A stretch of 64,000 bases of DNA, from contig CP158635.1 in NCBI GenBank assembly GCA_050273025.1, positions 10,416,001 to 10,480,000 of the forward strand. Direction: 5' to 3'. Both the position numbers and the translations under genes were made by a program. The DNA comes from Cenococcum geophilum. Lineage: Eukaryota. The notes beneath the pieces were generated by a model. It worked only from the letters and a program-made list of their open reading frames with translations, made no database searches and was not told the DNA's origin. This document shows, in pieces, positions 1-64,000 of this stretch. The first letter of the stretch is position 1, and the number at the start of each line of letters is the position of its first letter.

Positions 1-368
1 TCCTCTAGATTTTTTAATATTATAATTAAGGCTCCTTTAATATAACTTATAGCCTTTTCTATAATTAGGTGGTTTTAGATAACTTTCTTATCTAACTATA
101 TATAGAAATCTTCCTACTTATTGTTATGTCGTTGCTTATACCACTTTTAGTATAGCCTTTTAAGTATATATAGCTTATCCGTAAGGAAGTATCTTTTTAT
201 TACTGCGTTATAATAGCCCTTTATATATTATTTTTTTAAACCTAATAGGGATTCCTAGATCCTCTTTATTCTCCAGTTTAGTAAGCTACTTAGCTCTTAA
301 TATGCCTGCCCTAGGCCTATTAGTAATTCTTTATACTAGTGCTCTATCCCTTATACGTCCTAATATAT

Positions 369-1443
369 AAAAATGTCTATTCAAAGCGAAGTCACGCCTT
401 CCCTCCGAACAGCAACATCAATATCTATCACAATCAGCCTTTTGGCTTTTCGCTTTGAAATAAGGCTTATTTGATAGAGATTTTGTTGTTCATTCGTCTT
501 ATAGCCTTGATAATGCTATGCCGTACGGCGTTGTGTTGTCGTCGCGATAAAACGTCTTACCCCTGGAGGATCGCGAAGTTTCGCGTCGCGTCTTTCCACA
601 GCTGATAAGTAGTCTTTCCTGATAATTTTTCCCATAGGGTTTTTCAACAGGTTTTGAATTGACGCTTTCCAGCTTCCTTCTCCTATCGTCGTCGTCGTTA
701 ATAGCCTTCGATATTACCTACCCGAACGGTTATTAATGATACTCTATGGGCGCAAAGAGACGACATATATTCCTACTCCTATATTGGTTATTAGGCGCAG
801 GCCTTATACCGCTAGGTTTGTCGTTAATAGCCTTTGATATTACCTAGGTTCTGGGTTACCCAAATGGTCTTTTAACAATACCCTACGGGCGCAAAAAAAG
901 ACGAGATATATTCCTACTTCTATATTGGTTGTGGGGCAGGCCTCGTACCGCTAGCTTCTAACGGTACGCGTTGTTTGGGGCAATAAGTATGTAATCATCT
1001 ACCACTGCTTAAGATAGTAGGGAACCTACTATGCAATACAGCAGGCTGAGATGATTACCCTCTCCTTGGGCCTACACCCCCCAATACAATACACTATTCA
1101 GAATATATCTCTATCTCTGCGAGCAAGTGAATAGATAAAAATGTCTATTTAAAGCGAAGTCATGCCTTCCCTCCGAACAGCAACATCAATATCTATCACA
1201 ATTAGCCTTTCGGCTTTTCGCTTTCCCACCCTCCACCCTATAGATAGATTTTGCAGCCTCTTAGGCTTGCGGTAGGCCCGAGGGGGGCAATAAGTGTGTA
1301 ATCATCTACCACTGCTTGAGATAGTAGGGAACCTACTATGCAATACAGCAGGCTGAGGTAATTACCCTCTCCTTAGGCCTATACCCCCCAATATAATACA
1401 CTATTTAGAATATATCTCTATCTCTGCGAGTAAGTAAATAGAT
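369..1443. mobile_element. Non-coding element with split direct repeats A1-internal-B1A2-spacer-B2, inserted in Gypsy F (non-autonomous Ngaro/PAT-like, or two head-to-tail Helitron-like units)
   Basis: A1 369-456 matches A2 1137-1224 (88 bp). B1 977-1136 matches B2 1284-1443 (160 bp), and B1 abuts A2. Much less RIP-mutated than the flanks. No TSD seen. Confidence 0.6.
694..954. repeat. Imperfect tandem duplication (~125 bp unit)
   Basis: gtcgttaatagcc...ttcctact..tatattggtt...ccgctag occurs at 694-815 and 820-954. Confidence 0.85.
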
Positions 1444-4001
1444 TAGATCTTTTATCTAGTTTCTATTCTTACTATGCGATAATTCTTTACCTAAATTCTT
1501 TTATAGTTTCTTTTAGTTTGCGTCTTATAGATAGATTCTTAAAGTCTTTCTACTTTTTAATCTTAGTATTAATTCTTTAATCTTTAGGCCGAACACTATG
1601 TCCTCCTAGTAAGTCCTCTAGGTCTATATATTTGTCTTCTAGTCTAGTTACTATTTATACTGTAGATTCTCTAATCTATAAAGAAACCTCTTGCCTTTTA
1701 TTTATGGGTGTCCTTATTTATACTCCGAATTCTTAACCCCTTTAAATTGTTAATCCTAAGCTTACTTCTATCTTAAGCTTTGCTTTAGCCTTAGTCTAAC
1801 TAGGCTTACTTAATATTCTTATCTTATCTTAAGAATCTTAAATCTTACTTATCTTGTTTTAAGAATCTTATACCTATAGGAAACTCTATTCTAAGCTTAT
1901 TCTTATATCTTTAAACTAAGCTACTGCTCTGCTCTATTAGTTATCGTCTATTATAGGTCCTTAAGCTTACCTTATCTTATCTTAAGAATCTTAGTTATCT
2001 TACATCTTATCTTAAGAATCTTAAGCCTTTAGCTTTTTGCCTTTATTAAGTACTAAAGTAGCTCGCTGTCCTACTTCTCTTATATCTTATAAAGCGATAG
2101 ATATCGTGTTTAGTAGGGTCTTAATCCCTACTAATGTTCCCTATTCTATAGTGGAATTATCCTTTACCTCTTATATAATATCTCTAAGGTCTATATACTC
2201 CTAGTAAGCCGCTTTTATTACCTTATCGTTATAAAATATTTTGCCTATGTTAAAGTTATTATCCTTAATATCTAATCTACGAACTGGTTTATTAGTTTTT
2301 TTACATTCCGCTAAATATAGCTCTTATAGCCAATAGCTTACGCCGTACTTAGCGTTCTTATAAATTTGGTATATATTATTATAATAAAACGTAAAACTTT
2401 TAATTAAACATTCTTTTGTTCCTTACAGTATATTATTATCCCTTTATATATATATATCGTCTACTAATCTCGTTTCTTTTACTGCGTAGTAACTCTAACT
2501 ACTTTTATAATCTCTAATATAATAACCTTATTTTCCGTAATTTATATAAGCTTCCTCTTTAAACCATTTTTCTTGCTATAGAGTCCGCCTAAATATCTTC
2601 TGCTACTAAGATCCCTAATTTAGCCTCTAATCCTTAGACCTTTAATTACTTAACCCTTATTCTTTAGGTTTCTATAGTTTCTTACTCTATCTCTTATAGG
2701 CTTTTCTAGTACTACTTAGGTCTATTAGCTCTGCGCCATACTATAGTTTTTAACTTAGCTTTAGTTATTATATACTTTACGCCTTATATAACTATAGAAC
2801 TCTATCTTAGCCTCTCTTAGCCTGTTCCCTTTAGTAGATCTAATTATTAATCTTAATTACTTAATCTATTAGTTTCCTTAGGGTATCCACATCTTCTATT
2901 AGGATAATTACATCCTAAACTTTAACTTTAAATCCCTACTTATACTATACTATAAGCGCCTTATTATTCCACTTTACTTATATTACTAATGTCTAGAACT
3001 ACGTTATGTACTTAATTACTAAAGTTTATTACGTAATATCTTAGAGTTTTCTTTTTGCCGTAGTTGTTAATTCTAGGTCGCTAAATATTTACATAAGTTA
3101 CTCTATAAACCCTTCCTAGCTTAAGAATATAAATCGCATATCTTAGTTAGTGGTTGTTATTTTATTTACCTATATTTCCGTAAGGTAAGGCTTAAACCAC
3201 TTAAGTGCTCTTTCTAATAGGAATAGTCCCGCATATGCTATTTAATCTATAGGTATTGGCAGCTTAGCTCCTTCTTATATAACCTTAAAGTACATTTAAG
3301 TAAGAAATCCTTTAAGTTTTAATCTCTCTCCTAAATACCTTTTAATTAATAGTAGCTTAATCTTCGCTGCTCCTATTCTATTAATCCTATTTTCTAATAT
3401 TACATTATTTTCTATTAGCTAGTCGACTATCTCTTATAGTTATCCAACCGTTATAGGTTGCTATAAGTTAGTATCTGCTATATTAGTGTTATTACCTAAC
3501 CTTAAAGTAGTTGCCGCCGTTAATAGCGTCATGGCTAGTGCTTTTAGTGGTATATTATTTAACTTTCTGTGTTTAATACTATAACTAGGTAGTAATTATA
3601 TAACGGAACCTTATAGCAGGAACTACGGTAGGCTCGTTATTAGGCTAGGTGTATAGGAAATATAAATATAAAAGTTAACAACGTAATAATAACTGGTAGA
3701 GTGGTTGCCTAATAGATTAACTCTAATTATATTCTAAGAATTACTATAAGGAAGAAACTATCTAGGTAGGGACTAAGGGTCCTTAAATACACAACCGTAC
3801 TCCTATAAAAACCTTCTTATATATAATGTATATACACTCTATCTACTCTATTATAGATTATATAAATCCTATAGATTATATAGATTACGTTATATAACCT
3901 TGGTTACTATTTCTCATTATATAGTTCTACCGGTTCCATCCTAGACTATGCCTAAATTAACTAACTAGCTTCTTCTGACTCCTCTCCAAGTAGTTATAAC
4001 A
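1444..4001 (-). mobile_element. Ty3/Gypsy family F: 5' LTR and RIP-degraded gag; probably continues through 1-368 and off the window start
   Basis: Putative LTR 3599-4001 (tataacgg...gttataaca, RIP'd TGT..ACA; partner LTR not in window). Minus-strand gag-like 'GERLKLKGFLT*MYFK' at ~3290-3340 and a degraded CCHC knuckle at ~2505-2550. It cuts the integrase of Gypsy X at 4001. Confidence 0.7.
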
Positions 4002-7000
4002 TTGTACTTAAAGCGTCCGTAATATTGTTATAGGATAGTTTCTTACGTATAGTCCTTAGTCCTTTTAGCTTATCCTAGTTAAAGCTTATTTAGGGTAAAT
4101 AGCCTATTTCTAGTTTAATAGGGGCAAATCTAATAGAGTTATGGGGTAAGGTTGCTTAGGTATAGTTTATTAGAGGTAGTAGTTTAGCCTAGTTATCTTA
4201 GAAGTAGTTAATAAAGGGCTAAAGTCTCTAGTCTAAGTATTAATTTATAATCTCCGTTTAACCGTTTATTTAGGGGTAGTATACTATAGAAAGCTTTAGC
4301 CTAATGCCTAGGATTTAAGTAAACTTGTTTTAAAAAGCTAATATAAACTACGGCCTATAATTAGATATAATAGTATCTAGTAGTCCGTAGATTTAGTAGA
4401 CGTAATAAATATATATTTAGGCCGCCTCTTTAGTATTAATATTCTTATAATAGGGAATTAAAAATAGGCGCTTACTAAAGCGGTTAACTAAAATTATAAC
4501 TATATCGTATCCGTTACGGTCTATAGGTAACTTATAAAAATCTATAGAGACGTGCTACTAGGGGCGATTAAGTATTAGGAGGGGTTTTAATAGTCCTAGG
4601 TCTTGTCTCTTAGGATTATAAACCTATAGTAGTTATTACAGTTTTATATATAACGGTTAATATCTATAACTATTCCGGGCTAGTAGTAACGGTTACTAAT
4701 AATCTTATAGGTCTTATTTTTTCTAGGGTAAGCCGTAGAGACCTAGGTATGTGCTTTGGTAATAAGCTAGGTTTATAAGTTCTATTCTTTTACTATTACT
4801 AGCCGTTTATTACGGCACTGCAGAACTTGGCAGAACTTCGCACCGGCAAGTTGCCACAGATTGCCGCATATTGCGGTCACGTGACGCGAAGATCTTATAA
4901 AACATCGAACGGCGCTGCTCTTCTTCTCCTTTCCTTTCCCTAGCTTTAGATTCTCGTTTATAGACAATCCAATCGTATAGGCTTGCGCGTCCCTTTTGCC
5001 GTGCTTATGCCTTGATTAACTAAGTCGCTAACGCTATTCCTAGTACTTAAGCAGTCTATTTTTAAGGGACTATAAGCTAATAATGTCCTTTACCTTTTCG
5101 CGATACTTCTATAGAGAAGGGCCTATACGGTTTACTTATAGTAATTTATTAATAAGGTTAATAGGACATATCTTAACGCTTAAAGGTTTAGTGCTTAGTT
5201 CTTCCCGTATTTAAGGGTTAAGGTGCTTTAGTTATAGTAACGTCTAGGTTTATAATAAACTCTTTACAGCTATCTAGTTATTTAGGTCCTATTTACGCCT
5301 TATAAAAGCGTTTATATAGTTAGTGGCGCCTAGCCTATATATAATTAGGAAATTAAACTAAAATAGGATATCTACCTAGCGCGCCTACTAGGCTCTAAAG
5401 GCTTTTATTATTATAAAGTATTCTAAGGCCTTATAATCTAAAACTACCTTAATCGGCTTAGGGGTCCCCTCTAGCTATATACGTTCGTGCTAAAAGCTAA
5501 AAATAATAGCTAGCATTTCTTTATTATAGATATAGTAGTTTAGCTTAGTATTTATTATAGTTTTTAAATAGTATATAATAGGATGCTATTCTCCATCCGG
5601 TTGCTTCTAGGAAAAAATTCTAGCTATTATACTATTTAAGGCATTAGTTTCTAGTATTAAGGGCCGTTTTAGGTTAAAATAAATAAGTAAGGGAGCTAAT
5701 ACTAGCCGTTTTTTAAGCTTATTAAAGGCCTACCTATATATAGCGTTAAAGTAGAAGGGCTGGTTTTTTTTGTAAGACGGTTAAGAGGCTAGGTAATTTT
5801 ACTATAGTTCTTAATAAAGTGTTAGTAGAAGTTATAAAAACCTAAAAATAATTATACCCCCTTTACGGTCCATAGGGGTACTTACTCGTTAATTATAGCT
5901 ATTTTCTTTAGGTTAGTTTTAATTCTATTTATACTAATAATAAAACTTAGGTACTTTATACACTTAATACTAAACTCCAACTTTTTAATATTAACCTAAA
6001 AGCTAGCCTTATAGAGCTATTATAAAACTTTATAGACATGCTTCTTATATTCTAGCTTATTCTTAAAGTAGATTATAATATTATTTAAATAGGCCGTATA
6101 GAAGTTGTTAAGGTAGTTAAAGAGTATATTATTTATAAACCGCTAGTATATAGCTAGTCCATTAATTAGTTAAAAAGGAAGTACCTTATATTTATATATT
6201 TAGTAATAGGTCTAAAATATAGTAAAACTCTTAAACTTAGGGTTTATTTTAATTTAATAAAAGGCCTAGTAGATATTAAGCTTTATAAAAACCTTAACTC
6301 TACTTATTTAGGCTAGAGTCTTATTAAGTAGGGAAAGCGGATAGCGGTTCTTGCGGGTTATATTATTTAACTTATAGTAGTTAATATAAAAGCAGAGTCC
6401 TCTATTTAGCTTTTTAATAAAGAGAATAGGTAAGGCAAAAGGGGCTTAGCTAGGCTTAATAAAGCCCTTATTTAGGTTATTAATAAGATACTACTTTATA
6501 GCTTATAATTTAATAATAAACTACTTATAAAGGGGGCTAAAGCTAAGGGTTTTTTCCTTACCCTACTTAATTTTAATCTTATAGTTATATAGTTAGTAAG
6601 GTAGAAGTATATTAGACGCTACTTTAGAGAATATATTCTTAAATTTCTAGTATTAATAGGGCAGCTTTTATTCTACTAGTTCCTTATCTATAAGCTTACT
6701 TTCCTTTTCCTTAATTGTTTAATTAATTTTATATAAGCCTGTTATAAAGACAACGGTATTAGGCTAAACTAAGTTCTGGTAGAATCCTATAGCACTAATA
6801 TAGTAAATATTAACTAGTAGGAGGTCCGCTAGTTTCCTTATAGCCGTTTTCTAGACCGTATTTTATAATTTAGAGTTAATAATCTTTCTTAGCTCCTATT
6901 CTATCTTCTATAGGTTATCTCTCTAATTTATTAGTTTAGTATAACGTCTAATATCCCTTACTGTCCTCTATAGCTATATAGGGGGCTTTTTTAGGTTACT

Positions 7001-9209
7001 ATTAACTTTCTAGGTCTTTAATGCGGGTAATAAAATATAAGTAGTTTAGGGCGATGTAGTATATAAATCTGTTATAAATTAAGCTATATATTTTTCTTAA
7101 AGGCCTAATCCCTATATATAGTATCGGCTTAGTAAATAGTATTAATTTAGGGCTATATAAGGTTTTTTATTATAATGCTAGTTTCTTTTATAAAGAAAGG
7201 GGTTAGGGGTAAGGTTTAGGTTAGATAAGCCGTCTACTTTATATATTAAGCTATAAGCCTAAATAGGCTAGCTATTTTTGCCTTAAGATTATATTATAGC
7301 TACCTAGGTCCGTAATAAGGAAGGGGATATTATATTACCTTTGTCTATTAACACAGAGGTAAATCTATAAGATAGTTATAGTAGGTAGCCCTATCTGCCC
7401 ATTATACCTATAAATAGGAATTAGTTTAGGTAGTTCTTTAATAGGTATATTTAAAAGGTTAGCTAGCTTTATATTATACTAGGTATCTATTAAGGTAAAG
7501 GCATTTACTTTAAAGTTAGCTAAAGTAGAGGTTAAAACTTAGTATTTATTACGGAATAAAGTATAAGGGATAGTATAGCTTCTTCTACTAACTAGCTAAC
7601 TTAGATTAATATCTAATATATTAATCCCTTTTAACTCTAAAGAGGAGTCTTTCTTTAGGGTTTCTTTTTTTCTAACTTTATACTATTTTTCTAGATTAAT
7701 AAAACCTTATCCGCTTTTATATTTATTAGGCAATTTTTTATATAGTAGCCTTTTTAACCATAAGAGAAGTAAGCTTCTTAATTACTAAAGGCCTATATAT
7801 AGGGGTTGCTATATATAGGCCGAGCATTCACTAGACCTATAGTAGGACTAGCTGTATAGCTAGCTACTAAATTAGTAATAGGCTATACGGGTAGTACTAT
7901 AGGGGTTGCTAATTATGCTAGGGCATTATAGGCCGTTTTTATATTACTTATAGTCTAATTTAAAGGGTTTCTAGCTTTATACTATTTAGCACATGCCTTA
8001 ATTTAGTAGAGGCCTTAGTTAATAGCTAAGCACTAGTCTATAAGTTCCTTTAGCGTCTATATAATAGTAAAAATTAGTAATACGGCTTGCTGCAGGTTTA
8101 GGGTAAGCTTATTAAATAGGTCTAGTATTAGATCTTCCTAAGGAATTTAAGCTTAGCCGGCTAGGTATAAAAAGCGGGTCTAAAAGGCTAAGAATATCTC
8201 TATCGTTTTTATATTTAGGCTTTTATAATTAAGTTAGGCGTTCTATACTTTAAAAGGGTCTTTATAAATAGAAGATATATAAATAATTATTTCTTCTTTA
8301 AAGAGGAAGGGATCTACTAAGTCCTATACGTATTACGGATATAGGTGCGTTTATATATCCCTACTAGTACGGCCAAAAACGTAAGCTATTTTAGCCTAAG
8401 TAGTAGAGAAGTAGTCTGTATTAACTTTAAGATTATTTTATAATTAAAGCTTCCAATTATTAAATATAAGGTTAGTTCCATCTATAAGCAATAGGGGGTC
8501 TATAACTTTTATAGACTATAATAATACTAATACTATATAATAGGCTAGGGCCTTAAAGACTATAGTAAGTCTCTAGGTGTTTAATAACTCTTTACTAGGT
8601 ATAGGGGTTTTTCTAGCTTTAAGCAGCTTTTAAAGTTGTTTAATTTTGGTATTAGCTGCTATAAGCTCTACCTAAGAGTTTAAGTTAGCTACTATTTTGC
8701 TATTAGAGGTATTTAAGGGTCTTATAGCTACTTTCCCGGCCGCTGTATTTCTTAATATAGTAGTATAGTTATTAGGGTAACTTCTGATAGAATTCTATAG
8801 GGGTTTTAATCTATACATATTTAATAGGTCTTATTATTCTTTTCTATTCTTTAGGTCTAATTTTATATTCTGTTTTAGTTTATAGTCCGTAAATATATTT
8901 AAGTTCCTTCTTAAAAAGAAAGCGTAGTTAAGCTTTAAATAATATTAGCAACTTAGTTAGTTAAGGCATAAGTATAGTAAAAGAAACGCGCAAGCCTATA
9001 TAATTAGTAGTCTATAAATAAGGATCTAAAGCTAAAGAAAGAAAAGGAGACAGAAGATAGCGCCGCTTAACGTTATATATAATCCTCTAGTTATATAATA
9101 GTAATTATTTTAAAATATATAAAACTGTCTACGATTATTTGCTACAATCTACTAATATTTACTAGCTATAATCTACTAGTTTCTACCAGTTTCTACTAGC
9201 GCCGTAATA
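4002..9209 (-). mobile_element. Ty3/Gypsy family X, copy 1 (5' LTR, gag, PR, RT, RH, part of IN), RIP-inactivated
   Basis: 5' LTR ~8943-9209 matches the LTRs at 13562-13795 and 50551-50793. Minus-strand RT 'TAYLNNIIIY' (YLDD) at ~6070-6100. Integrase 'LSIVYYP*INGQTEIINQYL' (de-RIP LSTAYHPQTDGQTE) at ~4240-4300. Confidence 0.9.
4808..5033 (+). mobile_element. Solo LTR related to family X, inserted antisense in the pol of X copy 1
   Basis: tattacggc...aagtcgctaacg; its 3' half matches the X LTR. TSD ccgtt (4803-4807) / ctatt (5034-5038) differs only by RIP-type transitions. Confidence 0.8.
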
Positions 9210-9414
9210 ACTTATATATTATAGTACGTGCTAACTATTAAGGTACGAGGTACGAGGTAACTGTATATTATTGATAAATAATGTCGTGTAAGGAGCTATA
9301 TACAGTGATATGCACGACCAGCTTCCACCCCCCTCTAGAAAAATATTATTTCGCTTCGGCACGCGAGCTCGCTAAATCGCCACCAACTATATATAGTAAT
9401 TGTAGCGAAGCCAT

Positions 9415-10571
9415 ATGCTTGGCTGTAAGAACTTTTGCTTCTAGCGGACTTAAAGCTATTTACAGTTGGTCTTCCTCCGCAGTGTCGTGATCTTTATTAA
9501 ATATCCTAAGGTTTCTACCTATACTATCCGTAATATAGCTCCGCGAATAGGCCCATATCAGCACGCCCTAATTAAGAATCTTCTTTAACTTAGAGCAACT
9601 TAAGCGGAGTATGCCTCTACCGCTAGTTATATAACTCGCTTAATTACCGCAATTAGGAGGAACTTATGGATATTTAGTTCGACTTGGGCACCTCTAAATG
9701 GTAAAGGTAGCCAGTTTTTACTAAGCAATCGAATAATTGTGGTAATACTAATACGGCTAGAGGAAAAGCCAACTCTCTTTAGTAATAAGTTGCAGTAGTT
9801 AATCTATAATATCTTTGGTGTCATAGTAAGCCGCTATACAATATTTTAAAAGCTCTATTTAGCTAGCTAAATAAGAAAGCGGGTAAGCTAATTAGATCCT
9901 CTTATTATAGAGCTTAGAGAGTAGCTTATATAAAGTAGTGTTACCAGGTAGCCCTTAAGCGCAGCTCTTACAATCGCGATATATATTTCGCTATTATATC
10001 ACAGTATACCGCCAATTAATTAGTATTTATAAATAAGTCTAGTGCGGATTTAAAGACGGGCGTACGGAAGACTAGCTAGGCTCCCTCTAGTGTTATACTA
10101 ATATTATATACACTATATAATTGGGGTGAGACAAGGCTTAATATACTACCTACGTATACAGTTAACGGCGTACTAGTAGCCTTAGTATATAAAGGCTTAA
10201 CAAATGGCGAAGGCTTTAAGTTCTGGGTAGCAAATACTCTTCTACCGCGGTATAATCGCTTTCCTACTAAGCAATCAGTAGTAGTTATAGATAACGCCAG
10301 CTTCCATTACTTAGAGAGGATATAAGCTCTCTTTAACGCGTTTAGGGTTAAGCTTGTATATTTACCTATATACTCACCTAATTTAAATCCAATTAAAGAG
10401 TTTTTCGGAGAGCTAAAAGCTTTTATTTAGCGGGAGTGGTTCTCTTAGGTAGAGCACCCTAAAAGCTTCAACTATAGCTTTAAAGCCTTTCTTCTTTAGA
10501 GTATAGATAAGGTTGGCAGCAAGAGCAAGAGCGCAAGAGGACATTTCCAACATAGTGGGTATAACTGGTAA
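9415..10571 (+). pseudogene. RIP-inactivated Tc1/IS630-type DDE transposase (start approximate)
   Basis: 'SVVVIDNASFHY' at ~10275-10310, 'YLPIYSPNLNPIKEFFGELK' (YSPDLNPIE motif) at ~10360-10420, and C-terminal 'GHFQHSGYNW*'. Confidence 0.9.
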
Positions 10572-10785
10572 GGCTTTTAGTATAAGAGAAGATCGATTTT
10601 TAGTGGCGTTCTTAATTATACGTAATACTTATAAATACACTATATATAGGGTGTTTTTATTACTACAGAGGCGCTAGCAGTAACAAAGACACCCTATATT
10701 TTACTAGTTAAGATCATCTACGTCTTAAAAAAAACCCTATATTCTGCTAAGTATCTACGTCTTAAAAACTTCCTTTAAGCTAAAT

Positions 10786-12501
10786 CTAACATTTATTTGC
10801 CTACTTCTTTAAATCCTTCTATAGCCGCCTTATAACACCTAATTTAACACCAGCCTATATGAGTTCCTTAATAGGATTAGCGCTATTAAATTTATTATAT
10901 AGGAGCTCTAAGTCCCATTTTAGATTATAGACGATTTTATATACCGCCTTAAAGTTAGCCTCCTAGTTAAGATCGCTAGATATACTCTGCTTCTAATATA
11001 TAAAGAACTCCTCTAGATCCTTTACACGGTTAATACCTTATAGGCGGCGTATTAGCAATATAGGTAAGAACAATAACGTTAGTTGGCTTACTAGTATAGG
11101 AGTTTACTAATTTGGTATTAGGCTTATAGAGCTAACGTAAAAGTAATTAATAACGCCTGGAGTATTAGTAGTAGAGTTTTTACCAGAGGTTGATTGACGT
11201 ACTCTTCTACTATTATTTCCTCCCCCTACTGCTCTCTTAGTAAGCCGTATAGCAAGCTAATAAGGTGGATTCTAAATATTCGCAATGCCTTACTAGATAC
11301 CAGTTACCTATTCTCTTAAGTCCTTATCTATTAATTTAACGTCTACCTGGCCAAGAACGTAGCACTAATTAACATTTAGGTAGTACTTCTTATAACGCCA
11401 ATATCTAGTAAGCTTAACCCACAATTCTATTAAATCGGTGGCGTTACTAGCAGGAGGTACGCAAGGCGTTAAGCTCTGCTCTAAAATTTATAAGGGCGTT
11501 AAAACTTTACTATAGAGTTAATTAAGTATTAATGGATAAGAGCTAACTCTAGAATAAGAGGCCCCTGCTAGAGTATATATAATTAAGAGGTTAACGGTAA
11601 GAGCCTTAATCGCGCCGCTTCTATTAGTATACTTTGCCTACAATATAAGCTAAGTATTAATCTTCTGCCACTAGGCTGCAACCTTAACTTCTATTATATT
11701 AAATCTAACGTTATAAACGCCTACGTACTAAGTGTTGACTTTAGCCTTAATTAACTAGAGCTTAATACAAATACCTTACTCTTAATAATGTAGCTCTCTC
11801 TCGCAAATAGGGAAGACTTAAAGTCGCCAAAGATTATAAAGCTAAAGGCTTATACCAATAAGAGTTTTAGTAAAAGACGAATCCTTTAGGTATCGAATCA
11901 CTACATTATAATTATAAGTGATAAACACGCCGCCCCTTCTCCTCTCTATATTACCAATCTCGCTTTTAAAACGTAGGTAAGGCGGCGGCGTAATTGGCTT
12001 ATCCTTATACTTACTTATTAAGCAAGCCCTTAGGGGTAAGCGAGAGGCTAGTAGTAAGTAAGTAATTGGAGGAGCACGAGCCTAAGAAGCCTAAGGAGCA
12101 CGAGCCTAAGGAATAAGAGCAGCTTCCTAAGAGGCCGTGGCCTAATATCGTAGTGTTAATACTAGCGGCTCCTGCGTTAAATATAGTAACTCGTAAGATC
12201 TTAATTAAGGTAATCTACCAAACTAACTTTGGTAGTGTGCACGCCAGCCTTCTACCTCCTTGTTAGTCTCTACTGCGGCTTCCAAATTGTTATCTATTTC
12301 CTTAAGCTCCTCTAGTATAAAACCTAGGTAAACGGCGTTGTATTCGCGTCTTAGCGGCTATCGTACTATATTTAGGCGATAGCTTGACGGTAATAGGGGC
12401 CCAGGTAATAAGGAGGGAGGAAGGTAGTTTCGTCGAGTTCATTAGGAAGGAGGACTCTCGCCCATTAATTAAGCTACTGCGCGTTTTAAAGAAGGATGCA
12501 T
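10786..12501 (-). pseudogene. Second, convergent degraded ORF of unknown function inside the Tc1 element
   Basis: ATG at 12501 (MHPSLKRAVA...). Long frames are broken mostly by TAA/TAG. Segments include 'LWVKLTRYWRYKKYYLNVN*CYV' and a C-terminal 'LI*AGVKLGVIRRL*KDLKK*'. Probable intron(s) near 11730-11775. Confidence 0.6.
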
Positions 12502-12798
12502 ATTAAGGGCAAATTAATAATAGTATAACACGATTTTAAGTGGATATTACAACTTTAGTAGGTTAAGTAAGTTTAATATAGCTTCAATTTAATTGTCCTA
12601 GTAACCCTTACGTGCAGGCACATGCGTTCGCTACAATTACTATATACAGTTAGTGGCGATTTAGCGAGCTCGCGTGCCGAAGCGAAAAAATATTTTTTTA
12701 AAGGGGGGTGGAAGCTAGTTGTGCATATCACTGTAGGAGGTAAGGCGGTATATATACGTGTCGCTTAGGGGTTAGGTCCGTGTTTATGTATACTCGTA

Positions 12799-13068
12799 CA
12801 AAGGCCGACGGCTTTAAAAACGGTCCAATTTTTTAAGCAAGTATTTTGCGTATTCTAGGCCCGCGATAACAAATAAATAGCAATTGCGCCTTGAATTTAA
12901 CTATTGTAAAATTCTAGGGAATAACTAATCTGCTTCTTCTCTATCATATAATACTTTAATTAAGAGTTTTAGGTGTTAGGTTAAAATTGCATACGAATTC
13001 CAAAAGGTAGAGATTTTGGTGTTCCTTACGTTTAGTAGATGGACCGTTTTCAAAGCCGTTGGCCTTCG
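12799..13068. mobile_element. MITE, 270 bp, ~29-bp TIRs, TA TSD
   Basis: ta|caaaggccgacggctttaaaaacggtcca ... tggaccgttttcaaagccgttggccttcg|ta. Confidence 0.85.
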
Positions 13069-13113
13069 TACACGAGCCATAACAACGTGTCAGGTTAGTG
13101 CCGTAACATTATA

Positions 13114-13795
13114 TAAAGTAAAGCTTCTAGATTTAATTAAGGTTTACCCTATTTTCTCTTTAAATAAACTATAAAAAGCTATAAACAACCTATTACCTAG
13201 ATAAAAGAATAAACCCCCCCTATTAATTTAAGTTAATAGTAACAGTAAATAGGAAATTAAAGAGATACTAGCCTATAAGCTTGTAAGGGGAACGTTAAAA
13301 TATTATATTAGTTGGAAACTATATAACCTAGACTCTACTTAGTACCCTATATAGAACTTTATAGGTAGTCCCTATAAGCTTTAAACGTTTTATAGCCGTT
13401 ACCCTAATAAACCTAGGCCCCTAAAGTACCTTAATAAGTAGATAAAATGCTAGAATAGTAAAGATAATAAGCTACCTATTAAGTATAAAAATAAAAATAC
13501 CCTATAGATATAAAACGAATATATTAAGCCTAAGGGCAGGCTTTTTTAAAGGGGGGGGGTAATGTTACGGCGCCAGTAGAAACCAGTAGATATTAGTAAA
13601 TTGTAGTGGATAATCGTAAACAGTTTTATATAATTGCCGTTACGTAACTAAAGGATTATATATAATGTTAAGTGGCGCCGCCCTTTATCTCCTTTCCTTT
13701 CTTTAGCTTTAGATCCTTATTTATAGACTACCAATTATATAGGCTTGCGCGTCCCTCTTGCCGTACTTATACCTTAATTAACTAAGTCGCTAATA
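13114..13795 (+). mobile_element. Gypsy family X, 3' end of another copy: IN C-terminus with chromodomain, PPT and 3' LTR
   Basis: 'VKLLDLIKVYPIFS...*EIKEILAYKLVRGTLKYYISWK...ST*YP' (chromodomain). PPT aaaggggggggg at ~13548-13559. LTR 13562-13795 starts tgttacggcg. Confidence 0.85.
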
Positions 13796-15970
13796 AATAG
13801 TAAGTTATTATATGTTATATTATAAGTAAATCTAATATAGAATTGTTTTGTACCTAGTAAGCAACTTTTAGGAATTAATTCCTTAATTGATTTAGGAATA
13901 GCTATAGCGGCAGTATTTACGGCGCTTTATACTTAGCTAATAGTACTAGGGATAGCCGTCGCAACGCTATTAGTAATACTTATAACTTTAGTCTAAAAAG
14001 ATTAAAGGATGTCTCGCTTTAGAGGGGTACGTGGTATAATAAAGGGATTATCTAGAGGTTTTATAGTAAAATTAAACTAAATTTTAAGAACCTATTAGCT
14101 AAACTACCTATATAAATCTAGATAGAGCGTAATGTCTTACGCTTAAGGTTATAATACCCACCTTTATATTGCTTTTCTTATATAGTACCTATAGCGCTAG
14201 AACTATATAATAGATAGTAGTAGTATAAAGGTAACTAAGATACCTTACTTTAGCCACGTTCCTCTCTTTACTATAGTAAAAGGATAATAGACTTTAAGAT
14301 AATGCTTTAAAACTAGTTATATTAAAATAGAAATAGGCCAGTTCCTATATAAATTCTTCTAATACTTATATAAGAACTTCTAGTCCTAAAAATAGTCCTA
14401 AGTAATATAAAAATAGCTAACCTATAGCGATATAACGGGGGCCTAAAATTAGGCCCTTTCTATTTTTTTTATAAATTAATATTATTAGATAAATTTATAT
14501 AATCTATACTAGAAATATGTATATATTATACTATCTTATCTCTTTATTAACTAATAACATCTCTAATTATTTATATGTGCATTTTTATTATTATTAAACG
14601 CCTACTATAAGCTATAGCCTTTACTAGGTCTTAGCCTATGCTCTAAACCCGCTTAAAATCCTATATCCATCGTTTTTCTGATTAGGTTTTTAATTATGCC
14701 TATAAATAATAACTAATAGAATTAAATACCTTAACCTAAGAACCTCTACCGCAATACTTAATACTTAATAGTAGGAATAACGTAGATAGCGTATTCTTAA
14801 ACATTACTATACGTCTATATAATAATATCGATTTAGGTAGTAGGGTTATTATATAATAACAGTAGTTCTAAGGAGAAAGTTTTGCTTAAGTCGTTAAGCT
14901 CTAAAAAGTATTTACTTAAGTAAAGTGTTAGTAGCTAGGAATCTTTATAAATTATAACTACTTATTAATTTAAAGCTAAGAATATATATCTTTTTTAAGT
15001 TAAAGTATAAAAACTAACGCCTAATTACTTATTATATTTTTAAAGCAGTTTCTATACTTAGTATAACTAAAATAGAGATAAACGGATATTTAGTTTAACT
15101 AAAAGAACGCTTTTTATTCTATACTCTTTTATTCCTACTTTATATACTTACTTACTTACTTATTTTTATAACTTTCTAAATATCTCTTATTCTTATAGCG
15201 AATTTTAAATACTTAAATTTTTTAAGCTTAGATTAGGGATTTAACCTAATAAAAGACCTTATAACCTCCTAGAGGCGCTTAGGTCTTTAACTCCTTTAAT
15301 AGGAGTCCGGTTAAATTAAGCCCTTAAATATACTTTATTATACTATTTTTAAGCCTTCTATTAAAGTTGCTAATTAGTATTTTTAAGCTAACTTACTTTT
15401 ACCTCTGCCTACTACCTAAGCTCTATCTCTATGGATATCTTATCTTTTAATTTACTTAACTCTTAAGCTAACTTAGTATTTTCCATTTGCAGCTTATTAA
15501 TTTTTACACTAAAGCTAACCTTTAGGTAGTTTGGTGTATATAAAAAGTTAGAAAACTTAATAATTTAAAATATTTTTTATATATTATAACGCCTTACGCT
15601 TTTAAAGAGTTTATCTTTACGGTAGCTATAACCTATATAGCCTTAAACGTTATATTAACTCCTTTATATAATTCCTTATAAGCACTAATAGAATAATCGC
15701 TAATATTTTTTAAAAAAATTCTTAAGAATAGCTCCTTCTTTTCTAATAGCACTTTTTAAATATAAGGATTATCTGGGCTAGGAATAAAACGAACTTATAA
15801 TAGCTCTATTATAATTCCTAACTTACTCCCTATAGAAGCGTTAGTTATAATTAAATAGAGCTTGCTTAGTCTTATATATATATTTTTTATAATTGCTCTT
15901 AGTACTTATTTCTTTATTTTCCGCGTTTAATATTACTTAATTATATTAGAGCTATTTTAGTTTATACCTC
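13796..15970 (-). other. Basal RIP-degraded layer of unidentified origin (continues at 16742-16799, 37986-40408, 47229-47386 and 49267-50550)
   Basis: Heavily RIP-mutated. The minus strand has coding-like stretches such as the coiled-coil-like 'SVKINKLQMENTKLA*ELSKLKDKISIEIELR**AEVKVS*L' at ~15390-15510. No recognisable domain. Confidence 0.35.
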
Positions 15971-15972
15971 TA

Positions 15973-16739
15973 CAGTGGGGTGTCATAAGTGTCCGTGCCC
16001 AGACCACACCAAATGTGATATTTTTTGCTAAATTACTATATAGCAACCACAAAATTAATTCTAGAGCTTTAAAATAGTTATAAGGCCTATTACTATATAA
16101 AATCTAGCTATTATAACTTTTTTAAAGTCTTATATTTTACAGTTCTTTATTAAAAGCCCTGATGTTTTACCGATTTTTTACTAAACTTACTATATTTAGC
16201 ATATATTTTCTACTACTAAGGATTAAAAATATTTCTTAAAATTCTAATATTTTATAGAGATTTGCTTTTACTAAGACACTCTATATTTAAAATTTTGTTT
16301 AAAATATATATAAAATTATTGTAGGGTTATAAAGTCAAAAAAAGTAGGTAAAAAATGAAATTCCTCATACAAAATAAAAAATTTTAACTTTATAACGTTA
16401 TAATAAACTTTTATACTTTTAAAATAATATTCTAAATATACTAAGTTACAATAAATATAAATCTTTATGCGATATTAAATTTTTTTCAAAAAAATTAATA
16501 TCTAGTAGTAGAAAATATATATTAAATATTATAGATCTTATAAGGGAACTAATAGGATTTCTAAAAGAGTTATAGGTTTTAAACCCAAAAAAAGGCTTTA
16601 ATAGCTAGATTTAATATATAATATAAACTTCAGCTATTTTTTAAAGCTTTAAAATTATTTATATGGTTGTTATATATAATTTAATGGGGTGGGTTATCTT
16701 GAAAATTCGCTTAGCACGGACACTTATGACACCCAACTG
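15973..16739. mobile_element. Non-autonomous Tc1/mariner-type element (767 bp), fold-back-like
   Basis: 26-bp TIR cagtggggtgtcataagtgtccgtgc / gcacggacacttatgacacccaactg, TA TSD, plus further internal inverted blocks. Confidence 0.9.
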
Positions 16740-19700
16740 TATAATCTGCAAAAATACAAATAAAAGATTTATTAATTTATTTAAACTAAGTAATGCGAGT
16801 GTTGGTTACATAAGGGGATATTACGTAGCTATGGTTCGTAGATAGTATAATAATTATTATTCTATATATCTTAATAAGGGAGGGCGAGGAGCTTAAGGCT
16901 CCTTGCTACGCTAGTGCCGCGGCGATATATAACGGCAACTTGCTATATATAATGGCAATGTGCCTTATATAGTAACCACTTACCTTTATTCCTAATACTA
17001 GCAACTTTTCTTTTATAGTTGCTATCTATATATATATACCGCTTAACTAGCGGAATAAATATCAGTCCTTTTTACTTACTATTGCTATTATAATATAAGT
17101 CTCGCTGCCCCAAAATTTGCCTTTTAGCACGTAGTGCTTTCTTACTTAGGAGTTATAGGTAGATATCTTGTTTAAAGGGCCGCTAAGGCGCTAGTAGTAA
17201 GCGAGCTAATAGCGATTTTCTATCCCGGGGATAGAAAATCCTAATTAGCTAGGTTAAGTTAGGGTTTATAGAATGTTATACCCCCCCCTCTAAAAAAGTT
17301 TTAGCAAGAGAATCTAACTAATTAGATAACTTTAACCGCTGGTTAAAGTTCCTAAATATTTTAAGACCTTATATAACTAAGAAATTTCTAGGGACTCCCT
17401 TTTAACCTAACCTTTAACTTATATACGTAGAGTATTTATGTTAATAAATGTCTCTAGTGCCTTATTTGGGTTTGCCTTCGTTATTATATCTACCGGGTTA
17501 TCTTAGCTATTAATCTATTAAATCTTAAAAAGTTTTTAACGCTTATAGGATTGCCGAAGTGCTATAATATTAATTATAAGGCGCTTCTTCTTTATAGTAC
17601 TAAGCTTAACTAAATACTTATAGAGGGAATATAAGTTAGTGTATACAATTATAGGGATAATAGGAAGTTTAAGTCGATCTATAATTATCTTTAGGGTAGT
17701 TCCAATTGTAATTACTATATTAACTTTGCTAACTATTCTATATATCTCTAACGCTAAAACACTTTAGGTAACGCGTTTGCTCGTAGTTAAGCTCTAATAG
17801 ATAAAATTGCTATAGATTGTGAAGTTATTCTCTCTAGTAAATTTATTCGCGATAATAATTTTATATCCTAATTAGGAACTAAAATCTTTGTTATTTATAA
17901 ACGATCTATTAATAAATATAAAGAGCTTAGCAGTAGGAAGATTAATAGGCACGTAGAGTAGTCCCTGATTAAGATAGTTTATTTACTAAAAAAGACATTT
18001 ATTTAGGGTAAGAACGTCATCCTTAGTTAGTTTTTAGTATTAGGTGGCAATGGAGAGATTAAATAAAGCCTTAGGTTAATAAATAGAAGCAATATAAGCT
18101 TTGTAAGCGTATTGCTCTATATATCCTTACTTTAGGGAATTAACGTTAATAACGTTAATCTTTTTACCTTAACCCTTCTGGCGCAAAGCAATAAAATCCT
18201 TATTTAGGGAGAGGATGTATTTATTAAAAAGTAATAGTATTATTAAATTAAGCTTTTCCTTTAGCTTTGCTATAAGATTTACCTTTACTAGCTTATCCTC
18301 TTTAAGAGCTAAGAATTAGTTATCTCCTAAGATAATTATATTATTAGTTTATATACTAACGATTCTAAATAGGGTTCCCGTAGTTATAATAAGGAAGTAG
18401 GGATTAAATATAGAAGTAGTTATTAAAAGCTTCTCTTTATAGTGCTTACTGTAGGTAGCCTACTAATAGGTTTCTACCTCTGCAATTCTATATAATGGCT
18501 TAAGTATAACTATAATTATATCTTTAGGATATTGGTAACGAATTTGCTCTAAAAGGTATGTTAATATTAAGCGCTAAAGGTATATCTCTAATTAGGTGTA
18601 GGCCTAAGTAATATCTCGTAAATAGACCGCTATTTTATTCTTTATTAAGGAGGGAGCTAATATAATAATAACTTATTAACTAGCTCGTTAAATTATAGGG
18701 GATTATGTAAGAATTATCTCCTTATTATTGTCGTTGTAACCTTAGATAATAAGCCTTAATTTCTTAAATAGGGCATTAGTAGCCTTACCCTTAATCTTAT
18801 TAACTATCCTTAACTTAAAGATATAAACTTTATTAAACTTAATAGGGTTATACTTCTTAAATTTAAAGACTCCTCTTATAATAAGACTGTTGATCTCCTG
18901 CTTATTAGATACTTAGAAAGGAGCTTCTAAAGTTATAATATAACCTTCCTTTTAGAGCTGTTTTGCGAGCTTAAAGTTAACCTTCTCTTTAGCTATTATA
19001 AAGGCCATTAATAACTTAACTCTGCTCTTAATGGCAGCAATAAATTATTCTTTAAAATTAATAAGATATTAGCGATTTTATAATCCCTTTAGGCGACCTC
19101 TACTGCGTTATGGTTATAGCGTATCTACTATAATTATTTTAGGATTGTAGTTGCCTTCTAGAGTACGTTAATTGTGGTTCTCCTTTAGGGTATCTTTTAG
19201 GGCATCCTGTAAAGGCTTAGATTTATTATTTTTGTAGTAAGGCTTAATAATATTTAAATGGAATTAAGTGGGTTTATAAGGCATTTAAATAGTATAAGTT
19301 TAATTATTAATTGCGATGAGTTAATATAGGCCTAACTATTCTCCCTTTTTATGCTATACGCGTACCTTAAACTAGAGTAGCAGATTAAGCGTAGTTAAGG
19401 TGTTTAGGCTATTTTTTATTCCTAGTGCGTTATTAACCTAGTATATAGCGTAGAGATATCGCACCTCCTTTATTGCCTTATAAATAGCCTTAGCTTATTA
19501 TATAATAGAGGGAGATAGTAAAAAATTATTAGTTATTTAAGGGTAGGCGCTAAAGACTAGTAATATAGGTATAAGTCTATCTAGGCTAGCGGAATTGTTA
19601 ATAGCTTTAACAGCTATTTATAAGGTAAGTTCTTTACTAGCATTCTTTAGTTTTAAAGAGATAATCTTATATACGCGGCGTAATGGCGTATAATATTGTT

Positions 19701-20623
19701 ATAAGAGGCTAGCCTAACCAAAATATATAATTATCTAATTGACAGTATTACTGGTAAGTAGAAGGTAAGTTAAAGGTACGTTAAAGATAAGTAAAAGGTA
19801 AAATAAGTTTTTATATATTAAAGGACAAATACTTCTAACTACTTCTATTTAGAGACTAATTGCTAGTTCTTCTCTAGAGGGGAATTAGCTTCCTATATAT
19901 TCCTTTTAAAACGCTAGTAAAACCTTTTGCCTCTAACCTATTTAACTGTGTTTTCTAGAATATAGATGGGATATAGATAAAACCTCCTACCGTTTTATTA
20001 GATATATACCTTCTAGGGGATTCTATTACAATTACCTCCCCTTTTAGGGTTTTAGTTCTTTAAGACTTCGCCTCTACTAAGCTTTTATAGAGTTCTAGCT
20101 AAAACCACTAGGGAAACCCTTAGTAGAAAGGTACTTTATAATGCGGCTTATTACTAGCTTTTTACTAGCGCGGAACTTTACTTTATCTTCTATTTCTCTA
20201 CTCTTCTCCTACCCTAGCTCCTTATAGTGCTTTTATAATGGGATTTTAATAATAGTAATAAAAATTTGGTGGGATTTACCTCTCTAATTTTGGGAATTTG
20301 TTATAAATAGATCTAGAGGTTGTTCGGTATAACGCGTTAACTAACTACTATCCCTATTTACCTAAATGGGCTTTAATAATAACGTCTTTTATTTTAATTT
20401 CTTTCTGTTTATAAATTATTGTCTCTCCCTTATCCTTTTATTAATAATATTATTTATCTCGTTCTTAAATAGGCTGTTTTTATTATATCTTACCTTTTAG
20501 CTTCTATATCTCTAGCCGTACTTCTATTACTGCCTTATTATCTTTTTTAAACGCGTTTATAAGTAATAGGATCTCTACCTTATCTCTTATAACAATGCTA
20601 ACTTCTTAGAGTATTCTCTTATA

Positions 20624-21453
20624 ATGGCTTATAGTCCTTCTACATATCCCTAAACCGGCGGTAGTGTTATTCCTCTTTTAGTGACGCCCTAGATAGCGTC
20701 TATTACTTCTACGGCAATTTCCCTAAAATGCTATTATTGCTATATTTATGCTCTTATATAGGATCCTTTTTACATTTATAAGATGCCTTACTCTAGTAAA
20801 AATAAATCTAAGTGCTCTTATTGCCGTAGTAGGAGAAAGACCTATATCCTAGTATTTCCTATTCTATCCTATTCTAGATTTTGCTAATTATACTAGATCC
20901 CCGCTGTCTATATATATAAAACTTATAGGCTTTAACGCGCTATTTAAGATTTCCGCTAACATCCTAATAGTAATAGGTAAGGATAGAAGGTATCTTCCCT
21001 TACTTATAGACTCTTTAATTTAATAAGGGTTTCTACTACTATGGAGATATAATAATCTCGGATATATAGTATCTAGGAGTGTATATGCAAACAGCTTATC
21101 CTTATTAATAATAATATTTATACTCTTACGCGGGCTACTTTAGCTAGGTAAGTTTCTCTAGTAACTTACTTAGGAACTATACTAACTCCTTTAGCCAATG
21201 TTTTTTTAATCCTTACTTAGATGCTAATTTGGAACTTAGGGATATTAAAGATAGCAATAAACGTTAAGATAAACGTTCTCCTTGCTAGTCTTCCGCCTAT
21301 ACTAGTTCTTTTAGTACCTATTATTCTAAGAAGAATATTAGTAAAAGTGCTAATACTTCTAGGGATAGAGAAGCCAATAATACCGTTAATAATAATATTA
21401 AGATAGAAGAGGAGACTCCTATTACTACTACTAGTATTTAAGTTATTACCTAA
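20624..21453 (+). pseudogene. Three-exon antisense accessory gene in the Gypsy C 3' region; ~245 aa, Zn2Cys6-like N-terminus, low-complexity C-terminus
   Basis: Exons 20624-20851, 20897-21147 and 21195-21453. Introns 20852-20896 (GTATTT..GCTAAT..TAG) and 21148-21194 (GTAAGT..ACTAAC..TAG). Exon 1 reads 'KCYYCYIYALI*DPFYIYKMPYSSKNKSKCSYCRSRRKTYIL'. Confidence 0.7.
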
Positions 21454-21720
21454 CTCTTTCCTTTTTTTTATAGAATAGCTTTATATAGTGCTTCTTAGGT
21501 GCCTTTAAAATACTCTATTATTAGAAATAGACTTTATACTTTAGGGATACCTTTGTTTTAAGCTTTAGTAATAATTTATATAAACGCAGTATACTACTAT
21601 AATCCCTATATATAATAAACAGGTAGTGTTTCTATAGGTGCCTTATAATTTCTTAAAATTTCTAATTCTTTATAGGCTGTCCTTTTACTCCTCTTTATAC
21701 CATTAACTCTACTACGTATC

Positions 21721-24700
21721 TGTATAATTACAGCACCTATTATACCAAACGCGTGCTTACGCGTTTACGCGTTCAGTGCACCAACCACTTACTTACGCGT
21801 CTAGTGCACTTATAAAGCACTAACTAATTAGGGGGGAGGTGCATCAGTATATAGACCACGTAGTCTGCTTTATATAATCAACAGTCACCATCTAAACAAG
21901 CATACAATACTACATGTATTTCGTGCCCGTGGATACAACTCACTCGTGCTATTAAGTTAGTACAAATACTAATCAGTAAGCGCGCACAGATTAGCAATTA
22001 CTTAATACCTCCCCCCAAGCGATACTCGACAGCAACCACCCGTTTAGACTCCTAGTATAACCTACTAGAAGGTCAGAAGTCAGGGATTACGGACTTATCT
22101 CCAACTCTATATACTTATTTAAGTCTTAGTATGGTTTACCGGAAGTATAATAGACGCAAATACAGACCTATACGGAACCCCCTACCCTTAAACCTCAAAC
22201 CCCTATCCCTACTACACCCTCTTTTAATACCTCCGACGTCTTTTTAGACCCCTTATAGAGACCCCCTACCCCTTTACAAACTACTACGGACCTGTTAAGA
22301 CCCCTTACGGACACCCTTACCCTTCTATAAACCGTAACGGATATTAACCGCCTTTATAGACCACTACAAGACCTCTTCCACCTATTACGTACTACACTAC
22401 ACTATATAATATAGCAGACCTAAGGAAGCAAGTTAATAAAGGCCAGGAAAAGTAAAGGCAGGGAGCCGACCTTATGTCTATACCTAACGTTAACAACTAC
22501 ATTAAATTTAAAGTTCTTAAATATGAATATTTTAAGCTTATAAATGTTAACCTATGGGAGTAATACTAGGAAGACTTCGCGGACTTTACGGAAGCTATCT
22601 TTAAAGTATACAACCCTACTACTATCCGTAACCTACGGACCCTCTTATATAACTAAGGTGTATGGGTTAAAAGGAATAAATAAGTTACTGTTGCATAGTC
22701 CTTATATAACATAATATATAAAAAGGACTAAATAGAATGGATTAAAGAGGAAATCCTAGACCAGTTCTAAGAAACTAAGGAACTCTTTACTTCTTCTAAA
22801 CTTAATATAATTGCTAGCCTTATACCTAACCCACTTAACTAAATTCGTCCTATAAACCTAAGTAGTTTTAGAATTAATCTTATGGGCTAAAGTACACCTA
22901 GTACTTAAGTTATAGACCGCAATACCCCCGTAAACCAAAATACAGACTAAATTACCCCTATTGTTCAAGTCACAGATCCGCAAGCCATATATTTATAAAC
23001 TACAAATCTATAAGTTATAGATCCGCAACCTACCTAATTAAAGACCTACGGCAAGGAGCTAGCTAACCTAGCTAAGCTCTATACCGATAAATCTAAGTAC
23101 AGCGGCAAAAATAATAACTTTAACTTTAAACTAACTATCTTTACGGACCTCTGCCAAAAGGCTAACATTCCTAAATAAGAGTTTAGCCAAGCCTACTCTA
23201 CTATGCTGCGCGGCCTAGCACTTAACTACTACTACACTAACCTTAAGAGTAACCCCCTTGGTGTTCCTTTTAATAAGCTATATAAAGCTATACGTAACTA
23301 CTTTAAAGGACCGGAATATAAGTGTAATATCCTTACCTAATAGAATGCGACCAAGCTACGGACCGTAATAGATAAGAATACTAAAAAATCGACCATAGAG
23401 TGCCTGTAAATCCTTATTAAAGACCTCCACTACCTATAGCACGGTTTTAATATTAAGCTTTAAACGGACGACTTTCTGCATAATAAACTTATTACGGCTT
23501 ACCAGGAAGTAGAGCCCTGCAAGTACACCTACTATAAGCCTATAGATACCTTAGCTGGCCTTATTAATAATCTACGCTCCTCTATTATAACGTATAAAGT
23601 CTTAAACCTACCAGGTAGCACTTAAGCCTTTATTACGGATATTTAATATCCACAAACAGACTTAGACGTCTACTTTACGGACCGCCGCTACCGCTAGCAG
23701 CACCCATACCAACTAAGTCCTACCTATAACCCCCATAGCAACCCCTATACAAAAACATACCCCCGCAGATAAACCAGCTAGAAGTGCTTCGTGTGCGGTA
23801 AGGAAGGATATTAGTCTATAAGGTATACCCAGGAAGAACGTAATAAGTCTAGGAAGAGACTTAATAGCCGTATTAACCAGTTTATTTTAGAATACAAAGG
23901 AGAGGAAGTAGAAGAGCCCCCTAATAAGTTAATAGAAGCCCTTATAATTGACTTTAACTTAGACGCTTAAGAATAAGAGACCTTAAAGACATTCCTAACC
24001 ACTTTTGGACCTTTTACGGACAGCTAAGCCTTTAATATTATAACCATATTAGCCGACCATTCCTTTATACACTTAGTTACGCCTAAAAACCATTCCATAA
24101 GCACCCCCATTATAGACGTTATAAATCACAAGCAGGACCTATTTATATATATCACCACAAAACGCTATACCCCTAAGGAATTCTACAGTGTTATAATTAA
24201 CACAGGCGCCTTTAAGAAGTCTACTGTAGGCTATGGACAATACCTCGTATATAGGACTACCGCAAATAATAATACGGATATTAATATTACGCAAACTAGG
24301 GCCGTAAACGTCCAATTCAGCATTAACTTAACTGCATTAATTAGATCAGTTATAGTTAAGACCCTAATTAGCCTAGTTAACTTCCATATAGTAAAAACAG
24401 ACACCCCTTTCTTACTTTGCCTTGCGGATATAGACAGGTTATAGGTTTACTACAACAATATTATAGATACCTTAATCGGCCCTATAACTACCCCAGGAAG
24501 CAAGCATATTACCCTACTAATTATATAACAATTTAAACACCCGTTCCTTATATAGGGAGAGACTTTACAGACCTACATTTAGGAATCTTTCAACTATAAC
24601 CTGTGCTACCTTACCAGTACGGAAATCCACCGTCTGCACCGCCGTTTCGGCTACCTGTTAGCCAAAAAGCTATATAGAGTCCTTAAACGCTCTGGACATA

Positions 24701-27700
24701 ACAACGTTAATAAGAAGGCAGTTAATTACCTAACCAAATACTGCTCCTTTTGCTAGAAATATAGACGTTCCCTAGGCCAATTTAAGTTCACCCTTTATAA
24801 GGACCTTAACTTTAACCACTTAGTGTATATAGACATTATATATATTAACGGTAGCCTAGTATTACACATAATTAATAAGGCAACCCGCTACTAAGCCGCC
24901 CGTTAGTTACAAAATATATCCACAAAGCACACTTAGGATATTTTACAGACTTGCTAAATTAACACGTACGTTGGACCTCCTAAGTATATTACCCACGACG
25001 CCAATAGGAACTTTATTAGCAAGGAATTCCAGTAGTATGCTACGGCCATGGCTATATTAACAAAAGCTGTTCTAGTTAAGGCGTATTAGTCCGTTAGGCT
25101 TATTAAGCGAGCTTACCTAGCTCTACGGAGAGCTTATTAGATTATTACGGACGAGTATAAGGATATCTAAAAGGAACTAGCTTTACAGATAGCCGTAAAA
25201 GCTGTTAATAACACCGCTAGCCCTAACGGACTAGTACCTACCCTTTTAGTTTACGGAGCCTACCTAAGGATAAGTAACCTAGGCCCCCCTACCCCGTCTA
25301 TTACGGAATAAGCAGCTATAATACGGAAGGTAATAGCTGAAATAGTCAAATTACGGGCTAAATAAACTATTAATAACGCCCTATACTACCGTAACGGACC
25401 TAATACAACCTTAGTATATAACCTCCCGCTTAACTCTAAAGTCCTTATATGGCGTGAAAGCGGTAGTTAAAATGGACCTTACTATCTACTAGCCGTAGAA
25501 AACGAGATGTGCTACGTATAGCTTCCTAGCGGGCTAACTAGCTTTAAAAGCACGTCCGTAAAACCCTACTTTCGGCCCAAAAACACCCATGACGTTAAGC
25601 TAGATAAACTAGAAGCAACCACTAAACTAGATGAACTAGAAACGACTACTGAATTAAATAAACTAGAGGCACCTTTACCTATCCTAGAGGTCCCTTAGAA
25701 ACCTACTAAACCTACTAAACCTGCCGTAAAGTATAGCCGAGGACGCCCCTATAAGAATCCTGTAACGGAGAACTACTTAACCTCTATAGGCATATCCGTA
25801 AAGCAATCTCCGCCTACGGATATATCAGTTCTAGTATAGGAAACCCCTTTTACAGACTTATGGCGTAAAGAGATCAACGGACTACTTAAAAAGGGTATCT
25901 TTATGATTATAACGGAGAGAGACGTTCCGCAAGGCGTCCGTATATTTAACTTACGCTTTATTAATAAGATTAAGCACCCTAGTACTAATAAAGCCTTTAA
26001 GAAATTAAGGCTTATTATATAAGCTTATAACAACTAGGGAAAGGACCTAGTCCTTACGCAATCGCCTACAATTTAATGGGTCAGTTAACGGATTATACTC
26101 GTACTTACGCCTAGACTATAGTAAACTAAATTCGTAGCCCTTTACTTACGGGACATCTTATAAGCCTATATATAGTCTAATACCTACCTAAATAGGGATA
26201 TCTTTATATAACTACCCTATAAGCTTAACCTATAACCAGAAATAATTTTACGGGTTATAAAATCTCTTTATGGAGTACCAGAAGCCAAAAACCATTGGTT
26301 TAAGACATACTACTAGCACTACGTTAGTAAACTTAAAATGGAATAGTTAACCTACAACCCCTGCCTCCTATACAGCCTATTAAACGGCCTTAGTATTATT
26401 AGACTCCAAATAGATAATACCCTCTTCTTAGCAGACCGGATATTTGCGGACGCTAAAGAGACTAAACTATAAGAAGCTAAGTTCCTAGCAAAGCCGCGAG
26501 AGCAGTTAATTAAGTAGACTCTAATTAAGTTTAACGGAGGCTTAATTATATAAAAGGGCAACTTAATCTAGCTAACCTAGGAACGCTAAGCTTAAAACCT
26601 AAAGCTTATTATAGCAAAGCCTACGGACCTCACCAATTCCCACAGAGAGACCCGTAAGACTATAAATACAAAAGACTAATACGCTGCACAGCGTGCAAGA
26701 GGCGCCTATATTGCCACAGTCTACTAACCTAAATCTGCCTACAACTTATCCTTTACGGCCTAGGTAGTAAATCCGTAAAAAGAAAATATTAAGCAGCTTA
26801 ATAAGCGTATTTAGTGGCAAATTAACAATACAGCAAGGGGACTTACTTTTGTACCACTAGACCTAAGTTTCCTTAGCTTACTAGCATTTACGGACGCCTC
26901 CTTTACCAATAATAAAGACCTATTATCACAAATCGGCTTTATAATTGTACTTACGGACCGTAATTAGGACGCAAATATACTATACTAGTCTTTAATTAAG
27001 TGCAAACAAGTAACCCGTAGTATACTAGCTTCTAAACTATATACACTAGCTTATGGATTTAATATAGCAGCCGTAATTAAATTAACAGTCTAGAAGATTT
27101 TATAACTAGAGTAGTTACCCCTAGTTTTATGCACTAATTTAAAGTCCCTTTATAACTGCCTAGTTAAACTAGGTACAATATAAGAGAAGAGGCTTATAGT
27201 CGACCTAATATGCTTACGTTAGGCCTATAAATAACATAAGATTATGGAGGTTAAATAGATTAGCAGCAGAGACAACCTAGCGGACGCTATAACTAAGGCA
27301 AAGCTATATTAAGCCCTTAAAACCCTAATTAACACAAATAAGCTTAACCTAAAAGTTATAGAATAGGTAGAACGGGACTAACGGAGTACCTATAGTACGC
27401 CTACGGCCCGTTAAAAGGCCGTACGGCTCATTATACGGCCTATTCTATGGACCGTAAGCTATCAGGTGAAAAAACGGTGGAAAGCTGTAATAAAACTTGG
27501 TGGACTTACGTAACCTGCCAAATTCTACCATATTCTGCCACAGTAGTTAAATTAACTAATCACGATTTTCCATACCAGGCATGGAAAATCGCCATTAGCT
27601 CGCTTAGCACTAGCGCCTTAGCGGCCCTTAAAATCTAACTTACTGCCCATTAAAAGGCCATACGGTTTATTTTACGGACCGTAAGCAGGACTTACGGCCA

Positions 27701-28087
27701 GCTTAAGGTACCGTTTAAAAGGCAGCCTAGACAGCACCTTAGGGGAGATTTTCTATATATTTTCCTTTATATTCTATAGTTTTATTAAAGCAATTACGGA
27801 GGCTATATACAGGTGGTTTCATTTTTTAAGTACTGCCAGTATATAATTACAGCACCTGTTATACCAAACGCGTGCTTACGCGTTTACGCGTTCAGTACAC
27901 TAACCACTTACTTACGCGTCTGGTGCACTTATAAAGCACTAACTAATTAGGGGGGAGGTGCATTAGTATATAGACTACGTAGTCTGCTTTATATAATCGA
28001 CAGTCACCATCTAAACAAGCATACGATACTATATGTATTTCGTGCCCATAGATACAACTCACTTATGCTATTAAGTTAGTATAAACA
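21721..28087 (+). mobile_element. Ty1/Copia family B, full-length and RIP-inactivated
   Basis: 248-bp LTRs 21721-21968 and 27840-28087. TSD gtatc. Single gag-pol at ~22131-27381 with CCHC 'CFVCGKEGY*S', PR 'INTGA', RT 'QSPTI', 'RDIL*AY' and 'LQIDNTL' (QTDD-type), and RH 'FTDASF' and 'ADAITK'. Confidence 0.95.
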
Positions 28088-31000
28088 GTATCTTTAGTGC
28101 TAGGCTAAATACTCTCCTTTTATCCCTAGGGGATCTTTCTAAATTCCTAAGGCCACTTTTTATAGTACTACTGCTCCTTCTTAAATAGCGTCTCCTTTAA
28201 ACAGTATCCCTAGTAGTTCTCCTATAGATCCCTATAGGCTTCCTCTTATAGAATTTTAGGATCCCTATTATAATAGCGAAATATTTCTATTTTTAATGCC
28301 TATACTTAATCCTATAGTTTTAATTTATAGGGTCTTCCCTATTGCTTTACCTATAGCATATCTAGAACCTTTTCTAAATCTTTACCTTTAGTTCTTAGGA
28401 AGGTTTTAATTATAGTATTATATCCTAGCTAAAGGTACTCCTTAGGTTCCTAACTATTATACGCCTAAGAGTATCCTTCCCAACAAACTAAAAATTCGCG
28501 CTTTTTTTAGCGCCATCTTTAGTCTAAAATATCTTCTACATTCTATTCTAGTTCCCTATTAATTTTGCTAGGTAGGGGCAGTTCTGCACTATTTTTCCTC
28601 CGGTATAGCTTTAGTAAGGAAACATAAAATATGGGATATATTAAATAAGATTTCGGTAATTCCAATTTATAGGCTTAGTTTCCTTTAGTTTTCTTAACTA
28701 TTTTAAAGGGTTTAAGCTACTGGTGATCCAGCTTCTTCTTAATGCGTTTTATTTAGATATTTTTTATAGATAATAAGACTTCGTCTTCTATCTTAAATTC
28801 TTTTAGTATATATTTTTCGTTATAGTACCTTTTTTATATAGCCTAGGCGTCTAGTAAGTGCTTTTTAAGTTCCTCTCTACGAATTCTTATCTATTTAATT
28901 CTTTTAGATGCTACCGGTGCCTTTCTTTTAGGAATAATATCCTTAATATTCTAGGGGTTATTTACTTTTACCCCAAATAATACTTTATAAGGGGTTATTT
29001 TTATACTACTATAGATGCTTATATTATATACGTACTACGCTAAAGCTAACTATAATGTCTAATTATCCTGTTAATAATTAATATAGTAGCGGAGGCAGTA
29101 TTCCAATAACGCATTTAGACGCTCTGTTAGCTTGTCTATTTATAGGTAGAAGGTAGTACTTATCCTTTACTATATTTTTAATAAGAGACAGAATAAAAAC
29201 TAAAATATACTATTAAATACGGTACCTCTATTAGATATAATTCCCCTTAGCATACTAAATAAGAGCCACCGTTCTAAAAACAGGTCTACTAGTTCTACTA
29301 CTATAATCGTTATTATAATAGTAAAGTATCCTAAAAACTTTATATACCTATTAATAATTACTAAGATAGTATTAGTAACCTCTTTAGTTCTTATCTTAGT
29401 AGGGAGTAAGCCTATAATAAAATCTATTGTTAATTCTAATATAGGTCCCTATAGAATAGGAAGCACTAATAACTTACTATATAGGCGATGCCTAGATATC
29501 TATATCCTTTAGTATGTATTACACCTTAATATATAGTCCTTAACCTCTTTAGATATTCCGTCCTAAAAGTATTTCCTTTAAATAGCCTTAAGGGTTCTAT
29601 TAGCACCGTAGTAACCCCTAAAAAGGTTATTATAGAAAACCTTTAAATTTTTGTCTTAAATTACTTAGTCCTTTAGGATATATATAGCACCCTTAAGGCA
29701 TAATAAACCCTTTTAGTCTTGCTGCTATAGCTTCTTAGTAACTCTAGCTAAGTTAGTCTTTATTATATCTTTCCACCTCTCCCTAAAGGTAAAGGCGTCC
29801 CTTTATTAAGCTTAAAGAAGAAAATTTAGAAAGGTTTTATATAGATTACTTACTTTTATTTTACCTACCACTATTATAAACTTAAGGCGTAGCATAAGAC
29901 GTTTTAAACTATTAATGCCAGTAAATTCTCCTACTATTATATAGTATACTACGCTATAAATAGGTATCTCGCCTATTCCCCTTAGATCTAAAAACTCGCA
30001 GCTAATACGCCGTTAAGTTAAAGGTGCCGCGATACCTCTAGCACATCCTATAGAATTTTTACTAATTTTAGGGTACGCTAACTTTATAATATCTACTTGG
30101 TTTATAACCTAGTTTATAACTATATTCTACGGCTCTATAATTATATTACTTTACAGCTATATTACTAGGACCTCTACCCTATTACAAAATTCTATAGTTC
30201 TAGGGAAAGAGTCTTCTATTTTCCTAAGCAAATTTTGCAATATAAGGATTATTTCCCCTATATTGTCCTAGATCCTCTCTATCTTATAATTTAGATATCT
30301 TAATAACCTATTAGCAGGATTTGTCTTCCCTAGGTAGTATATAATTTTAAAGTTATACTATAATAGTGCCTTTACCTATCTTACTTATTAACTGCTTAAT
30401 ACCTTTACAGTTATAAAGTATTCTAGGTTATTATAGTTTGTAAGGACTTTAATAGGATAATTACTTCCTATATAATAATGTCGCCAGTGCTTTATTACTG
30501 CGATTATTGTAAGTAGCTCCTAGTTATGCGTTATATAATGCTACTTTATAGGGGTTATTTTCCTTAACTAAAACGCTATAGGATGCCATTCTCCGTCTTT
30601 TAATTAAGATATAATTGCCCCTAGGGTAAAGCTAGATATATCCGTTTTAAGGTATATATATAGCTTCTAGTAGAAGTATATTAGGATAGGCGCTAATATA
30701 AATAAATCCTTTAACCGGTTTATTGCCTACTTAGCAGCTTCCCTATATATAAAGGGTTTTAACTTCTTACTATTTTTAAATCTTTTTAGTAGATTAGTAA
30801 TTAGGAGTATTACTTATAAATAATAAATAATAAACCTTTGGTAGAAGTTTGCTATACCTAAGAAAACCTATACTTCTTTAAATATTATAGGGTATAGCCA
30901 TTTCCTAATAATATCTACCCGGCTTTTCTCTATTAACACTCCATTAACTCTAATAATAAAGCCTAGAAAATTAATGCTAGTGATATAGAAAGAGCATTTT

Positions 31001-33172
31001 TTTTAAGTTTATATAGAGCTTATATTCCCGTAGTCTTTCTAATACTATTTGTATGTAGTGCGTATATGCTTTATAGTTATTAGAGTAAACTATAATATTA
31101 TTAAGGTAGACTATATATATTATATTTAACAGGCCTAATAATACCTTATTAATATAGGCCTAAAATGTTACCGGTGCGTTAATAAGCCTAAATAGTATTA
31201 TTAGGTACTTAAAGTGGCCGTACCGTGTTTGGAACGCCGTTTTCCACTTATTGCCGGCTTTAATCCGGATTTAATGGTATATATCTTTACGCCTAATAGC
31301 CTATTAATAAGCTCCCCTATTAAGGGTAGCAGGTAGCAATTCTTTATAGTAATCCTATTAAGCGCCTAATAGTTAATATAGAGGCGAAGGGTTCTATCCT
31401 TCTTTAGTATAAATATAATTGGTACCCTTACCGGGCTTATAGAGGGCCAAATCTATCCTTTCTAAAGATTGTCTACTATATACTAATATAATATAGCTAG
31501 CTTGTTTTCTAATAAGTTATATAGTAGTCTAAAAGGAGGTTACTTATCCCCTATATCTATCTTATACTTAACTAATATAGGGTTAAATAAGGTTTATGTA
31601 GCCTCTTTATTAAAGACCTCTTTTAGGTCTATATATTCCTGCGGAATCTTTAGTTCCTTAACTATATATAGCCGGATATCCGAAAATAAATACCCTATGT
31701 CTTTATTCTTAGGGTTAAGAGTGGTATATATAGTATATACCCACCCTTCTTCTTATATATGGCTTAGGAAAGTCTCTTAATCCTTAATTATAATGCGTAA
31801 TTAAGACTTTTGGTGTTAATATAAGGCTAAAGGCCAATTAATATCTGGGTTAACTTAGTAAAGCTATAGGTATCCTAAAATAAAGTTATACCCCTTAATT
31901 TCTGCGGCGCAGAAGCGTATCTCCTATATATTCTATAGACCGTTGTGGTTTTAGCTAGTAATGGGAAACGTCTATTCCCTATAGTACGGAATCCGGTAGC
32001 CTCTAATACTTTAAATGGTGCGCATTTATAAGCCACTAAGGTCCAAATCTAATTCTTTTACTAGTAATTAAGAAATAAACCCTATACTTACGCCGCTGTC
32101 TATAAGGCAGTCTTATATTACTTATTTATTATTAACTTAAATAGAGACAGGAATAACTATACGGTAGTTTACTCCCTCCTTTTCTTATTAGCCTAGTATA
32201 AGGGAGTAAAGATCTACTAGGCTGTCTCTTTTCCTAATTAGGCTAACTCTTACTTCTTTTACTGGTAGAAGCGGCTTATATAGCCCTTCTTACCGCAGTT
32301 ATAACAGGTACATGTCTCCCAGTTCCCCTTTTATAGATTAGGTCTCTACCTATTATTATTTTAGAGTTAACTAGCGTTACTCTAGGGCTATAAGGCCTAC
32401 TTATATTGTCCTTTTATAGAGTGGTTAGGTCAAAATCTGCCCCTATTATTAAAGCTAGGTCTAGTCCTACGCTCTTTATTATTAGCGTCTTATTCCTTTT
32501 ACTTGCCTAAATAGTCTCTTTTAGCATTCTTAATCTAAGTAGCTTTAGAGATAAGCTTTTCTTAAGAGGTAGGAATTTCGCCCTTCTCTTATATAGCCTG
32601 TTAAATCTTAGGTTATAGCTTAGCGAGTAGCTAGTAAAGTTATATAGCGTTATTCTATAGATCTAAGTAGGGTATATTATCTTCTAGTTCTTCTAAGTAG
32701 TTTATAAACTAAACCACAGTCTAACTATCCCACTATTTAACGTTATAGTATCGCTAGTTATAGTCTATCCCTTAATTAGTAGGGTCTTAGACCTAATTAA
32801 CTAACTAGGTTCTAAGTTCGCTAAATTTAAGGGGTGTAGTAAGTTTCTTTTTATAGCGTATTTATAAACTCTTAATAGTGCTATGTAGGAAGGTAGAAGT
32901 AATTAATATCTAATTATATTTGTTAGAGTAACATTTTAGATCTAGCTAAAACTTAGTTTTATATTAATAGATAAAACAATTGTAGTTCTGGAGACTATTA
33001 CCATTATACTTATTAGGCTCCTTTATATAGAATTTAGGTTTTTCTAATGTTATAGCGTAGTATAGCGTTGCCCCTTTAAGTCCGCTTTATATCTAGGGTG
33101 TCTATACTTCTCCTAATTATCCTTATAATTATTCTTAGTAGTTTTAATATACTTATTTTAATTATATCTTTA

Positions 33173-33257
33173 GGCCGTCGAAAACGGATTCTGCACCTGT
33201 ACGTGGTGACGGCTACAAACCTGGGTCTTTGAAGTTCAGACCTAGAGCCAACGCAGA
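33173..33257 (+). ncRNA. HDV-like self-cleaving ribozyme (predicted)
   Basis: P1 GGCCGUC/GACGGCU (33173-79/33208-14, G1.U wobble). P2 UCUGC/GCAGA (33190-94/33253-57). P3 ACC/GGU. L3 UGUACGU. P1.1 GU/AC. P4 CUGGGUCU/AGACCUAG. J4/2 CCAAC with putative catalytic C33248. Confidence 0.85.
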
Positions 33258-34196
33258 GACGTTGCATAGCGCGTGCAAGTAGGACCTGGTGGTTGTGTGC
33301 GTTGTGGGGCGTAGTGAAAAGTTTTCATATGGGATGGTGAGATCTCGAAAACCACTACTGACGGTACCCCTTTATAATACAGCCACTAGTTCTCCTATTA
33401 AGCACCTATGTAATCCAACGTGGATGAATAGCTTTTAAAAGCATCCCCTAGCCCCTAATGGAAAGTATTAACGACCTTATATTGACGGACGAATGAGCGT
33501 ATAAGCAAACGAACAAACGAGTAAATATACGGCCCCTCCTAACCCTTAGGGTAGTCGCCCGCGGAGCATGCGGTTACTTGCCGTTTTTAACTACTAAATA
33601 CTACCTAGCAGCTTAGATTGCGACCCACGGTTTTCCCTATCTCCTTTTAACGGAGTGGTGACCCTTAGAGAGGGCCTAGCTGGGGCCTAGGTATAAAAGA
33701 TACCCAAATAATATAATATCCCGCTCGCTTATTAGTATTACGGTGGTTAGAACGGATGAATCCCCCTTACGCCTTTAATGGCTCTAGGGGGGGGGGAGGC
33801 AAGGCGTATATGGCAGTGGTCTATATAAGAGATAGTGTATAGGGGATGGGCAAGATATGGGACATAAAGAGACAATAAGACACAGCAATCGATTAGCAAG
33901 GCCTAGCTGGGACGTAGTGAACCCTAGCTTTGATAAGCTAGAGAAGGAAGTAGTGGTTCCTAAGGAGTTCAAAACATCTAAGGAGGAGGACGTGCAGTAG
34001 GCCTGTAGGGCCGCTGCTATATGCAAACATGGTAAATCGGGGTTTTTTATCCTACTGAGGCTGCTTATAGGGTTTTTCCTCCCCCAACTGTAGGGTTTTC
34101 TTTATGTAAATTATAAGTTTTCCCCCCTGTGACGGAGTAGTCTGCGTGGGCCAAGATAGGATCCGTATTAGACGTTAATCAAAGAACTACTACTAC
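33173..34196 (+). mobile_element. Non-autonomous non-LTR retroposon (SINE-like, 1,024 bp) with a 5' HDV-like ribozyme and (TAC)n tail
   Basis: 14-bp TSD taattatatcttta at 33159-33172 and 34197-34210. 3' end gaactactactac. No RT ORF. GC-richer than the host element. Confidence 0.85.
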
Positions 34197-37100
34197 TAAT
34201 TATATCTTTAACTCTTTTATTTTTTTATAGGGTTTTATATAGCAACCTCTTTAATAATTCCCCCGTAGTAATTATTTCTAAAGGTCTTATAAAGTTAGAT
34301 GGACTAGCCGTAGCTTCCTAGTCTACTCTTTTATAAGTAGAGGGAATATGCTCCTCTAAGGAGACTCTCTAAGCCTTCTATGGTAAGGGCGTTGCTTTAT
34401 AGGGTATAGGAGTATAGTCCGTTATTATCAATTAATAGCTATATGTTCCTAACGGATTATAAGTAATTAGAATTATAAGAGGCCAGCTTAACCGGAACGT
34501 ATAATTATCTAATTAATAGTATTACTGGTAAGTAGAAGGTAAGTTAAAGGTATATTAAAGGTAAGTAGAAGGTAGAATAAGTTTTTACGTATTAAAGGAT
34601 AAATGCTTTTAACTACTTCTATTTAGAGACTAATTGCTAGTTCTTCTCTAGAGGGGAACCAGCTTCCTATATATTCCTTTTAAGACGCTAGTAAAACCTT
34701 TTACCCTTAACCTATCTAACTATATCTTCTAGAATATAGATGGGATATAGATAAAACCTTTTACTGTCTTATCGGATATATACCTTACAGGGGATTCTAT
34801 TACAATTATTCTACTTTTTTAATACTATTATATGCCTTAACGGGGACTTTCTTAACCTTAATTACTATTGCCTTTATCTATTATTAGAACTCTATAAATA
34901 AGAAGTTCTTTTCTATATTATGGATAATTTAATTAGGGGGTCCTAAATAGACATTAATTTAGTATAATTAAAGGGTATTCTATACGTTTCTAGCTAATAT
35001 ATCTTTTAAAAAACGCGCGGCTTAGAAGGAGGTTAAGAAGTTAATAACTTAGAGTACTGGCTTGCCGCTAAGATATATAACGTTAATAATAATACAGAAG
35101 TTAAAGTTATAGTTATTTTTAAGGGTAAACTTAAATCGGCCAGGGGACTTTTAGTTTATTTAGTAGTAATAGTAGTATTTTATAAGATGCTTAATTGCTT
35201 TAACCTTAACTTTATAGCCTACTTATTAAAGAACCCTAAGTAATTAATGAATGGATAGGTGGCCAAAACGATAGTATAGTTGGCGTAATTCTGACTTAGT
35301 TAAGTGGCTCTAAGTAATACTTTTTTTAGTTAATAAAGGAGTAACTAGGGGTAACCCTACTTGCGTATAACGGGCACCTAATTATCTCCCTAAATAAGTA
35401 TATTTTTAAGGTTATTAAGCCTAACGCCTAATTTATCTATATCTTTAATATAAAATAAAAACGGAGTGTTTATAGGAATAATATGGAAGGTAATATACCC
35501 TAAGGGGGTTTAGACCCTAATTATACTAAAAGAGGTTGTAATACCCTTACTAAAACGAATTATGTGTTGGCCTGCTGTTGAATAGTTAATCTAAATAGAG
35601 CTATTAAGCTATTAAAGGGCTTAAACTTAAGGTTCTCCTACTATAGATACTCTTACGGCTTTAGTATCTAGTATAATACTATAGAAGACGTTTACCGAGT
35701 ATTTATTATTAAAAGAGAACGTAGAGCTCTTCTTTAGCTTATTAAAGATATTTAACTTTGTGATAGAATGGAGCGTAGATTGGTTATTAAGAATAGTAAC
35801 GGTTTATATGCTATCTACCTTACTATACTTAGTAAAGTATTAGTTAGGAAAGTAGTTCTTAATTTCCATATCTATAAGGAGCTGTTTAGTCTCATTAACC
35901 TTACCCTTAAGATCTTTTACGCCTTTATATTAAACTAGGAAGCTTTAAAAGTAGGCCGTAGTAACCTTATAATTTTTAATATTTCTTATACTCTAACGGA
36001 ACTTATTATATACCTCCTTTTACTTATTAAGGGAGTGTCTAGTTAACTAGTAATTTGGCTTCTTATAAATATAGTACTTTTTTTAGCAATTACTTTAAAA
36101 TAAACCTCTATAAGGACCTCTATAATTACCTTATAGTTAATATTAATTATACTCTCTTCTATATTCCCTACTACGGCCACTATATATTTAATTAGTCTAG
36201 TTATAATTATATTAGTTAGGAACGCTTAGTTAGGTAGGGCTTTTAGTATAAAACTATCAAAATTCTTATATTTATATTATAGTACCTACGGCAGAGCGTA
36301 GCTTGGTATATACTCCTTTAAATATATCTATAGGTTTATACAGCGCTAAATTGCACTTAGGAACGCTATAGTAGGCTAAGATAACCTAGTCCCTTAAGCT
36401 GTTCTTATTTTAGTAAGTTTTAGTAAGGCTATATTAGATTTTCTAAAGTTTATTAAAGAGTAGTTAAAGGCACTCTAAATAAGTCTTTATTGGGTTAAAA
36501 GCAATAACTCTCTAGAATATAGTCTCTCGCTATTTAGATATATAAAGTTGGCGATTCTTATTAGTCTTAAAGTGGGCTCTAGTAAGCTAAAGCATTATAT
36601 TAAAGCTATAGTTTTTACCCGTAATATAGTCGTAATAAAATGTTACTACCTGTCCCTTTAATATAATAGAGAAAGCGTGGTAGTACTAATAGCATTAAAT
36701 TTTAACCTTATTGCAATAGTTATAAAAGACCTGTAGTTTTACTCTAAGCATATTATATAGTTCTCCTTTAAACTTCTTCTCTTCGTCTAAATATACCTTT
36801 ATTAAATTCGTAACTTCTTATAGTAGAGACTTACCGATTAGCTGGGATGGAGGGGGTAAAGGTAGTAAAGGGGGTGGTAGAAGAGCACCTTTAGGTAGGA
36901 GAGTACCTCCTAGTAGGAGAGTACCTCTAGGTAGGGGATTAGTATTCTAGGGGTTTTAATACAAATTAAAGTTGCCTTTTAAAGAATATAGGTTAGTTTT
37001 AGGTTTCTATAGTTAACGTATAATCTTAGCTTCCGTCTATACTAGTTCTTTTATACTAATAATAACGGCCTAAATATTACTAGTAATTGGGTTACCGTTC

Positions 37101-37485
37101 TTAGTAATATATACCCCATTCCTATAGAGAAAGTCTTAAAAATCCTAAACAATATTAACGTTGCTAAGTGCCTAGGTATTAGCAGTCTATCCCATAAAAT
37201 CCTCCCTAAAATACTCCCACAGTTATAAATCGGCGTAGTGTCTATTTTAGTAGAATATAATATAGTATAGGAGAAAGCTATTAACTTATTTTACGGTATA
37301 AGTTATTATATTAAAGGCGAATTCGTCCTAATCTTTATCGATAAGTTTCGCGTACTTAGCTACCCCTAATAGTAAGGAGTCTTTCTAGTCGTTTGGCGTA
37401 GCCATGCTTTTAGAGGAAGGGAAGTATTATTAGTATAGGGATTGTTGTTTAGTACGCGTTCGTAATATATATTTATAATTATGGG

Positions 37486-37656
37486 GCTTAGGACTAGTTC
37501 TAGCCTTAAATCGCAAAGACTTATAAAGTGTGTTATTCTACGTAATAGACGTAAGAATCTATAATCTTAGAAAGGCTTAGGACTAGTTCTAGCCTTTAGA
37601 TCCCTTAGATTTGTAAAAGAGTTTTATTTAAGGTTTAGGACCAGTTCTAACCTTAA
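37486..37656. repeat. Three copies of a ~24-bp motif in the 5' leader of Copia A
   Basis: ttaggac(t/c)agttcta(g/a)cctt at ~37488, ~37577 and ~37635. Confidence 0.75.
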
Positions 37657-40408
37657 AAGACAGCTCCCTTTAGCACGAGTAGCACTAGTACAGTGGCTTA
37701 TTTCTTCTTAGTGGAATACCTAGCTGCTCTATAGTATAACAGTAAAGTTAACCACTAATTAGTGTTGGTTACATAAGGGGATATCACGTAGCTACGGTTC
37801 GTAAATAGTATAATGATTATTATTCTATATATCTTAATAAGGGAGGGCGAGGAGCTTAAGGCTCCTCGCCACGCTAGTGCCGCGGCGATATATAACGGCA
37901 ACTTGCCGTACGTAACGGCAACTTACTATACGTGACGGCAATATGCCTTATATGGTGACCACTTGCCTTTATTCCCAACAGCGAGGCTGTTTAGCTTAGT
38001 ATAAAAATAATATAGGTTTTAATAGGATATAATTTAGGGCTCTAGAACTAGTCCTAAGATACCTATTTTAAGTAAGGTCCCTTTTTTAAGAACTTTTTAT
38101 TTATGGTATAACCAATATATACTATGGGAAAGACAATATCGCAACCTTTTTAAAAGGTAAGTAGTAGTAATACTAAAATTAGCGTAGGTCTATCTTATTA
38201 TATTAATTCTTATTACTTAGAATTTAAGAACTTTAGTCTATATAATAGGGACATAGTTAGGGGCGTAAATCTCTATTAGTAAACTATAAATGTAACTATT
38301 AAAGGTATTTTTAAAGTATCCTTAATAAAGTTAAAAGTTAAAGGAAAAGGGAAAAAATTATAATAGAAAATAGTGCCTAATATATCTATCTAATTATAGA
38401 GTTATAGGCTCGGCCTTAAACCTAATAAGGAGTAAGAGTAGTAATTAAATAATAACCTCTTATACCCTGGCTACAGTTATTCTAAGACGCTAAGGCACTT
38501 TCGGGCTTTAAAGGCCTTAATTAGATTATTATTATATATATATATCTTATCTTCCTAAGTGTTTTCGCTATTAGAATACCCTTTTTACTTAACTAAATAC
38601 TAGACTTTCCTATATCTACTAACTTAGTAGACGCGCTTTTTAACTAACCATTTAATAGTAAACTGGTTATCTTCTATATTTATAGTAGTAAGTAGGCTAA
38701 TATCTTAAATAGCTTATATAGAGGTTAATTCTCCAATATTATCCTTATTATATTTAGCTGGTAATAGTAGGCTACTAATCCGCAGATTAGAAGTAGAGGT
38801 ATGTCTTAAGTATATGTTATAAGGGGCTATACTAAAATTAATATACCTAGGGCTAAGTAGATTAGCACTATTAAGAATAACTAGAGTATTTAGAGTGCTA
38901 TACTCCTACTTCCTAATCTCTATATATTTTAAGCTTAGAGTAGTATTAGTTAAGTCCTTTAGTTTTACGCCGTAAAATAAAGCTTTAATAGTTAAATAGT
39001 CCTCTATATTTCTTATGTATATAAGATAATCTATACCTTGGTTAGACGCCATAATCTTAGCCGTTAGTTATTAATATATACGCAATGTTAAAGTTATATT
39101 GGAATCTTTTTAATTTAGAGTAAGCGTTCTATCTTTATTAGGGTTTGTAAGGTCTACTATATTAATTATATTATATTTAGATATTATACTACTTTGGGCC
39201 ACTACTTAAGGGAGAAGTTTAGGGTTAATTTTCTTAAGTATCTTACTATATATAGATGGCGGCGGGGTATTAGTATTAGAAAAGCTTTTATTTTTAGTTT
39301 AGCTACTATTTATATAACTGCCGAAATCTAATATTAAACGGCTTAAGGGTGTTATAGATTTATTAAATAGGTATTAGCTAATGCTTTTTATTATCTTATT
39401 AATGAAACCGTATCCTACTTTAGCTAGAGCTTTATTACTTATGCTTAATTTCTTCTTATAGCCGGACCTCTACCTTTTAACCTTAGCCGGCTAAATTTCC
39501 GCCTTATAGTCTTCTTTTAATCTTTTTAGTAATTTTAGTTCTTTAATAAAATTAAGGCAATAAATATCTTAAAGATAGAATTTTAGCTTTCTAACTAAAT
39601 TAAATATCGCTCTATATTATAAACTTAGGTAAAGGTAATTTTAGAGGTTTGTTTTTATCTAGGATATCTATATACCTATAGATATGCCTTTTCTATATAG
39701 CCGATTTTAGGAAATTAATATATCCGCAATATAGCTGGCGTAGTACTACTAAGGTAAAAAGGATAGTAGCTAGTAGTAGTAAGTACCCTATTATATATAA
39801 GAGGGTCATATTAAATAGAAAGTGTCTTACGGTCGTCTAAACACGCTTAGTAGTAGTTTCTCTATTATACTTCCCTAAAAATTTACTAGTTATATTAAAA
39901 GCATAGCTTAAAAAAGCCATTATAACTCTTCTTATAGTAGTTATATATATGCCTCTAATTATAAGTGGTCTTTGTCTTTATATCGCTAAGTAGAGATTAA
40001 GCTATTTTCTACTAGCCTATTAAGTTAGAGTAATAGTACTTCTTTAGCTCTAAGCTTGGTTAAAACTCTACTTTAGTACCCTTTTATTATAGCGTAACTA
40101 TATTATAGAGAGCGCTAAGACCTATAGGACTTTGTAAAGTAGCGATCTTAAAAAAAAAACAGATATAAGGCGGTCCTATTTAGGTATAAAAAATTAAGTT
40201 TAGTTAAATATAGTCTGGTAGTAGTATAGTAAGGTATTATCCTTACTATTAATATCTAGTCTATATAGCTGTACCTTTTACTACTTACGGAGTTTTTTAG
40301 TAGTTAGTTTACGTTTCTATATATAAAGCTCCTTTTAATAGGTTATAGAGTTTACGTCCTTCTTCCCTTTTAAAGCGGCAATATCCTCCTCTATATTAAT
40401 ATATTTTA

Positions 40409-43400
40409 TATAAGGTAAGGATATAAATAGGGAGTCTAATAATGGAATAATAGGTATATTATATAGATAGAGACAAATCCTTAAGGGAAAAGGAGGAGTC
40501 TGTATATAAGGTAGGAAGGGTTTTCCTTAAGTATATATAAAGCACGTACCTTATGGGCAAGTCACCCCTAGGTTGCCCCAGGGTCGCCTATACCTTATAG
40601 CTATATAACTATCTACTTAGGTTTCACCTAATAATACCCCCCCCCCTTTAAAAAGGGTCGTCCCTAATCCTTTATATACTTAAGCCTTAATAAAACCCCA
40701 TAAAAAAAACCTTGGTAAGGAAAAAATTTAGAGGGGAAAGAGCGTTTTAATTTTTTATATAGAGAGACGGGTAGTATATATACGCGGCGCGAAGATATTA
40801 AGGAACTTTAACCGGCAGTTAAAGTTGTTTAATTAGTTAGATTTGCCTTACTAAAACTCCCCTACATTTAACCGAGCTAGTAACGATTTTATATACCCGG
40901 TATAGAAAATCCTAATTGGTCTATTTAATAGGTAGAGCTAGTAGAGCTTAATACTATTACCTAAATTTAGTAGACTAGAAATATTCCAAAGTTCGCTTAT
41001 ATAGGTAGGTCGCTAGTACCTTGCGGGTAAGTCGTAGGTTATTTATATACAGTCAGATTCGTAAACGGTAAGGCTATATACCTATTAAATCCGCCACTAA
41101 CCCTACTTTGGCCTTACGCTATGCCGGCGTCGCGCCGTATATACTTCGTGGGTAGGTTATAGGTTACTTATATATAGCCAGATTAGGATAGTAAGGCTAT
41201 ATACCTATTAGACCCGCCGCTAACCTATACTTTAGCCTTATGCATTATCTGCGTAGTATATACGTAGAATAGTATATAAGTTATTAGTATAGGTTACCAC
41301 CAGCGGGTTACTAGTAGGTTGTAAACTCTGGTTAAATAGACCCCGGTTATAGACGGGCCTATTTTCTAATATATAAATAATCTACTTGGCTAGTATAAAG
41401 TAATAGACTAGGTTTAGAAAGGGTACTTTTTAAATCTAGGCTATAGTTCTTATAGCAACCATTACTTATTCTTTAATCCCTTAGGACATTCTCTACTCCG
41501 CTTTAATGCAGGTTATATTTTAACAGCGGCGCTTACTTTTTACCTACGCTTCGGCTATAAGGCTAGGGTATCCCGCTTATGGTACTTATCTAATAGTTAT
41601 TAATAATTCTTAAGTTCTGTCTCGTATTTCCATTTATTATACTTATTTAGCCATTTTAGCTATTTAATGAGGTACTATAGTTATCTAGTATGATTTTAAT
41701 AGGTAACGATTACTTCTACTTCCTAGCTGCCTTCCTTAAGCTCTTCTACTGCTAGGGGTTAAAACCTAGGGCGTAACCTATAAGGCTCTAATAGGGAGAT
41801 ATAGAAGACTAAGTAGAGCTATGCTATAGTAGGTAGAAGCTCTAGCTTATATACTTACTGCCCTACGCGCTCTAGGATCTAAAACGGTCCTATAAACTTA
41901 TAGTTAAGCTTTTTATAGGGACGTTTTATACGGATATTCTTGGAGGAGAGCAGGACTTATTTATTAACGGCGAAGTGTTTAGCTAGGTAGTGATAATTGT
42001 AGTATTTTACCTAAAGCTTTTAAGCGTGTATTATTAACGTCGCCGCTACCTTATATATAAGGCGCAGGCGTTATAAATACGTTTTTGCGAGTTGGGCATT
42101 CGTTAACTCAGACCCCTCCCTACCTTATTAGGCGTCTTAAACGCTATCTAGGACTCTGTCTGGGACGTTTAGTAGCTAGCTATAGGCAAGCTTAATAGGA
42201 GAACGCCTCATCATAGCACGGACCTTAAAATTATAGGTAAAGGCTACTTCTTTAAGTAGGGAGGCCTAATTAAACTATTCCCAGTTTGTAAATATATATA
42301 GGTATATCTTAAGCTCTTAGTTCTAACGCTCTATTTAACTATCTATCTGCGGGTAAAATATAGTACTAATTTTACGTTAAATGCGGAGATAGTAGTATAT
42401 GGTACTTTAGTACTCGCTTATAAATATACTACCCCTATTAGAGATAATATTATCTAAAGGCCCTATTTACATAAAGACTCTAAATAAGAGTTCTGCGAGT
42501 TGCGTAGCATTAATTATTTTACGCACTAAATAGTAGCGTACTAGCTTCGTAAAATGGTCTATAAGGATAAGGACGGAGTTATACTTTACGCTATTAGGAG
42601 TCTTAGGCTCTAGGAAATCCGTAATAAAGTTAAGTAAATAATATTGCTAGGCTTAGGTAGGGACCTAAAGAGGCTATAGCTTACTATAGGGTTTATAACG
42701 GCGCAATTTAGAGCGTTAGTAGGTATTATAATTATCTAGGTATTTATAGAGGTCCTAGGTAAGGCCATTCTAAGTATACTTCCGCGCGATTACCTTAAAG
42801 GTATAGTTAAAACTATAGTAGCCGCCTATAGAATCGTTATAATTCCGCTTAAGGATCTCCTATTATAGTAGTGTGTAATTTAGCACCTAAACCTTATTAT
42901 TTTGCCTTAGGAGTCCTTAACTATTAAGGGTATAGTCCTTATTACCAGTAGGAACTTATTTTTAGGTTAACTAATTATATATAGAGCGTATAAAGGCGTC
43001 CCTTTTTTATACTCCACGAATAAAATTAACTAGTAACTTAGGGGGTTATTCTATAAACGCCGTTTTAGCTAAAGCAGCTACTACTACCTCTTGCTATAGT
43101 ATGAGACTCTACGTAAAGTTAGTGCTAGCGAAGTAATATATAAGGCGTAGGTAACTTACTAGGTTATTATAGGGGACTATAGCCTAGGCTAAGGGGTCTT
43201 CCCTAGGGCTAAGCGCTATTAGGTTAGTTAAAGTGGTCTTAAAGAGAATAGTAGGACGCTCTTATCTGCCGGCGCTAAGTTTACAAGGGTTACTTATATA
43301 CTACACGCATACTACTCACTAGTTTAGTGTAGTAGCACTAAGGCCGCCCATAAGGCCTATAACCTGCAACTTTTACTATAATATGGGTAGCATAGTATTA

Positions 43401-46400
43401 AGGATTATCCTCTTACTACTATCTTTAAAGCCTTTAGTATAATCCAAGCGCTAGGATAGTATATTAGCGGGATTTACTTTGCCTAGCTTATATTTAATCT
43501 TAAAATTAAACTTAGCTAGTTCCTTAATATACTAGGTCTAGCGAGTAAATAAGCTCTTAGTAGTTATAAAGTACCTAAGATTATTATAATTGCAGAGCAC
43601 GCGCGTTATATACGCGGCGTATTTAAGGTAATAGCGCCATGTCTTAAAGCATTACACTATAGCGAGTAGTTCTTTGTTATACATATTATACCGTACTTTT
43701 AGGCTAGTAAGCTTCTAACTATAATAAGCGATTAAGTGCTAGTAGAGTTAATCTCCCTGCCCTAAAGGCTATAGATGTATACCGCTATAGGCATAATTAG
43801 AAGCATTAGTAATCACTATTAGAGGTAAATTAGGGTTAAAGTAGCGAAGTAGAGAAGCCTATATAAACGCAGCGCGTAGCTTATAAAACGCCTACTATGC
43901 GTTATTAAGCTAGGACTAAGGTTAATACTATTTAATAAGCCCTTTTAACTTACGCTTTTACTTCTTCTCCCTATCTAACGTTAGGTCGCGATATGCCTAT
44001 ATAAGATATGTGTATAGGGGGTATACGGTATCCAAATAGTTCCAGATAAATTGCCTATAGAAGTTAGTAAAGCTAAGGAAGACCTAGATGTCCCTATAGG
44101 ACTTAGGCTTAGGCTATTCCTTAATAGCTTTTATATGGTTAAGGTCTATTATAATACCCCTAGGGGTAATAATAAAGCCTAGGAACTTAACGTTCTTAAT
44201 ATAAAAGATATATTTTAATAGTTTGGCGTATAAGCCCTAAGCGCAGAGCTATCGCAGTACCTGCTTAATATACTCAATATCCTTATCCTTATTATTTAAG
44301 TAAATAAGAATATTATTTAGGTAGACTATATAGATGGTATCTATTAGGGTTTTTAGAGCTTTATAAATATAGCTCTAGAAAGTTATAGGGGTGTTAGTAA
44401 GACTAAAGGGTATTACTAGGTACTTAAAGTAACTATAGCGTGTCTTAAATATGGTCTTCTATTTATCTCCCTTTTTAATATAAATCCTATAGTACGCATT
44501 ATAAAGATCTAGCTTTATAAATACCTTTGCATAGCTAAGCCTATTAAAGAGTTCACCGACTAGCGGTAGGGGGTACCGATTCTTAATTATAATCTTATTT
44601 AGGCGTCTATAGTCGACGTATAGCCGTATTATACCGTCTGCTTTCGGTATAAAGAGGATAGGCGCTCTAGTAGGCGACTTACTAGGCCTAATCTAGCCCC
44701 TTTTAAGAGCACTGTTTAGGTACTTTTATAAGATCTATAACTCTTTCTATAAGAGGTTATAGAGGGGTATTTATGGTAGTGTTTTACCTTCTTCTAAGTT
44801 GATTATATAGTTGTACTTAGAGTTCTGCGGTAGTATACTTGCTAGCTTATTAGAGAAGATATTAATTTCCTCCTTATATATATCTAGTAGACTAGGGGCT
44901 ATAGAGGTTAAAGTAACTATTATATAGTAGTGTGCTTTTAGGAGCTAGTAGAGAGAAGGGTGTAGCCAATATGCGTTTTATAGGTATGCTTACACTAAGA
45001 GTGCATACAGCTCTACTATAGTATACTTAATAGTTTTAGGGTTTTAATTACCTCCCCCTTATATATAGGTGATCTGTGCTAGCACCGGAGGGTCTCTATA
45101 GGTACTCGCTATTAGTGGCAGCAGGTCCTCTACTATATTTATAACTAGTATCTCTACGTCTAAAGGGTCTGTATGGGTACTCGCTATTAGTAACAATAGG
45201 TCCTCTATTATATTTACGACTGGCGTAAAAAAGGAGTCTTCTAGCCATAGTAAATAGACTATTTTGCCAGCTATAATATCTACTAGGAAAGTATTAAGGG
45301 TAACTATCTAGAGGCGTTTAGGGTCTAAAGTACCCTAGATAAACTGTTTAGAATGGAAGCTAATTAATAGATCTACTTCCGCGAGCTAATCCTATTTAAG
45401 AACTATATTATAACTATTAAATAAGCCGCCCTAAAAGGTCTGCGGGCCGATAGTGTAAGGGGTACCCTAGAAGTCGCTAGTGGTGACTATTAGATTATAG
45501 GTATCCTAGATTATTATTTAGTTACTATTAAGGAAACGTGCGATAGGTTTACGTAAATATAGCGCGTAGCGTATAGGCAGGTTAAACCTATAGACGACGT
45601 CTTAATTAATAAGGTTGATTTAGTACCTATTATCGTATAAAGTATATAGGCGGACTTTGCCCTAGGGCGTATCTATTATAATATATACTATAATGCGTTT
45701 CTTCTCTCCCTCTATATTAGGCCCTAGTTGCAGTTAAGAGAGATATATTACTAGGGCTTTATATTTCCGAAGGCCGAGCTAACTTCTTTCTATTAGCCTA
45801 CATCTAGTATTCCTTACAGTAGCCACCTGTGGTCCTTTAACTTACGTGCGTAGTACTAGTATTTAGGGGGTCCCCTAAGCTATCTAGCTTTTAGGTAATC
45901 TCCCTAGAAGTTTACTTAAAGTATTGCCCTTTTTAGGTTCTATTCCCTAAGCCTAACTCTATAAAGCCTATGCTGCGACCGCGCTTCGTACGCGATAATT
46001 TGCCGCTGCTACTTACGCGATCTTCCGCGAGCTTCGTAGTATTAAGCAATTACTCTATACAGCTGATTTTATTAAAGAGGTCTTTAGCGGTTCTTACCCG
46101 TTAGGCGAAGTTCTGGCAGAAGAGCTCTGCTTATAGGTAGGCTAGAAGATATAAAAACTAAAAGTCTACCTATTATTTAAAATTAATAAAAGGGGTATAA
46201 GAGAAGAGGTCTTCTAAGCTACGTATATAGGCTAGGAAGATATTAAACCTCTAGTTCTCCTTTATAACAGCTATATAGTATATTATAGCGTTATTAAAGC
46301 GTCTTACTATAGGGTTCCTAATTTGGTTTTGGACTATAGTCTTAAACTTATCCTATAGTAAAGGACCCTTATCCTTAGTGCCTAACCAGCAATAAACTAG

Positions 46401-47223
46401 TTAGGCGATTGTCTTTTCTTTTATAAGACCTTTAATGGCCTAGCGCGTGCGTCGCTTATAGTTATAGTCGGCGTTATTAACCTTAAATCGGTTCTTAACT
46501 ACGGCAATCCACTAGTTAAAATACTATTAAGTAGTACCGCTAATATTAGGTAGTAACTTCTTAACTAGGGCGTTAAGATTTAATTAGCGTATACGTTCGC
46601 CATATAACTTATACTCTTTACTAAAGAGGTAACGGGAGGGCTTTATTAAATTAATAATACTCTATAAGTTAGCTATTTTCTTAGCTAGCTTATCTAGCTC
46701 CTTTATATTAGCGGTATTAGGTAGGATACTAGTAACCTTACTAAGCTCTTATTAAGCCTAGGTATATAAGTTAAACTAGTCTTTAGCGTTTATAGATATC
46801 TAATCGTTTTAAGATTTAGAAAATGGCTTAGATGCTACTAGTGTACTTTTAGCGGTTTTGTCTATACTAGATCCTAAGGCGTTCTACAGTCGCATCGCTA
46901 GCGTATTACCGTTAGGTATAGGCGTCGGTTTTCTTTTTAGAGGCATTATAGAAAAATTGAACCAGCTATCCTCCTAAGGGGATTAGTAAGGATTTAAATA
47001 TAAGGTAAAGATGTAGATAGGGAGTCCAATAATAAAACAATAGGTATATTATATAGATAGAGACGAATCCTTAAGGGAAAAGAAGGAGTCTGTATGTAAG
47101 GTAGGAAGGGTTTTTCTTAAGTATATGTAGAGTACGTGCCTTACGGGTGAGTTACCCCTAGGTTGCCCCAGGGTCGCCCATACCTTGCGGCTATATAACT
47201 ATCTACTTAGGTTTTACCTAACA
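40409..47223 (-). mobile_element. Ty3/Gypsy chromovirus family D, full-length and RIP-inactivated
   Basis: 225-bp LTRs 40409-40633 and 46999-47223. TSD tttta. PPT (C-run on +) at ~40637-40646. RT 'IVYLNNILIY' at ~44300-44335. Chromodomain-like segment at ~41620-41735. Confidence 0.93.
41024..41253. repeat. Two ~105-bp direct repeats (period ~125 bp) in the Gypsy D 3' UTR
   Basis: gggta.gt..taggtta.ttatata.ag.cagatt...gtaaggctatatacctatta.a.ccgcc.ctaacc...ttt.gcctta occurs twice. Confidence 0.8.
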
Positions 47224-47386
47224 TTTTAAGCTATTCTTAAATTTATACTGCTTCTCTACTAGGAGAAATTACTATAGTTTTAGGTTATAAGGGAGAGATA
47301 AACTGTAGAAAAGGTTATTAATAATACTATATAGTTTAGTACTAAAGTAGCTCGCCTAGCTATCTATACCACTATTATTAGGTATA

Positions 47387-48070
47387 ACGTAATCCATAAG
47401 CTAGTGGCCCACCCCAAAAACTCACTAAAACCCCCAAAAATCGTTCTTCAATATCTTAATAACAGCTTAATAACAAATTATAATAAATTATAATTAGACT
47501 TTTATACTTATTTTAAGACCTCTATTAAAGTTTTAGAGTAATTAAATTAGCTATTATTACTGTATAATTACAGCACCTATTGTACCAACCGCGTGCTTAC
47601 GCGTTCGGTACACCAGGTACGCGTTTACGCGTTTAGTGCACCAACCACTCGCTTACGCGTCTGGTGCACTTATGAAGCACTGACTAATCAGGGGGGAGGT
47701 GCATCAGTATATAGACCACGTAGTCTGCTTTATACAATCGACAGTCACCATCCAAACAAGCATACGATACTACATGTATTTCGTGCCCGTGGATACGACT
47801 CACTCGTGCTATTAAATTGGTACGAACAATTACTATATTAAGATTTAGCTCTTAAATTTAAGCCTAATTATTATATCTTAAAAACCACTTATTAAATTAC
47901 TTTAAAACTTTAATGGGGGTCTTAAAATAGGTAAAAGAGTCTAATTTTAAATTTTTATAATTTATTGTTAAGCGGTTGTTAAGATATTAAAGAACGATCT
48001 TTGGTTTTTTTTAGTGGGGTTTTAAATTGAGCCACTCGCTTATACTGGGCCACTAGCTTGTAAATCACGT
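47387..48070. mobile_element. Pogo/Fot1-type MITE with long (~170 bp) inverted arms, TA TSD
   Basis: ta|acgtaatccataagctagtggccca ... tgggccactagcttgtaaatcacgt|ta. The arms continue inward (tcgttcttcaatatcttaa / ttaagatattaaagaacga). Confidence 0.85.
47561..47828 (+). mobile_element. Solo LTR of Copia family B, barely RIP-mutated
   Basis: tgtataattac...tacgaaca matches 21721-21968. TSD attac at 47556-47560 and 47829-47833. Confidence 0.95.
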
Positions 48071-48094
48071 TATAGTAATTATTAAATATATTTA

Positions 48095-49258
48095 AATCTC
48101 TCTACCTAGTGTGCTTTATTTTTTAAGTAACTAAATATAGCTTATCTTTACTAGAAATTAATTAGTAAGTAGCCTAAAAATAAAAGAAATAACTAGATAT
48201 ATACTAATCTAGTATAAGCCCTCCGCCCTAAAGTTATAAATTATAGGCGGTTAAGGGTATCCTATATAGATACCTAGCGCTTTAAGGCGAAAGCTAAATA
48301 TGTTTACCTTCTTAATTTTCTATCTTATAGATATACTCTTAAAGAAAGGTATATTAAGTATACTTTTTATTATTATAAATAAAGCATCTTCCCCTTTAAT
48401 AGTACTATATTAAGGAGCTCTTTAATAATATTATAGTTCCTAAATGCCTTTACTATAATAAGTATAGCCAGTATTAGGAGTACAGGGCTGTAAATAAGAG
48501 GTATTAATACTATACCCTTATATAAAGTATGTTCTAGCCTGCTAATATAAGAATTAAAACTGCCGCTTAATTTAATAAGCTAAGTAACCTAGCGCTTACC
48601 TCTTATCTAGTATTATAGTTATATTCTTAGCATCTTAAATAATTTAAATGGCAAACTCTACATTTCTATGCTTATTGCGAAATACTCTAAAGGTTATATC
48701 TTATATTATAACTAAGTTAATCTATTTACATACTACGCTATATATATACGTATTAGGGAGGGAGGGGTTTCCTTACTTTATAGTGTAAACCCTAGCTAGA
48801 ACCCGCTTAATAGCTAAACTTAATATACCTACTAACTTATATAAAGAATAAATAATAGCTATAAGATCCGCTTAATTATTTACTTTTATTACTAGTTATT
48901 TATACGTAATCCAATCTGCCGTTTATAGCTGCCTTTTTAAATAAATTAAGTAGTTCTTAGTTATAAACCTTTTCAGCCTTTTTTATAGGTATTTTTAGTT
49001 TATTAGCTAGTGGGTCTTTAATAAACTAAATAAGATTAGAACTCTAATAAGAAGAAAATAGGGAAATATAGATAGAATATATATTTATAATAAAGGCGAC
49101 TCGTAGGCGCTAAGCAGGCGAGTCCCAAAAGGCGGGGAGATGGATCACGGGGTTTTCTCATTTTTCTTAAATAGAGTTTTCTCCCCACATGTAAATAAGG
49201 AGTAGTCCGCGTGGGCCCAATAGGGATCCGAATCGGACGTTAAGCAATGAATTATTAT
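48095..49258 (+). mobile_element. Probable second non-LTR retroelement fragment sharing the 3' tail of 33173-34196 (5' boundary uncertain)
   Basis: 49199-49258 ggagtagtccgcgtgggcccaatagggatccgaatcggacgttaagcaatgaattattat aligns with 34134-34196. Possible TSD tatattta at 48087-48094 and 49259-49266. Confidence 0.5.
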
Positions 49259-50550
49259 TATATTTATAATAAAGAGGGTTATATTTACGGGTATTATAGT
49301 ATTAATATAATACTAGCTAGTTATAAAATCTTTCTAGTACTAGCCAATAGTTAGATTATTCTTAACACTATTAATACTATATACTATATTCTTAATAAAA
49401 TCTTTTAAGGATACTAGGTTATATAGAGAAGAACTAAGATTTTCTTTAGCGAATTTATTTAATAAAGGGTTAGAGTGGGATAGAATCCAACCGCTATAGT
49501 ATACTAATTATAACTTACTAATACTACAGCTCTACCTTTCTAAGATAAGCTTTCTTTATCTTTAGCTTAAAGCGCTTTAAACTTTAGTACCATCTATACT
49601 CTCCCTACTTTAATTAGAGCCCTTTACCCTTACTATAGTAAGGAACTCACGAGGGTTTTTTTTAGGTATTTTATAAAGAAATAAACAAGGCAAGTAGAAG
49701 CTAAGGTAAAGAAAAAAGGGAAGAGGAATATAAAGATAGGCTTATAAAAGCGGACGGGCGAGCTACGGAATAGCAGGTAAAAGGAAAAAGAGAAAGGGAG
49801 AGAGAGAGAGAGAGGAGATCTTATAGTAAGAGATAAGGCACCTCCTCTTTAACTAACACCTTTAGGGACGCCACATTAGATACGGGCGCAGCTTAAAACG
49901 GGCAAATGCTCTATTTTAAAGGGAGCCTAGTTTTAGGAACCCTATAGGCCTAAAACGCGGCCCTTAAGATCGTTATATAGAGTTAATAATTTGCATTAGT
50001 AAGGACGTAGCACTTTTAAGGCATAATTAGTTAATAAAGATAGAGGAGTAGTAACGTAACTAAGCAGCCTAAGTATAACCTAAGTAAGAGGGTAAGCAGC
50101 CTAAGCAGCGGGTAAGTTAAGGGTGCTTAGCGCCTAAGTAGAGCGGTAATGCTAACTAACTAAATCGGATTCCGCCGAGGGGAGTTTTAGTCTATAACTA
50201 CTGTTATTAATATTAATTAGTAGTCCGTATACTAATAAGTAAGTAAAGAATAAGGACTCTGTCTTATTTAAACTATAAAGAAAAGAAGCTATTTATATAT
50301 AAGATAGGTATCTAAAATAGGAAAGGGGGGGGGGTATATAACTAAAATGGGGGTAGTAGTATAACTGGAATAGGAATAAGGACAGGGTAATAGACTAAAT
50401 TTAACCTAAATCGACAGTTAGTATCGTCGCATTAATTAAGAATTACCTTAATAGCGGTAAACTCTACCTCTAATACTTCCTCCTTACGCTTGTACTATAT
50501 CGGTAATATTTATATTTTAGTATTTTTAGGCGCATTTAATAGGGCGTAAC

Positions 50551-52431
50551 TATTACGGCGCTGGTGGAAACTAGTAGATTATAGCGGACAGTTATAGATA
50601 GTCGTAGATAGTTTTATATAGTTCTAGATAGTTGCCGTTATATAACTAGAGGATTATATATAACGTTAAGCGGCGCTACCCTCCGTCTCCTTTTCTTTCT
50701 TTAGCTTTAGATCCTTGTTTATAGACTACTAATTATATAGGCTTACGCGTCCCTCTTACTGTACTCGTGCCTTAATTAACTAAGTCGCTAATATTATTTA
50801 AAGCTTAACTACCCTTTCTTCTTAAGAAGGAACTTAAATATATTTATAGACTATAAACTAGAATAGAATACAGAATTAGACCTAAAGAATATTACTAAAA
50901 CTAGAAGAATAGAAAAGAATAATAAGACCTATAGAATACGTATAGATTAAAACCCCTATAAAATCCTACTAGAAGTTACCCTAATAACTATACTACGATG
51001 CTAAGAAATATAGCAGCCGGCAAAGCAGCTATAGGACTCTTAAATACCTCTAATAGTAAGACAGCAACTAACTTAAACTCCTAGGTGGAGCTTATAGCAG
51101 CTAATGCCGAAATTAAATAACTTTAAGAGCTGCTTAAAGCTAAAGAACCCCCTACGCCTAGTAAGGAATTATTAGATACCTAAAGACTTACTATAGTCCT
51201 TAAGGCTCTAGCCTAATATATAATATTAGTATTATTGCGGTCTATAAAGGTTGCGGACCCCCTATTCTTATAAATAGAACCAACCCTATATTTAATAATT
51301 AGAAGCTTTAATTATAGGATAAGCTTAAAGTTAATATAGACTACTTCCCTACTACTTAAGCTAAAATGGCCTATGTCTTTAGCCGTACCGGCGGGGATAT
51401 ATAAACGCACCTACGTCCGCAGTACGTATAGGACTTAGCAGATCTCTTCCTCTCTAAAAAAGAGATAATTATCTACCTATCTTCTATTTATAAGGACCCC
51501 TTTAAAATATAAAACTCCTAACTTAATTATAAAAGCCTAAATATAAAAACAATAGAGACCTTCTTAGCCTTTTAGACCCGCTTTTTGCACCTAGCCGGCC
51601 AGACTTAAATTCCTTAGAAAGATTTAATGCCAGACCTATTTAACAAGCTTACCCTAAACCTACAGCAAGCCGTACTACTAGTTTTTACTACTATATAAAC
51701 GTTAAAGCAGCTTATAGATTAGTGCTTAGCTATTAACTAAGGCCTCCGCTAAATTAAGGTATACGCTAAATAGTATAAAGCTAGAAACCCTTTAAATTAG
51801 ACTATAAGTAATATAAGAACGGCCTATAATGCCCTAGTATAATTAGTAACCCCTATAGTACCACCTATATAGCCTACTGCCAATTTAGTAGCTAGCTATG
51901 CGGCTAGTCCTACTATAGGTTTAGTAAATACTCGGCCTATATATAGCAACCCCTATATATAGGCCCTTAGTAATTAAGAAGCTTACTTCTCTTATAGTTA
52001 GAAAGGTTACTATATAAAGGATTACCTAATAAATATAAAAGCGGATAAGGTTCTGTTAATCTAGGAGGATAGTATAAAGTTAGAAAAAGAGGAACCCTAG
52101 AGGAAGACTCCTCTTTAGAGTTAAAAGGGATTAATATATTAGACGTTAATCTAGGTTAACTAATTAGTAAAAAAAGCTATACTATCCCTTATACTTTATT
52201 CCGTAATAAATACTAAGTTTTAACCTCTACTTTAGCTAACTCTAAAGTAAATGTTTTTACCTTAATAGATACCTAGTATACTATAAAACTAGCTAACTTT
52301 CTAAATATACCTATTAAAGAACTACCTAAACTAATTCCTATTTGTGGGTATAATGGGCGGATAAGGCCACCTATTACAACTATCTTATAGATTTACCTCT
52401 GTGTTAATAGATAAAGGTAGTATAATATCCC
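50551..52431 (+). mobile_element. Gypsy family X, copy 2 (5' LTR, gag, start of PR), interrupted by Copia B'
   Basis: LTR 50551-50793. The internal sequence is the reverse complement of 8942 back to ~7325. Confidence 0.9.
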
Positions 52432-55400
52432 TATTCATACCAATTTAATAGCACGAGTAAGTCAGATCTAGGGGCACGAAATACATATAGTATCGTATGC
52501 TCTTTTAGATAATGGTAACTGTTAATTCTATTAAGGTAGACTACGTGGTCTATATACTGACGCGCCTCCCCCCTAATTAGTTAGTATATAGGTGGTTGGT
52601 ACACAAACGCGTAAATACGCGTTTGTATACTAAGTGCTATAATTATATACTAGCGGTACTTGGAAAATGAAACTACTTATATATAGCCTCCGTAATTGCC
52701 TTAATAGAACCATAAAACACGTAAGGAAATATATAGGAAATCCCTCCCAAGGTGCCTTCTGGGCTGCCTCCCAAATAGTGCTCTAAGCTGGCCGTAAGTC
52801 CTGCTTACGGTCCGTAAAATAAACTGTACGGCCCTTTAATGGGCTATAAGTAAACTATACGGCTTTCCGACGGGCCGTAACTAAACTATAAATACTCTAT
52901 TAGTCTCGCTCTACCCATTCTATAACCTTTAGGTTAAGCTTATTTATATTAATTAGGGTTTTAAGAGCTTGACACGGCTTTGCCTTAATTATAGCGTCCG
53001 CTAGGTTATTTCCGCTGCTAATCTATTTAACCTCCGTAATCTTATGTCGTTTATTGTCATAGTGCTGCAATGAAGTAGACTGAATAACTACGTTATAGTA
53101 TGAAGAGGGGAAGAAGGTGGAAAGGGGGTATTGTATACAAATAGTAGGGCCGGCCGCCAAGTCGCTAGTAGTGGGCTAGCTAACAGTAGGGAACAGTACG
53201 AGATAGTATAAAATAGTATGCGTCAGGTCAGTGCCGTGACAGTACTCCTCTCCCCTAGACGGTTTGGTCCCTAAACTAAATAGATAACTTAAAAATAGGC
53301 AGTATACGGGGTTGCCTATTTTCTACCGCAAAGATATTAGTTCCGCTTACCGCCCTTAACTAAGCTAATAGCGATTTTCTATGCCGGGCATGGAAAATCC
53401 TAATTGGTCAGTTTAGTGAGTAAGGTCGGCAGAACTCTATACCACCACCTAAATCGGTCCGTGCGGCGTTTCTTGGCAAGAATTTGGCTAATTAGATAAC
53501 TTTGACCGCCAGTTAAAGTTCTATAACATCTTAACCACCACAAATTTTAATGCGGTGGTCGGCCGCGACCTTAGCATAACTTTTCCTTATCTTGTGCCCA
53601 GTCTAGGGGTCCTAGCTTCTTAGGGTGTTGCTTATAGAAGCGCTATACAGCTTATTTATAACCCTTTAGGTCTTCCTCTAGCTGCTAGGTTATATCCTTA
53701 TAATATTTCCATTTAATCTTATAAGTTAGGCCCTAGGGGTCTTCGTTGTGTACATTAAGGATTTTCTTAAACTCCCATTTATCTTCTATATTGCCGTTAT
53801 CGTCTCTCTCTGCTACTCGTCCTTATACATTACGGCGCTCTACAGTATTAATATTTGCTTAGCCAGGGATCTCTTTAGTAGCCTAGAGGCGGACCTTAGA
53901 TGTATAAAAGGATTTATTTACTTAGATGTGGTTTAGGAGGTCTACTATAACTGCCCCTTAGTATACTGCGAGTACGGGGTATAGGCCATCCTATTTGTCG
54001 TCCCATTTCTTCTTAGGTCTATTTATCTTTATATTTTCTAAGCTAACCATAACTATATTACCTTCGTAGAATAACGCGCTCTTATCCCTACGGGTATTAG
54101 CATTGTTTTTATAGCGTTACTATAAAATCTGGGCTAGGGCCTTAAGCTATATTAATATCCGCTTAAAGCGGTTGGCCATAGAGTCTGCGTGGAAGAACTC
54201 CTTCTTTACTTATACTAATAGTGTTAGTAAGCAGGGGCTAGTAGGCTCGATTCCGAGGTGAGGGTTAAAGCCATAGTTTACAAAAAATAAGGAGATGCCT
54301 ATACTCTCGTTAACTTGGTTATTTATAGCAAACTTAGTAAGCGGTAGGTAGTTAACCTAGTCGTCCTATATAAAGCTAACAAAAGCATAAAGGTATTTAT
54401 TTACGGCGGCGTTAATAATTTTAGTTTAGCCGTCCATTTCTGGGTGTTAGGCTAAGCTTAGTTACAAGATTGTTTTAAGGCGTTTACTTAGTTATTGCCA
54501 GAAGTCGCTAATAAATTATATGCCGCGATTAGAGATAATCGTGCTTAGTACACCGTGGAGCTTATATACGTTATTAATAAAGCTATTAACTAACTCCTCT
54601 ATTAAGAGTCCTGTTACTAGAACGAGGTGTTATATTTTAGTTAGGCGGTCTATAATAATAAGGATATATTTATATGCCTTACCATAGCGTTAGTATACTG
54701 GCAGTGTTGTGATATAGTCAATTAAGATATTGGTTTATAGGCAAGCGGGTAATTCTAGTGGCTTTAGGAAACCGGGCGGGGCAGAACGGGGTCTTAGTGC
54801 GAAAGCATAGGGCATAGTCTTTAACGAAGGTAGCCGTAAACTGGGAGATTCCTAGCCATTAGTATATTTAGTTTAAAAGGTCAAGAGTCTTAACCCGGCT
54901 AGGGTAACTAGCGGGGCCGCTGCTATAAGAGTGATGGGTAACTTTTAGGCAGAGGTCTAGGGCGTTAGGGATGAAGAGATATTAGCGGAAGTAGATCTAT
55001 CCGTCAATAATACTATATTCTAACTTATCGCAACGGAGTAATTTCCTAATTTTCTTTAGCTAATAGCGAGCTTTCTAATTACGTAGGGCTGCTACTATAT
55101 CTCTTGTGAGTTTGTTCTCCTAGTATCCTAGCCAAATTAACTTATTTAGTGACTTTTCGGCTATTTTAGGGTCTAGAGCGGCTATAAACTCCGCGTTATT
55201 AGAGTTACGGGACTTATATAGTAATTCTTCTAAGATTATAGGGTTAACTTTCTAGGGCGGTATAATAACTTAGGCTCGGTAGCGGAGGCGTTTGTTATTA
55301 GCGTCCTTAGGCCTTATTCCTAGTAGCCAGCTTAGGGCGTTAGGGAGCGTGGCTTTGCTACTAGGTTTATATATAATTACAAAGTTAAACTATAAAAGGA

Positions 55401-58400
55401 ACTCTGCCCACTAGACTTAGCGCTAGTTTAGCTGCTTAGTAGTTATAAATATCTATAGGTTCTTATAGTCGGTAATAATTTTAAACGGCTCCTTAGTCCC
55501 TTATAGCTTAGGACGCTATTCCTCTAAAGCCTTAATAATAGCTAGGAGTTCTTTATTGTAAATCTTATAGTTATATTCTGGCGCGGAGTGCTTTATAGAG
55601 AAAAATGCAACCGGTCTTAATTTTCCGTCATTATTATACTAGAAAAGGACTCCGCCAAAAGCCTAATTCAATGCGTCTATCTCTACTACTGTTTTCTTTA
55701 TATAGTTATAATATACTAGTACTAGTGCTAAAGTAAAGGCTCCCTTAAGGGCCTTAAATAATTTAGCTTATTCTAGTCCCTATAGCCATCCGATATCCTT
55801 TTTTAGAAGTTTTATTATAGGTATAGTGATAGCAGAGTAGCCTTGGATAAATTATCGGTAGAAGTTTGCGAAGCTAAGAAATTGTTATAGTTCTTTAATT
55901 AATATCGGGTCCTTCTATTCCTATAAGGCCTGTATCTTCTTAGGGTCTATAGTCATGCCATTAGTTAAGATAATTAAGCTAAGGTATTTTGTTTTAGTAG
56001 AGTAAAACTTAGACTTATTAATATTAATCTAAAGTCTAGCATTACCGAGTCTTTGGATGACTTCATTTATATACTTAGTATGCTCGGCGCGTGTTTTAGA
56101 AAAGATAAGGACGTTATTAAGGTAGGCGGTATAGTAGTCGTTAAGGGCGTTATATAGAATATGGTTAATATAGTTCTGGAATATAGCGGGTGCGTTATAG
56201 AGGCTAAATAGTGTAATTAGCATCTTATAGAGTCCGAACCGGGTAATAAATATTATAAGCCACTTATAGCCCTCCGCAATCCGGATTTAGTTAAATATAG
56301 CAATTATATTAAGTTTAGTAAAGTACTTGGCGCTATAAAGTACGTTAAGTGTCTCGCGGATTAGTGGCAGTGGGTATTAATTCTTAATAGTGACTGTGTT
56401 TAGGCCTTGGTAGTTATAGTAGATTTATATACCGCCGCCGGGCTTAGTAGCAAGGAGGAGTGGTACGGTAGCTAGTAAGGTTAATTCGCGGATAAAACCC
56501 TTATCTAGCATCTTATTAATCCACTTCTTTATACACCTAAGTTTAGTAGGTAAGAGTGGTCTATTTTTATAGTACGGGGCCTAGTTTCCAGGGGTGATCT
56601 CAATTTTATAGTCCTATAGTTAGTAAGGGGGCAGCTTATTTACGTTCTTAGGGAGGAAGTGCTTAATATATTTACTAAACTCCTTTAATAGGCATTATAG
56701 AATGTTTTCGCGGGTTAATCCTAGTTTGCCTTTTAGGAATTTTTTAATATTAGTGTCGACTATCTTCTAACGTAAAAGCTCGGGTTTGGTTTTTAAATTT
56801 GTCTTAAGGAAGTTATAGAAATAGGGGGGGAGCGCTTTACGGGCTTCCTTTATTATATAGTCGCCTTCTACCAGCTAGCAGAAAGACCTTTCTAATAGGT
56901 TCGGTACTTCTATTAGGCCTATAGGCAGCTCTTTAAGCAGCTATTAGTGCTTATCTTATTTAACTAGTTCTACTAGCTCCGCTATATAGATCCTTATTAC
57001 CTTTACATCTTTTTATTTATAGAACTGGGTAAAATTAACAATATAGGTATATTTAATATCGTCTAGGTTAGGGCGTGTCTGGCTCTCTAGTGCTATAGCT
57101 AGGCTAGCACGGCTTAGTTGGCCTAGGGGGGCGGAAACGAGGCGGCGGCCCTATATAGTACGCGCGGGAGACGGGTGTGAGGTTGGGCGTTACGGTGGCG
57201 CGGTTTCTATTATTTGGGTCTTAATAGTTCTATAGCTAGTCCTTACTATAATGTGAGCTATAGTGTGCATATATAGTATATGGCTTAGTTCTAGGTGTTA
57301 GGCTAGGCGGCTGGGGTTTAAATAGTGCCTAGGTTAGGGTTAGTTTCTTAGTAGTGGTGGTATAAAGCAGACCTTCTTCCTTGGTCTCGGTAGGGCTAGC
57401 TAGCCCATTATTTTAGTTTTAAGTGCTAGGTTAGTCCAGTCTTCTACTATTTCGTTTCTTTGCAGCTATATAGGCTCCCCTTTATTAGGAACGTCTTCTA
57501 CTATTAGGGCTTTGTATATAGTCCTAGGCACTAGGCTTAGTAGTGCTAAGTATCTATATAGGGCGTCCCTACTAACGTCAGCTATCCCCTATAGGAGGCA
57601 GTGCCTAGAGCAGTAGTCTAAGTTAAAGTGGATTTTAAGTTTCCTAAAGCTGGGACGGGGCTTGTGCTTCTAAAGCCAGGGCATACCTAGGATAATTAGG
57701 GTAGTAGGCGAGAGTTTAGTAATAAAAAAGAGTATGGCTTTAGTATAGAGGCCGATTAATATTTGGGCGGTAAAGTAGTCCGTAATAAGCGAAGTTAGGA
57801 TGCTATCTATAAGGCGCAGTGGCCTAGGTACTAGCAGCTTCTTAGTTATAACATTATACTTTCTTATAATAGACTCTGCATTAGTAAATGCTATTATAGT
57901 ACTACTAGAGTCTACTAGGCTTACTATATTAATATAAACTTAGGGGTATAGGTTACGTAATAAGGAGAGTTGGGTTTAAATAAGGATTAATTTCTTATTA
58001 CTGTTTGCTAATCTAAGATTAAGTAGCAGTTTACTAATAGAAAGAACTAATTAATTTAGTAACAGGGACCTAATCTTCTCGTCTTCCTCCTTATATAGTT
58101 TAGACCCTTAGGCACGACTTAGTCTAAGGGTCTGCCTTTTAACGACTAGGGTATAGGGCTGTCTTAGCGGGGCGGTCCAGTGTCCGTCTAGCTGGCGGTG
58201 TTTGTCTCTGTTTTGGTTGGGGTATAGAAAGACAATACCTTGCTAACAACGTAGCTGTATTTGTATTTGCTAGCGCAAAGTTACTAATACTAGGCGTTGT
58301 TAACGGGTTAGGCTCCTATATAGGGTATAGTTTAGAGTAACTAAGCCGTAGGGTTAAAGGGGGGGGGTTATCTACTGCGGCTATAATAGGCTCCGCGGTC

Positions 58401-61400
58401 GCCGCGTCTATAATGGACTCTATAGTCGCTATATCCGCGGTTATTTATTCGTGTTATTTAATGGGGTGGTATTAGGACTAGGTTTACTATCTTAATGGGG
58501 TTATAGGCATCCTTCTAGTGGCCGGGCAGGCCACAGGTAAGGCACAGTCTATTATTAACGCGGCGCTTACGCTCCGTGTCTAAGATTCTATTAAGGTTTA
58601 TAGGTTCTCTAGTCACTACTAGGGTCGGGGTTAATATAGGGGCAGGGGCTTAGGCAGGTAGGTGGTAGTTAGCGTTCTTTTTAAGGTTGGCTTGGTATAT
58701 ATAGTTTGCAAGGTTCTTAGCGAATATATCTATCTACTTGCTCTAACCTATATAGTCGCTATTGTTAATTTTATAGGCCAGTCTAAATACCAGCTCTTCC
58801 ATTTTTGGAGAGATAAACTTTCGGAGTAGGTCTACCTTCTATTCGTTTGTCTTCTTAGCGCGGACTATTAGCTCGTTAAGCTCTCCCTTCTAGGACTAGT
58901 AATTACGCTTGCCTTAGGGGAAATAGTTAAGCTTATTCTTTGCGACCTAGGTTATATTAAGGACCTTATAGTAGGTAGTAAGGTCTTTAAGTATATCTTC
59001 CTTAGTAGGCCATTTCCACGCAGATATATTGTTTGGGTTCTCGTATATAAGCTCTAGGCCCTACTTAATAAACTTATAGGCCTTATCCTCTAGTATATCC
59101 GAGATATAAAGAATCTAGGACTAAACTATGTTAAAGTAGTCCTAGTCTTAGTTAAAAACTCCCTTAATCTTAATATGCCAGGTCTTGAAATTAGCTTATT
59201 ATTCTAGTGGGGTACCTTTTCCACTAAATATTAGCGGGTCTTTAGATCTCCATTTTTTCTGCTAGGTTACTACCGTTATTATAGGGGTTAATTATTTTAG
59301 AACGGTAATAATCTCTGCTTAGGAGTTAATAGTTCCTATCTAGGAAGCGATAAGGGCACTAAGGTTTTCGTTAGCTTTCTTATTAGCGGTGTTTGTGTTA
59401 TATATATACTATAGTCCTACTTTAATATTATTAAGGAACTTATTGGTATAGTTAATAAGGGTAAGGTAAGCTTTACTAGGCTTAAAGGTCTTAGGGTATA
59501 GTGGGGAGCGGCGGATTATCCACGCGATATTAGGGTATGTCTCTATAAATAGGTCTGCGAAAACGTCACGGGGGTTCTAGGTTTCGGCCATTTTAGCGTC
59601 GTTAGTGTCGCCCATTTAGGCGCTAGGTAAAAACTAAGGATTATTCTAGGACTGTGCTAGGGACATATCGGTTTTAGCAGAGGCACGCGTAGGTCGCGAT
59701 TGCTCTAGGGCGGAGGTTAATTAGCTAGGGTATGGGGAATTAGTGATCGCGATGGGGCGCAAATTAAAGATACCACAAACTGTTACAGTGCTGCAATAAA
59801 GTAGACTAAATAACTACGTTGTGGTATAAAGAGGGGAAGAAGGTAGAAAGGGGGTATTGTATATAAATAGTAGGGCCGGCCGCTAAGTCGCTAGTGGTGG
59901 GCTAGCTAACAGTAGGGAACAGTACGAGACAGTATGAAACAGTATGCGTTAGGTTAGTGCCGTGATATTTATAGGCCTAATATAAGCATATTAGGTCGAC
60001 TATAAGCCTCTTCTTTTATATTATACTTAGTTTAACTAGGCAGTTATAGAGGGACTTTAAATTAGTATATAAAACTAGGGGTAACTACTCTAGTTATAGA
60101 ATCTTCTAGACCGTTAATTTAATTACGGCTGCTATATTAAATCCATGGGCTAGTATATATAGTTCAGAAGCTAGTACACTGCAGGTTACTTATTTGCACT
60201 TAATTAAAGACTAGTATAGTATATTTGCGTCTTAATTACGGTCCATAAGTACAATTATAAAGCCGATTTATAATAATAGGTCCCTGTTATTAGTAAAGGA
60301 GGCGTCTATAAATACCATTACGCTAAGGGAATTTAGGTCTAGTGGTATAAAAGTAAGTCCTCTTATCACGTTATTAATTTGCTATTAAATGCGCTTATTA
60401 AGCTGCTTAATATTTTCTTCTTACGGATTTACTGCCTAGGCCGTAAAGGACAAGTCGTAGGCAAATTTAGGTTGGCAGACTATAGCCATATAGGCACCTC
60501 TTGCACGCTATATAGCGTATTAGTCCTTTATATTTACGGTCTTATAAGTCTTTCTGTAGGAACTAGTAAGGTCCGTAGGCTTTGCTATAATAGGCTTTAG
60601 GTTTTAAGCTTAGCGTTCCTAAGTTAGCTTAATTAGGTTGCCCTTTTATATAATTAGGCCTCTATTAAACTTAATTAGATTCTGCTTAGTTAACTACTCT
60701 TACAGCTTTACTAAGAACTTAGCCTTTTATAGTTTAGTTTCTTTAGCGTCCGCAAAAGTCTAGTCCGCTAAAAAGAGAGTATTATTTGTTTAGAGTCTAA
60801 TAATACTAAGGCCGTTTATTAGGGTGTATAGGAGGCAGGGGTTATAGGTCAACTACTCCATCTTAAGTTTACGGATATAGTGCTAGTAGTATATCTTAAA
60901 CTAATAGTTTCTAGCTTCTGGTACTCTGTAAAGCGGTTTTATAACCTATAAAATTGTTCTTAGTTGTAAACTAAGCTTAAGCGGTAGTTATATAAAGATG
61001 CCCCTACTTAGGTAAATATTGGACTGTATATAGGCTTATAAGATATCCCGTAAGTATAAGGCTACGGGTCTAGTTTGCTGTAATCTAGGCGTAAGTATAG
61101 GTATAATCTATTAACTAACTCGTTAAATTATAGGCGATTGCGTAAGAACTAAGCCCTTTCCCTAGTCGTTATAAGCTTGTATAACAAGCCTTAATTTTTT
61201 AAAAGCTTTATTAGTACTAGGGTGCTTAATTTTGTTAACGAAGCGTAAGTTAAATATACAGACGCCTTGCGGAACGTCTTTCTCCGTTATAACCGTAAAG
61301 ACGCCCTTTTTAAGTAGTCTGTTAATCTCTTTACGTTATAAGTCCGTAAAAGGGGTTTTCTATACTAGAACTAATATATCTATAGGTGGAGATTACCTTG

Positions 61401-63473
61401 CGGATATTCCTACAGAGGTTAGGTAATTCTTTATTACGGGGTTTTTAGTTATAGGGTGCTTTTGGGGGCGTCCTTAACCACGCTTTACGGCCGGTTTAAT
61501 GGGTTTCTAGGGGACTTCTAAAGTAGGTAGGGGTGCTTTTAGTTTATCTAGTTTAGCGGGTGCTTCTAGTTTGTCTAGTTTAACGGCACAGGTATTTTTG
61601 GACCAAAAGTAGGGTTTTACGGACGTGCTTCTAAAGTTAGTTGGTCTGCTAGGAAGTTATACGTAGCACGTTTCGTCTTCTATAGCTAGTAGACAATAAG
61701 GTCTAGTCTAGTTGCCGCTCTTACGCCATATAAGGACTTTAGAATTAAGCGGAAGGTTATAAACTAAGGTTATGTTAGGTCCGTTGCGGTAATATAGGGC
61801 GCTATTAACAGCTTGTTTAGCCCGTAATTTAACTATTTTAGCTATTGCCTTCTATATTATAGCTGCTTGTTTTATAATAGACGGGGCAGGAGGGCCTAGG
61901 TTACTTATCCTTAGGTAAGCTCCGTAAACTAAGAGGGTAGGTACTAGTCTATTAGGGCCAGCGGTGTTATTAACGGCTTTTACGGCTATCTGTAAAGCCA
62001 GTTCCTTTTAAATATCCTTATATTCGTCTATAATAATCTAGTAGGCTCTTTATAAAGCTAGGTAAGCTCGCTTAATAAGCCTAATAGACTAATACGCCTT
62101 AACTGGAACGGCTTTTATTAAAATAGCTATAGCTATAGCGTACTATTAGAATTCCTTACTAATAAAGTTCTTACCGGCGTTGTAGGTAATATACTTAGGG
62201 GATCTAACGTATATATTAATCTAGTAGGTCCGTAAAATGTCCCAAGTATATTTTATAGATATATTTTGTAACCAATAGGTGGCTTAATAGCGGGTTGCCT
62301 TGTTAATTATATATAATACTAGGCTACCGTTAATATACATAATATCTACGTATACTAAGTGGTTAAAATTAAGGTCTTTATAAAGAGTAAACTTAAATTA
62401 GCCTAGGGAACGTCCGTATTTCTAGCAGAAGGAGCAGTATTTAGTTAGGTAGTTAATTGCCTTTCTATTAACGTTATTATATCTAGAACATTTAAGGACT
62501 CTATATAGCTTTTTGGCTAACAGGTAGCCGAAACGGCAGTATAGGCGGTAGATTTCCGTACTAGTAAGGTAGCACGGGTTATAGTCAAAAGATTCCTAAA
62601 TATAGGTCCGTAAAGTCTCTCCCTATATAAGGAACGAGTGTCTAAATCGTCGTGTAATTAGTAGGGTAATATTTTTACTTCTTAGGGCAGTTGCGGGGCT
62701 AATCAGGGTATCCGTAACATTGTTATAGTAAACCTATAGTCTGTCTATATCCGTAAGGCAAAGTAGGAAAAGGGTGTCCGCTTTTACTATATAGAAGTTA
62801 ACTAGGCTAATTAGAGTCTTAACTTTAACTAATTTAATTAATGCGGTTAAGCTAATGCCGAATTAGACGTTTATAGCCCCAGTTTACATAGTATTAATGT
62901 CCGTATTGTTATTTACGGTAGTCTTATATACAAGGTATTGTCCGTAACCTATAGTAGACTTTTTAGAGGCACCTATATCGATTATAACGCTATAAAATTC
63001 TTTAGGGGTGTAGCGTTCTATAGTGATATATGCAAATGGGTCCTATTTAGGGTCTGTAATGTCCGTAATAGGTCTAATAGGTATACTTACGGGCTAGTTT
63101 TTAGGTGTAATTAAGTATATAAAGAAGCGGTCGGCTAATACGGTCGTAATATTAAAGGCTTAGCTGTCTATAAAAGGTTTAAAAGTGGTTAAGAATATCT
63201 TTAAGGTCTCTTATTCCTAAGCGTCTAAGTTAAAATTAATTATAAGGGCTTCTATTAACTTATTAGGAGGCTCTTCTACTTCCTTTCCTTTATATTCTAA
63301 AATAAACTGGTTAATACAGCTATTAAGTCTCTTTTTAGACTTGTTACGTTCTTCCTGGGTATACTTTATAAACTAACATCCTTCCTTACCGTATATAAAG
63401 CACTTTTGGCTAGTTTATCTGCGGGGGTATATTTTTATACGGGGGTTACTATAGGGGTTACGGGTAGGACTTG
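52432..63473 (-). mobile_element. Copia family B, second copy (B'), hosting Gypsy E and interrupted in gag by Gypsy C'
   Basis: 3' LTR 52432-52649 is a diverged B LTR. Internal 52650-53054 and 59973-63473 match ~23710-27840 in reverse complement. Confidence 0.92.
53055..59967 (-). mobile_element. Ty3/Gypsy chromovirus family E, full-length and RIP-inactivated
   Basis: 187-bp LTRs 53055-53241 and 59781-59967. TSD tttat. RT fragment in ORF 56029-56223 (LFSLYNAPAIFQ...AYLNNVLIFS). Chromodomain 'WEFKKILNV...YKIKWKY' at ~53700-53780. Confidence 0.95.
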
Positions 63474-64000
63474 TGTAAGAGGCTAGCCTGACCGGAATAT
63501 ATAATTATCTAATCGACAGTGTTACCGGTAAGTAGAAGGTAAGTTAAAGGTAAGTTAAAGGTAAGTTAAAGGTAGAATAAGTTTCATGTATTAAAGGATA
63601 AATGCTTCTAACTACTTCTATTTAGAGACTAATCGCTAGTTCTTCTCTAGAGGGGAACTAGCTTCCTATATATTTCTTTTAAAACACTAGTAAAACCTTT
63701 CGCCCCTAACCTGTTTAACTATGTCTTTTAGAACATAGATGGGATATAGATAAAACCTCCTACCGTCTTATTAGATATATACCTTCTAGGGGATTCCGTT
63801 ATAATTGCCTCCCCTTTTAGGGTCTTAGTCCTTTAAGACTTTGCCTCTACTAAGCTTTTATAAAGTTCCGGCTAAAACTACTAGGGAAACCCTTAGTAGA
63901 AAGATACTTTATAATGCGACTTATTGCTAGCTCTTTACTAGCGCGGAACTTTATTTTATCTTTTATTCCTCTGCTCTTTTTCTACCCTAGCTCCTTATAG
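63474..64000 (-). mobile_element. Gypsy family C, second copy (C'): 3' LTR, PPT and start of 3' region; runs off the window
   Basis: LTR 63474-63803 (tgtaagaggc...) matches 19700-20030, and 63804-64000 matches 20031-~20227. Confidence 0.93.

Follow-up and report, generated by a model that had tools for sequence, protein, structure and literature searches.

Why do LTR retrotransposons of different superfamilies carry the same short palindromes behind their coding regions? The question is raised by a 64,000-nt stretch of the Cenococcum geophilum genome (contig C1:10416001-10480000, hereafter the window), which consists of nested LTR retrotransposons. Raised TpA/ApT in AT-rich DNA is a mark of fungal repeat-induced point mutation (RIP), and across the whole AT-rich window this ratio was 1.3-2.4. 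A sequence-only reading had described two palindromic units, referred to here as unit 1 and unit 2, and had proposed that they form, with an adjoining CCAAT box, a cis-acting module exchanged between LTR superfamilies and kept under selection. All seven palindromes assigned to Copia A, Copia B, Gypsy D and Gypsy E were recovered at their positions, each between the end of pol and the 3′ LTR (Table 1), and the units were then followed through the 178 Mb genome (7 contigs).

The pol of Copia A ends near 17379; the element holds several nested insertions and its frame is broken by RIP stops. A Pfam search with the window copy gave no match, but a less mutated relative (L268) matched RVT_2 (E 1.5e-9), with the integrase preceding the reverse transcriptase. 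Window Copia B gave a single weak integrase match, Gypsy D matched RVT_1, RT_RNaseH and SH3_Tf2-1, and Gypsy E matched RVT_1 and RT_RNaseH. The description of the host elements as otherwise unrelated does not hold for the pair Copia A and Copia B, which are both Copia elements, share a GalEa-type hairpin word behind the 5′ LTR and have pol proteins that are 33-40% identical.

Table 1. Features of the window that bear on the two units (positions within the window; RIP form, CCAAT box altered by repeat-induced point mutation).
Feature	Position	Strand	Remarks
Copia A (GalEa-type) host element	16800-37980	-	LTRs 16800-16997 and 37762-37980; target duplication GCGAG
Copia A, tail after unit 1	17171-17203	-	Common to Copia B; homologous to the stretch after the box in the Gypsy c4-type LTR
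Copia A unit 1, first CCAAT box	17204-17213	+	RIP form; pentamer 17206-17210; purines before, 3-bp spacer after
Copia A unit 1, palindrome	17214-17240	.	13+1+13, centre 17227, C..G allele
Copia A unit 1, second (inverted) CCAAT box	17241-17250	-	Pentamer 17244-17248
Copia A unit 2, CCAAT box	17309-17327	+	Pentamer 17318-17322, RIP form; conserved upstream bases; 5-bp spacer
Copia A unit 2, palindrome	17328-17350	.	11+1+11, centre 17339; core CCG-N-CGG
Copia B	21721-28087		Target duplication GTATC; no unit 2
Copia B 3′ UTR, unit 1 with both boxes and tail	27554-27633	+	Palindrome 27564-27590; G..C allele
Gypsy D 3′ UTR, unit 1 then unit 2	40792-40927	-	Unit 1 40885-40911, unit 2 40804-40826; order and orientation reversed relative to Copia A
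Second Copia B-family element, 3′ end without unit 1	52431-53061	-	Gap of about 190 bp, with a short direct repeat on either side
Gypsy E 3′ UTR, unit 2 then unit 1	53356-53534	-	Unit 2 53498-53520, unit 1 53373-53399; order as in Copia A

Unit 1 is a 13+1+13 palindrome flanked by two inward-facing CCAAT boxes, as seen in a little-mutated copy (L137: GACCAATCAG GATTTTCCATGCC G GGCATGGAAAATC GCTATTGGCT), and its dyad base lies 17 bp from either CCAAT (3+13+1). The sequence-only reading had recognized the CCAAT flank but placed it on one side, whereas the box is present on both. Its view that ctaatt(a/g)g is a RIPped CCAAT box was borne out by the 126 metagenome matches listed, which were found by the palindrome alone with flanks and boxes left out of the search pattern: 93 had an intact left box and 33 a left box in RIP form, whereas the right box was intact in 84, in RIP form in 40 and otherwise altered in 2. 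All intact boxes (93 left, 84 right) were preceded by two purines (−2, −1) and had a further purine at +2, and the base at +1 was C, G or A, except for T in 40 left boxes, which we read as RIP of C. The first box of Copia A unit 1 kept its C at 17207 in 4 of 30 close copies and is intact in less mutated relatives, and the second kept its G at 17247 in 3 of 30 copies. Together with its tail the unit is 84% identical between Copia A (17171-17257) and Copia B (27633-27547), and the Copia A tail also resembles two LTRs (z 4.3 and 5.8).

Conservation around unit 1 was assessed in 59 context groups, which over-split families and are not independent lineages. Of 217 unit 1 anchors found, 67 had flanks that were too short, and the groups were built from the other 150, with 29 near-identical Copia A copies set aside. 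The CCAAT box was in place on the left in 59 and on the right in 58 of the 59 groups. RIP-blind mirror complementarity was seen in 58-59 groups along the arms, dropped to 13, 0 and 1 of 59 in the unpaired 3-bp spacers (mirror distances 14-16) and returned to 58-59 of 59 in the pentamers (mirror distances 17-21). The spacers of the two boxes differ from each other, and conservation to the left of the left box falls off after two purines.

Unit 2 has one CCAAT box and an 11+1+11 palindrome. It had been reconstructed as TTTGACC arms around a 3-base loop, but the least mutated copies read AACTTCGACCG-N-CGGTCGAAGTT, with 11-bp arms and one free central base, as in a little-mutated copy (L255: CCAATCAGAC AACTTCGACCG G CGGTCGAAGTT). 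The central base (n = 84) was C in 39, G in 39 and T in 6, mixed within groups, and the box was in place in 28 of 30 context groups. Here too the dyad base lies 17 bp from CCAAT (5+11+1), and the +17 spacing is therefore common to two palindromes of unrelated sequence; by eye, units 1 and 2 show no likeness beyond the CCAAT box that would make them relatives.

Both units proved abundant. RIP-tolerant patterns placed unit 1 at 3236 positions in the whole genome against 2 for a reversed control, and unit 2 at 2984 against 6 for its control; a 191-bp stretch of Copia A alone had at least 40 copies at 93% identity or more, with both units in all 30 that were fetched. By flank clustering, about 15 lineages carry either unit: five Copia (three GalEa-like with 39-55% protein identity, two canonical), seven Gypsy (24-61% protein identity), two gag-only and one with a tyrosine recombinase (YR), all identity values being lowered by RIP, since even copies within one family are only 65-82% identical. 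The YR carrier is 4.8 kb long with split direct repeats and an RVT_1 match (E 3.6e-10); its tyrosine recombinase was identified through homologues, as the downstream frame had no direct match in Pfam, PDB or PHROGs and 6 of its 8 homologues match PF00589 below the cut-off of that family. When 41 unit 1 places were classified by hand in genome order (C1, 0.13-2.16 Mb), 20 fell in Copia 3′ regions, 11 in Gypsy 3′ regions, 4 in Gypsy-type LTRs, 2 in the tyrosine-recombinase element and 4 in gag-only elements (2 of them tentative). All 41 lay in 3′ regions or LTRs, and none stood free. As a rule each element has one copy of each unit; both orientations occur among the carriers, and unit 2 runs from CCAAT toward the pol end, i.e., antisense, in 6 of 8 lineages.

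The exact unit 1 pattern was also found with the same architecture at 124 or more metagenome loci. Of the 124 listed, 111 have an alignment of 200 bp or more with loci of this genome (median 78%), and we therefore do not take them as breadth beyond one lineage. One divergent metagenome copy (L193) keeps the palindrome and one box while the rest of its sequence is different. A search of viral contigs for unit 2 gave no match.

Blocks carrying the units have moved between Copia and Gypsy. Two loci, L035 and L214, have the pol end of Copia A (RIP-blind, 88% and 97% identical with the window copy, against 58% with Gypsy E), followed by an inter-unit spacer closer to Gypsy E (94% and 90%) than to window Copia A (61% and 60%). 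Beyond unit 1, L035 continues to match Gypsy E (89% vs. 47%), whereas L214 matches Copia A (84% vs. 57%). These mosaics show that blocks crossed the boundary between the two superfamilies with breakpoints at the units, in agreement with the exchange that had been proposed. Furthermore, Copia A and Gypsy c3 have the last pol codons and the stop in common along with the unit 2 block.

The window copies of both units sit in 3′ UTRs, not LTRs. Elsewhere, a canonical Copia family (RVT_2 match, E 5e-48) has unit 2 inside both LTRs (about 180 bp; all 5 pairs compared), in the order CCAAT, palindrome, TATA and with 55 bp between CCAAT and TATA; for human NF-Y, the available text of PMC3730095 gives TATA at +50. 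Unit 1 lies inside both LTRs (229 bp) of Gypsy family c4, there with no clear TATA at a fixed distance, and the related Gypsy c3 and c14 LTRs have a single box and the same tail with the palindrome absent. The LTR tail is homologous to the stretch after unit 1 in 10 of 14 contexts tested (z 3.3-19), the exceptions being Gypsy D, E, c2 and one gag-only family. The single-box LTRs that carry the tail, together with the homology in 10 of 14 contexts, favor an LTR as the probable source of unit 1 and its tail. We infer that unit 1 passed from LTR to UTR; unit 2 may have done so as well, though the stretch common to its LTR and UTR copies is only about 65 bp. TATA is absent from most 3′ UTR copies, although the unit 2 version of Gypsy c14 keeps an A/T-rich stretch at the position of the Copia LTR TATA, which most others do not.

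Covariation of the unit 1 arms, which had been advanced as evidence of selection, was confirmed genome-wide as a fact (1340 G..C, about 1890 C..G by subtraction, 5+1 discordant), but not as such evidence. It affects 1 of 13 arm pairs in unit 1 and 0 of 11 in unit 2, compensatory changes spread along the stem being found in neither; in 13 of the 23 context groups with several copies, both unit 1 alleles are present although the flanks specific to the family stay the same, and within families the free central base flips. According to the accessible part of PMC8604942, template switching between inverted arms homogenizes the arms and inverts spacers without selection. As polymerase template switching of this kind yields the same pattern, the covariation is no proof of selection. 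Variation limited to one arm pair speaks for read-out of the sequence, or for two alleles in circulation, rather than for an RNA stem.

Not every element in these families has the module. Gypsy C contains neither unit, and the junction of the second Copia B-family element of the window (Table 1) recurs in at least 40 copies at 89-92%, with 27 of 30 fetched loci having no unit within 500 bp of it; near the window copy, the units belong to the inserted Gypsy E. A subfamily of this size without the module indicates that it is not an essential packaging signal, and the packaging or dimerization function that had been suggested is accordingly disfavored. Protection of the module from RIP was not seen, C being kept at 13% and 20% in the units and at 24-28% elsewhere in what is a biased sample.

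From sequence and geometry, we consider it rather probable that units 1 and 2 are two different LTR-type promoter/enhancer modules for the host CCAAT complex and a dimeric factor, which spread by recombination. The host CCAAT-binding complex (HapB/C/E, NF-Y) would bind each box, cover about 13 bp downstream and thereby position a dimeric factor on the dyad; on unit 2, with its everted CCG-N-CGG, a Zn2Cys6-type factor is the simplest to propose. Complex and dimer may keep the element’s chromatin open, activate transcription from the neighboring LTR, or act antisense. The modules may have moved by nested insertion and homology-dependent recombination or by reverse-transcriptase template switching, the latter presumably keeping the arms perfect and flipping the central base. 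Such a module would help the element without being required. The host genome contains one intact NF-YA gene (PF02045) and one gene with a Hap4-like domain.

The suggested pairing of a dimer site with a CCAAT-complex site fits the geometry of both units, whose dyads each lie at +17. In the Aspergillus CBC:HapX tripartite site, as described in the text available for PMC7144946, the CBC consensus is CCAATVR, the complex covers 13 bp downstream of CCAAT and a HapX dimer occupies the next 7 bp. The unit 1 boxes (93 + 84 intact in the 126 metagenome matches listed) fit this consensus, and the center of the reported HapX stretch is by our arithmetic +17, matching both dyads. The units differ in having G/C-rich dyads with long perfect arms on either side. 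The same text gives the CBC:HapX motif as RWT 12 bp after CSAAT and a TKAN half-site 11-23 nt downstream; by eye, the least mutated copies have neither RWT 12 bp after the box nor a TKAN half-site, and the likeness to the HapX site is therefore only geometric. Host promoters were also considered as an origin of the units. Outside the module the unit 2 core was not enriched (46 of 50 places were unit 2 places, 4 were others, and the control gave 4) and only one lone unit 1 half-site was found; this origin thus receives no support, and no host promoter points to the binder. Long invariant arms exceed the usual read-out of a host factor, and recent exchange alone could explain them. We also compared unit 1 with the motif of the ER-stress element and rejected the likeness: the deciding base was T in 150 of 150 anchors, found with a pattern that asked for T and allowed one mismatch, and T as well in all listed genome-pattern matches where C was allowed.

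The same observations can be read without a regulatory function. The units could be relics, LTR fragments captured once that spread as the sole homology between families and whose palindromes are maintained by template switching. The large subfamily in which the module is dispensable, the mosaic flanks that break at the units and the lack of any sign of RIP protection in the biased sample would all agree with this, and arm homogenization and spacer inversion need no selection (PMC8604942, accessible part). We nevertheless regard it as unlikely, given that about 15 lineages preserve the box-dyad spacing and the box consensus amid turnover of the adjoining bases, that the L193 metagenome copy retains palindrome and one box in different sequence, and that all 41 places classified in genome order are confined to 3′ regions and LTRs. 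An independent MITE, or a tyrosine-recombinase recombination site, that inserts into or shuffles the elements would account for the thousands of short palindromic copies, the carrier that encodes a tyrosine recombinase and the crossovers mapping to the units. However, recombination sites of this type have a directional spacer, and the units are symmetric at the center; moreover, no free-standing copy was met among the 41, module boundaries vary between families, and flanking duplications are not in excess (30 of 59 vs. 24.4 ± 3.2 shuffled). The MITE reading is thus largely refuted, and we find this explanation as a whole scarcely credible.

A hairpin in RNA or cDNA, serving packaging, dimerization or strand transfer and common to many elements because they borrow particles, would suit the strong predicted folds (z −3.6 to −5.7 for unit 1, −1.7 to −2.5 for unit 2), the presence in gag-only non-autonomous elements, the finding that retroelements are the sole carriers among the 41 places in genome order, and the center flips, which show that the arms pair at some stage. 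Yet compensation is confined to the single pair noted above, pairing runs to a one-base center that no hairpin can close, no in-register pairing is seen in the spacers next to the boxes, both orientations occur, the mobile Copia B subfamily does without it, and an Rfam search with 3 loci gave no match; we hold it to be quite unlikely. Alternatively, the dyads may be targets of an element-encoded protein (brtn-like six-cysteine or VANC-like anti-silencing), a site that other families then exploited. The palindromes are element-specific, the everted CGG pair of unit 2 is a known Zn2Cys6 arrangement (PMC10954478, available text), and Gypsy C has a RIP-damaged antisense frame at 20783 with six-cysteine-like spacing, which resembles the brtn gene of Boty elements as the available text of PMC8365987 presents it. 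Against this, Gypsy C itself has neither unit, its frame has no Pfam or homologue match and no link to the dyads, no six-cysteine frame occurs within 1.5 kb of 234 anchors, where RIP limits detection, and no antisense six-cysteine frame adjoining the units was convincing. RIP-damaged extra NF-YA-like copies were considered as an element-borne partner and discarded, sitting in a repeat of more than 10 kb with neither units nor pol. We rate this explanation very unlikely. A broader scheme seems to us quite improbable as well: dyads traded as a regulatory commons among Copia, Gypsy, gag-only and YR elements would recruit the CCAAT complex and an element-encoded dimer (e.g., brtn-like six-cysteine) to open silenced chromatin, with antisense transcription from unit 2 tuning copy number.

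A literature search, run outside subscription journals and the supplements of PMC5445492, found no published description of the module. It is new that the two units have the +17 geometry in common, that unit 2 occupies a TATA-linked position in an LTR, that a tyrosine-recombinase element is among the carriers, that one subfamily lacks the module, and that the covariation can be accounted for by mutation. If recruitment of the host CCAAT complex by traded modules is correct, the exchange of a cassette across Copia, Gypsy and YR elements would mean that unrelated elements of one genome share and trade control parts besides competing. A switch common to about 3000 copies is a possible reason why many families would burst together in a repeat-inflated, RIP-active genome, and the constant +17 spacing would offer direct bait for a new partner of the fungal CCAAT-binding complex.

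Several known systems resemble the units in part. VANDAL elements with their VANC proteins are reportedly DNA transposons with short, family-specific motifs and a known protein; we saw no such host, motif or protein with the units. The VANC anti-silencing motifs of Arabidopsis VANDAL transposons, in the text available for PMC5735166, are likewise non-coding, specific to their elements and potentially able to recruit a trans factor. The GalEa Conserved Hairpin Site, according to the available text of PMC5445492, is a conserved non-coding palindrome common to families of one species; it is 9 bp long, GalEa-specific and takes the place of the primer site after the 5′ LTR. Copia A and Copia B carry it. 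We excluded this class for the units, which lie at the 3′ end or in U3 and occur also in Gypsy, the hairpin-type word being separate from them.

The RM boxes of Sireviruses, in the source text of PMC2829016, are CGG/CCG-core palindromes located upstream of the LTR TATA and after pol and conserved between divergent elements; such a core in such a position is found in unit 2 only. That text describes many copies per element within one plant Copia genus and no exchange across superfamilies, and the word CCAAT has 0 occurrences in it. The units are not of this class, being present as a rule in one copy each per element and hosted by fungal Copia, Gypsy and YR elements. The NF-Y modules of LTR12/ERV-9, MLT1 and MER57 (PMC12065363, PMC3730095; available text) likewise have CCAAT boxes in LTRs, a partner at precise spacing and TATA about 50 bp downstream, and NF-Y is reported to bind such retroviral LTR modules in closed chromatin. 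They stay in the LTR of their own family, with partners known from ChIP, whereas the fungal units are found also in the 3′ UTRs of unrelated superfamilies, and their partner is a putative dimer.

Among relatives of Copia A, a GalEa-type Copia element of the window, were short LTR elements (2.3-2.8 kb) that encode gag only and carry unit 1, the longer of the two palindromic units, and in one of these the LTRs were 100% identical. In the Copia A-like elements at L134 and L139, two copies of unit 1, one per allele, were found 102 bp apart. Immediately left of Copia A lies a very AT-rich imperfect inverted repeat (770 bp, 65%; window 15971-16741), and a tandem array of 2 kb with a period of ~68 bp adjoins a copy of Copia B, the second GalEa-type element (L276:2260-4365).

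RIP-damaged genes resembling NF-YA (HapB), a subunit of the host CCAAT-binding complex, were recovered within a repeat that exceeds 10 kb in length and is present in multiple copies. In the five of six copies examined, identity to the host domain was 40-49%, and the repeats that enclose these five were 85-93% identical to each other. Further frames that look like cargo, along with a solo Gypsy LTR, also lie in this repeat, which is possibly a large cargo-carrying mobile element.

The words TCACGTGA, which we take to be E-box-like, and CTTGGC are repeated close to the units and in several LTRs (L238-L264, L235 and L268 LTRs), a recurrence that suggests additional host factor sites.

Coordinates of elements, words and frames
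Feature	Location	Strand
Additional palindrome, 13-bp arms, 6-base centre	window 7790-7821 and 51934-51965	
GalEa hairpin-site word, directly 3' of Copia A 5' LTR	window 37750-37761	
GalEa hairpin-site word, directly 3' of Copia B 5' LTR	window about 21970-21978	
Gag-only LTR elements, Copia A relatives, with unit 1	L268:7497-9999; L271:3017-5328 and 6430-8941; L057:208-2968	
NF-YA (HapB)-like gene copies, RIP-damaged, n=6 (L318-L325)	G000: C7:4783895, C5:10238576, C1:7592674, C4:19595002, C6:11953957, C6:7815363	
DIRS/Ngaro-type element, 4.8 kb	L050, L052 (from G000:C1:1197259 and 1273537 onward), L085	
Antisense frame, six-cysteine-like spacing, Gypsy C 3' region	window 20783-21300	+
Gypsy C LTRs	window 19699-20034 and 34473-34808	

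For the antisense frame of Gypsy C, a window element with neither unit, neither a Pfam match nor a homologue was found. The DIRS/Ngaro-type element contains RT, a tyrosine recombinase and split direct repeats. The additional palindrome sits in a repeat family with two window copies (7324-9165 and 52431-50571, 88%).

Follow-up and report, generated by a model that had tools for sequence, protein, structure and literature searches.

A probable spliced antisense gene, now RIP-mutated, in the interval from pol to the 3' LTR in a fungal chromovirus

Accessory genes are rare among LTR retrotransposons and, to our knowledge, none has a known function. In fungi, the closest known case is brtn, reportedly described by Zhao et al. 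in Virology in 2011 from the Boty-like elements of Botrytis. In the excerpts considered from three publications (PMC8365987, PMC7264820, PMC4227169), brtn is an extra gene that lies antisense to gag-pol, in the interval between pol and the 3' LTR of fungal Ty3/Gypsy elements with a chromodomain. Two supplements of PMC8365987 make no mention of brtn, and the records listed by a literature search held no further fungal antisense case. Plant elements provide the other point of comparison, with antisense ORFs referred to as aORF-3R that occupy the same interval between pol and the 3' LTR in maize Grande1, rice RIRE2, Silene Retand and Phaseolus PvRetro13. According to the excerpted text of PMC7264820, these are found in most copies of a family and show a degree of conservation comparable to that of the proteins of the element itself, their function being unknown.

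Applying a copy-centric comparison on a 64,000-nucleotide stretch of Cenococcum geophilum DNA (hereafter the window) and on metagenomic relatives of one of its retrotransposons, we recognised at 20624-21441, on the plus strand, what we regard with a probability of roughly 85% as a dead, RIP-mutated, three-exon accessory gene of chromovirus family C, oriented antisense to gag-pol. Like brtn and the aORF-3R, this is an antisense gene placed between pol and the 3' LTR; it is spanned entirely by 67 of 80 loci from other copies, with a dN/dS of 0.20. An earlier note, made from the window alone, had proposed an element-borne antisense gene with two introns, and codon bias, in-frame indels and splice signals across 68 sequences bear this out. 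Dead copies alone were thus enough to recover the gene model, its introns and a signature of selection.

The host element, Gypsy C, is a chromovirus (Ty3/Gypsy with a chromodomain) on the minus strand. This assignment follows from Pfam matches (stops read as X) to RVT_1, RNase H (RT_RNaseH), Integrase_H2C2, SH3_Tf2-1 and Chromo, ordered on the minus strand from 31387 to 28396, with the chromodomain (28396-28542, minus strand, E 5.8e-07) at the end of pol, and from the two LTRs that bound the element. The 5' LTR lies at 34473-34808 and the 3' LTR, whose termini were read, at 19699-20034, both on the minus strand; the latter adjoins a polypurine tract at 20036-20046, read directly on the minus strand as AAAAGGGGAGG. 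Self-comparison of the window revealed three copies of this 336-bp LTR, the 3' LTR being 89% identical to the 5' LTR and 91% identical to a third copy at 63476-63808. From 63476, this third LTR opens a second family-C copy that reaches 190 bp into the internal region and ends with the window at the equivalent of 20227, so that the antisense gene is not covered by it. The whole window is AT-rich, with a GC content of 25-42% in 2-kb windows. The spacer of about 1.9 kb that the earlier note had described between the chromodomain and the polypurine tract was recovered as 310 bp (28396-28086) plus 1,674 bp (21720-20047) once a nested element was subtracted. In the RIP-corrected consensus introduced below, the pol frame also seems to continue for about 95 codons beyond the Pfam chromodomain match (28107-28395, minus strand), with one residual stop and an Arg/Gly/Pro-rich end close to the insertion point of the nested element in the window.

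This nested LTR retrotransposon splits Gypsy C at 21721-28085 on the plus strand and is delimited by a pair of 244-bp LTRs (21723-21966 and 27842-28085, 94% alike) and by a 5-bp target site duplication, GTATC, on both sides. It is probably Ty1/Copia-like, judging from a domain order seen by eye, in which a weak, sub-threshold Pfam match to an integrase core (E 0.0027) precedes an RT-like motif, itself seen by eye. Further copies of its LTR were observed at 47560-47826 and 52432-52647. Elsewhere in the window, at 15971-16741, about 710 bp match their own reverse complement at 66% identity, and represent either one large palindrome that has degenerated or a pair of repeat copies in inverted orientation.

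The model of the antisense gene comprises three exons and two short introns on the plus strand. Exon 1 (20624-20851, 76 codons) has a Pro/Ala-rich start, cysteines at codons 36 and 37 and a C-x2-C-x6-C motif at codons 64, 67 and 74. It is followed by intron 1 (20852-20896, 45 nt, GTATTT ... CTAAY ... TAG), by the strongly basic and helix-prone exon 2 (20897-21147, 83 codons plus 2 nt), by intron 2 (21148-21194, 47 nt, GT[A/G]AGT ... GCTAAC ... TTTAG) and by exon 3 (21195-21441, 82 codons including the stop), which is Ser/Arg/Lys-rich and then mildly acidic at its end. Non-coding spacers flank the gene, at 20047-20623 on its upstream side (plus strand) and at 21442-21720 between its stop and the end of pol. 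The letters on which the initial proposal was built are all present in the window, namely the ATG at 20624, Cys at codons 36, 39, 64 and 67, TAT at codons 52 and 74, and two GT-AG introns with CTAAY sites (GTATTT/GCTAAT/TAG for intron 1, GTAAGT/ACTAAC/TAG for intron 2); likewise, removing the 47 nt of intron 2 joins exon 2 to an N/K-rich frame that ends with TAA at 21439-21441. The window copy is nonetheless a dead, RIP-mutated one from which protein production is impossible, with 13 premature stops in its frame (three in exon 1, eight in exon 2 and two in exon 3). The window contains 39 CxxC motifs over its six frames, and two of them separated by 15-30 residues within one frame would be expected 0.19 times and were seen once; the motif alone is therefore not significant, and it is the comparison of copies that carries the case.

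Copies of the region are abundant. Two DNA runs each contributed some 4,000 contig pieces that matched it at no less than 80% identity and covered all of its 30 bins, and the differences counted in run X1 were nearly all transitions (A>G 89, T>C 121, C>T 80, G>A 80, against 26 transversions); the region is a constant, high-copy, RIP-mutated part of family C. Of the 372 candidate stretches in a metagenome scan, 217 were confirmed, and 80 loci were kept. The presence of the region in other family-C copies, on which the original proposal depended, is established by the 67 loci that span the whole gene, the 13 others having been left out solely on account of a contig, or a match, that stopped within the gene. 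These 67 metagenome copies and the window constitute the alignment of 68 sequences used hereafter. All 67 are RIP-mutated (GC 28-39%) and an intact copy of the gene was found in none of them, the 57 that are in frame carrying 3-15 premature stops (median 11). Across the 68 sequences, the start codon reads ATG in 30 and ATA in 38, and the stop codon is TAA in all except one. Two side observations concern RIP in this family. It also affects CpG, since the ACATAT of the window (20643-20647 and other sites) is ACGCGT in most other copies, and whether G survives at TpG is strongly influenced by the base that follows, the median number of the 68 copies that keep it being 26 for TGC, 11.5 for TGT and 6 for TGA.

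A RIP-corrected consensus was derived from the alignment by calling C under a T majority wherever at least three copies and at least 5% of them keep C, and likewise G under A. As anticipated by the earlier note, it contains an open spliced ORF of 241 codons, but the six-cysteine pattern expected with it is absent. Subfamily consensuses are not free of stops, with one remaining in group G3 (40 sequences, including the window) and three in group G1 (21 sequences). In addition, four short ORFs that read as other copies of the gene were recovered by a full HMMER search, the query being the frame of the window with X at its stops. Where the window has stops at codons 10, 23 and 46, ORF P0001 has Q, Q and L, respectively, and it also has Cys at codon 74; ORFs P0002, P0005 and P0006, from other copies, have Q or R at three of the exon-2 stops of the window.

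RIP correction deletes TA, and hence stops, in every frame, leaving ORFs of at least 50 aa on both strands; an open frame is therefore weak proof by itself, and the existence of a gene was decided by four tests that are independent of open frames, i.e. codon bias, phase shift, indels and splice signals. Differences between the G3 and G1 consensuses were distributed over codon positions 1, 2 and 3 as 39/21/71 (p 4e-07), with a dN/dS of 0.20 in the frame of the model and of 0.89 and 1.5 when that frame is shifted. The same trend was found with four subgroups (73/43/104, p 3e-06), the third position being more variable than the first and the first more than the second in each of the three exons. 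The most variable phase corresponds to coordinates with a remainder of 1 after division by 3 in exons 1 and 2, and to a remainder of 0 in exon 3, and this move between exons 2 and 3 is exactly what the 47-nt intron predicts. Indels provided the third line of evidence. Among the 17 that were recurrent (shared by at least three copies), all four within exons were multiples of three (12, 6, 3 and 6 nt) as opposed to none of the 13 outside them (Fisher p 4e-04). The exonic ones comprise in-frame deletions of 12 and 6 nt in exon 1 and indels of 3 and 6 nt in exon 3, while the non-exonic ones all measure 1 or 2 nt, including the 11 in the upstream spacer, a sole 1-nt indel in the downstream spacer and a 1-nt indel in intron 2 (21189) shared by 23 copies. 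Purifying selection, which had been put forward as a check on the gene, is thus evident in the dN/dS, the codon positions and the exonic indels alike, and the ancestral gene was under purifying selection while family C diversified, a signature implying that it mattered to the element as long as the latter was spreading.

Neither flank shows codon periodicity (p 0.24-0.28 in 20047-20623) and both contain frameshifting indels only, which limits the gene to 20624-21441. A hint of periodicity at 20047-20330 (p 0.017) was discarded, as it vanished with four subgroups (p 0.28). Transversion polymorphism per site was also lower in the exons (0.076-0.092) than in the flanks (0.17-0.42). Two results run contrary to these, as the divergence between G3 and G1 is no lower in the exons (0.175-0.193) than in the flanks (0.158-0.186), and the codon pattern is weak when transversions are taken alone (10/5/12). 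Taken to its end, such doubt would mean that no gene ever existed, the motifs, splice-like signals and open frames having arisen by chance in an AT-rich, RIP-mutated spacer and through RIP correction itself. Chance would indeed supply the CxxC pair 0.19 times per window, CTAAY and GT/AG are common in AT-rich DNA, frames are opened everywhere by the correction, and neither a homologue nor RNA support was found. It would not produce a codon-position bias (p <=1e-06) restricted to the frame of the model, a phase shift across intron 2 that matches the model, or indels in multiples of three in four of four exonic cases against 0 of 13 elsewhere, with flanks devoid of both periodicity and in-frame indels, and the no-gene reading is close to refuted.

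Splice signals are almost invariant across the 68 sequences, in agreement with the conservation that the proposed introns called for. At intron 1, the GT is kept in 63-66 of the 68 copies, the A of the acceptor in 68 and its G in 50; at intron 2, each signal base is kept in 65-68 copies, except for the C of the branch site, which is kept in 48 and is T in the others. Both introns are retained in all 68 sequences. The two in-frame stops of intron 1 (TAA at 20885-20887 and TAG at 20894-20896) are ancestral, because no copy has C or G at these T/A sites. Furthermore, a usable start codon is absent from exons 2 and 3, exon 2 having no Met at all in the RIP-corrected consensus. The persistence of introns in a retrotransposon would be explained, following established retroelement logic, by the orientation of the gene, since the packaged genomic RNA would carry only the reverse complement of the introns, which the spliceosome would not recognise, and they would consequently survive retrotransposition. 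Retrotransposition reporters exploit the logic of an antisense intron, and the introns kept here on the antisense strand are its counterpart in nature.

The coding signal could alternatively originate from the sense strand of the element, the plus-strand gene being a mere echo of a minus-strand ORF in the spacer, such as an extension of pol or an env-like gene. An ORF of 195 codons is in fact open on that strand in the overall RIP-corrected consensus (20896-21480, overlapping exons 2 and 3), with a dN/dS of 0.36. Over exon 3, moreover, it shares its least variable codon position, the second, with the plus-strand model. Because the strands have this position in common there, the choice between them in exon 3 rests on the comparison of positions 3 and 1, which is weak (31 against 26, p 0.6), together with the evidence from the introns. 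Several features are difficult to reconcile with a minus-strand origin. This ORF is cut by the 1-nt indel of intron 2, it contains seven stops in G1 with a longest open run of 89 codons, and it lacks a Met within its first 121 codons. Its codon pattern over exon 2 (15/25/41) makes the second position more variable than the first, exon 1 lies outside it and yet displays the same periodicity and in-frame indels, and the plus-strand splice signals would be left as an unexplained coincidence. We therefore judged the minus-strand ORF to be itself the echo, and consider a sense-strand source of the signal very improbable.

The antisense gene of the plus strand encodes, in the consensus, a product of 241 residues with a pI of 10.8. 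Its layout consists of a Pro/Ala-rich start, a CC pair, the motif C-x2-C-R-S-R-R-K-T-C, a middle part that is very basic and helix-prone, and an end that is mildly acidic. Charge is unevenly distributed, the pI being 10.6 for the product of exon 1 (14 K+R vs 2 D+E), 12.0 for that of exon 2 (18 vs 5) and 5.3 for that of exon 3 (14 vs 15), with a net charge of +17 over residues 61-120 and of -5 over the last 20 residues. The idea of an acidic tail before RIP, advanced from the N/K-rich frame of the window, is only partly upheld: in exon 3, correction raises D+E from 10 to 15 of about 82 residues and lowers N+K from 17 to 9, but the protein as a whole is basic. AlphaFold, applied to an alignment of 24 natural copies (alignment A3), returned a model with a mean pLDDT of 39 and a pTM of 0.21, giving no more than a hint of helices in the exon-2 product, the predicted ones being at residues 93-106, 123-149 and 153-174.

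The cysteines of exon 1 were central to the earlier proposal, which read them as a cluster resembling Zn2Cys6. The Zn2Cys6 domain (PF00172, PROSITE PS00463) follows the pattern C-x2-C-x6-C-x5-12-C-x2-C-x6-8-C. Codon-by-codon comparison of the 68 sequences supports ancestral Cys at codons 36 (TGC in 42), 37 (TGY in 28), 64 (TGY in 34), 67 (TGY in 21) and 74 (TGY in 11), the TAT (Tyr) of the window at codon 37 being a product of RIP. Reading TAT at codon 74 as a RIP-altered Cys was thus correct, all the more so as P0001 has Cys there. Codon 38 was ancestrally Arg (CGT in 35 of 68), and so was codon 39, which reads CGY in 14, TGY in 21 and TAY in 33 of the 68; as RIP turns only C to T and G to A, the surviving CGY identifies Arg as the ancestor. 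The Cys39 of the window, counted as part of the proposed cluster, was consequently made by RIP from Arg, and the first CxxC is also a RIP product. A further Cys, at codon 87, falls within intron 1 and derives from CGC, and the consensus product has two more Cys at residues 140 and 167.

Codon 52 is less clear-cut. It reads TAT in 65 of the 68 sequences, TGT in two and TAA in one, and two copies with G is a background level, which 15 of the 122 AA sites, a context not targeted by RIP, also display. The two copies with TGT rank 29th and 30th of 68 and are thus outside the least mutated ones. The proposal that this TAT conceals a Cys is not supported by these data, and the ancestral residue was most likely Tyr, about twice as likely as a hidden Cys. 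The ancestral pattern accordingly reads C36-C37-x26-C64-x2-C67-x6-C74, with five secure Cys and no second half, instead of the six-Cys spacing first suggested. In other words, the Zn2Cys6 label was based in part on a cysteine that RIP created, which we regard as a useful correction.

That this element-borne protein is a genuine DNA-binding transcription factor of the GAL4 (Zn2Cys6) type is improbable, although some features would recommend such an identity. The motif C64-x2-C67-x6-C74, with its Arg/Lys-rich R-S-R-R-K-T loop and its location in the front half of the protein, resembles the first half of a Zn2Cys6 domain; Cys74 is confirmed, and a basic, helix-prone region follows the cluster, in a model of low confidence. 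If codon 52 were Cys, moreover, C52-x11-C64-x2-C67-x6-C74 would fit the last two-thirds of the Zn2Cys6 spacing, and TGT sites are prone to RIP in family C (a median of 11.5 of 68 copies keeping G). Set against these are the RIP-made Cys39, the TAT of codon 52 in 65 of 68 copies, and the lack, in the consensus, of any C-x2-C after C74 that could begin the second C-x2-C-x6-8-C half; in family C, two of the five secure cysteines (36 and 37) are adjacent instead. Zn_clus was also unmatched in the six frames of 20036-21722 (E up to 10) and in the 24 natural copies (E up to 1), and a PDB profile search gave no match; all of these are weak tests, their queries being RIP-damaged, with X at the stops of those compared with Zn_clus.

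Searches for relatives were consistently negative outside family C, whether in Pfam, the PDB, the ESM Atlas or protein searches. No Pfam family was matched by the six frames of the spacer 20036-21722 (E up to 10; stops as X, RIP-damaged), and the matches obtained with the 24 natural copies (PAN_3 in two, Mito_morph_reg in one and Cation_ATPase in one) were taken as noise. A word-based protein search with the window's frame yielded 34 candidates, none of which matched at E up to 10, and the same type of search with alignments A1 and A3 retrieved only the short ORFs P0001-P0007, which read like family-C copies. The PDB profile search produced zero matches, ESM Atlas had no usable match to P0001, and a tblastn search for paralogues in other families, across the window and the 80 loci, found only family-C copies. 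Among RNA data, run X21 contributed eight reads, each matching in part only, and run X22, whose RNA status is a guess, two short pieces; neither intron corresponds to any of the 10 joints listed.

From its position, the antisense gene may have had its own promoter and 5' UTR within the approximately 0.58 kb next to the LTR (20047-20623), from which transcription would proceed toward pol and converge on it. The encoded protein would be stabilised by a metal through its cysteines, would bind nucleic acids through its basic region, and could act on the expression of the element or on silencing by the host. As a guess from its composition, to which we would give somewhat less than even odds, it may have been a small metal-stabilised nucleic-acid-binding factor serving the element, for example by regulating its expression. 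A bolder and unlikely possibility is that the cysteines, five of them secure and codon 52 perhaps providing one more, form with the basic helix an undescribed zinc-binding, nucleic-acid-binding fold, which the chromoviruses of many fungi would encode in a spliced antisense gene in order to regulate their own expression or to counteract silencing by the host. Should this be true, the gene for that fold would be the fungal retrotransposon equivalent of a retroviral accessory gene.

Compared with known systems, the gene of family C is not new in kind, as Botrytis brtn (2011) and the plant antisense ORFs came earlier. A more distant parallel exists in the human retrovirus HTLV-1, whose HBZ is a spliced antisense regulator gene at the 3' end, encoding a bZIP protein and transcribed from the 3' LTR; HBZ and the family-C gene have in common a spliced antisense location at the 3' end, and no relation between them is implied. 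The closest known case is brtn, with which the likeness, as far as the available descriptions go, is one of position and orientation, so that the family-C gene may be an unrelated gene at the same position. The aORF-3R of plants, as portrayed in the excerpted source, likewise share the position and orientation of the family-C gene. They differ from it in their plant hosts, and the gene of family C is set apart by its cysteine group and by its two short introns of fungal type.

Follow-up and report, generated by a model that had tools for sequence, protein, structure and literature searches.

A high-copy, apparently fungal family of non-coding retroposons with a predicted HDV-like ribozyme at its first nucleotide

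The insert at positions 33173-34196 of the window (the whole stretch of DNA that was analysed, 64 kb long) raises the question of what kind of mobile element encodes no protein and opens, at its very first base, with an HDV-like ribozyme fold. Judged from the sequence and from a family alignment, it is a moderately mutated, non-coding retroposon copy of 1,024 bp on the plus strand. Its first base is G33173 and its 3' end reads ...caaagaac(tac)3 at 34196, the (TAC)3 tail occupying 34188-34196 on the plus strand. Two exact copies of a 14-bp target-site duplication (TSD), taattatatcttta, flank it at 33159-33172 and 34197-34210 (both unstranded). An insertion of this length with an exact 14-bp TSD had been claimed in a first-pass annotation of this DNA; it can be read directly from the sequence, and the empty site was recovered in a contig of DNA run X1, which links 33172 to 34221 with 9 letters between them and is the host repeat without the insert, its target site uninterrupted. 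A second copy of the target site was not found within the 64-kb window. The host element is plausibly a Gypsy element that received the insert in its gag/leader region, on the basis of an RVT_1 fragment (Pfam) on the minus strand at 30980-31159. The 33001-34000 bin, which holds the element, has a GC content of 0.437, compared with approximately 0.30-0.33 in adjacent bins, and elsewhere in the window the element recurs only through its last 62 nt, at 49199-49260.

Relative to the family majority sequence, the window copy carries 133 differences over 987 aligned columns. C>T or G>A changes account for 65 of these, mostly at CpA/TpG and CpG, which marks an old, RIP-like-mutated copy. Thousands of short contigs of DNA runs X1 and X5 match the element; when their reads and contigs are compared with the window copy (element plus 150-bp flanks), most differences are T>C and A>G.

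The first 86 nt of the element (33173-33258, plus strand, as are all parts of the fold) can be drawn as a complete HDV-like nested double pseudoknot, with cleavage predicted just 5' of G33173. Numbering G33173 as nt 1, the 5' strand of P1 (GGCCGUC, 33173-33179) pairs in the sequence with GACGGCU at 33208-33214 (nt 1-7/36-42), closed by the wobble G33173.U33214 (G1.U42). P2 joins 33189-33194 to 33253-33258 (nt 17-22/81-86) and is supported by pairing across the family as well as by the sequence; U17.G86 in the window copy corresponds to C17-G86 in the family, with T>C at 33189 at nearly all depth. P3 (33195-33197 with 33205-33207; nt 23-25/33-35), likewise read from the sequence, encloses a 7-nt L3, UGUACGU (33198-33204; nt 26-32), whose second and third nucleotides pair with 33215-33216 to form P1.1. 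The latter consists of G27-C44 and U28-A43, that is, one G-C and one U-A pair, not two G-C pairs. The P4 hairpin (33221-33245) pairs 33221-33228 with 33238-33245 (nt 49-56/66-73) and rests on alternation of pairs and on length variants in the family. It is followed by J4/2, C-C-A-A-C at 33248-33252, in which C33248 (C76 of C76-C-A-A), a C in the family alignment, is the candidate catalytic cytosine. HDV-like ribozymes are marked by a G at +1 in a G.U pair closing P1, by a J4/2 cytosine within C-N-R-A that acts as general acid, and by U and G at L3 positions 1 and 6. The head also shows U and G at these two positions of L3. Every part of the double pseudoknot named in the first-pass annotation could therefore be found, and the window holds a single site of this description.

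How readily such a fold arises by chance was estimated with a descriptor. It demands P1 of 7 bp closed by G.U, P3 of 3 bp, P1.1 of 2 bp, a 6-8-nt L3, the C-N-R-A motif, and minimum lengths of 4 bp for P4 and 5 bp for P2. Composed after the hit was known, this descriptor finds a single site across the two strands of the window (128 kb), at 33173. In Markov-1 random sequence, sets of 30 x 128 kb yielded 4 sites when generated at window composition and 2 when generated at element composition, or approximately 0.07-0.13 per 128 kb, which corresponds to about one site per 1-2 Mb. At this rate, chance is very unlikely to place a site so that it starts, in the sense strand, precisely at the first base of an insert whose limits were set independently. 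On the other hand, the HDV scan envisaged earlier drew a blank with Rfam: the window copy gave no match at the gathering score or at E<=10, and six less mutated family copies gave none at E<=10, the HDV clan included in both cases. The HDV-clan covariance models are lineage-specific and cannot score pseudoknots. Pseudoknot-free folding of four copies returned unremarkable stabilities, with z-scores (-0.40, -1.63, +0.42, and -0.24) that are uninformative for a pseudoknotted head; in three of the four, a competing fold without P1 was preferred, made up of P2 and P4 together with two further hairpins, a small one at the 5' end (nt 3-15) and another at approximately nt 30-45.

These results bear on the most direct rival explanation, an ordinary non-autonomous retroposon in which an internal or upstream promoter fixes the 5' end as the start of transcription. 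The HDV-like drawing would then be coincidental and inactive, or would depict a structured 5' leader with another role (RT/RNP binding, stability). The absence of Rfam HDV matches, the ordinary stability of the nested minimum-energy fold with its competing alternative, and the non-canonical P1.1 would all fit such an explanation. It has to contend, however, with a complete seven-part match that begins exactly at nt 1 in the sense orientation, where chance offers one about every 1-2 Mb, and with the joint presence of the G.U at the base of P1, the C-N-A-A of J4/2, and the L3 U and G at positions 1 and 6. An HDV-like ribozyme head is well supported in silico, and self-cleavage is predicted from it.

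The insert belongs to a large family. An exact 20-mer (nt 23-42) was found at 121 or more metagenome loci in a scan of metagenome contigs, a pattern that fixes P3, L3, and the 3' strand of P1 in all heads so collected. In a look-up of sequencing runs, 24 rows contained part of the element, of which 20 were listed (12 studies, 6 of them RNA). Among the matches listed, all 116 testable upstream 28-mers are distinct, and in nearly all copies GGCCGUC follows directly upon unrelated sequence. The exceptions among these matches are L005, L010, L060, and L089, with mutated first bases, four copies with an extra A in J1/2, and L036 and L107, which are cut by contig ends. The full descriptor is satisfied by 87 of the 116 heads listed, in every case at the homologous first nucleotide, and fails in the other 29; its start lies at offset 0 in 83 of the 87 and at -1 in 4, which are 1-nt insertion variants. 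No copy among the matches listed extends upstream beyond the G; such an extension had been named in advance by the first-pass annotation as fatal to its proposal. Another such outcome, a one-off deletion of a LINE, is contradicted by at least 121 loci with many independent insertions.

The manner of insertion was examined in the 50 loci, among the matches listed, that have at least 1,150 nt downstream. An exact TSD of its own is present in 39 of these 50, with a length of 8-19 bp (median 14); in the listed loci it abuts G1 with no extra bases, and its right copy follows the tail in all 39. The element between the duplications has a median length of 1,012 bp (range 936-1,139 bp in the 39 TSD-bearing loci among the matches listed), where the maximum comes from L005; at least the TSD call of this locus (9 nt, length 1,139) is probably spurious. 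A tail is reached within approximately 940-1,060 nt in 46 of the 50 long loci listed, and the other 4 enter ORF-free sequence. The tails elsewhere in the family are (TAC)2-5, (TAT)n, (ATT)/(AAT)n, or TCTC. Eleven of the 50 listed loci have no exact TSD, and 4 of these 11 have no tail within 1,342 nt; the four appear, from their sequence, to be interrupted. These tail-less loci (L022, L041, L057, and L079) were considered as long autonomous versions, and set aside: L022 and L057 have no ORF longer than 102 aa and look interrupted. Positions -14 to -10, the five nucleotides at the TSD start, are at least 95% A/T among the matches listed; the nick site lies within this run, which represents a nick-site preference. 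Own TSDs of about 14 bp, tandem-repeat tails, and this A/T preference are together the marks of target-primed reverse transcription (TPRT), and they demonstrate that the family spreads by this route. Copying within segmental duplications, instead of insertion at unique sites, is contradicted by the distinct flanks and the individual TSDs. Thus, the earlier view of a non-coding retroposon family is borne out by 39 of 50 loci with their own TSD and by 116 of 116 distinct flanks (among the matches listed), and the family is best described as an apparently fungal, high-copy, non-coding non-LTR retroposon of approximately 1.0 kb.

Conservation of the head was examined in an alignment of 93 distinct heads among the matches listed, comprising 2,350 pair cells. 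Standard pairs occupy 98.0% of these cells, compared with 27-45% when the partners are slid by 1-3 columns. Double-sided changes are found in 37 cells, compared with 20.8 +/- 6.0 in shuffles, none of 500 shuffles reaching 37. All of them lie in three P4 pairs that alternate among GC, GU, and AU. The substitutions behind this covariation are C>T and G>A, which RIP-like decay also yields. In the 93 heads, P1 is 98.8% paired, the changes in its 5' strand being mostly C>U to give U.G (13 cells), and P2 is 97.8% paired with no covariation. No covariation was detected in P1, P2, P3, or P1.1 of the 93 heads. Because the search pattern dictated the sequence of P3, L3, and the 3' strand of P1, the invariance of P3 and L3 is not evidence. 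Of what had been anticipated for other copies, then, the shared first G and the individual TSDs are observed, and covariation is confined to P4. The G1.U42 wobble is kept in 89 of 93 heads. The candidate catalytic residue C76 (C33248; alignment column 91) is a C in 91 of 93, a conservation that shows no readable selection because this C lies outside a CpA context.

The pattern of change differs along the head. The transversions and indels that define subfamilies are located in J1/2 and in distal P4, both stem and loop. P1, P2, and P1.1 are spared them, and nearly all changes there are transitions that result in G.U pairs. For instance, J1/2 varies by A or U at nt 12 in 47 of 93 heads and by a 1-nt insertion, and P4 has three shortened variants and one lengthened variant, each of which keeps its hairpin. 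One unselected, degenerate head (L034) flips G5-C38 to C5-G38, with other mismatches present. Outside the search pattern, the head is 93% identical to the majority with 0.9% transversions, compared with 84% and 3.1% in the body. The alignment of the family also contains a second highly conserved block at nt 351-400 (33523-33572, plus strand), with 96% majority identity versus 84% for the body. With regard to the promoter-only rival, core helices without covariation are compatible with it, and subfamilies that remodel P4 yet retain the helix weigh against it.

Neither a protein nor a known small RNA could be recognized in the element. The insert contains no RT ORF; the longest of its stop-free stretches, a minus-strand one of 105 aa, has no Pfam match. 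In the family majority sequence the longest open stretch is 73 aa, and frames shift between copies. An open frame that begins at nt 3 and recurs in many copies (84-169 aa) was weighed as a potential ORF and rejected, since the same peptide strings appear in different frames from copy to copy and the majority sequence is open for at most 73 aa. ARAGORN found no tRNA head in the element, and Rfam gave no small-RNA match at E<=10 in the window copy and six others; a tRNA-, 5S-, or 7SL-derived head with an internal pol III promoter, the mark of a classical SINE, was not found by these searches. The first-pass annotation had likewise seen no RT ORF and no obvious tRNA or 5S head. A classical pol III SINE with an unrecognized small-RNA head would also be high-copy, non-coding, and TSD-flanked, with a LINE-like tail. 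These shared traits are offset by the ARAGORN and Rfam results, by the length of approximately 1 kb, and by several T4-T6 runs inside the element, which recur in other copies (L036 sequence). Runs of this kind terminate pol III. A pol III SINE is consequently a highly improbable identity for this family.

RNA data show that the element is transcribed. In the raw RNA run X21, depth on the element rises to 1,325 on one strand versus 17 on the other, and no X21 reads lie on the locus-specific flanks. On the high-depth strand the first mate is on the minus strand, which by the usual library convention makes the element RNA sense. Contigs of metatranscriptome X15 also contain the element. As 95% of the X21 reads continue into sequence unlike the window copy, the expressed copies belong to other subfamilies; their loose ends agree with L036, and the expressed type has the short P4 seen in L053 and L036. 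The ends of RNA molecules pile up at one position only, 33182 (182 of 543). This pile was considered as a mapped RNA 5' end and set aside as most likely alignment clipping, given that the A-run of nt 9-12 is one A longer in the expressed type. One-stranded RNA from copies that lie in both orientations points to an element-borne promoter or to a few master copies, and not to read-through alone. The abundant sense-only RNA, insofar as it suggests an own promoter, also fits the promoter-only rival. A promoter and a ribozyme are not mutually exclusive, however, as Pr77 of L1Tc is described as both (PMC3383444). All in all, a retroposon whose 5' end is nothing other than a transcription start appears unlikely.

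The 3' end offers a clue to the machinery that copies the family. The ~60 nt that precede the tail are conserved and form a stem, GUCUG/CAGAC. This module, GGAGUAGUCUG...CAGACGUUAAUCAAAGA, lies at 34134-34185 (plus strand), with its stem at 34140-34144/34169-34173 given by RNAalifold on an alignment of 39 copies together with a short element. The latter, found by sequence comparison, is a retroposon of ~164 bp at 49095-49258 (plus strand) with the TSD tatatttataataaa at 49080-49094 and 49259-49273. It shares only the 3' module with the 1-kb family, and its stem is GUCCG/CGGAC, a compensated change relative to GUCUG/CAGAC. The occurrence of one module in two different elements fits recognition by a common reverse transcriptase, and the module is presumed to be the recognition site of that partner enzyme. 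Pfam searches of 100 stop-free segments of at least 55 aa from the window yielded nothing LINE-specific, the matches being a single DDE_3 fragment and minus-strand RVT_1 fragments. The listed loci contain 96 stop-free segments of 90 aa or more; the 50 searched were those lying mainly in the flanks, and they contained no RT and no endonuclease, the matches being to a methyltransferase, DUF3716, and DDE_Tnp_4. Altogether, no autonomous LINE sharing the head or the 3' end was found in the 64-kb window and the loci listed, approximately 260 kb examined.

The same evidence bears on the origin of the family, which could be an internally deleted derivative of an autonomous LINE with the same head and 3' end, like an R2 SIDE, as opposed to having gained its head independently; this origin is compatible with an active ribozyme. 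The closest known elements are described as having arisen in this way (PMC3414825), the second conserved block and the shared 3' module are what LINE UTR remnants would look like, and 1 kb is long for a SINE. No longer element with the head was seen, however, 46 of 50 long loci among the matches listed reaching a tail in ~940-1,060 nt, and neither an endonuclease nor a non-LTR RT domain was found in the window or flanks (~260 kb of genome). We therefore regard descent from a deleted LINE as a real possibility, to be entertained tentatively.

On balance, the insert is probably an old copy of a high-copy, ~1.0-kb, non-coding retroposon with an HDV-like cleaving head and LINE-supplied machinery. 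In this element, nt 1-86 of the RNA would fold as the HDV-like nested double pseudoknot and cleave just 5' of G1, so that transcripts initiated upstream would be trimmed to an exact, flank-free 5' end. Full-length cDNA would reproduce the trimmed end, and new copies would in consequence begin at the same G. An autonomous LINE would supply the endonuclease and the reverse transcriptase, the latter recognizing the 3' module. From the sense-only RNA, the element or a few master copies may carry a promoter of their own, as with Pr77 of L1Tc. A bolder and rather doubtful version would make the head a free-standing promoter and ribozyme module, by which a protein-less 1-kb RNA would generate its own exact 5' end at whatever genomic site it occupies and parasitize a LINE that itself has no ribozyme. 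Such a chimeric, self-sufficient "pol II SINE" would have risen, in a fungal genome with active RIP, to be among the repeats with the highest copy number and transcription, and a P1.1 of G-C plus U-A would be a natural, active exception to the rule of two G-C pairs.

Autonomous non-LTR elements (R2, RTE) are reported to begin with HDV-like ribozymes in work of Webb in 2009, Eickbush in 2010, and Ruminski in 2011. The head described here shares with those of R2, RTE, and L1Tc the fold, its location at nt 1, and the proposed job of cutting the element RNA from a longer transcript; these elements encode their own RT, whereas the present family encodes nothing. L1Tc is likewise an autonomous non-LTR element for which an HDV-like ribozyme at the 5' end is described (PMC3185411).

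Non-coding elements of comparable build are known from insects and trypanosomatids. The R2 SIDEs and R2/R1 hybrid SIDEs of Drosophila combine an HDV-like ribozyme 5' end with a LINE 3' end recognized by the RT of the partner (Eickbush and Eickbush, 2012, PMC3414825). Like the present family, R2 SIDEs are non-coding, carry the ribozyme at the very 5' end, and are copied by TPRT, and the TSDs of the hybrid SIDEs are 14 bp (PMC3414825). R2 SIDEs are, however, rare, site-specific in rDNA, and co-transcribed with 28S, and their parent LINEs are known (PMC3414825), whereas the ~1-kb copies of this apparently fungal family are very abundant and are scattered over A/T-rich sites. In trypanosomatids, NARTc, RIME, and SIDER possess a Pr77/L1TcRz head (PMC3383444, PMC3185411, PMC4035085). 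They resemble the family in being dispersed, abundant, short, and non-autonomous, and their first ~77 nt are HDV-like and shared with a LINE (PMC3383444, PMC3185411, PMC4035085). The Pr77 head is described as an internal promoter as well (PMC3383444, PMC3185411), a role that, as a guess by analogy, would explain the sense-only RNA here. In contrast to the present elements, the trypanosomatid ones have poly(A) tails and TSDs of 7-11 nt and belong to another eukaryotic lineage, and they have no sequence similarity to this family. As ribozyme-headed elements with a LINE 3' end have already been described (R2 SIDEs, NARTc), the suggestion in the first-pass annotation of a "distinct SINE-like class" was overstated, these being the same kind of element (PMC3414825, PMC3383444, PMC4035085). 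The family is instead an apparently fungal addition to the ribozyme-headed non-coding retroposons of insects and trypanosomes, and not a new class.

In fungi, variant HDV ribozymes are reported with 230 representatives in 26 species, and cleavage was shown for those of P. chrysogenum and A. niger (Li and Breaker, 2017, PMC5640933). They are, like the present heads, of HDV class, in fungal genomes, and in many copies (PMC5640933). They carry an E-loop in P4, a C-G pair where cleavage occurs, and one additional nucleotide that separates P2 from P3 (PMC5640933), whereas in the present head the pair is G.U, P4 is a plain hairpin, and that nucleotide is absent. The main text of the paper makes no mention of transposons, retrotransposons, or repetitive DNA, and the passages considered state no biological role for these ribozymes (PMC5640933). 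Self-cleaving RNA within a non-autonomous retroelement is also described for plant retrozymes (PMC4918200) and for the twister-variant non-LTR elements of Schistosoma (PMC8501958). These contain hammerhead or twister ribozymes, not HDV-like ones, and retrozymes proceed via circular RNAs (PMC4918200, PMC8501958). In the open-access literature searched, we found no fungal ribozyme-headed retroposon and no TAC-repeat-tailed fungal LINEs.

With no ORF, no tRNA head, and no poly(A), the family would be missed by standard SINE and LINE finders, and its 3' module provides a defined handle for finding the partner LINE. If the head cleaves, the family would be the fungal counterpart of R2 SIDEs in flies and of NARTc in trypanosomes, and a much larger natural experiment than these, with hundreds to thousands of dispersed copies and with several subfamilies that remodel P4. 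It would also link the HDV-class ribozymes of fungi to retroposition.

The 3' module, a conserved stem-loop of about 60 nt that precedes the tail of the 1-kb retroposons, is also carried by a short, roughly 164-bp retroposon (49095-49258; 49080-49273 with its TSD included), which ends in (ATT)n and is flanked by a 15-nt TSD, tatatttataataaa, separate from that of the 1-kb copy. This module is the sole part common to the short retroposon and the 1-kb family, and the first 55-100 nt of the former have no match among the 121 metagenome loci listed. The short retroposon could represent a second non-autonomous family or, alternatively, a 5'-truncated copy of the 3' UTR of the partner LINE, the presumed autonomous element supplying endonuclease and reverse transcriptase to the 1-kb family.

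Within the 1-kb element, nucleotides 351-400 (33523-33572) are 96% conserved over 40 copies, on a par with the predicted ribozyme head. This block contains a CCGC...GCGG hairpin and may act as a promoter or protein-binding element. A second, degenerate family copy, belonging to a more diverged subfamily, lies on the minus strand of locus L034 (oriented locus nt 1-560). In its HDV-like fold, pair 5-38 of helix P1 reads C-G in place of G-C, and helix P4 is of a longer CUGCUG...CAGCAG type, which is also found in L054 and L008.

The host repeat carrying the 1-kb insertion has a right flank (34473-34596) of which two further copies occur in the window (19699-19822 and 63476-63595), at 86-88% identity and in the same orientation; this sequence may be an LTR or other repeat structure belonging to the host element. 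At about 22-26 kb the sequence can be read as gag, protease and integrase of a copia-like type, and heavily degraded AT-rich repeats retain RVT_1 (reverse-transcriptase) fragments on the minus strand (30980-31159, 44462-44692 and 56032-56286) and a DDE_3 transposase fragment on the plus strand (10080-10322).

Intact-looking host ORFs adjoin the insertions in two metagenome loci: a DUF3716 ORF in L017 (180-542, minus strand) and a methyltransferase-domain ORF in L002 (229-867, plus strand). The latter ends about 400 nt upstream of the element in the same orientation, and L002 is thus a possible read-through setting for element transcription.

In the insertion-site logo of L001-L121, five successive positions upstream of the element (-14 to -10) are nearly all A or T, coinciding with the start of the family's TSD of about 14 bp. 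This sequence pattern suggests that the putative endonuclease behind the 1-kb family insertions prefers to nick at TA-rich sites.
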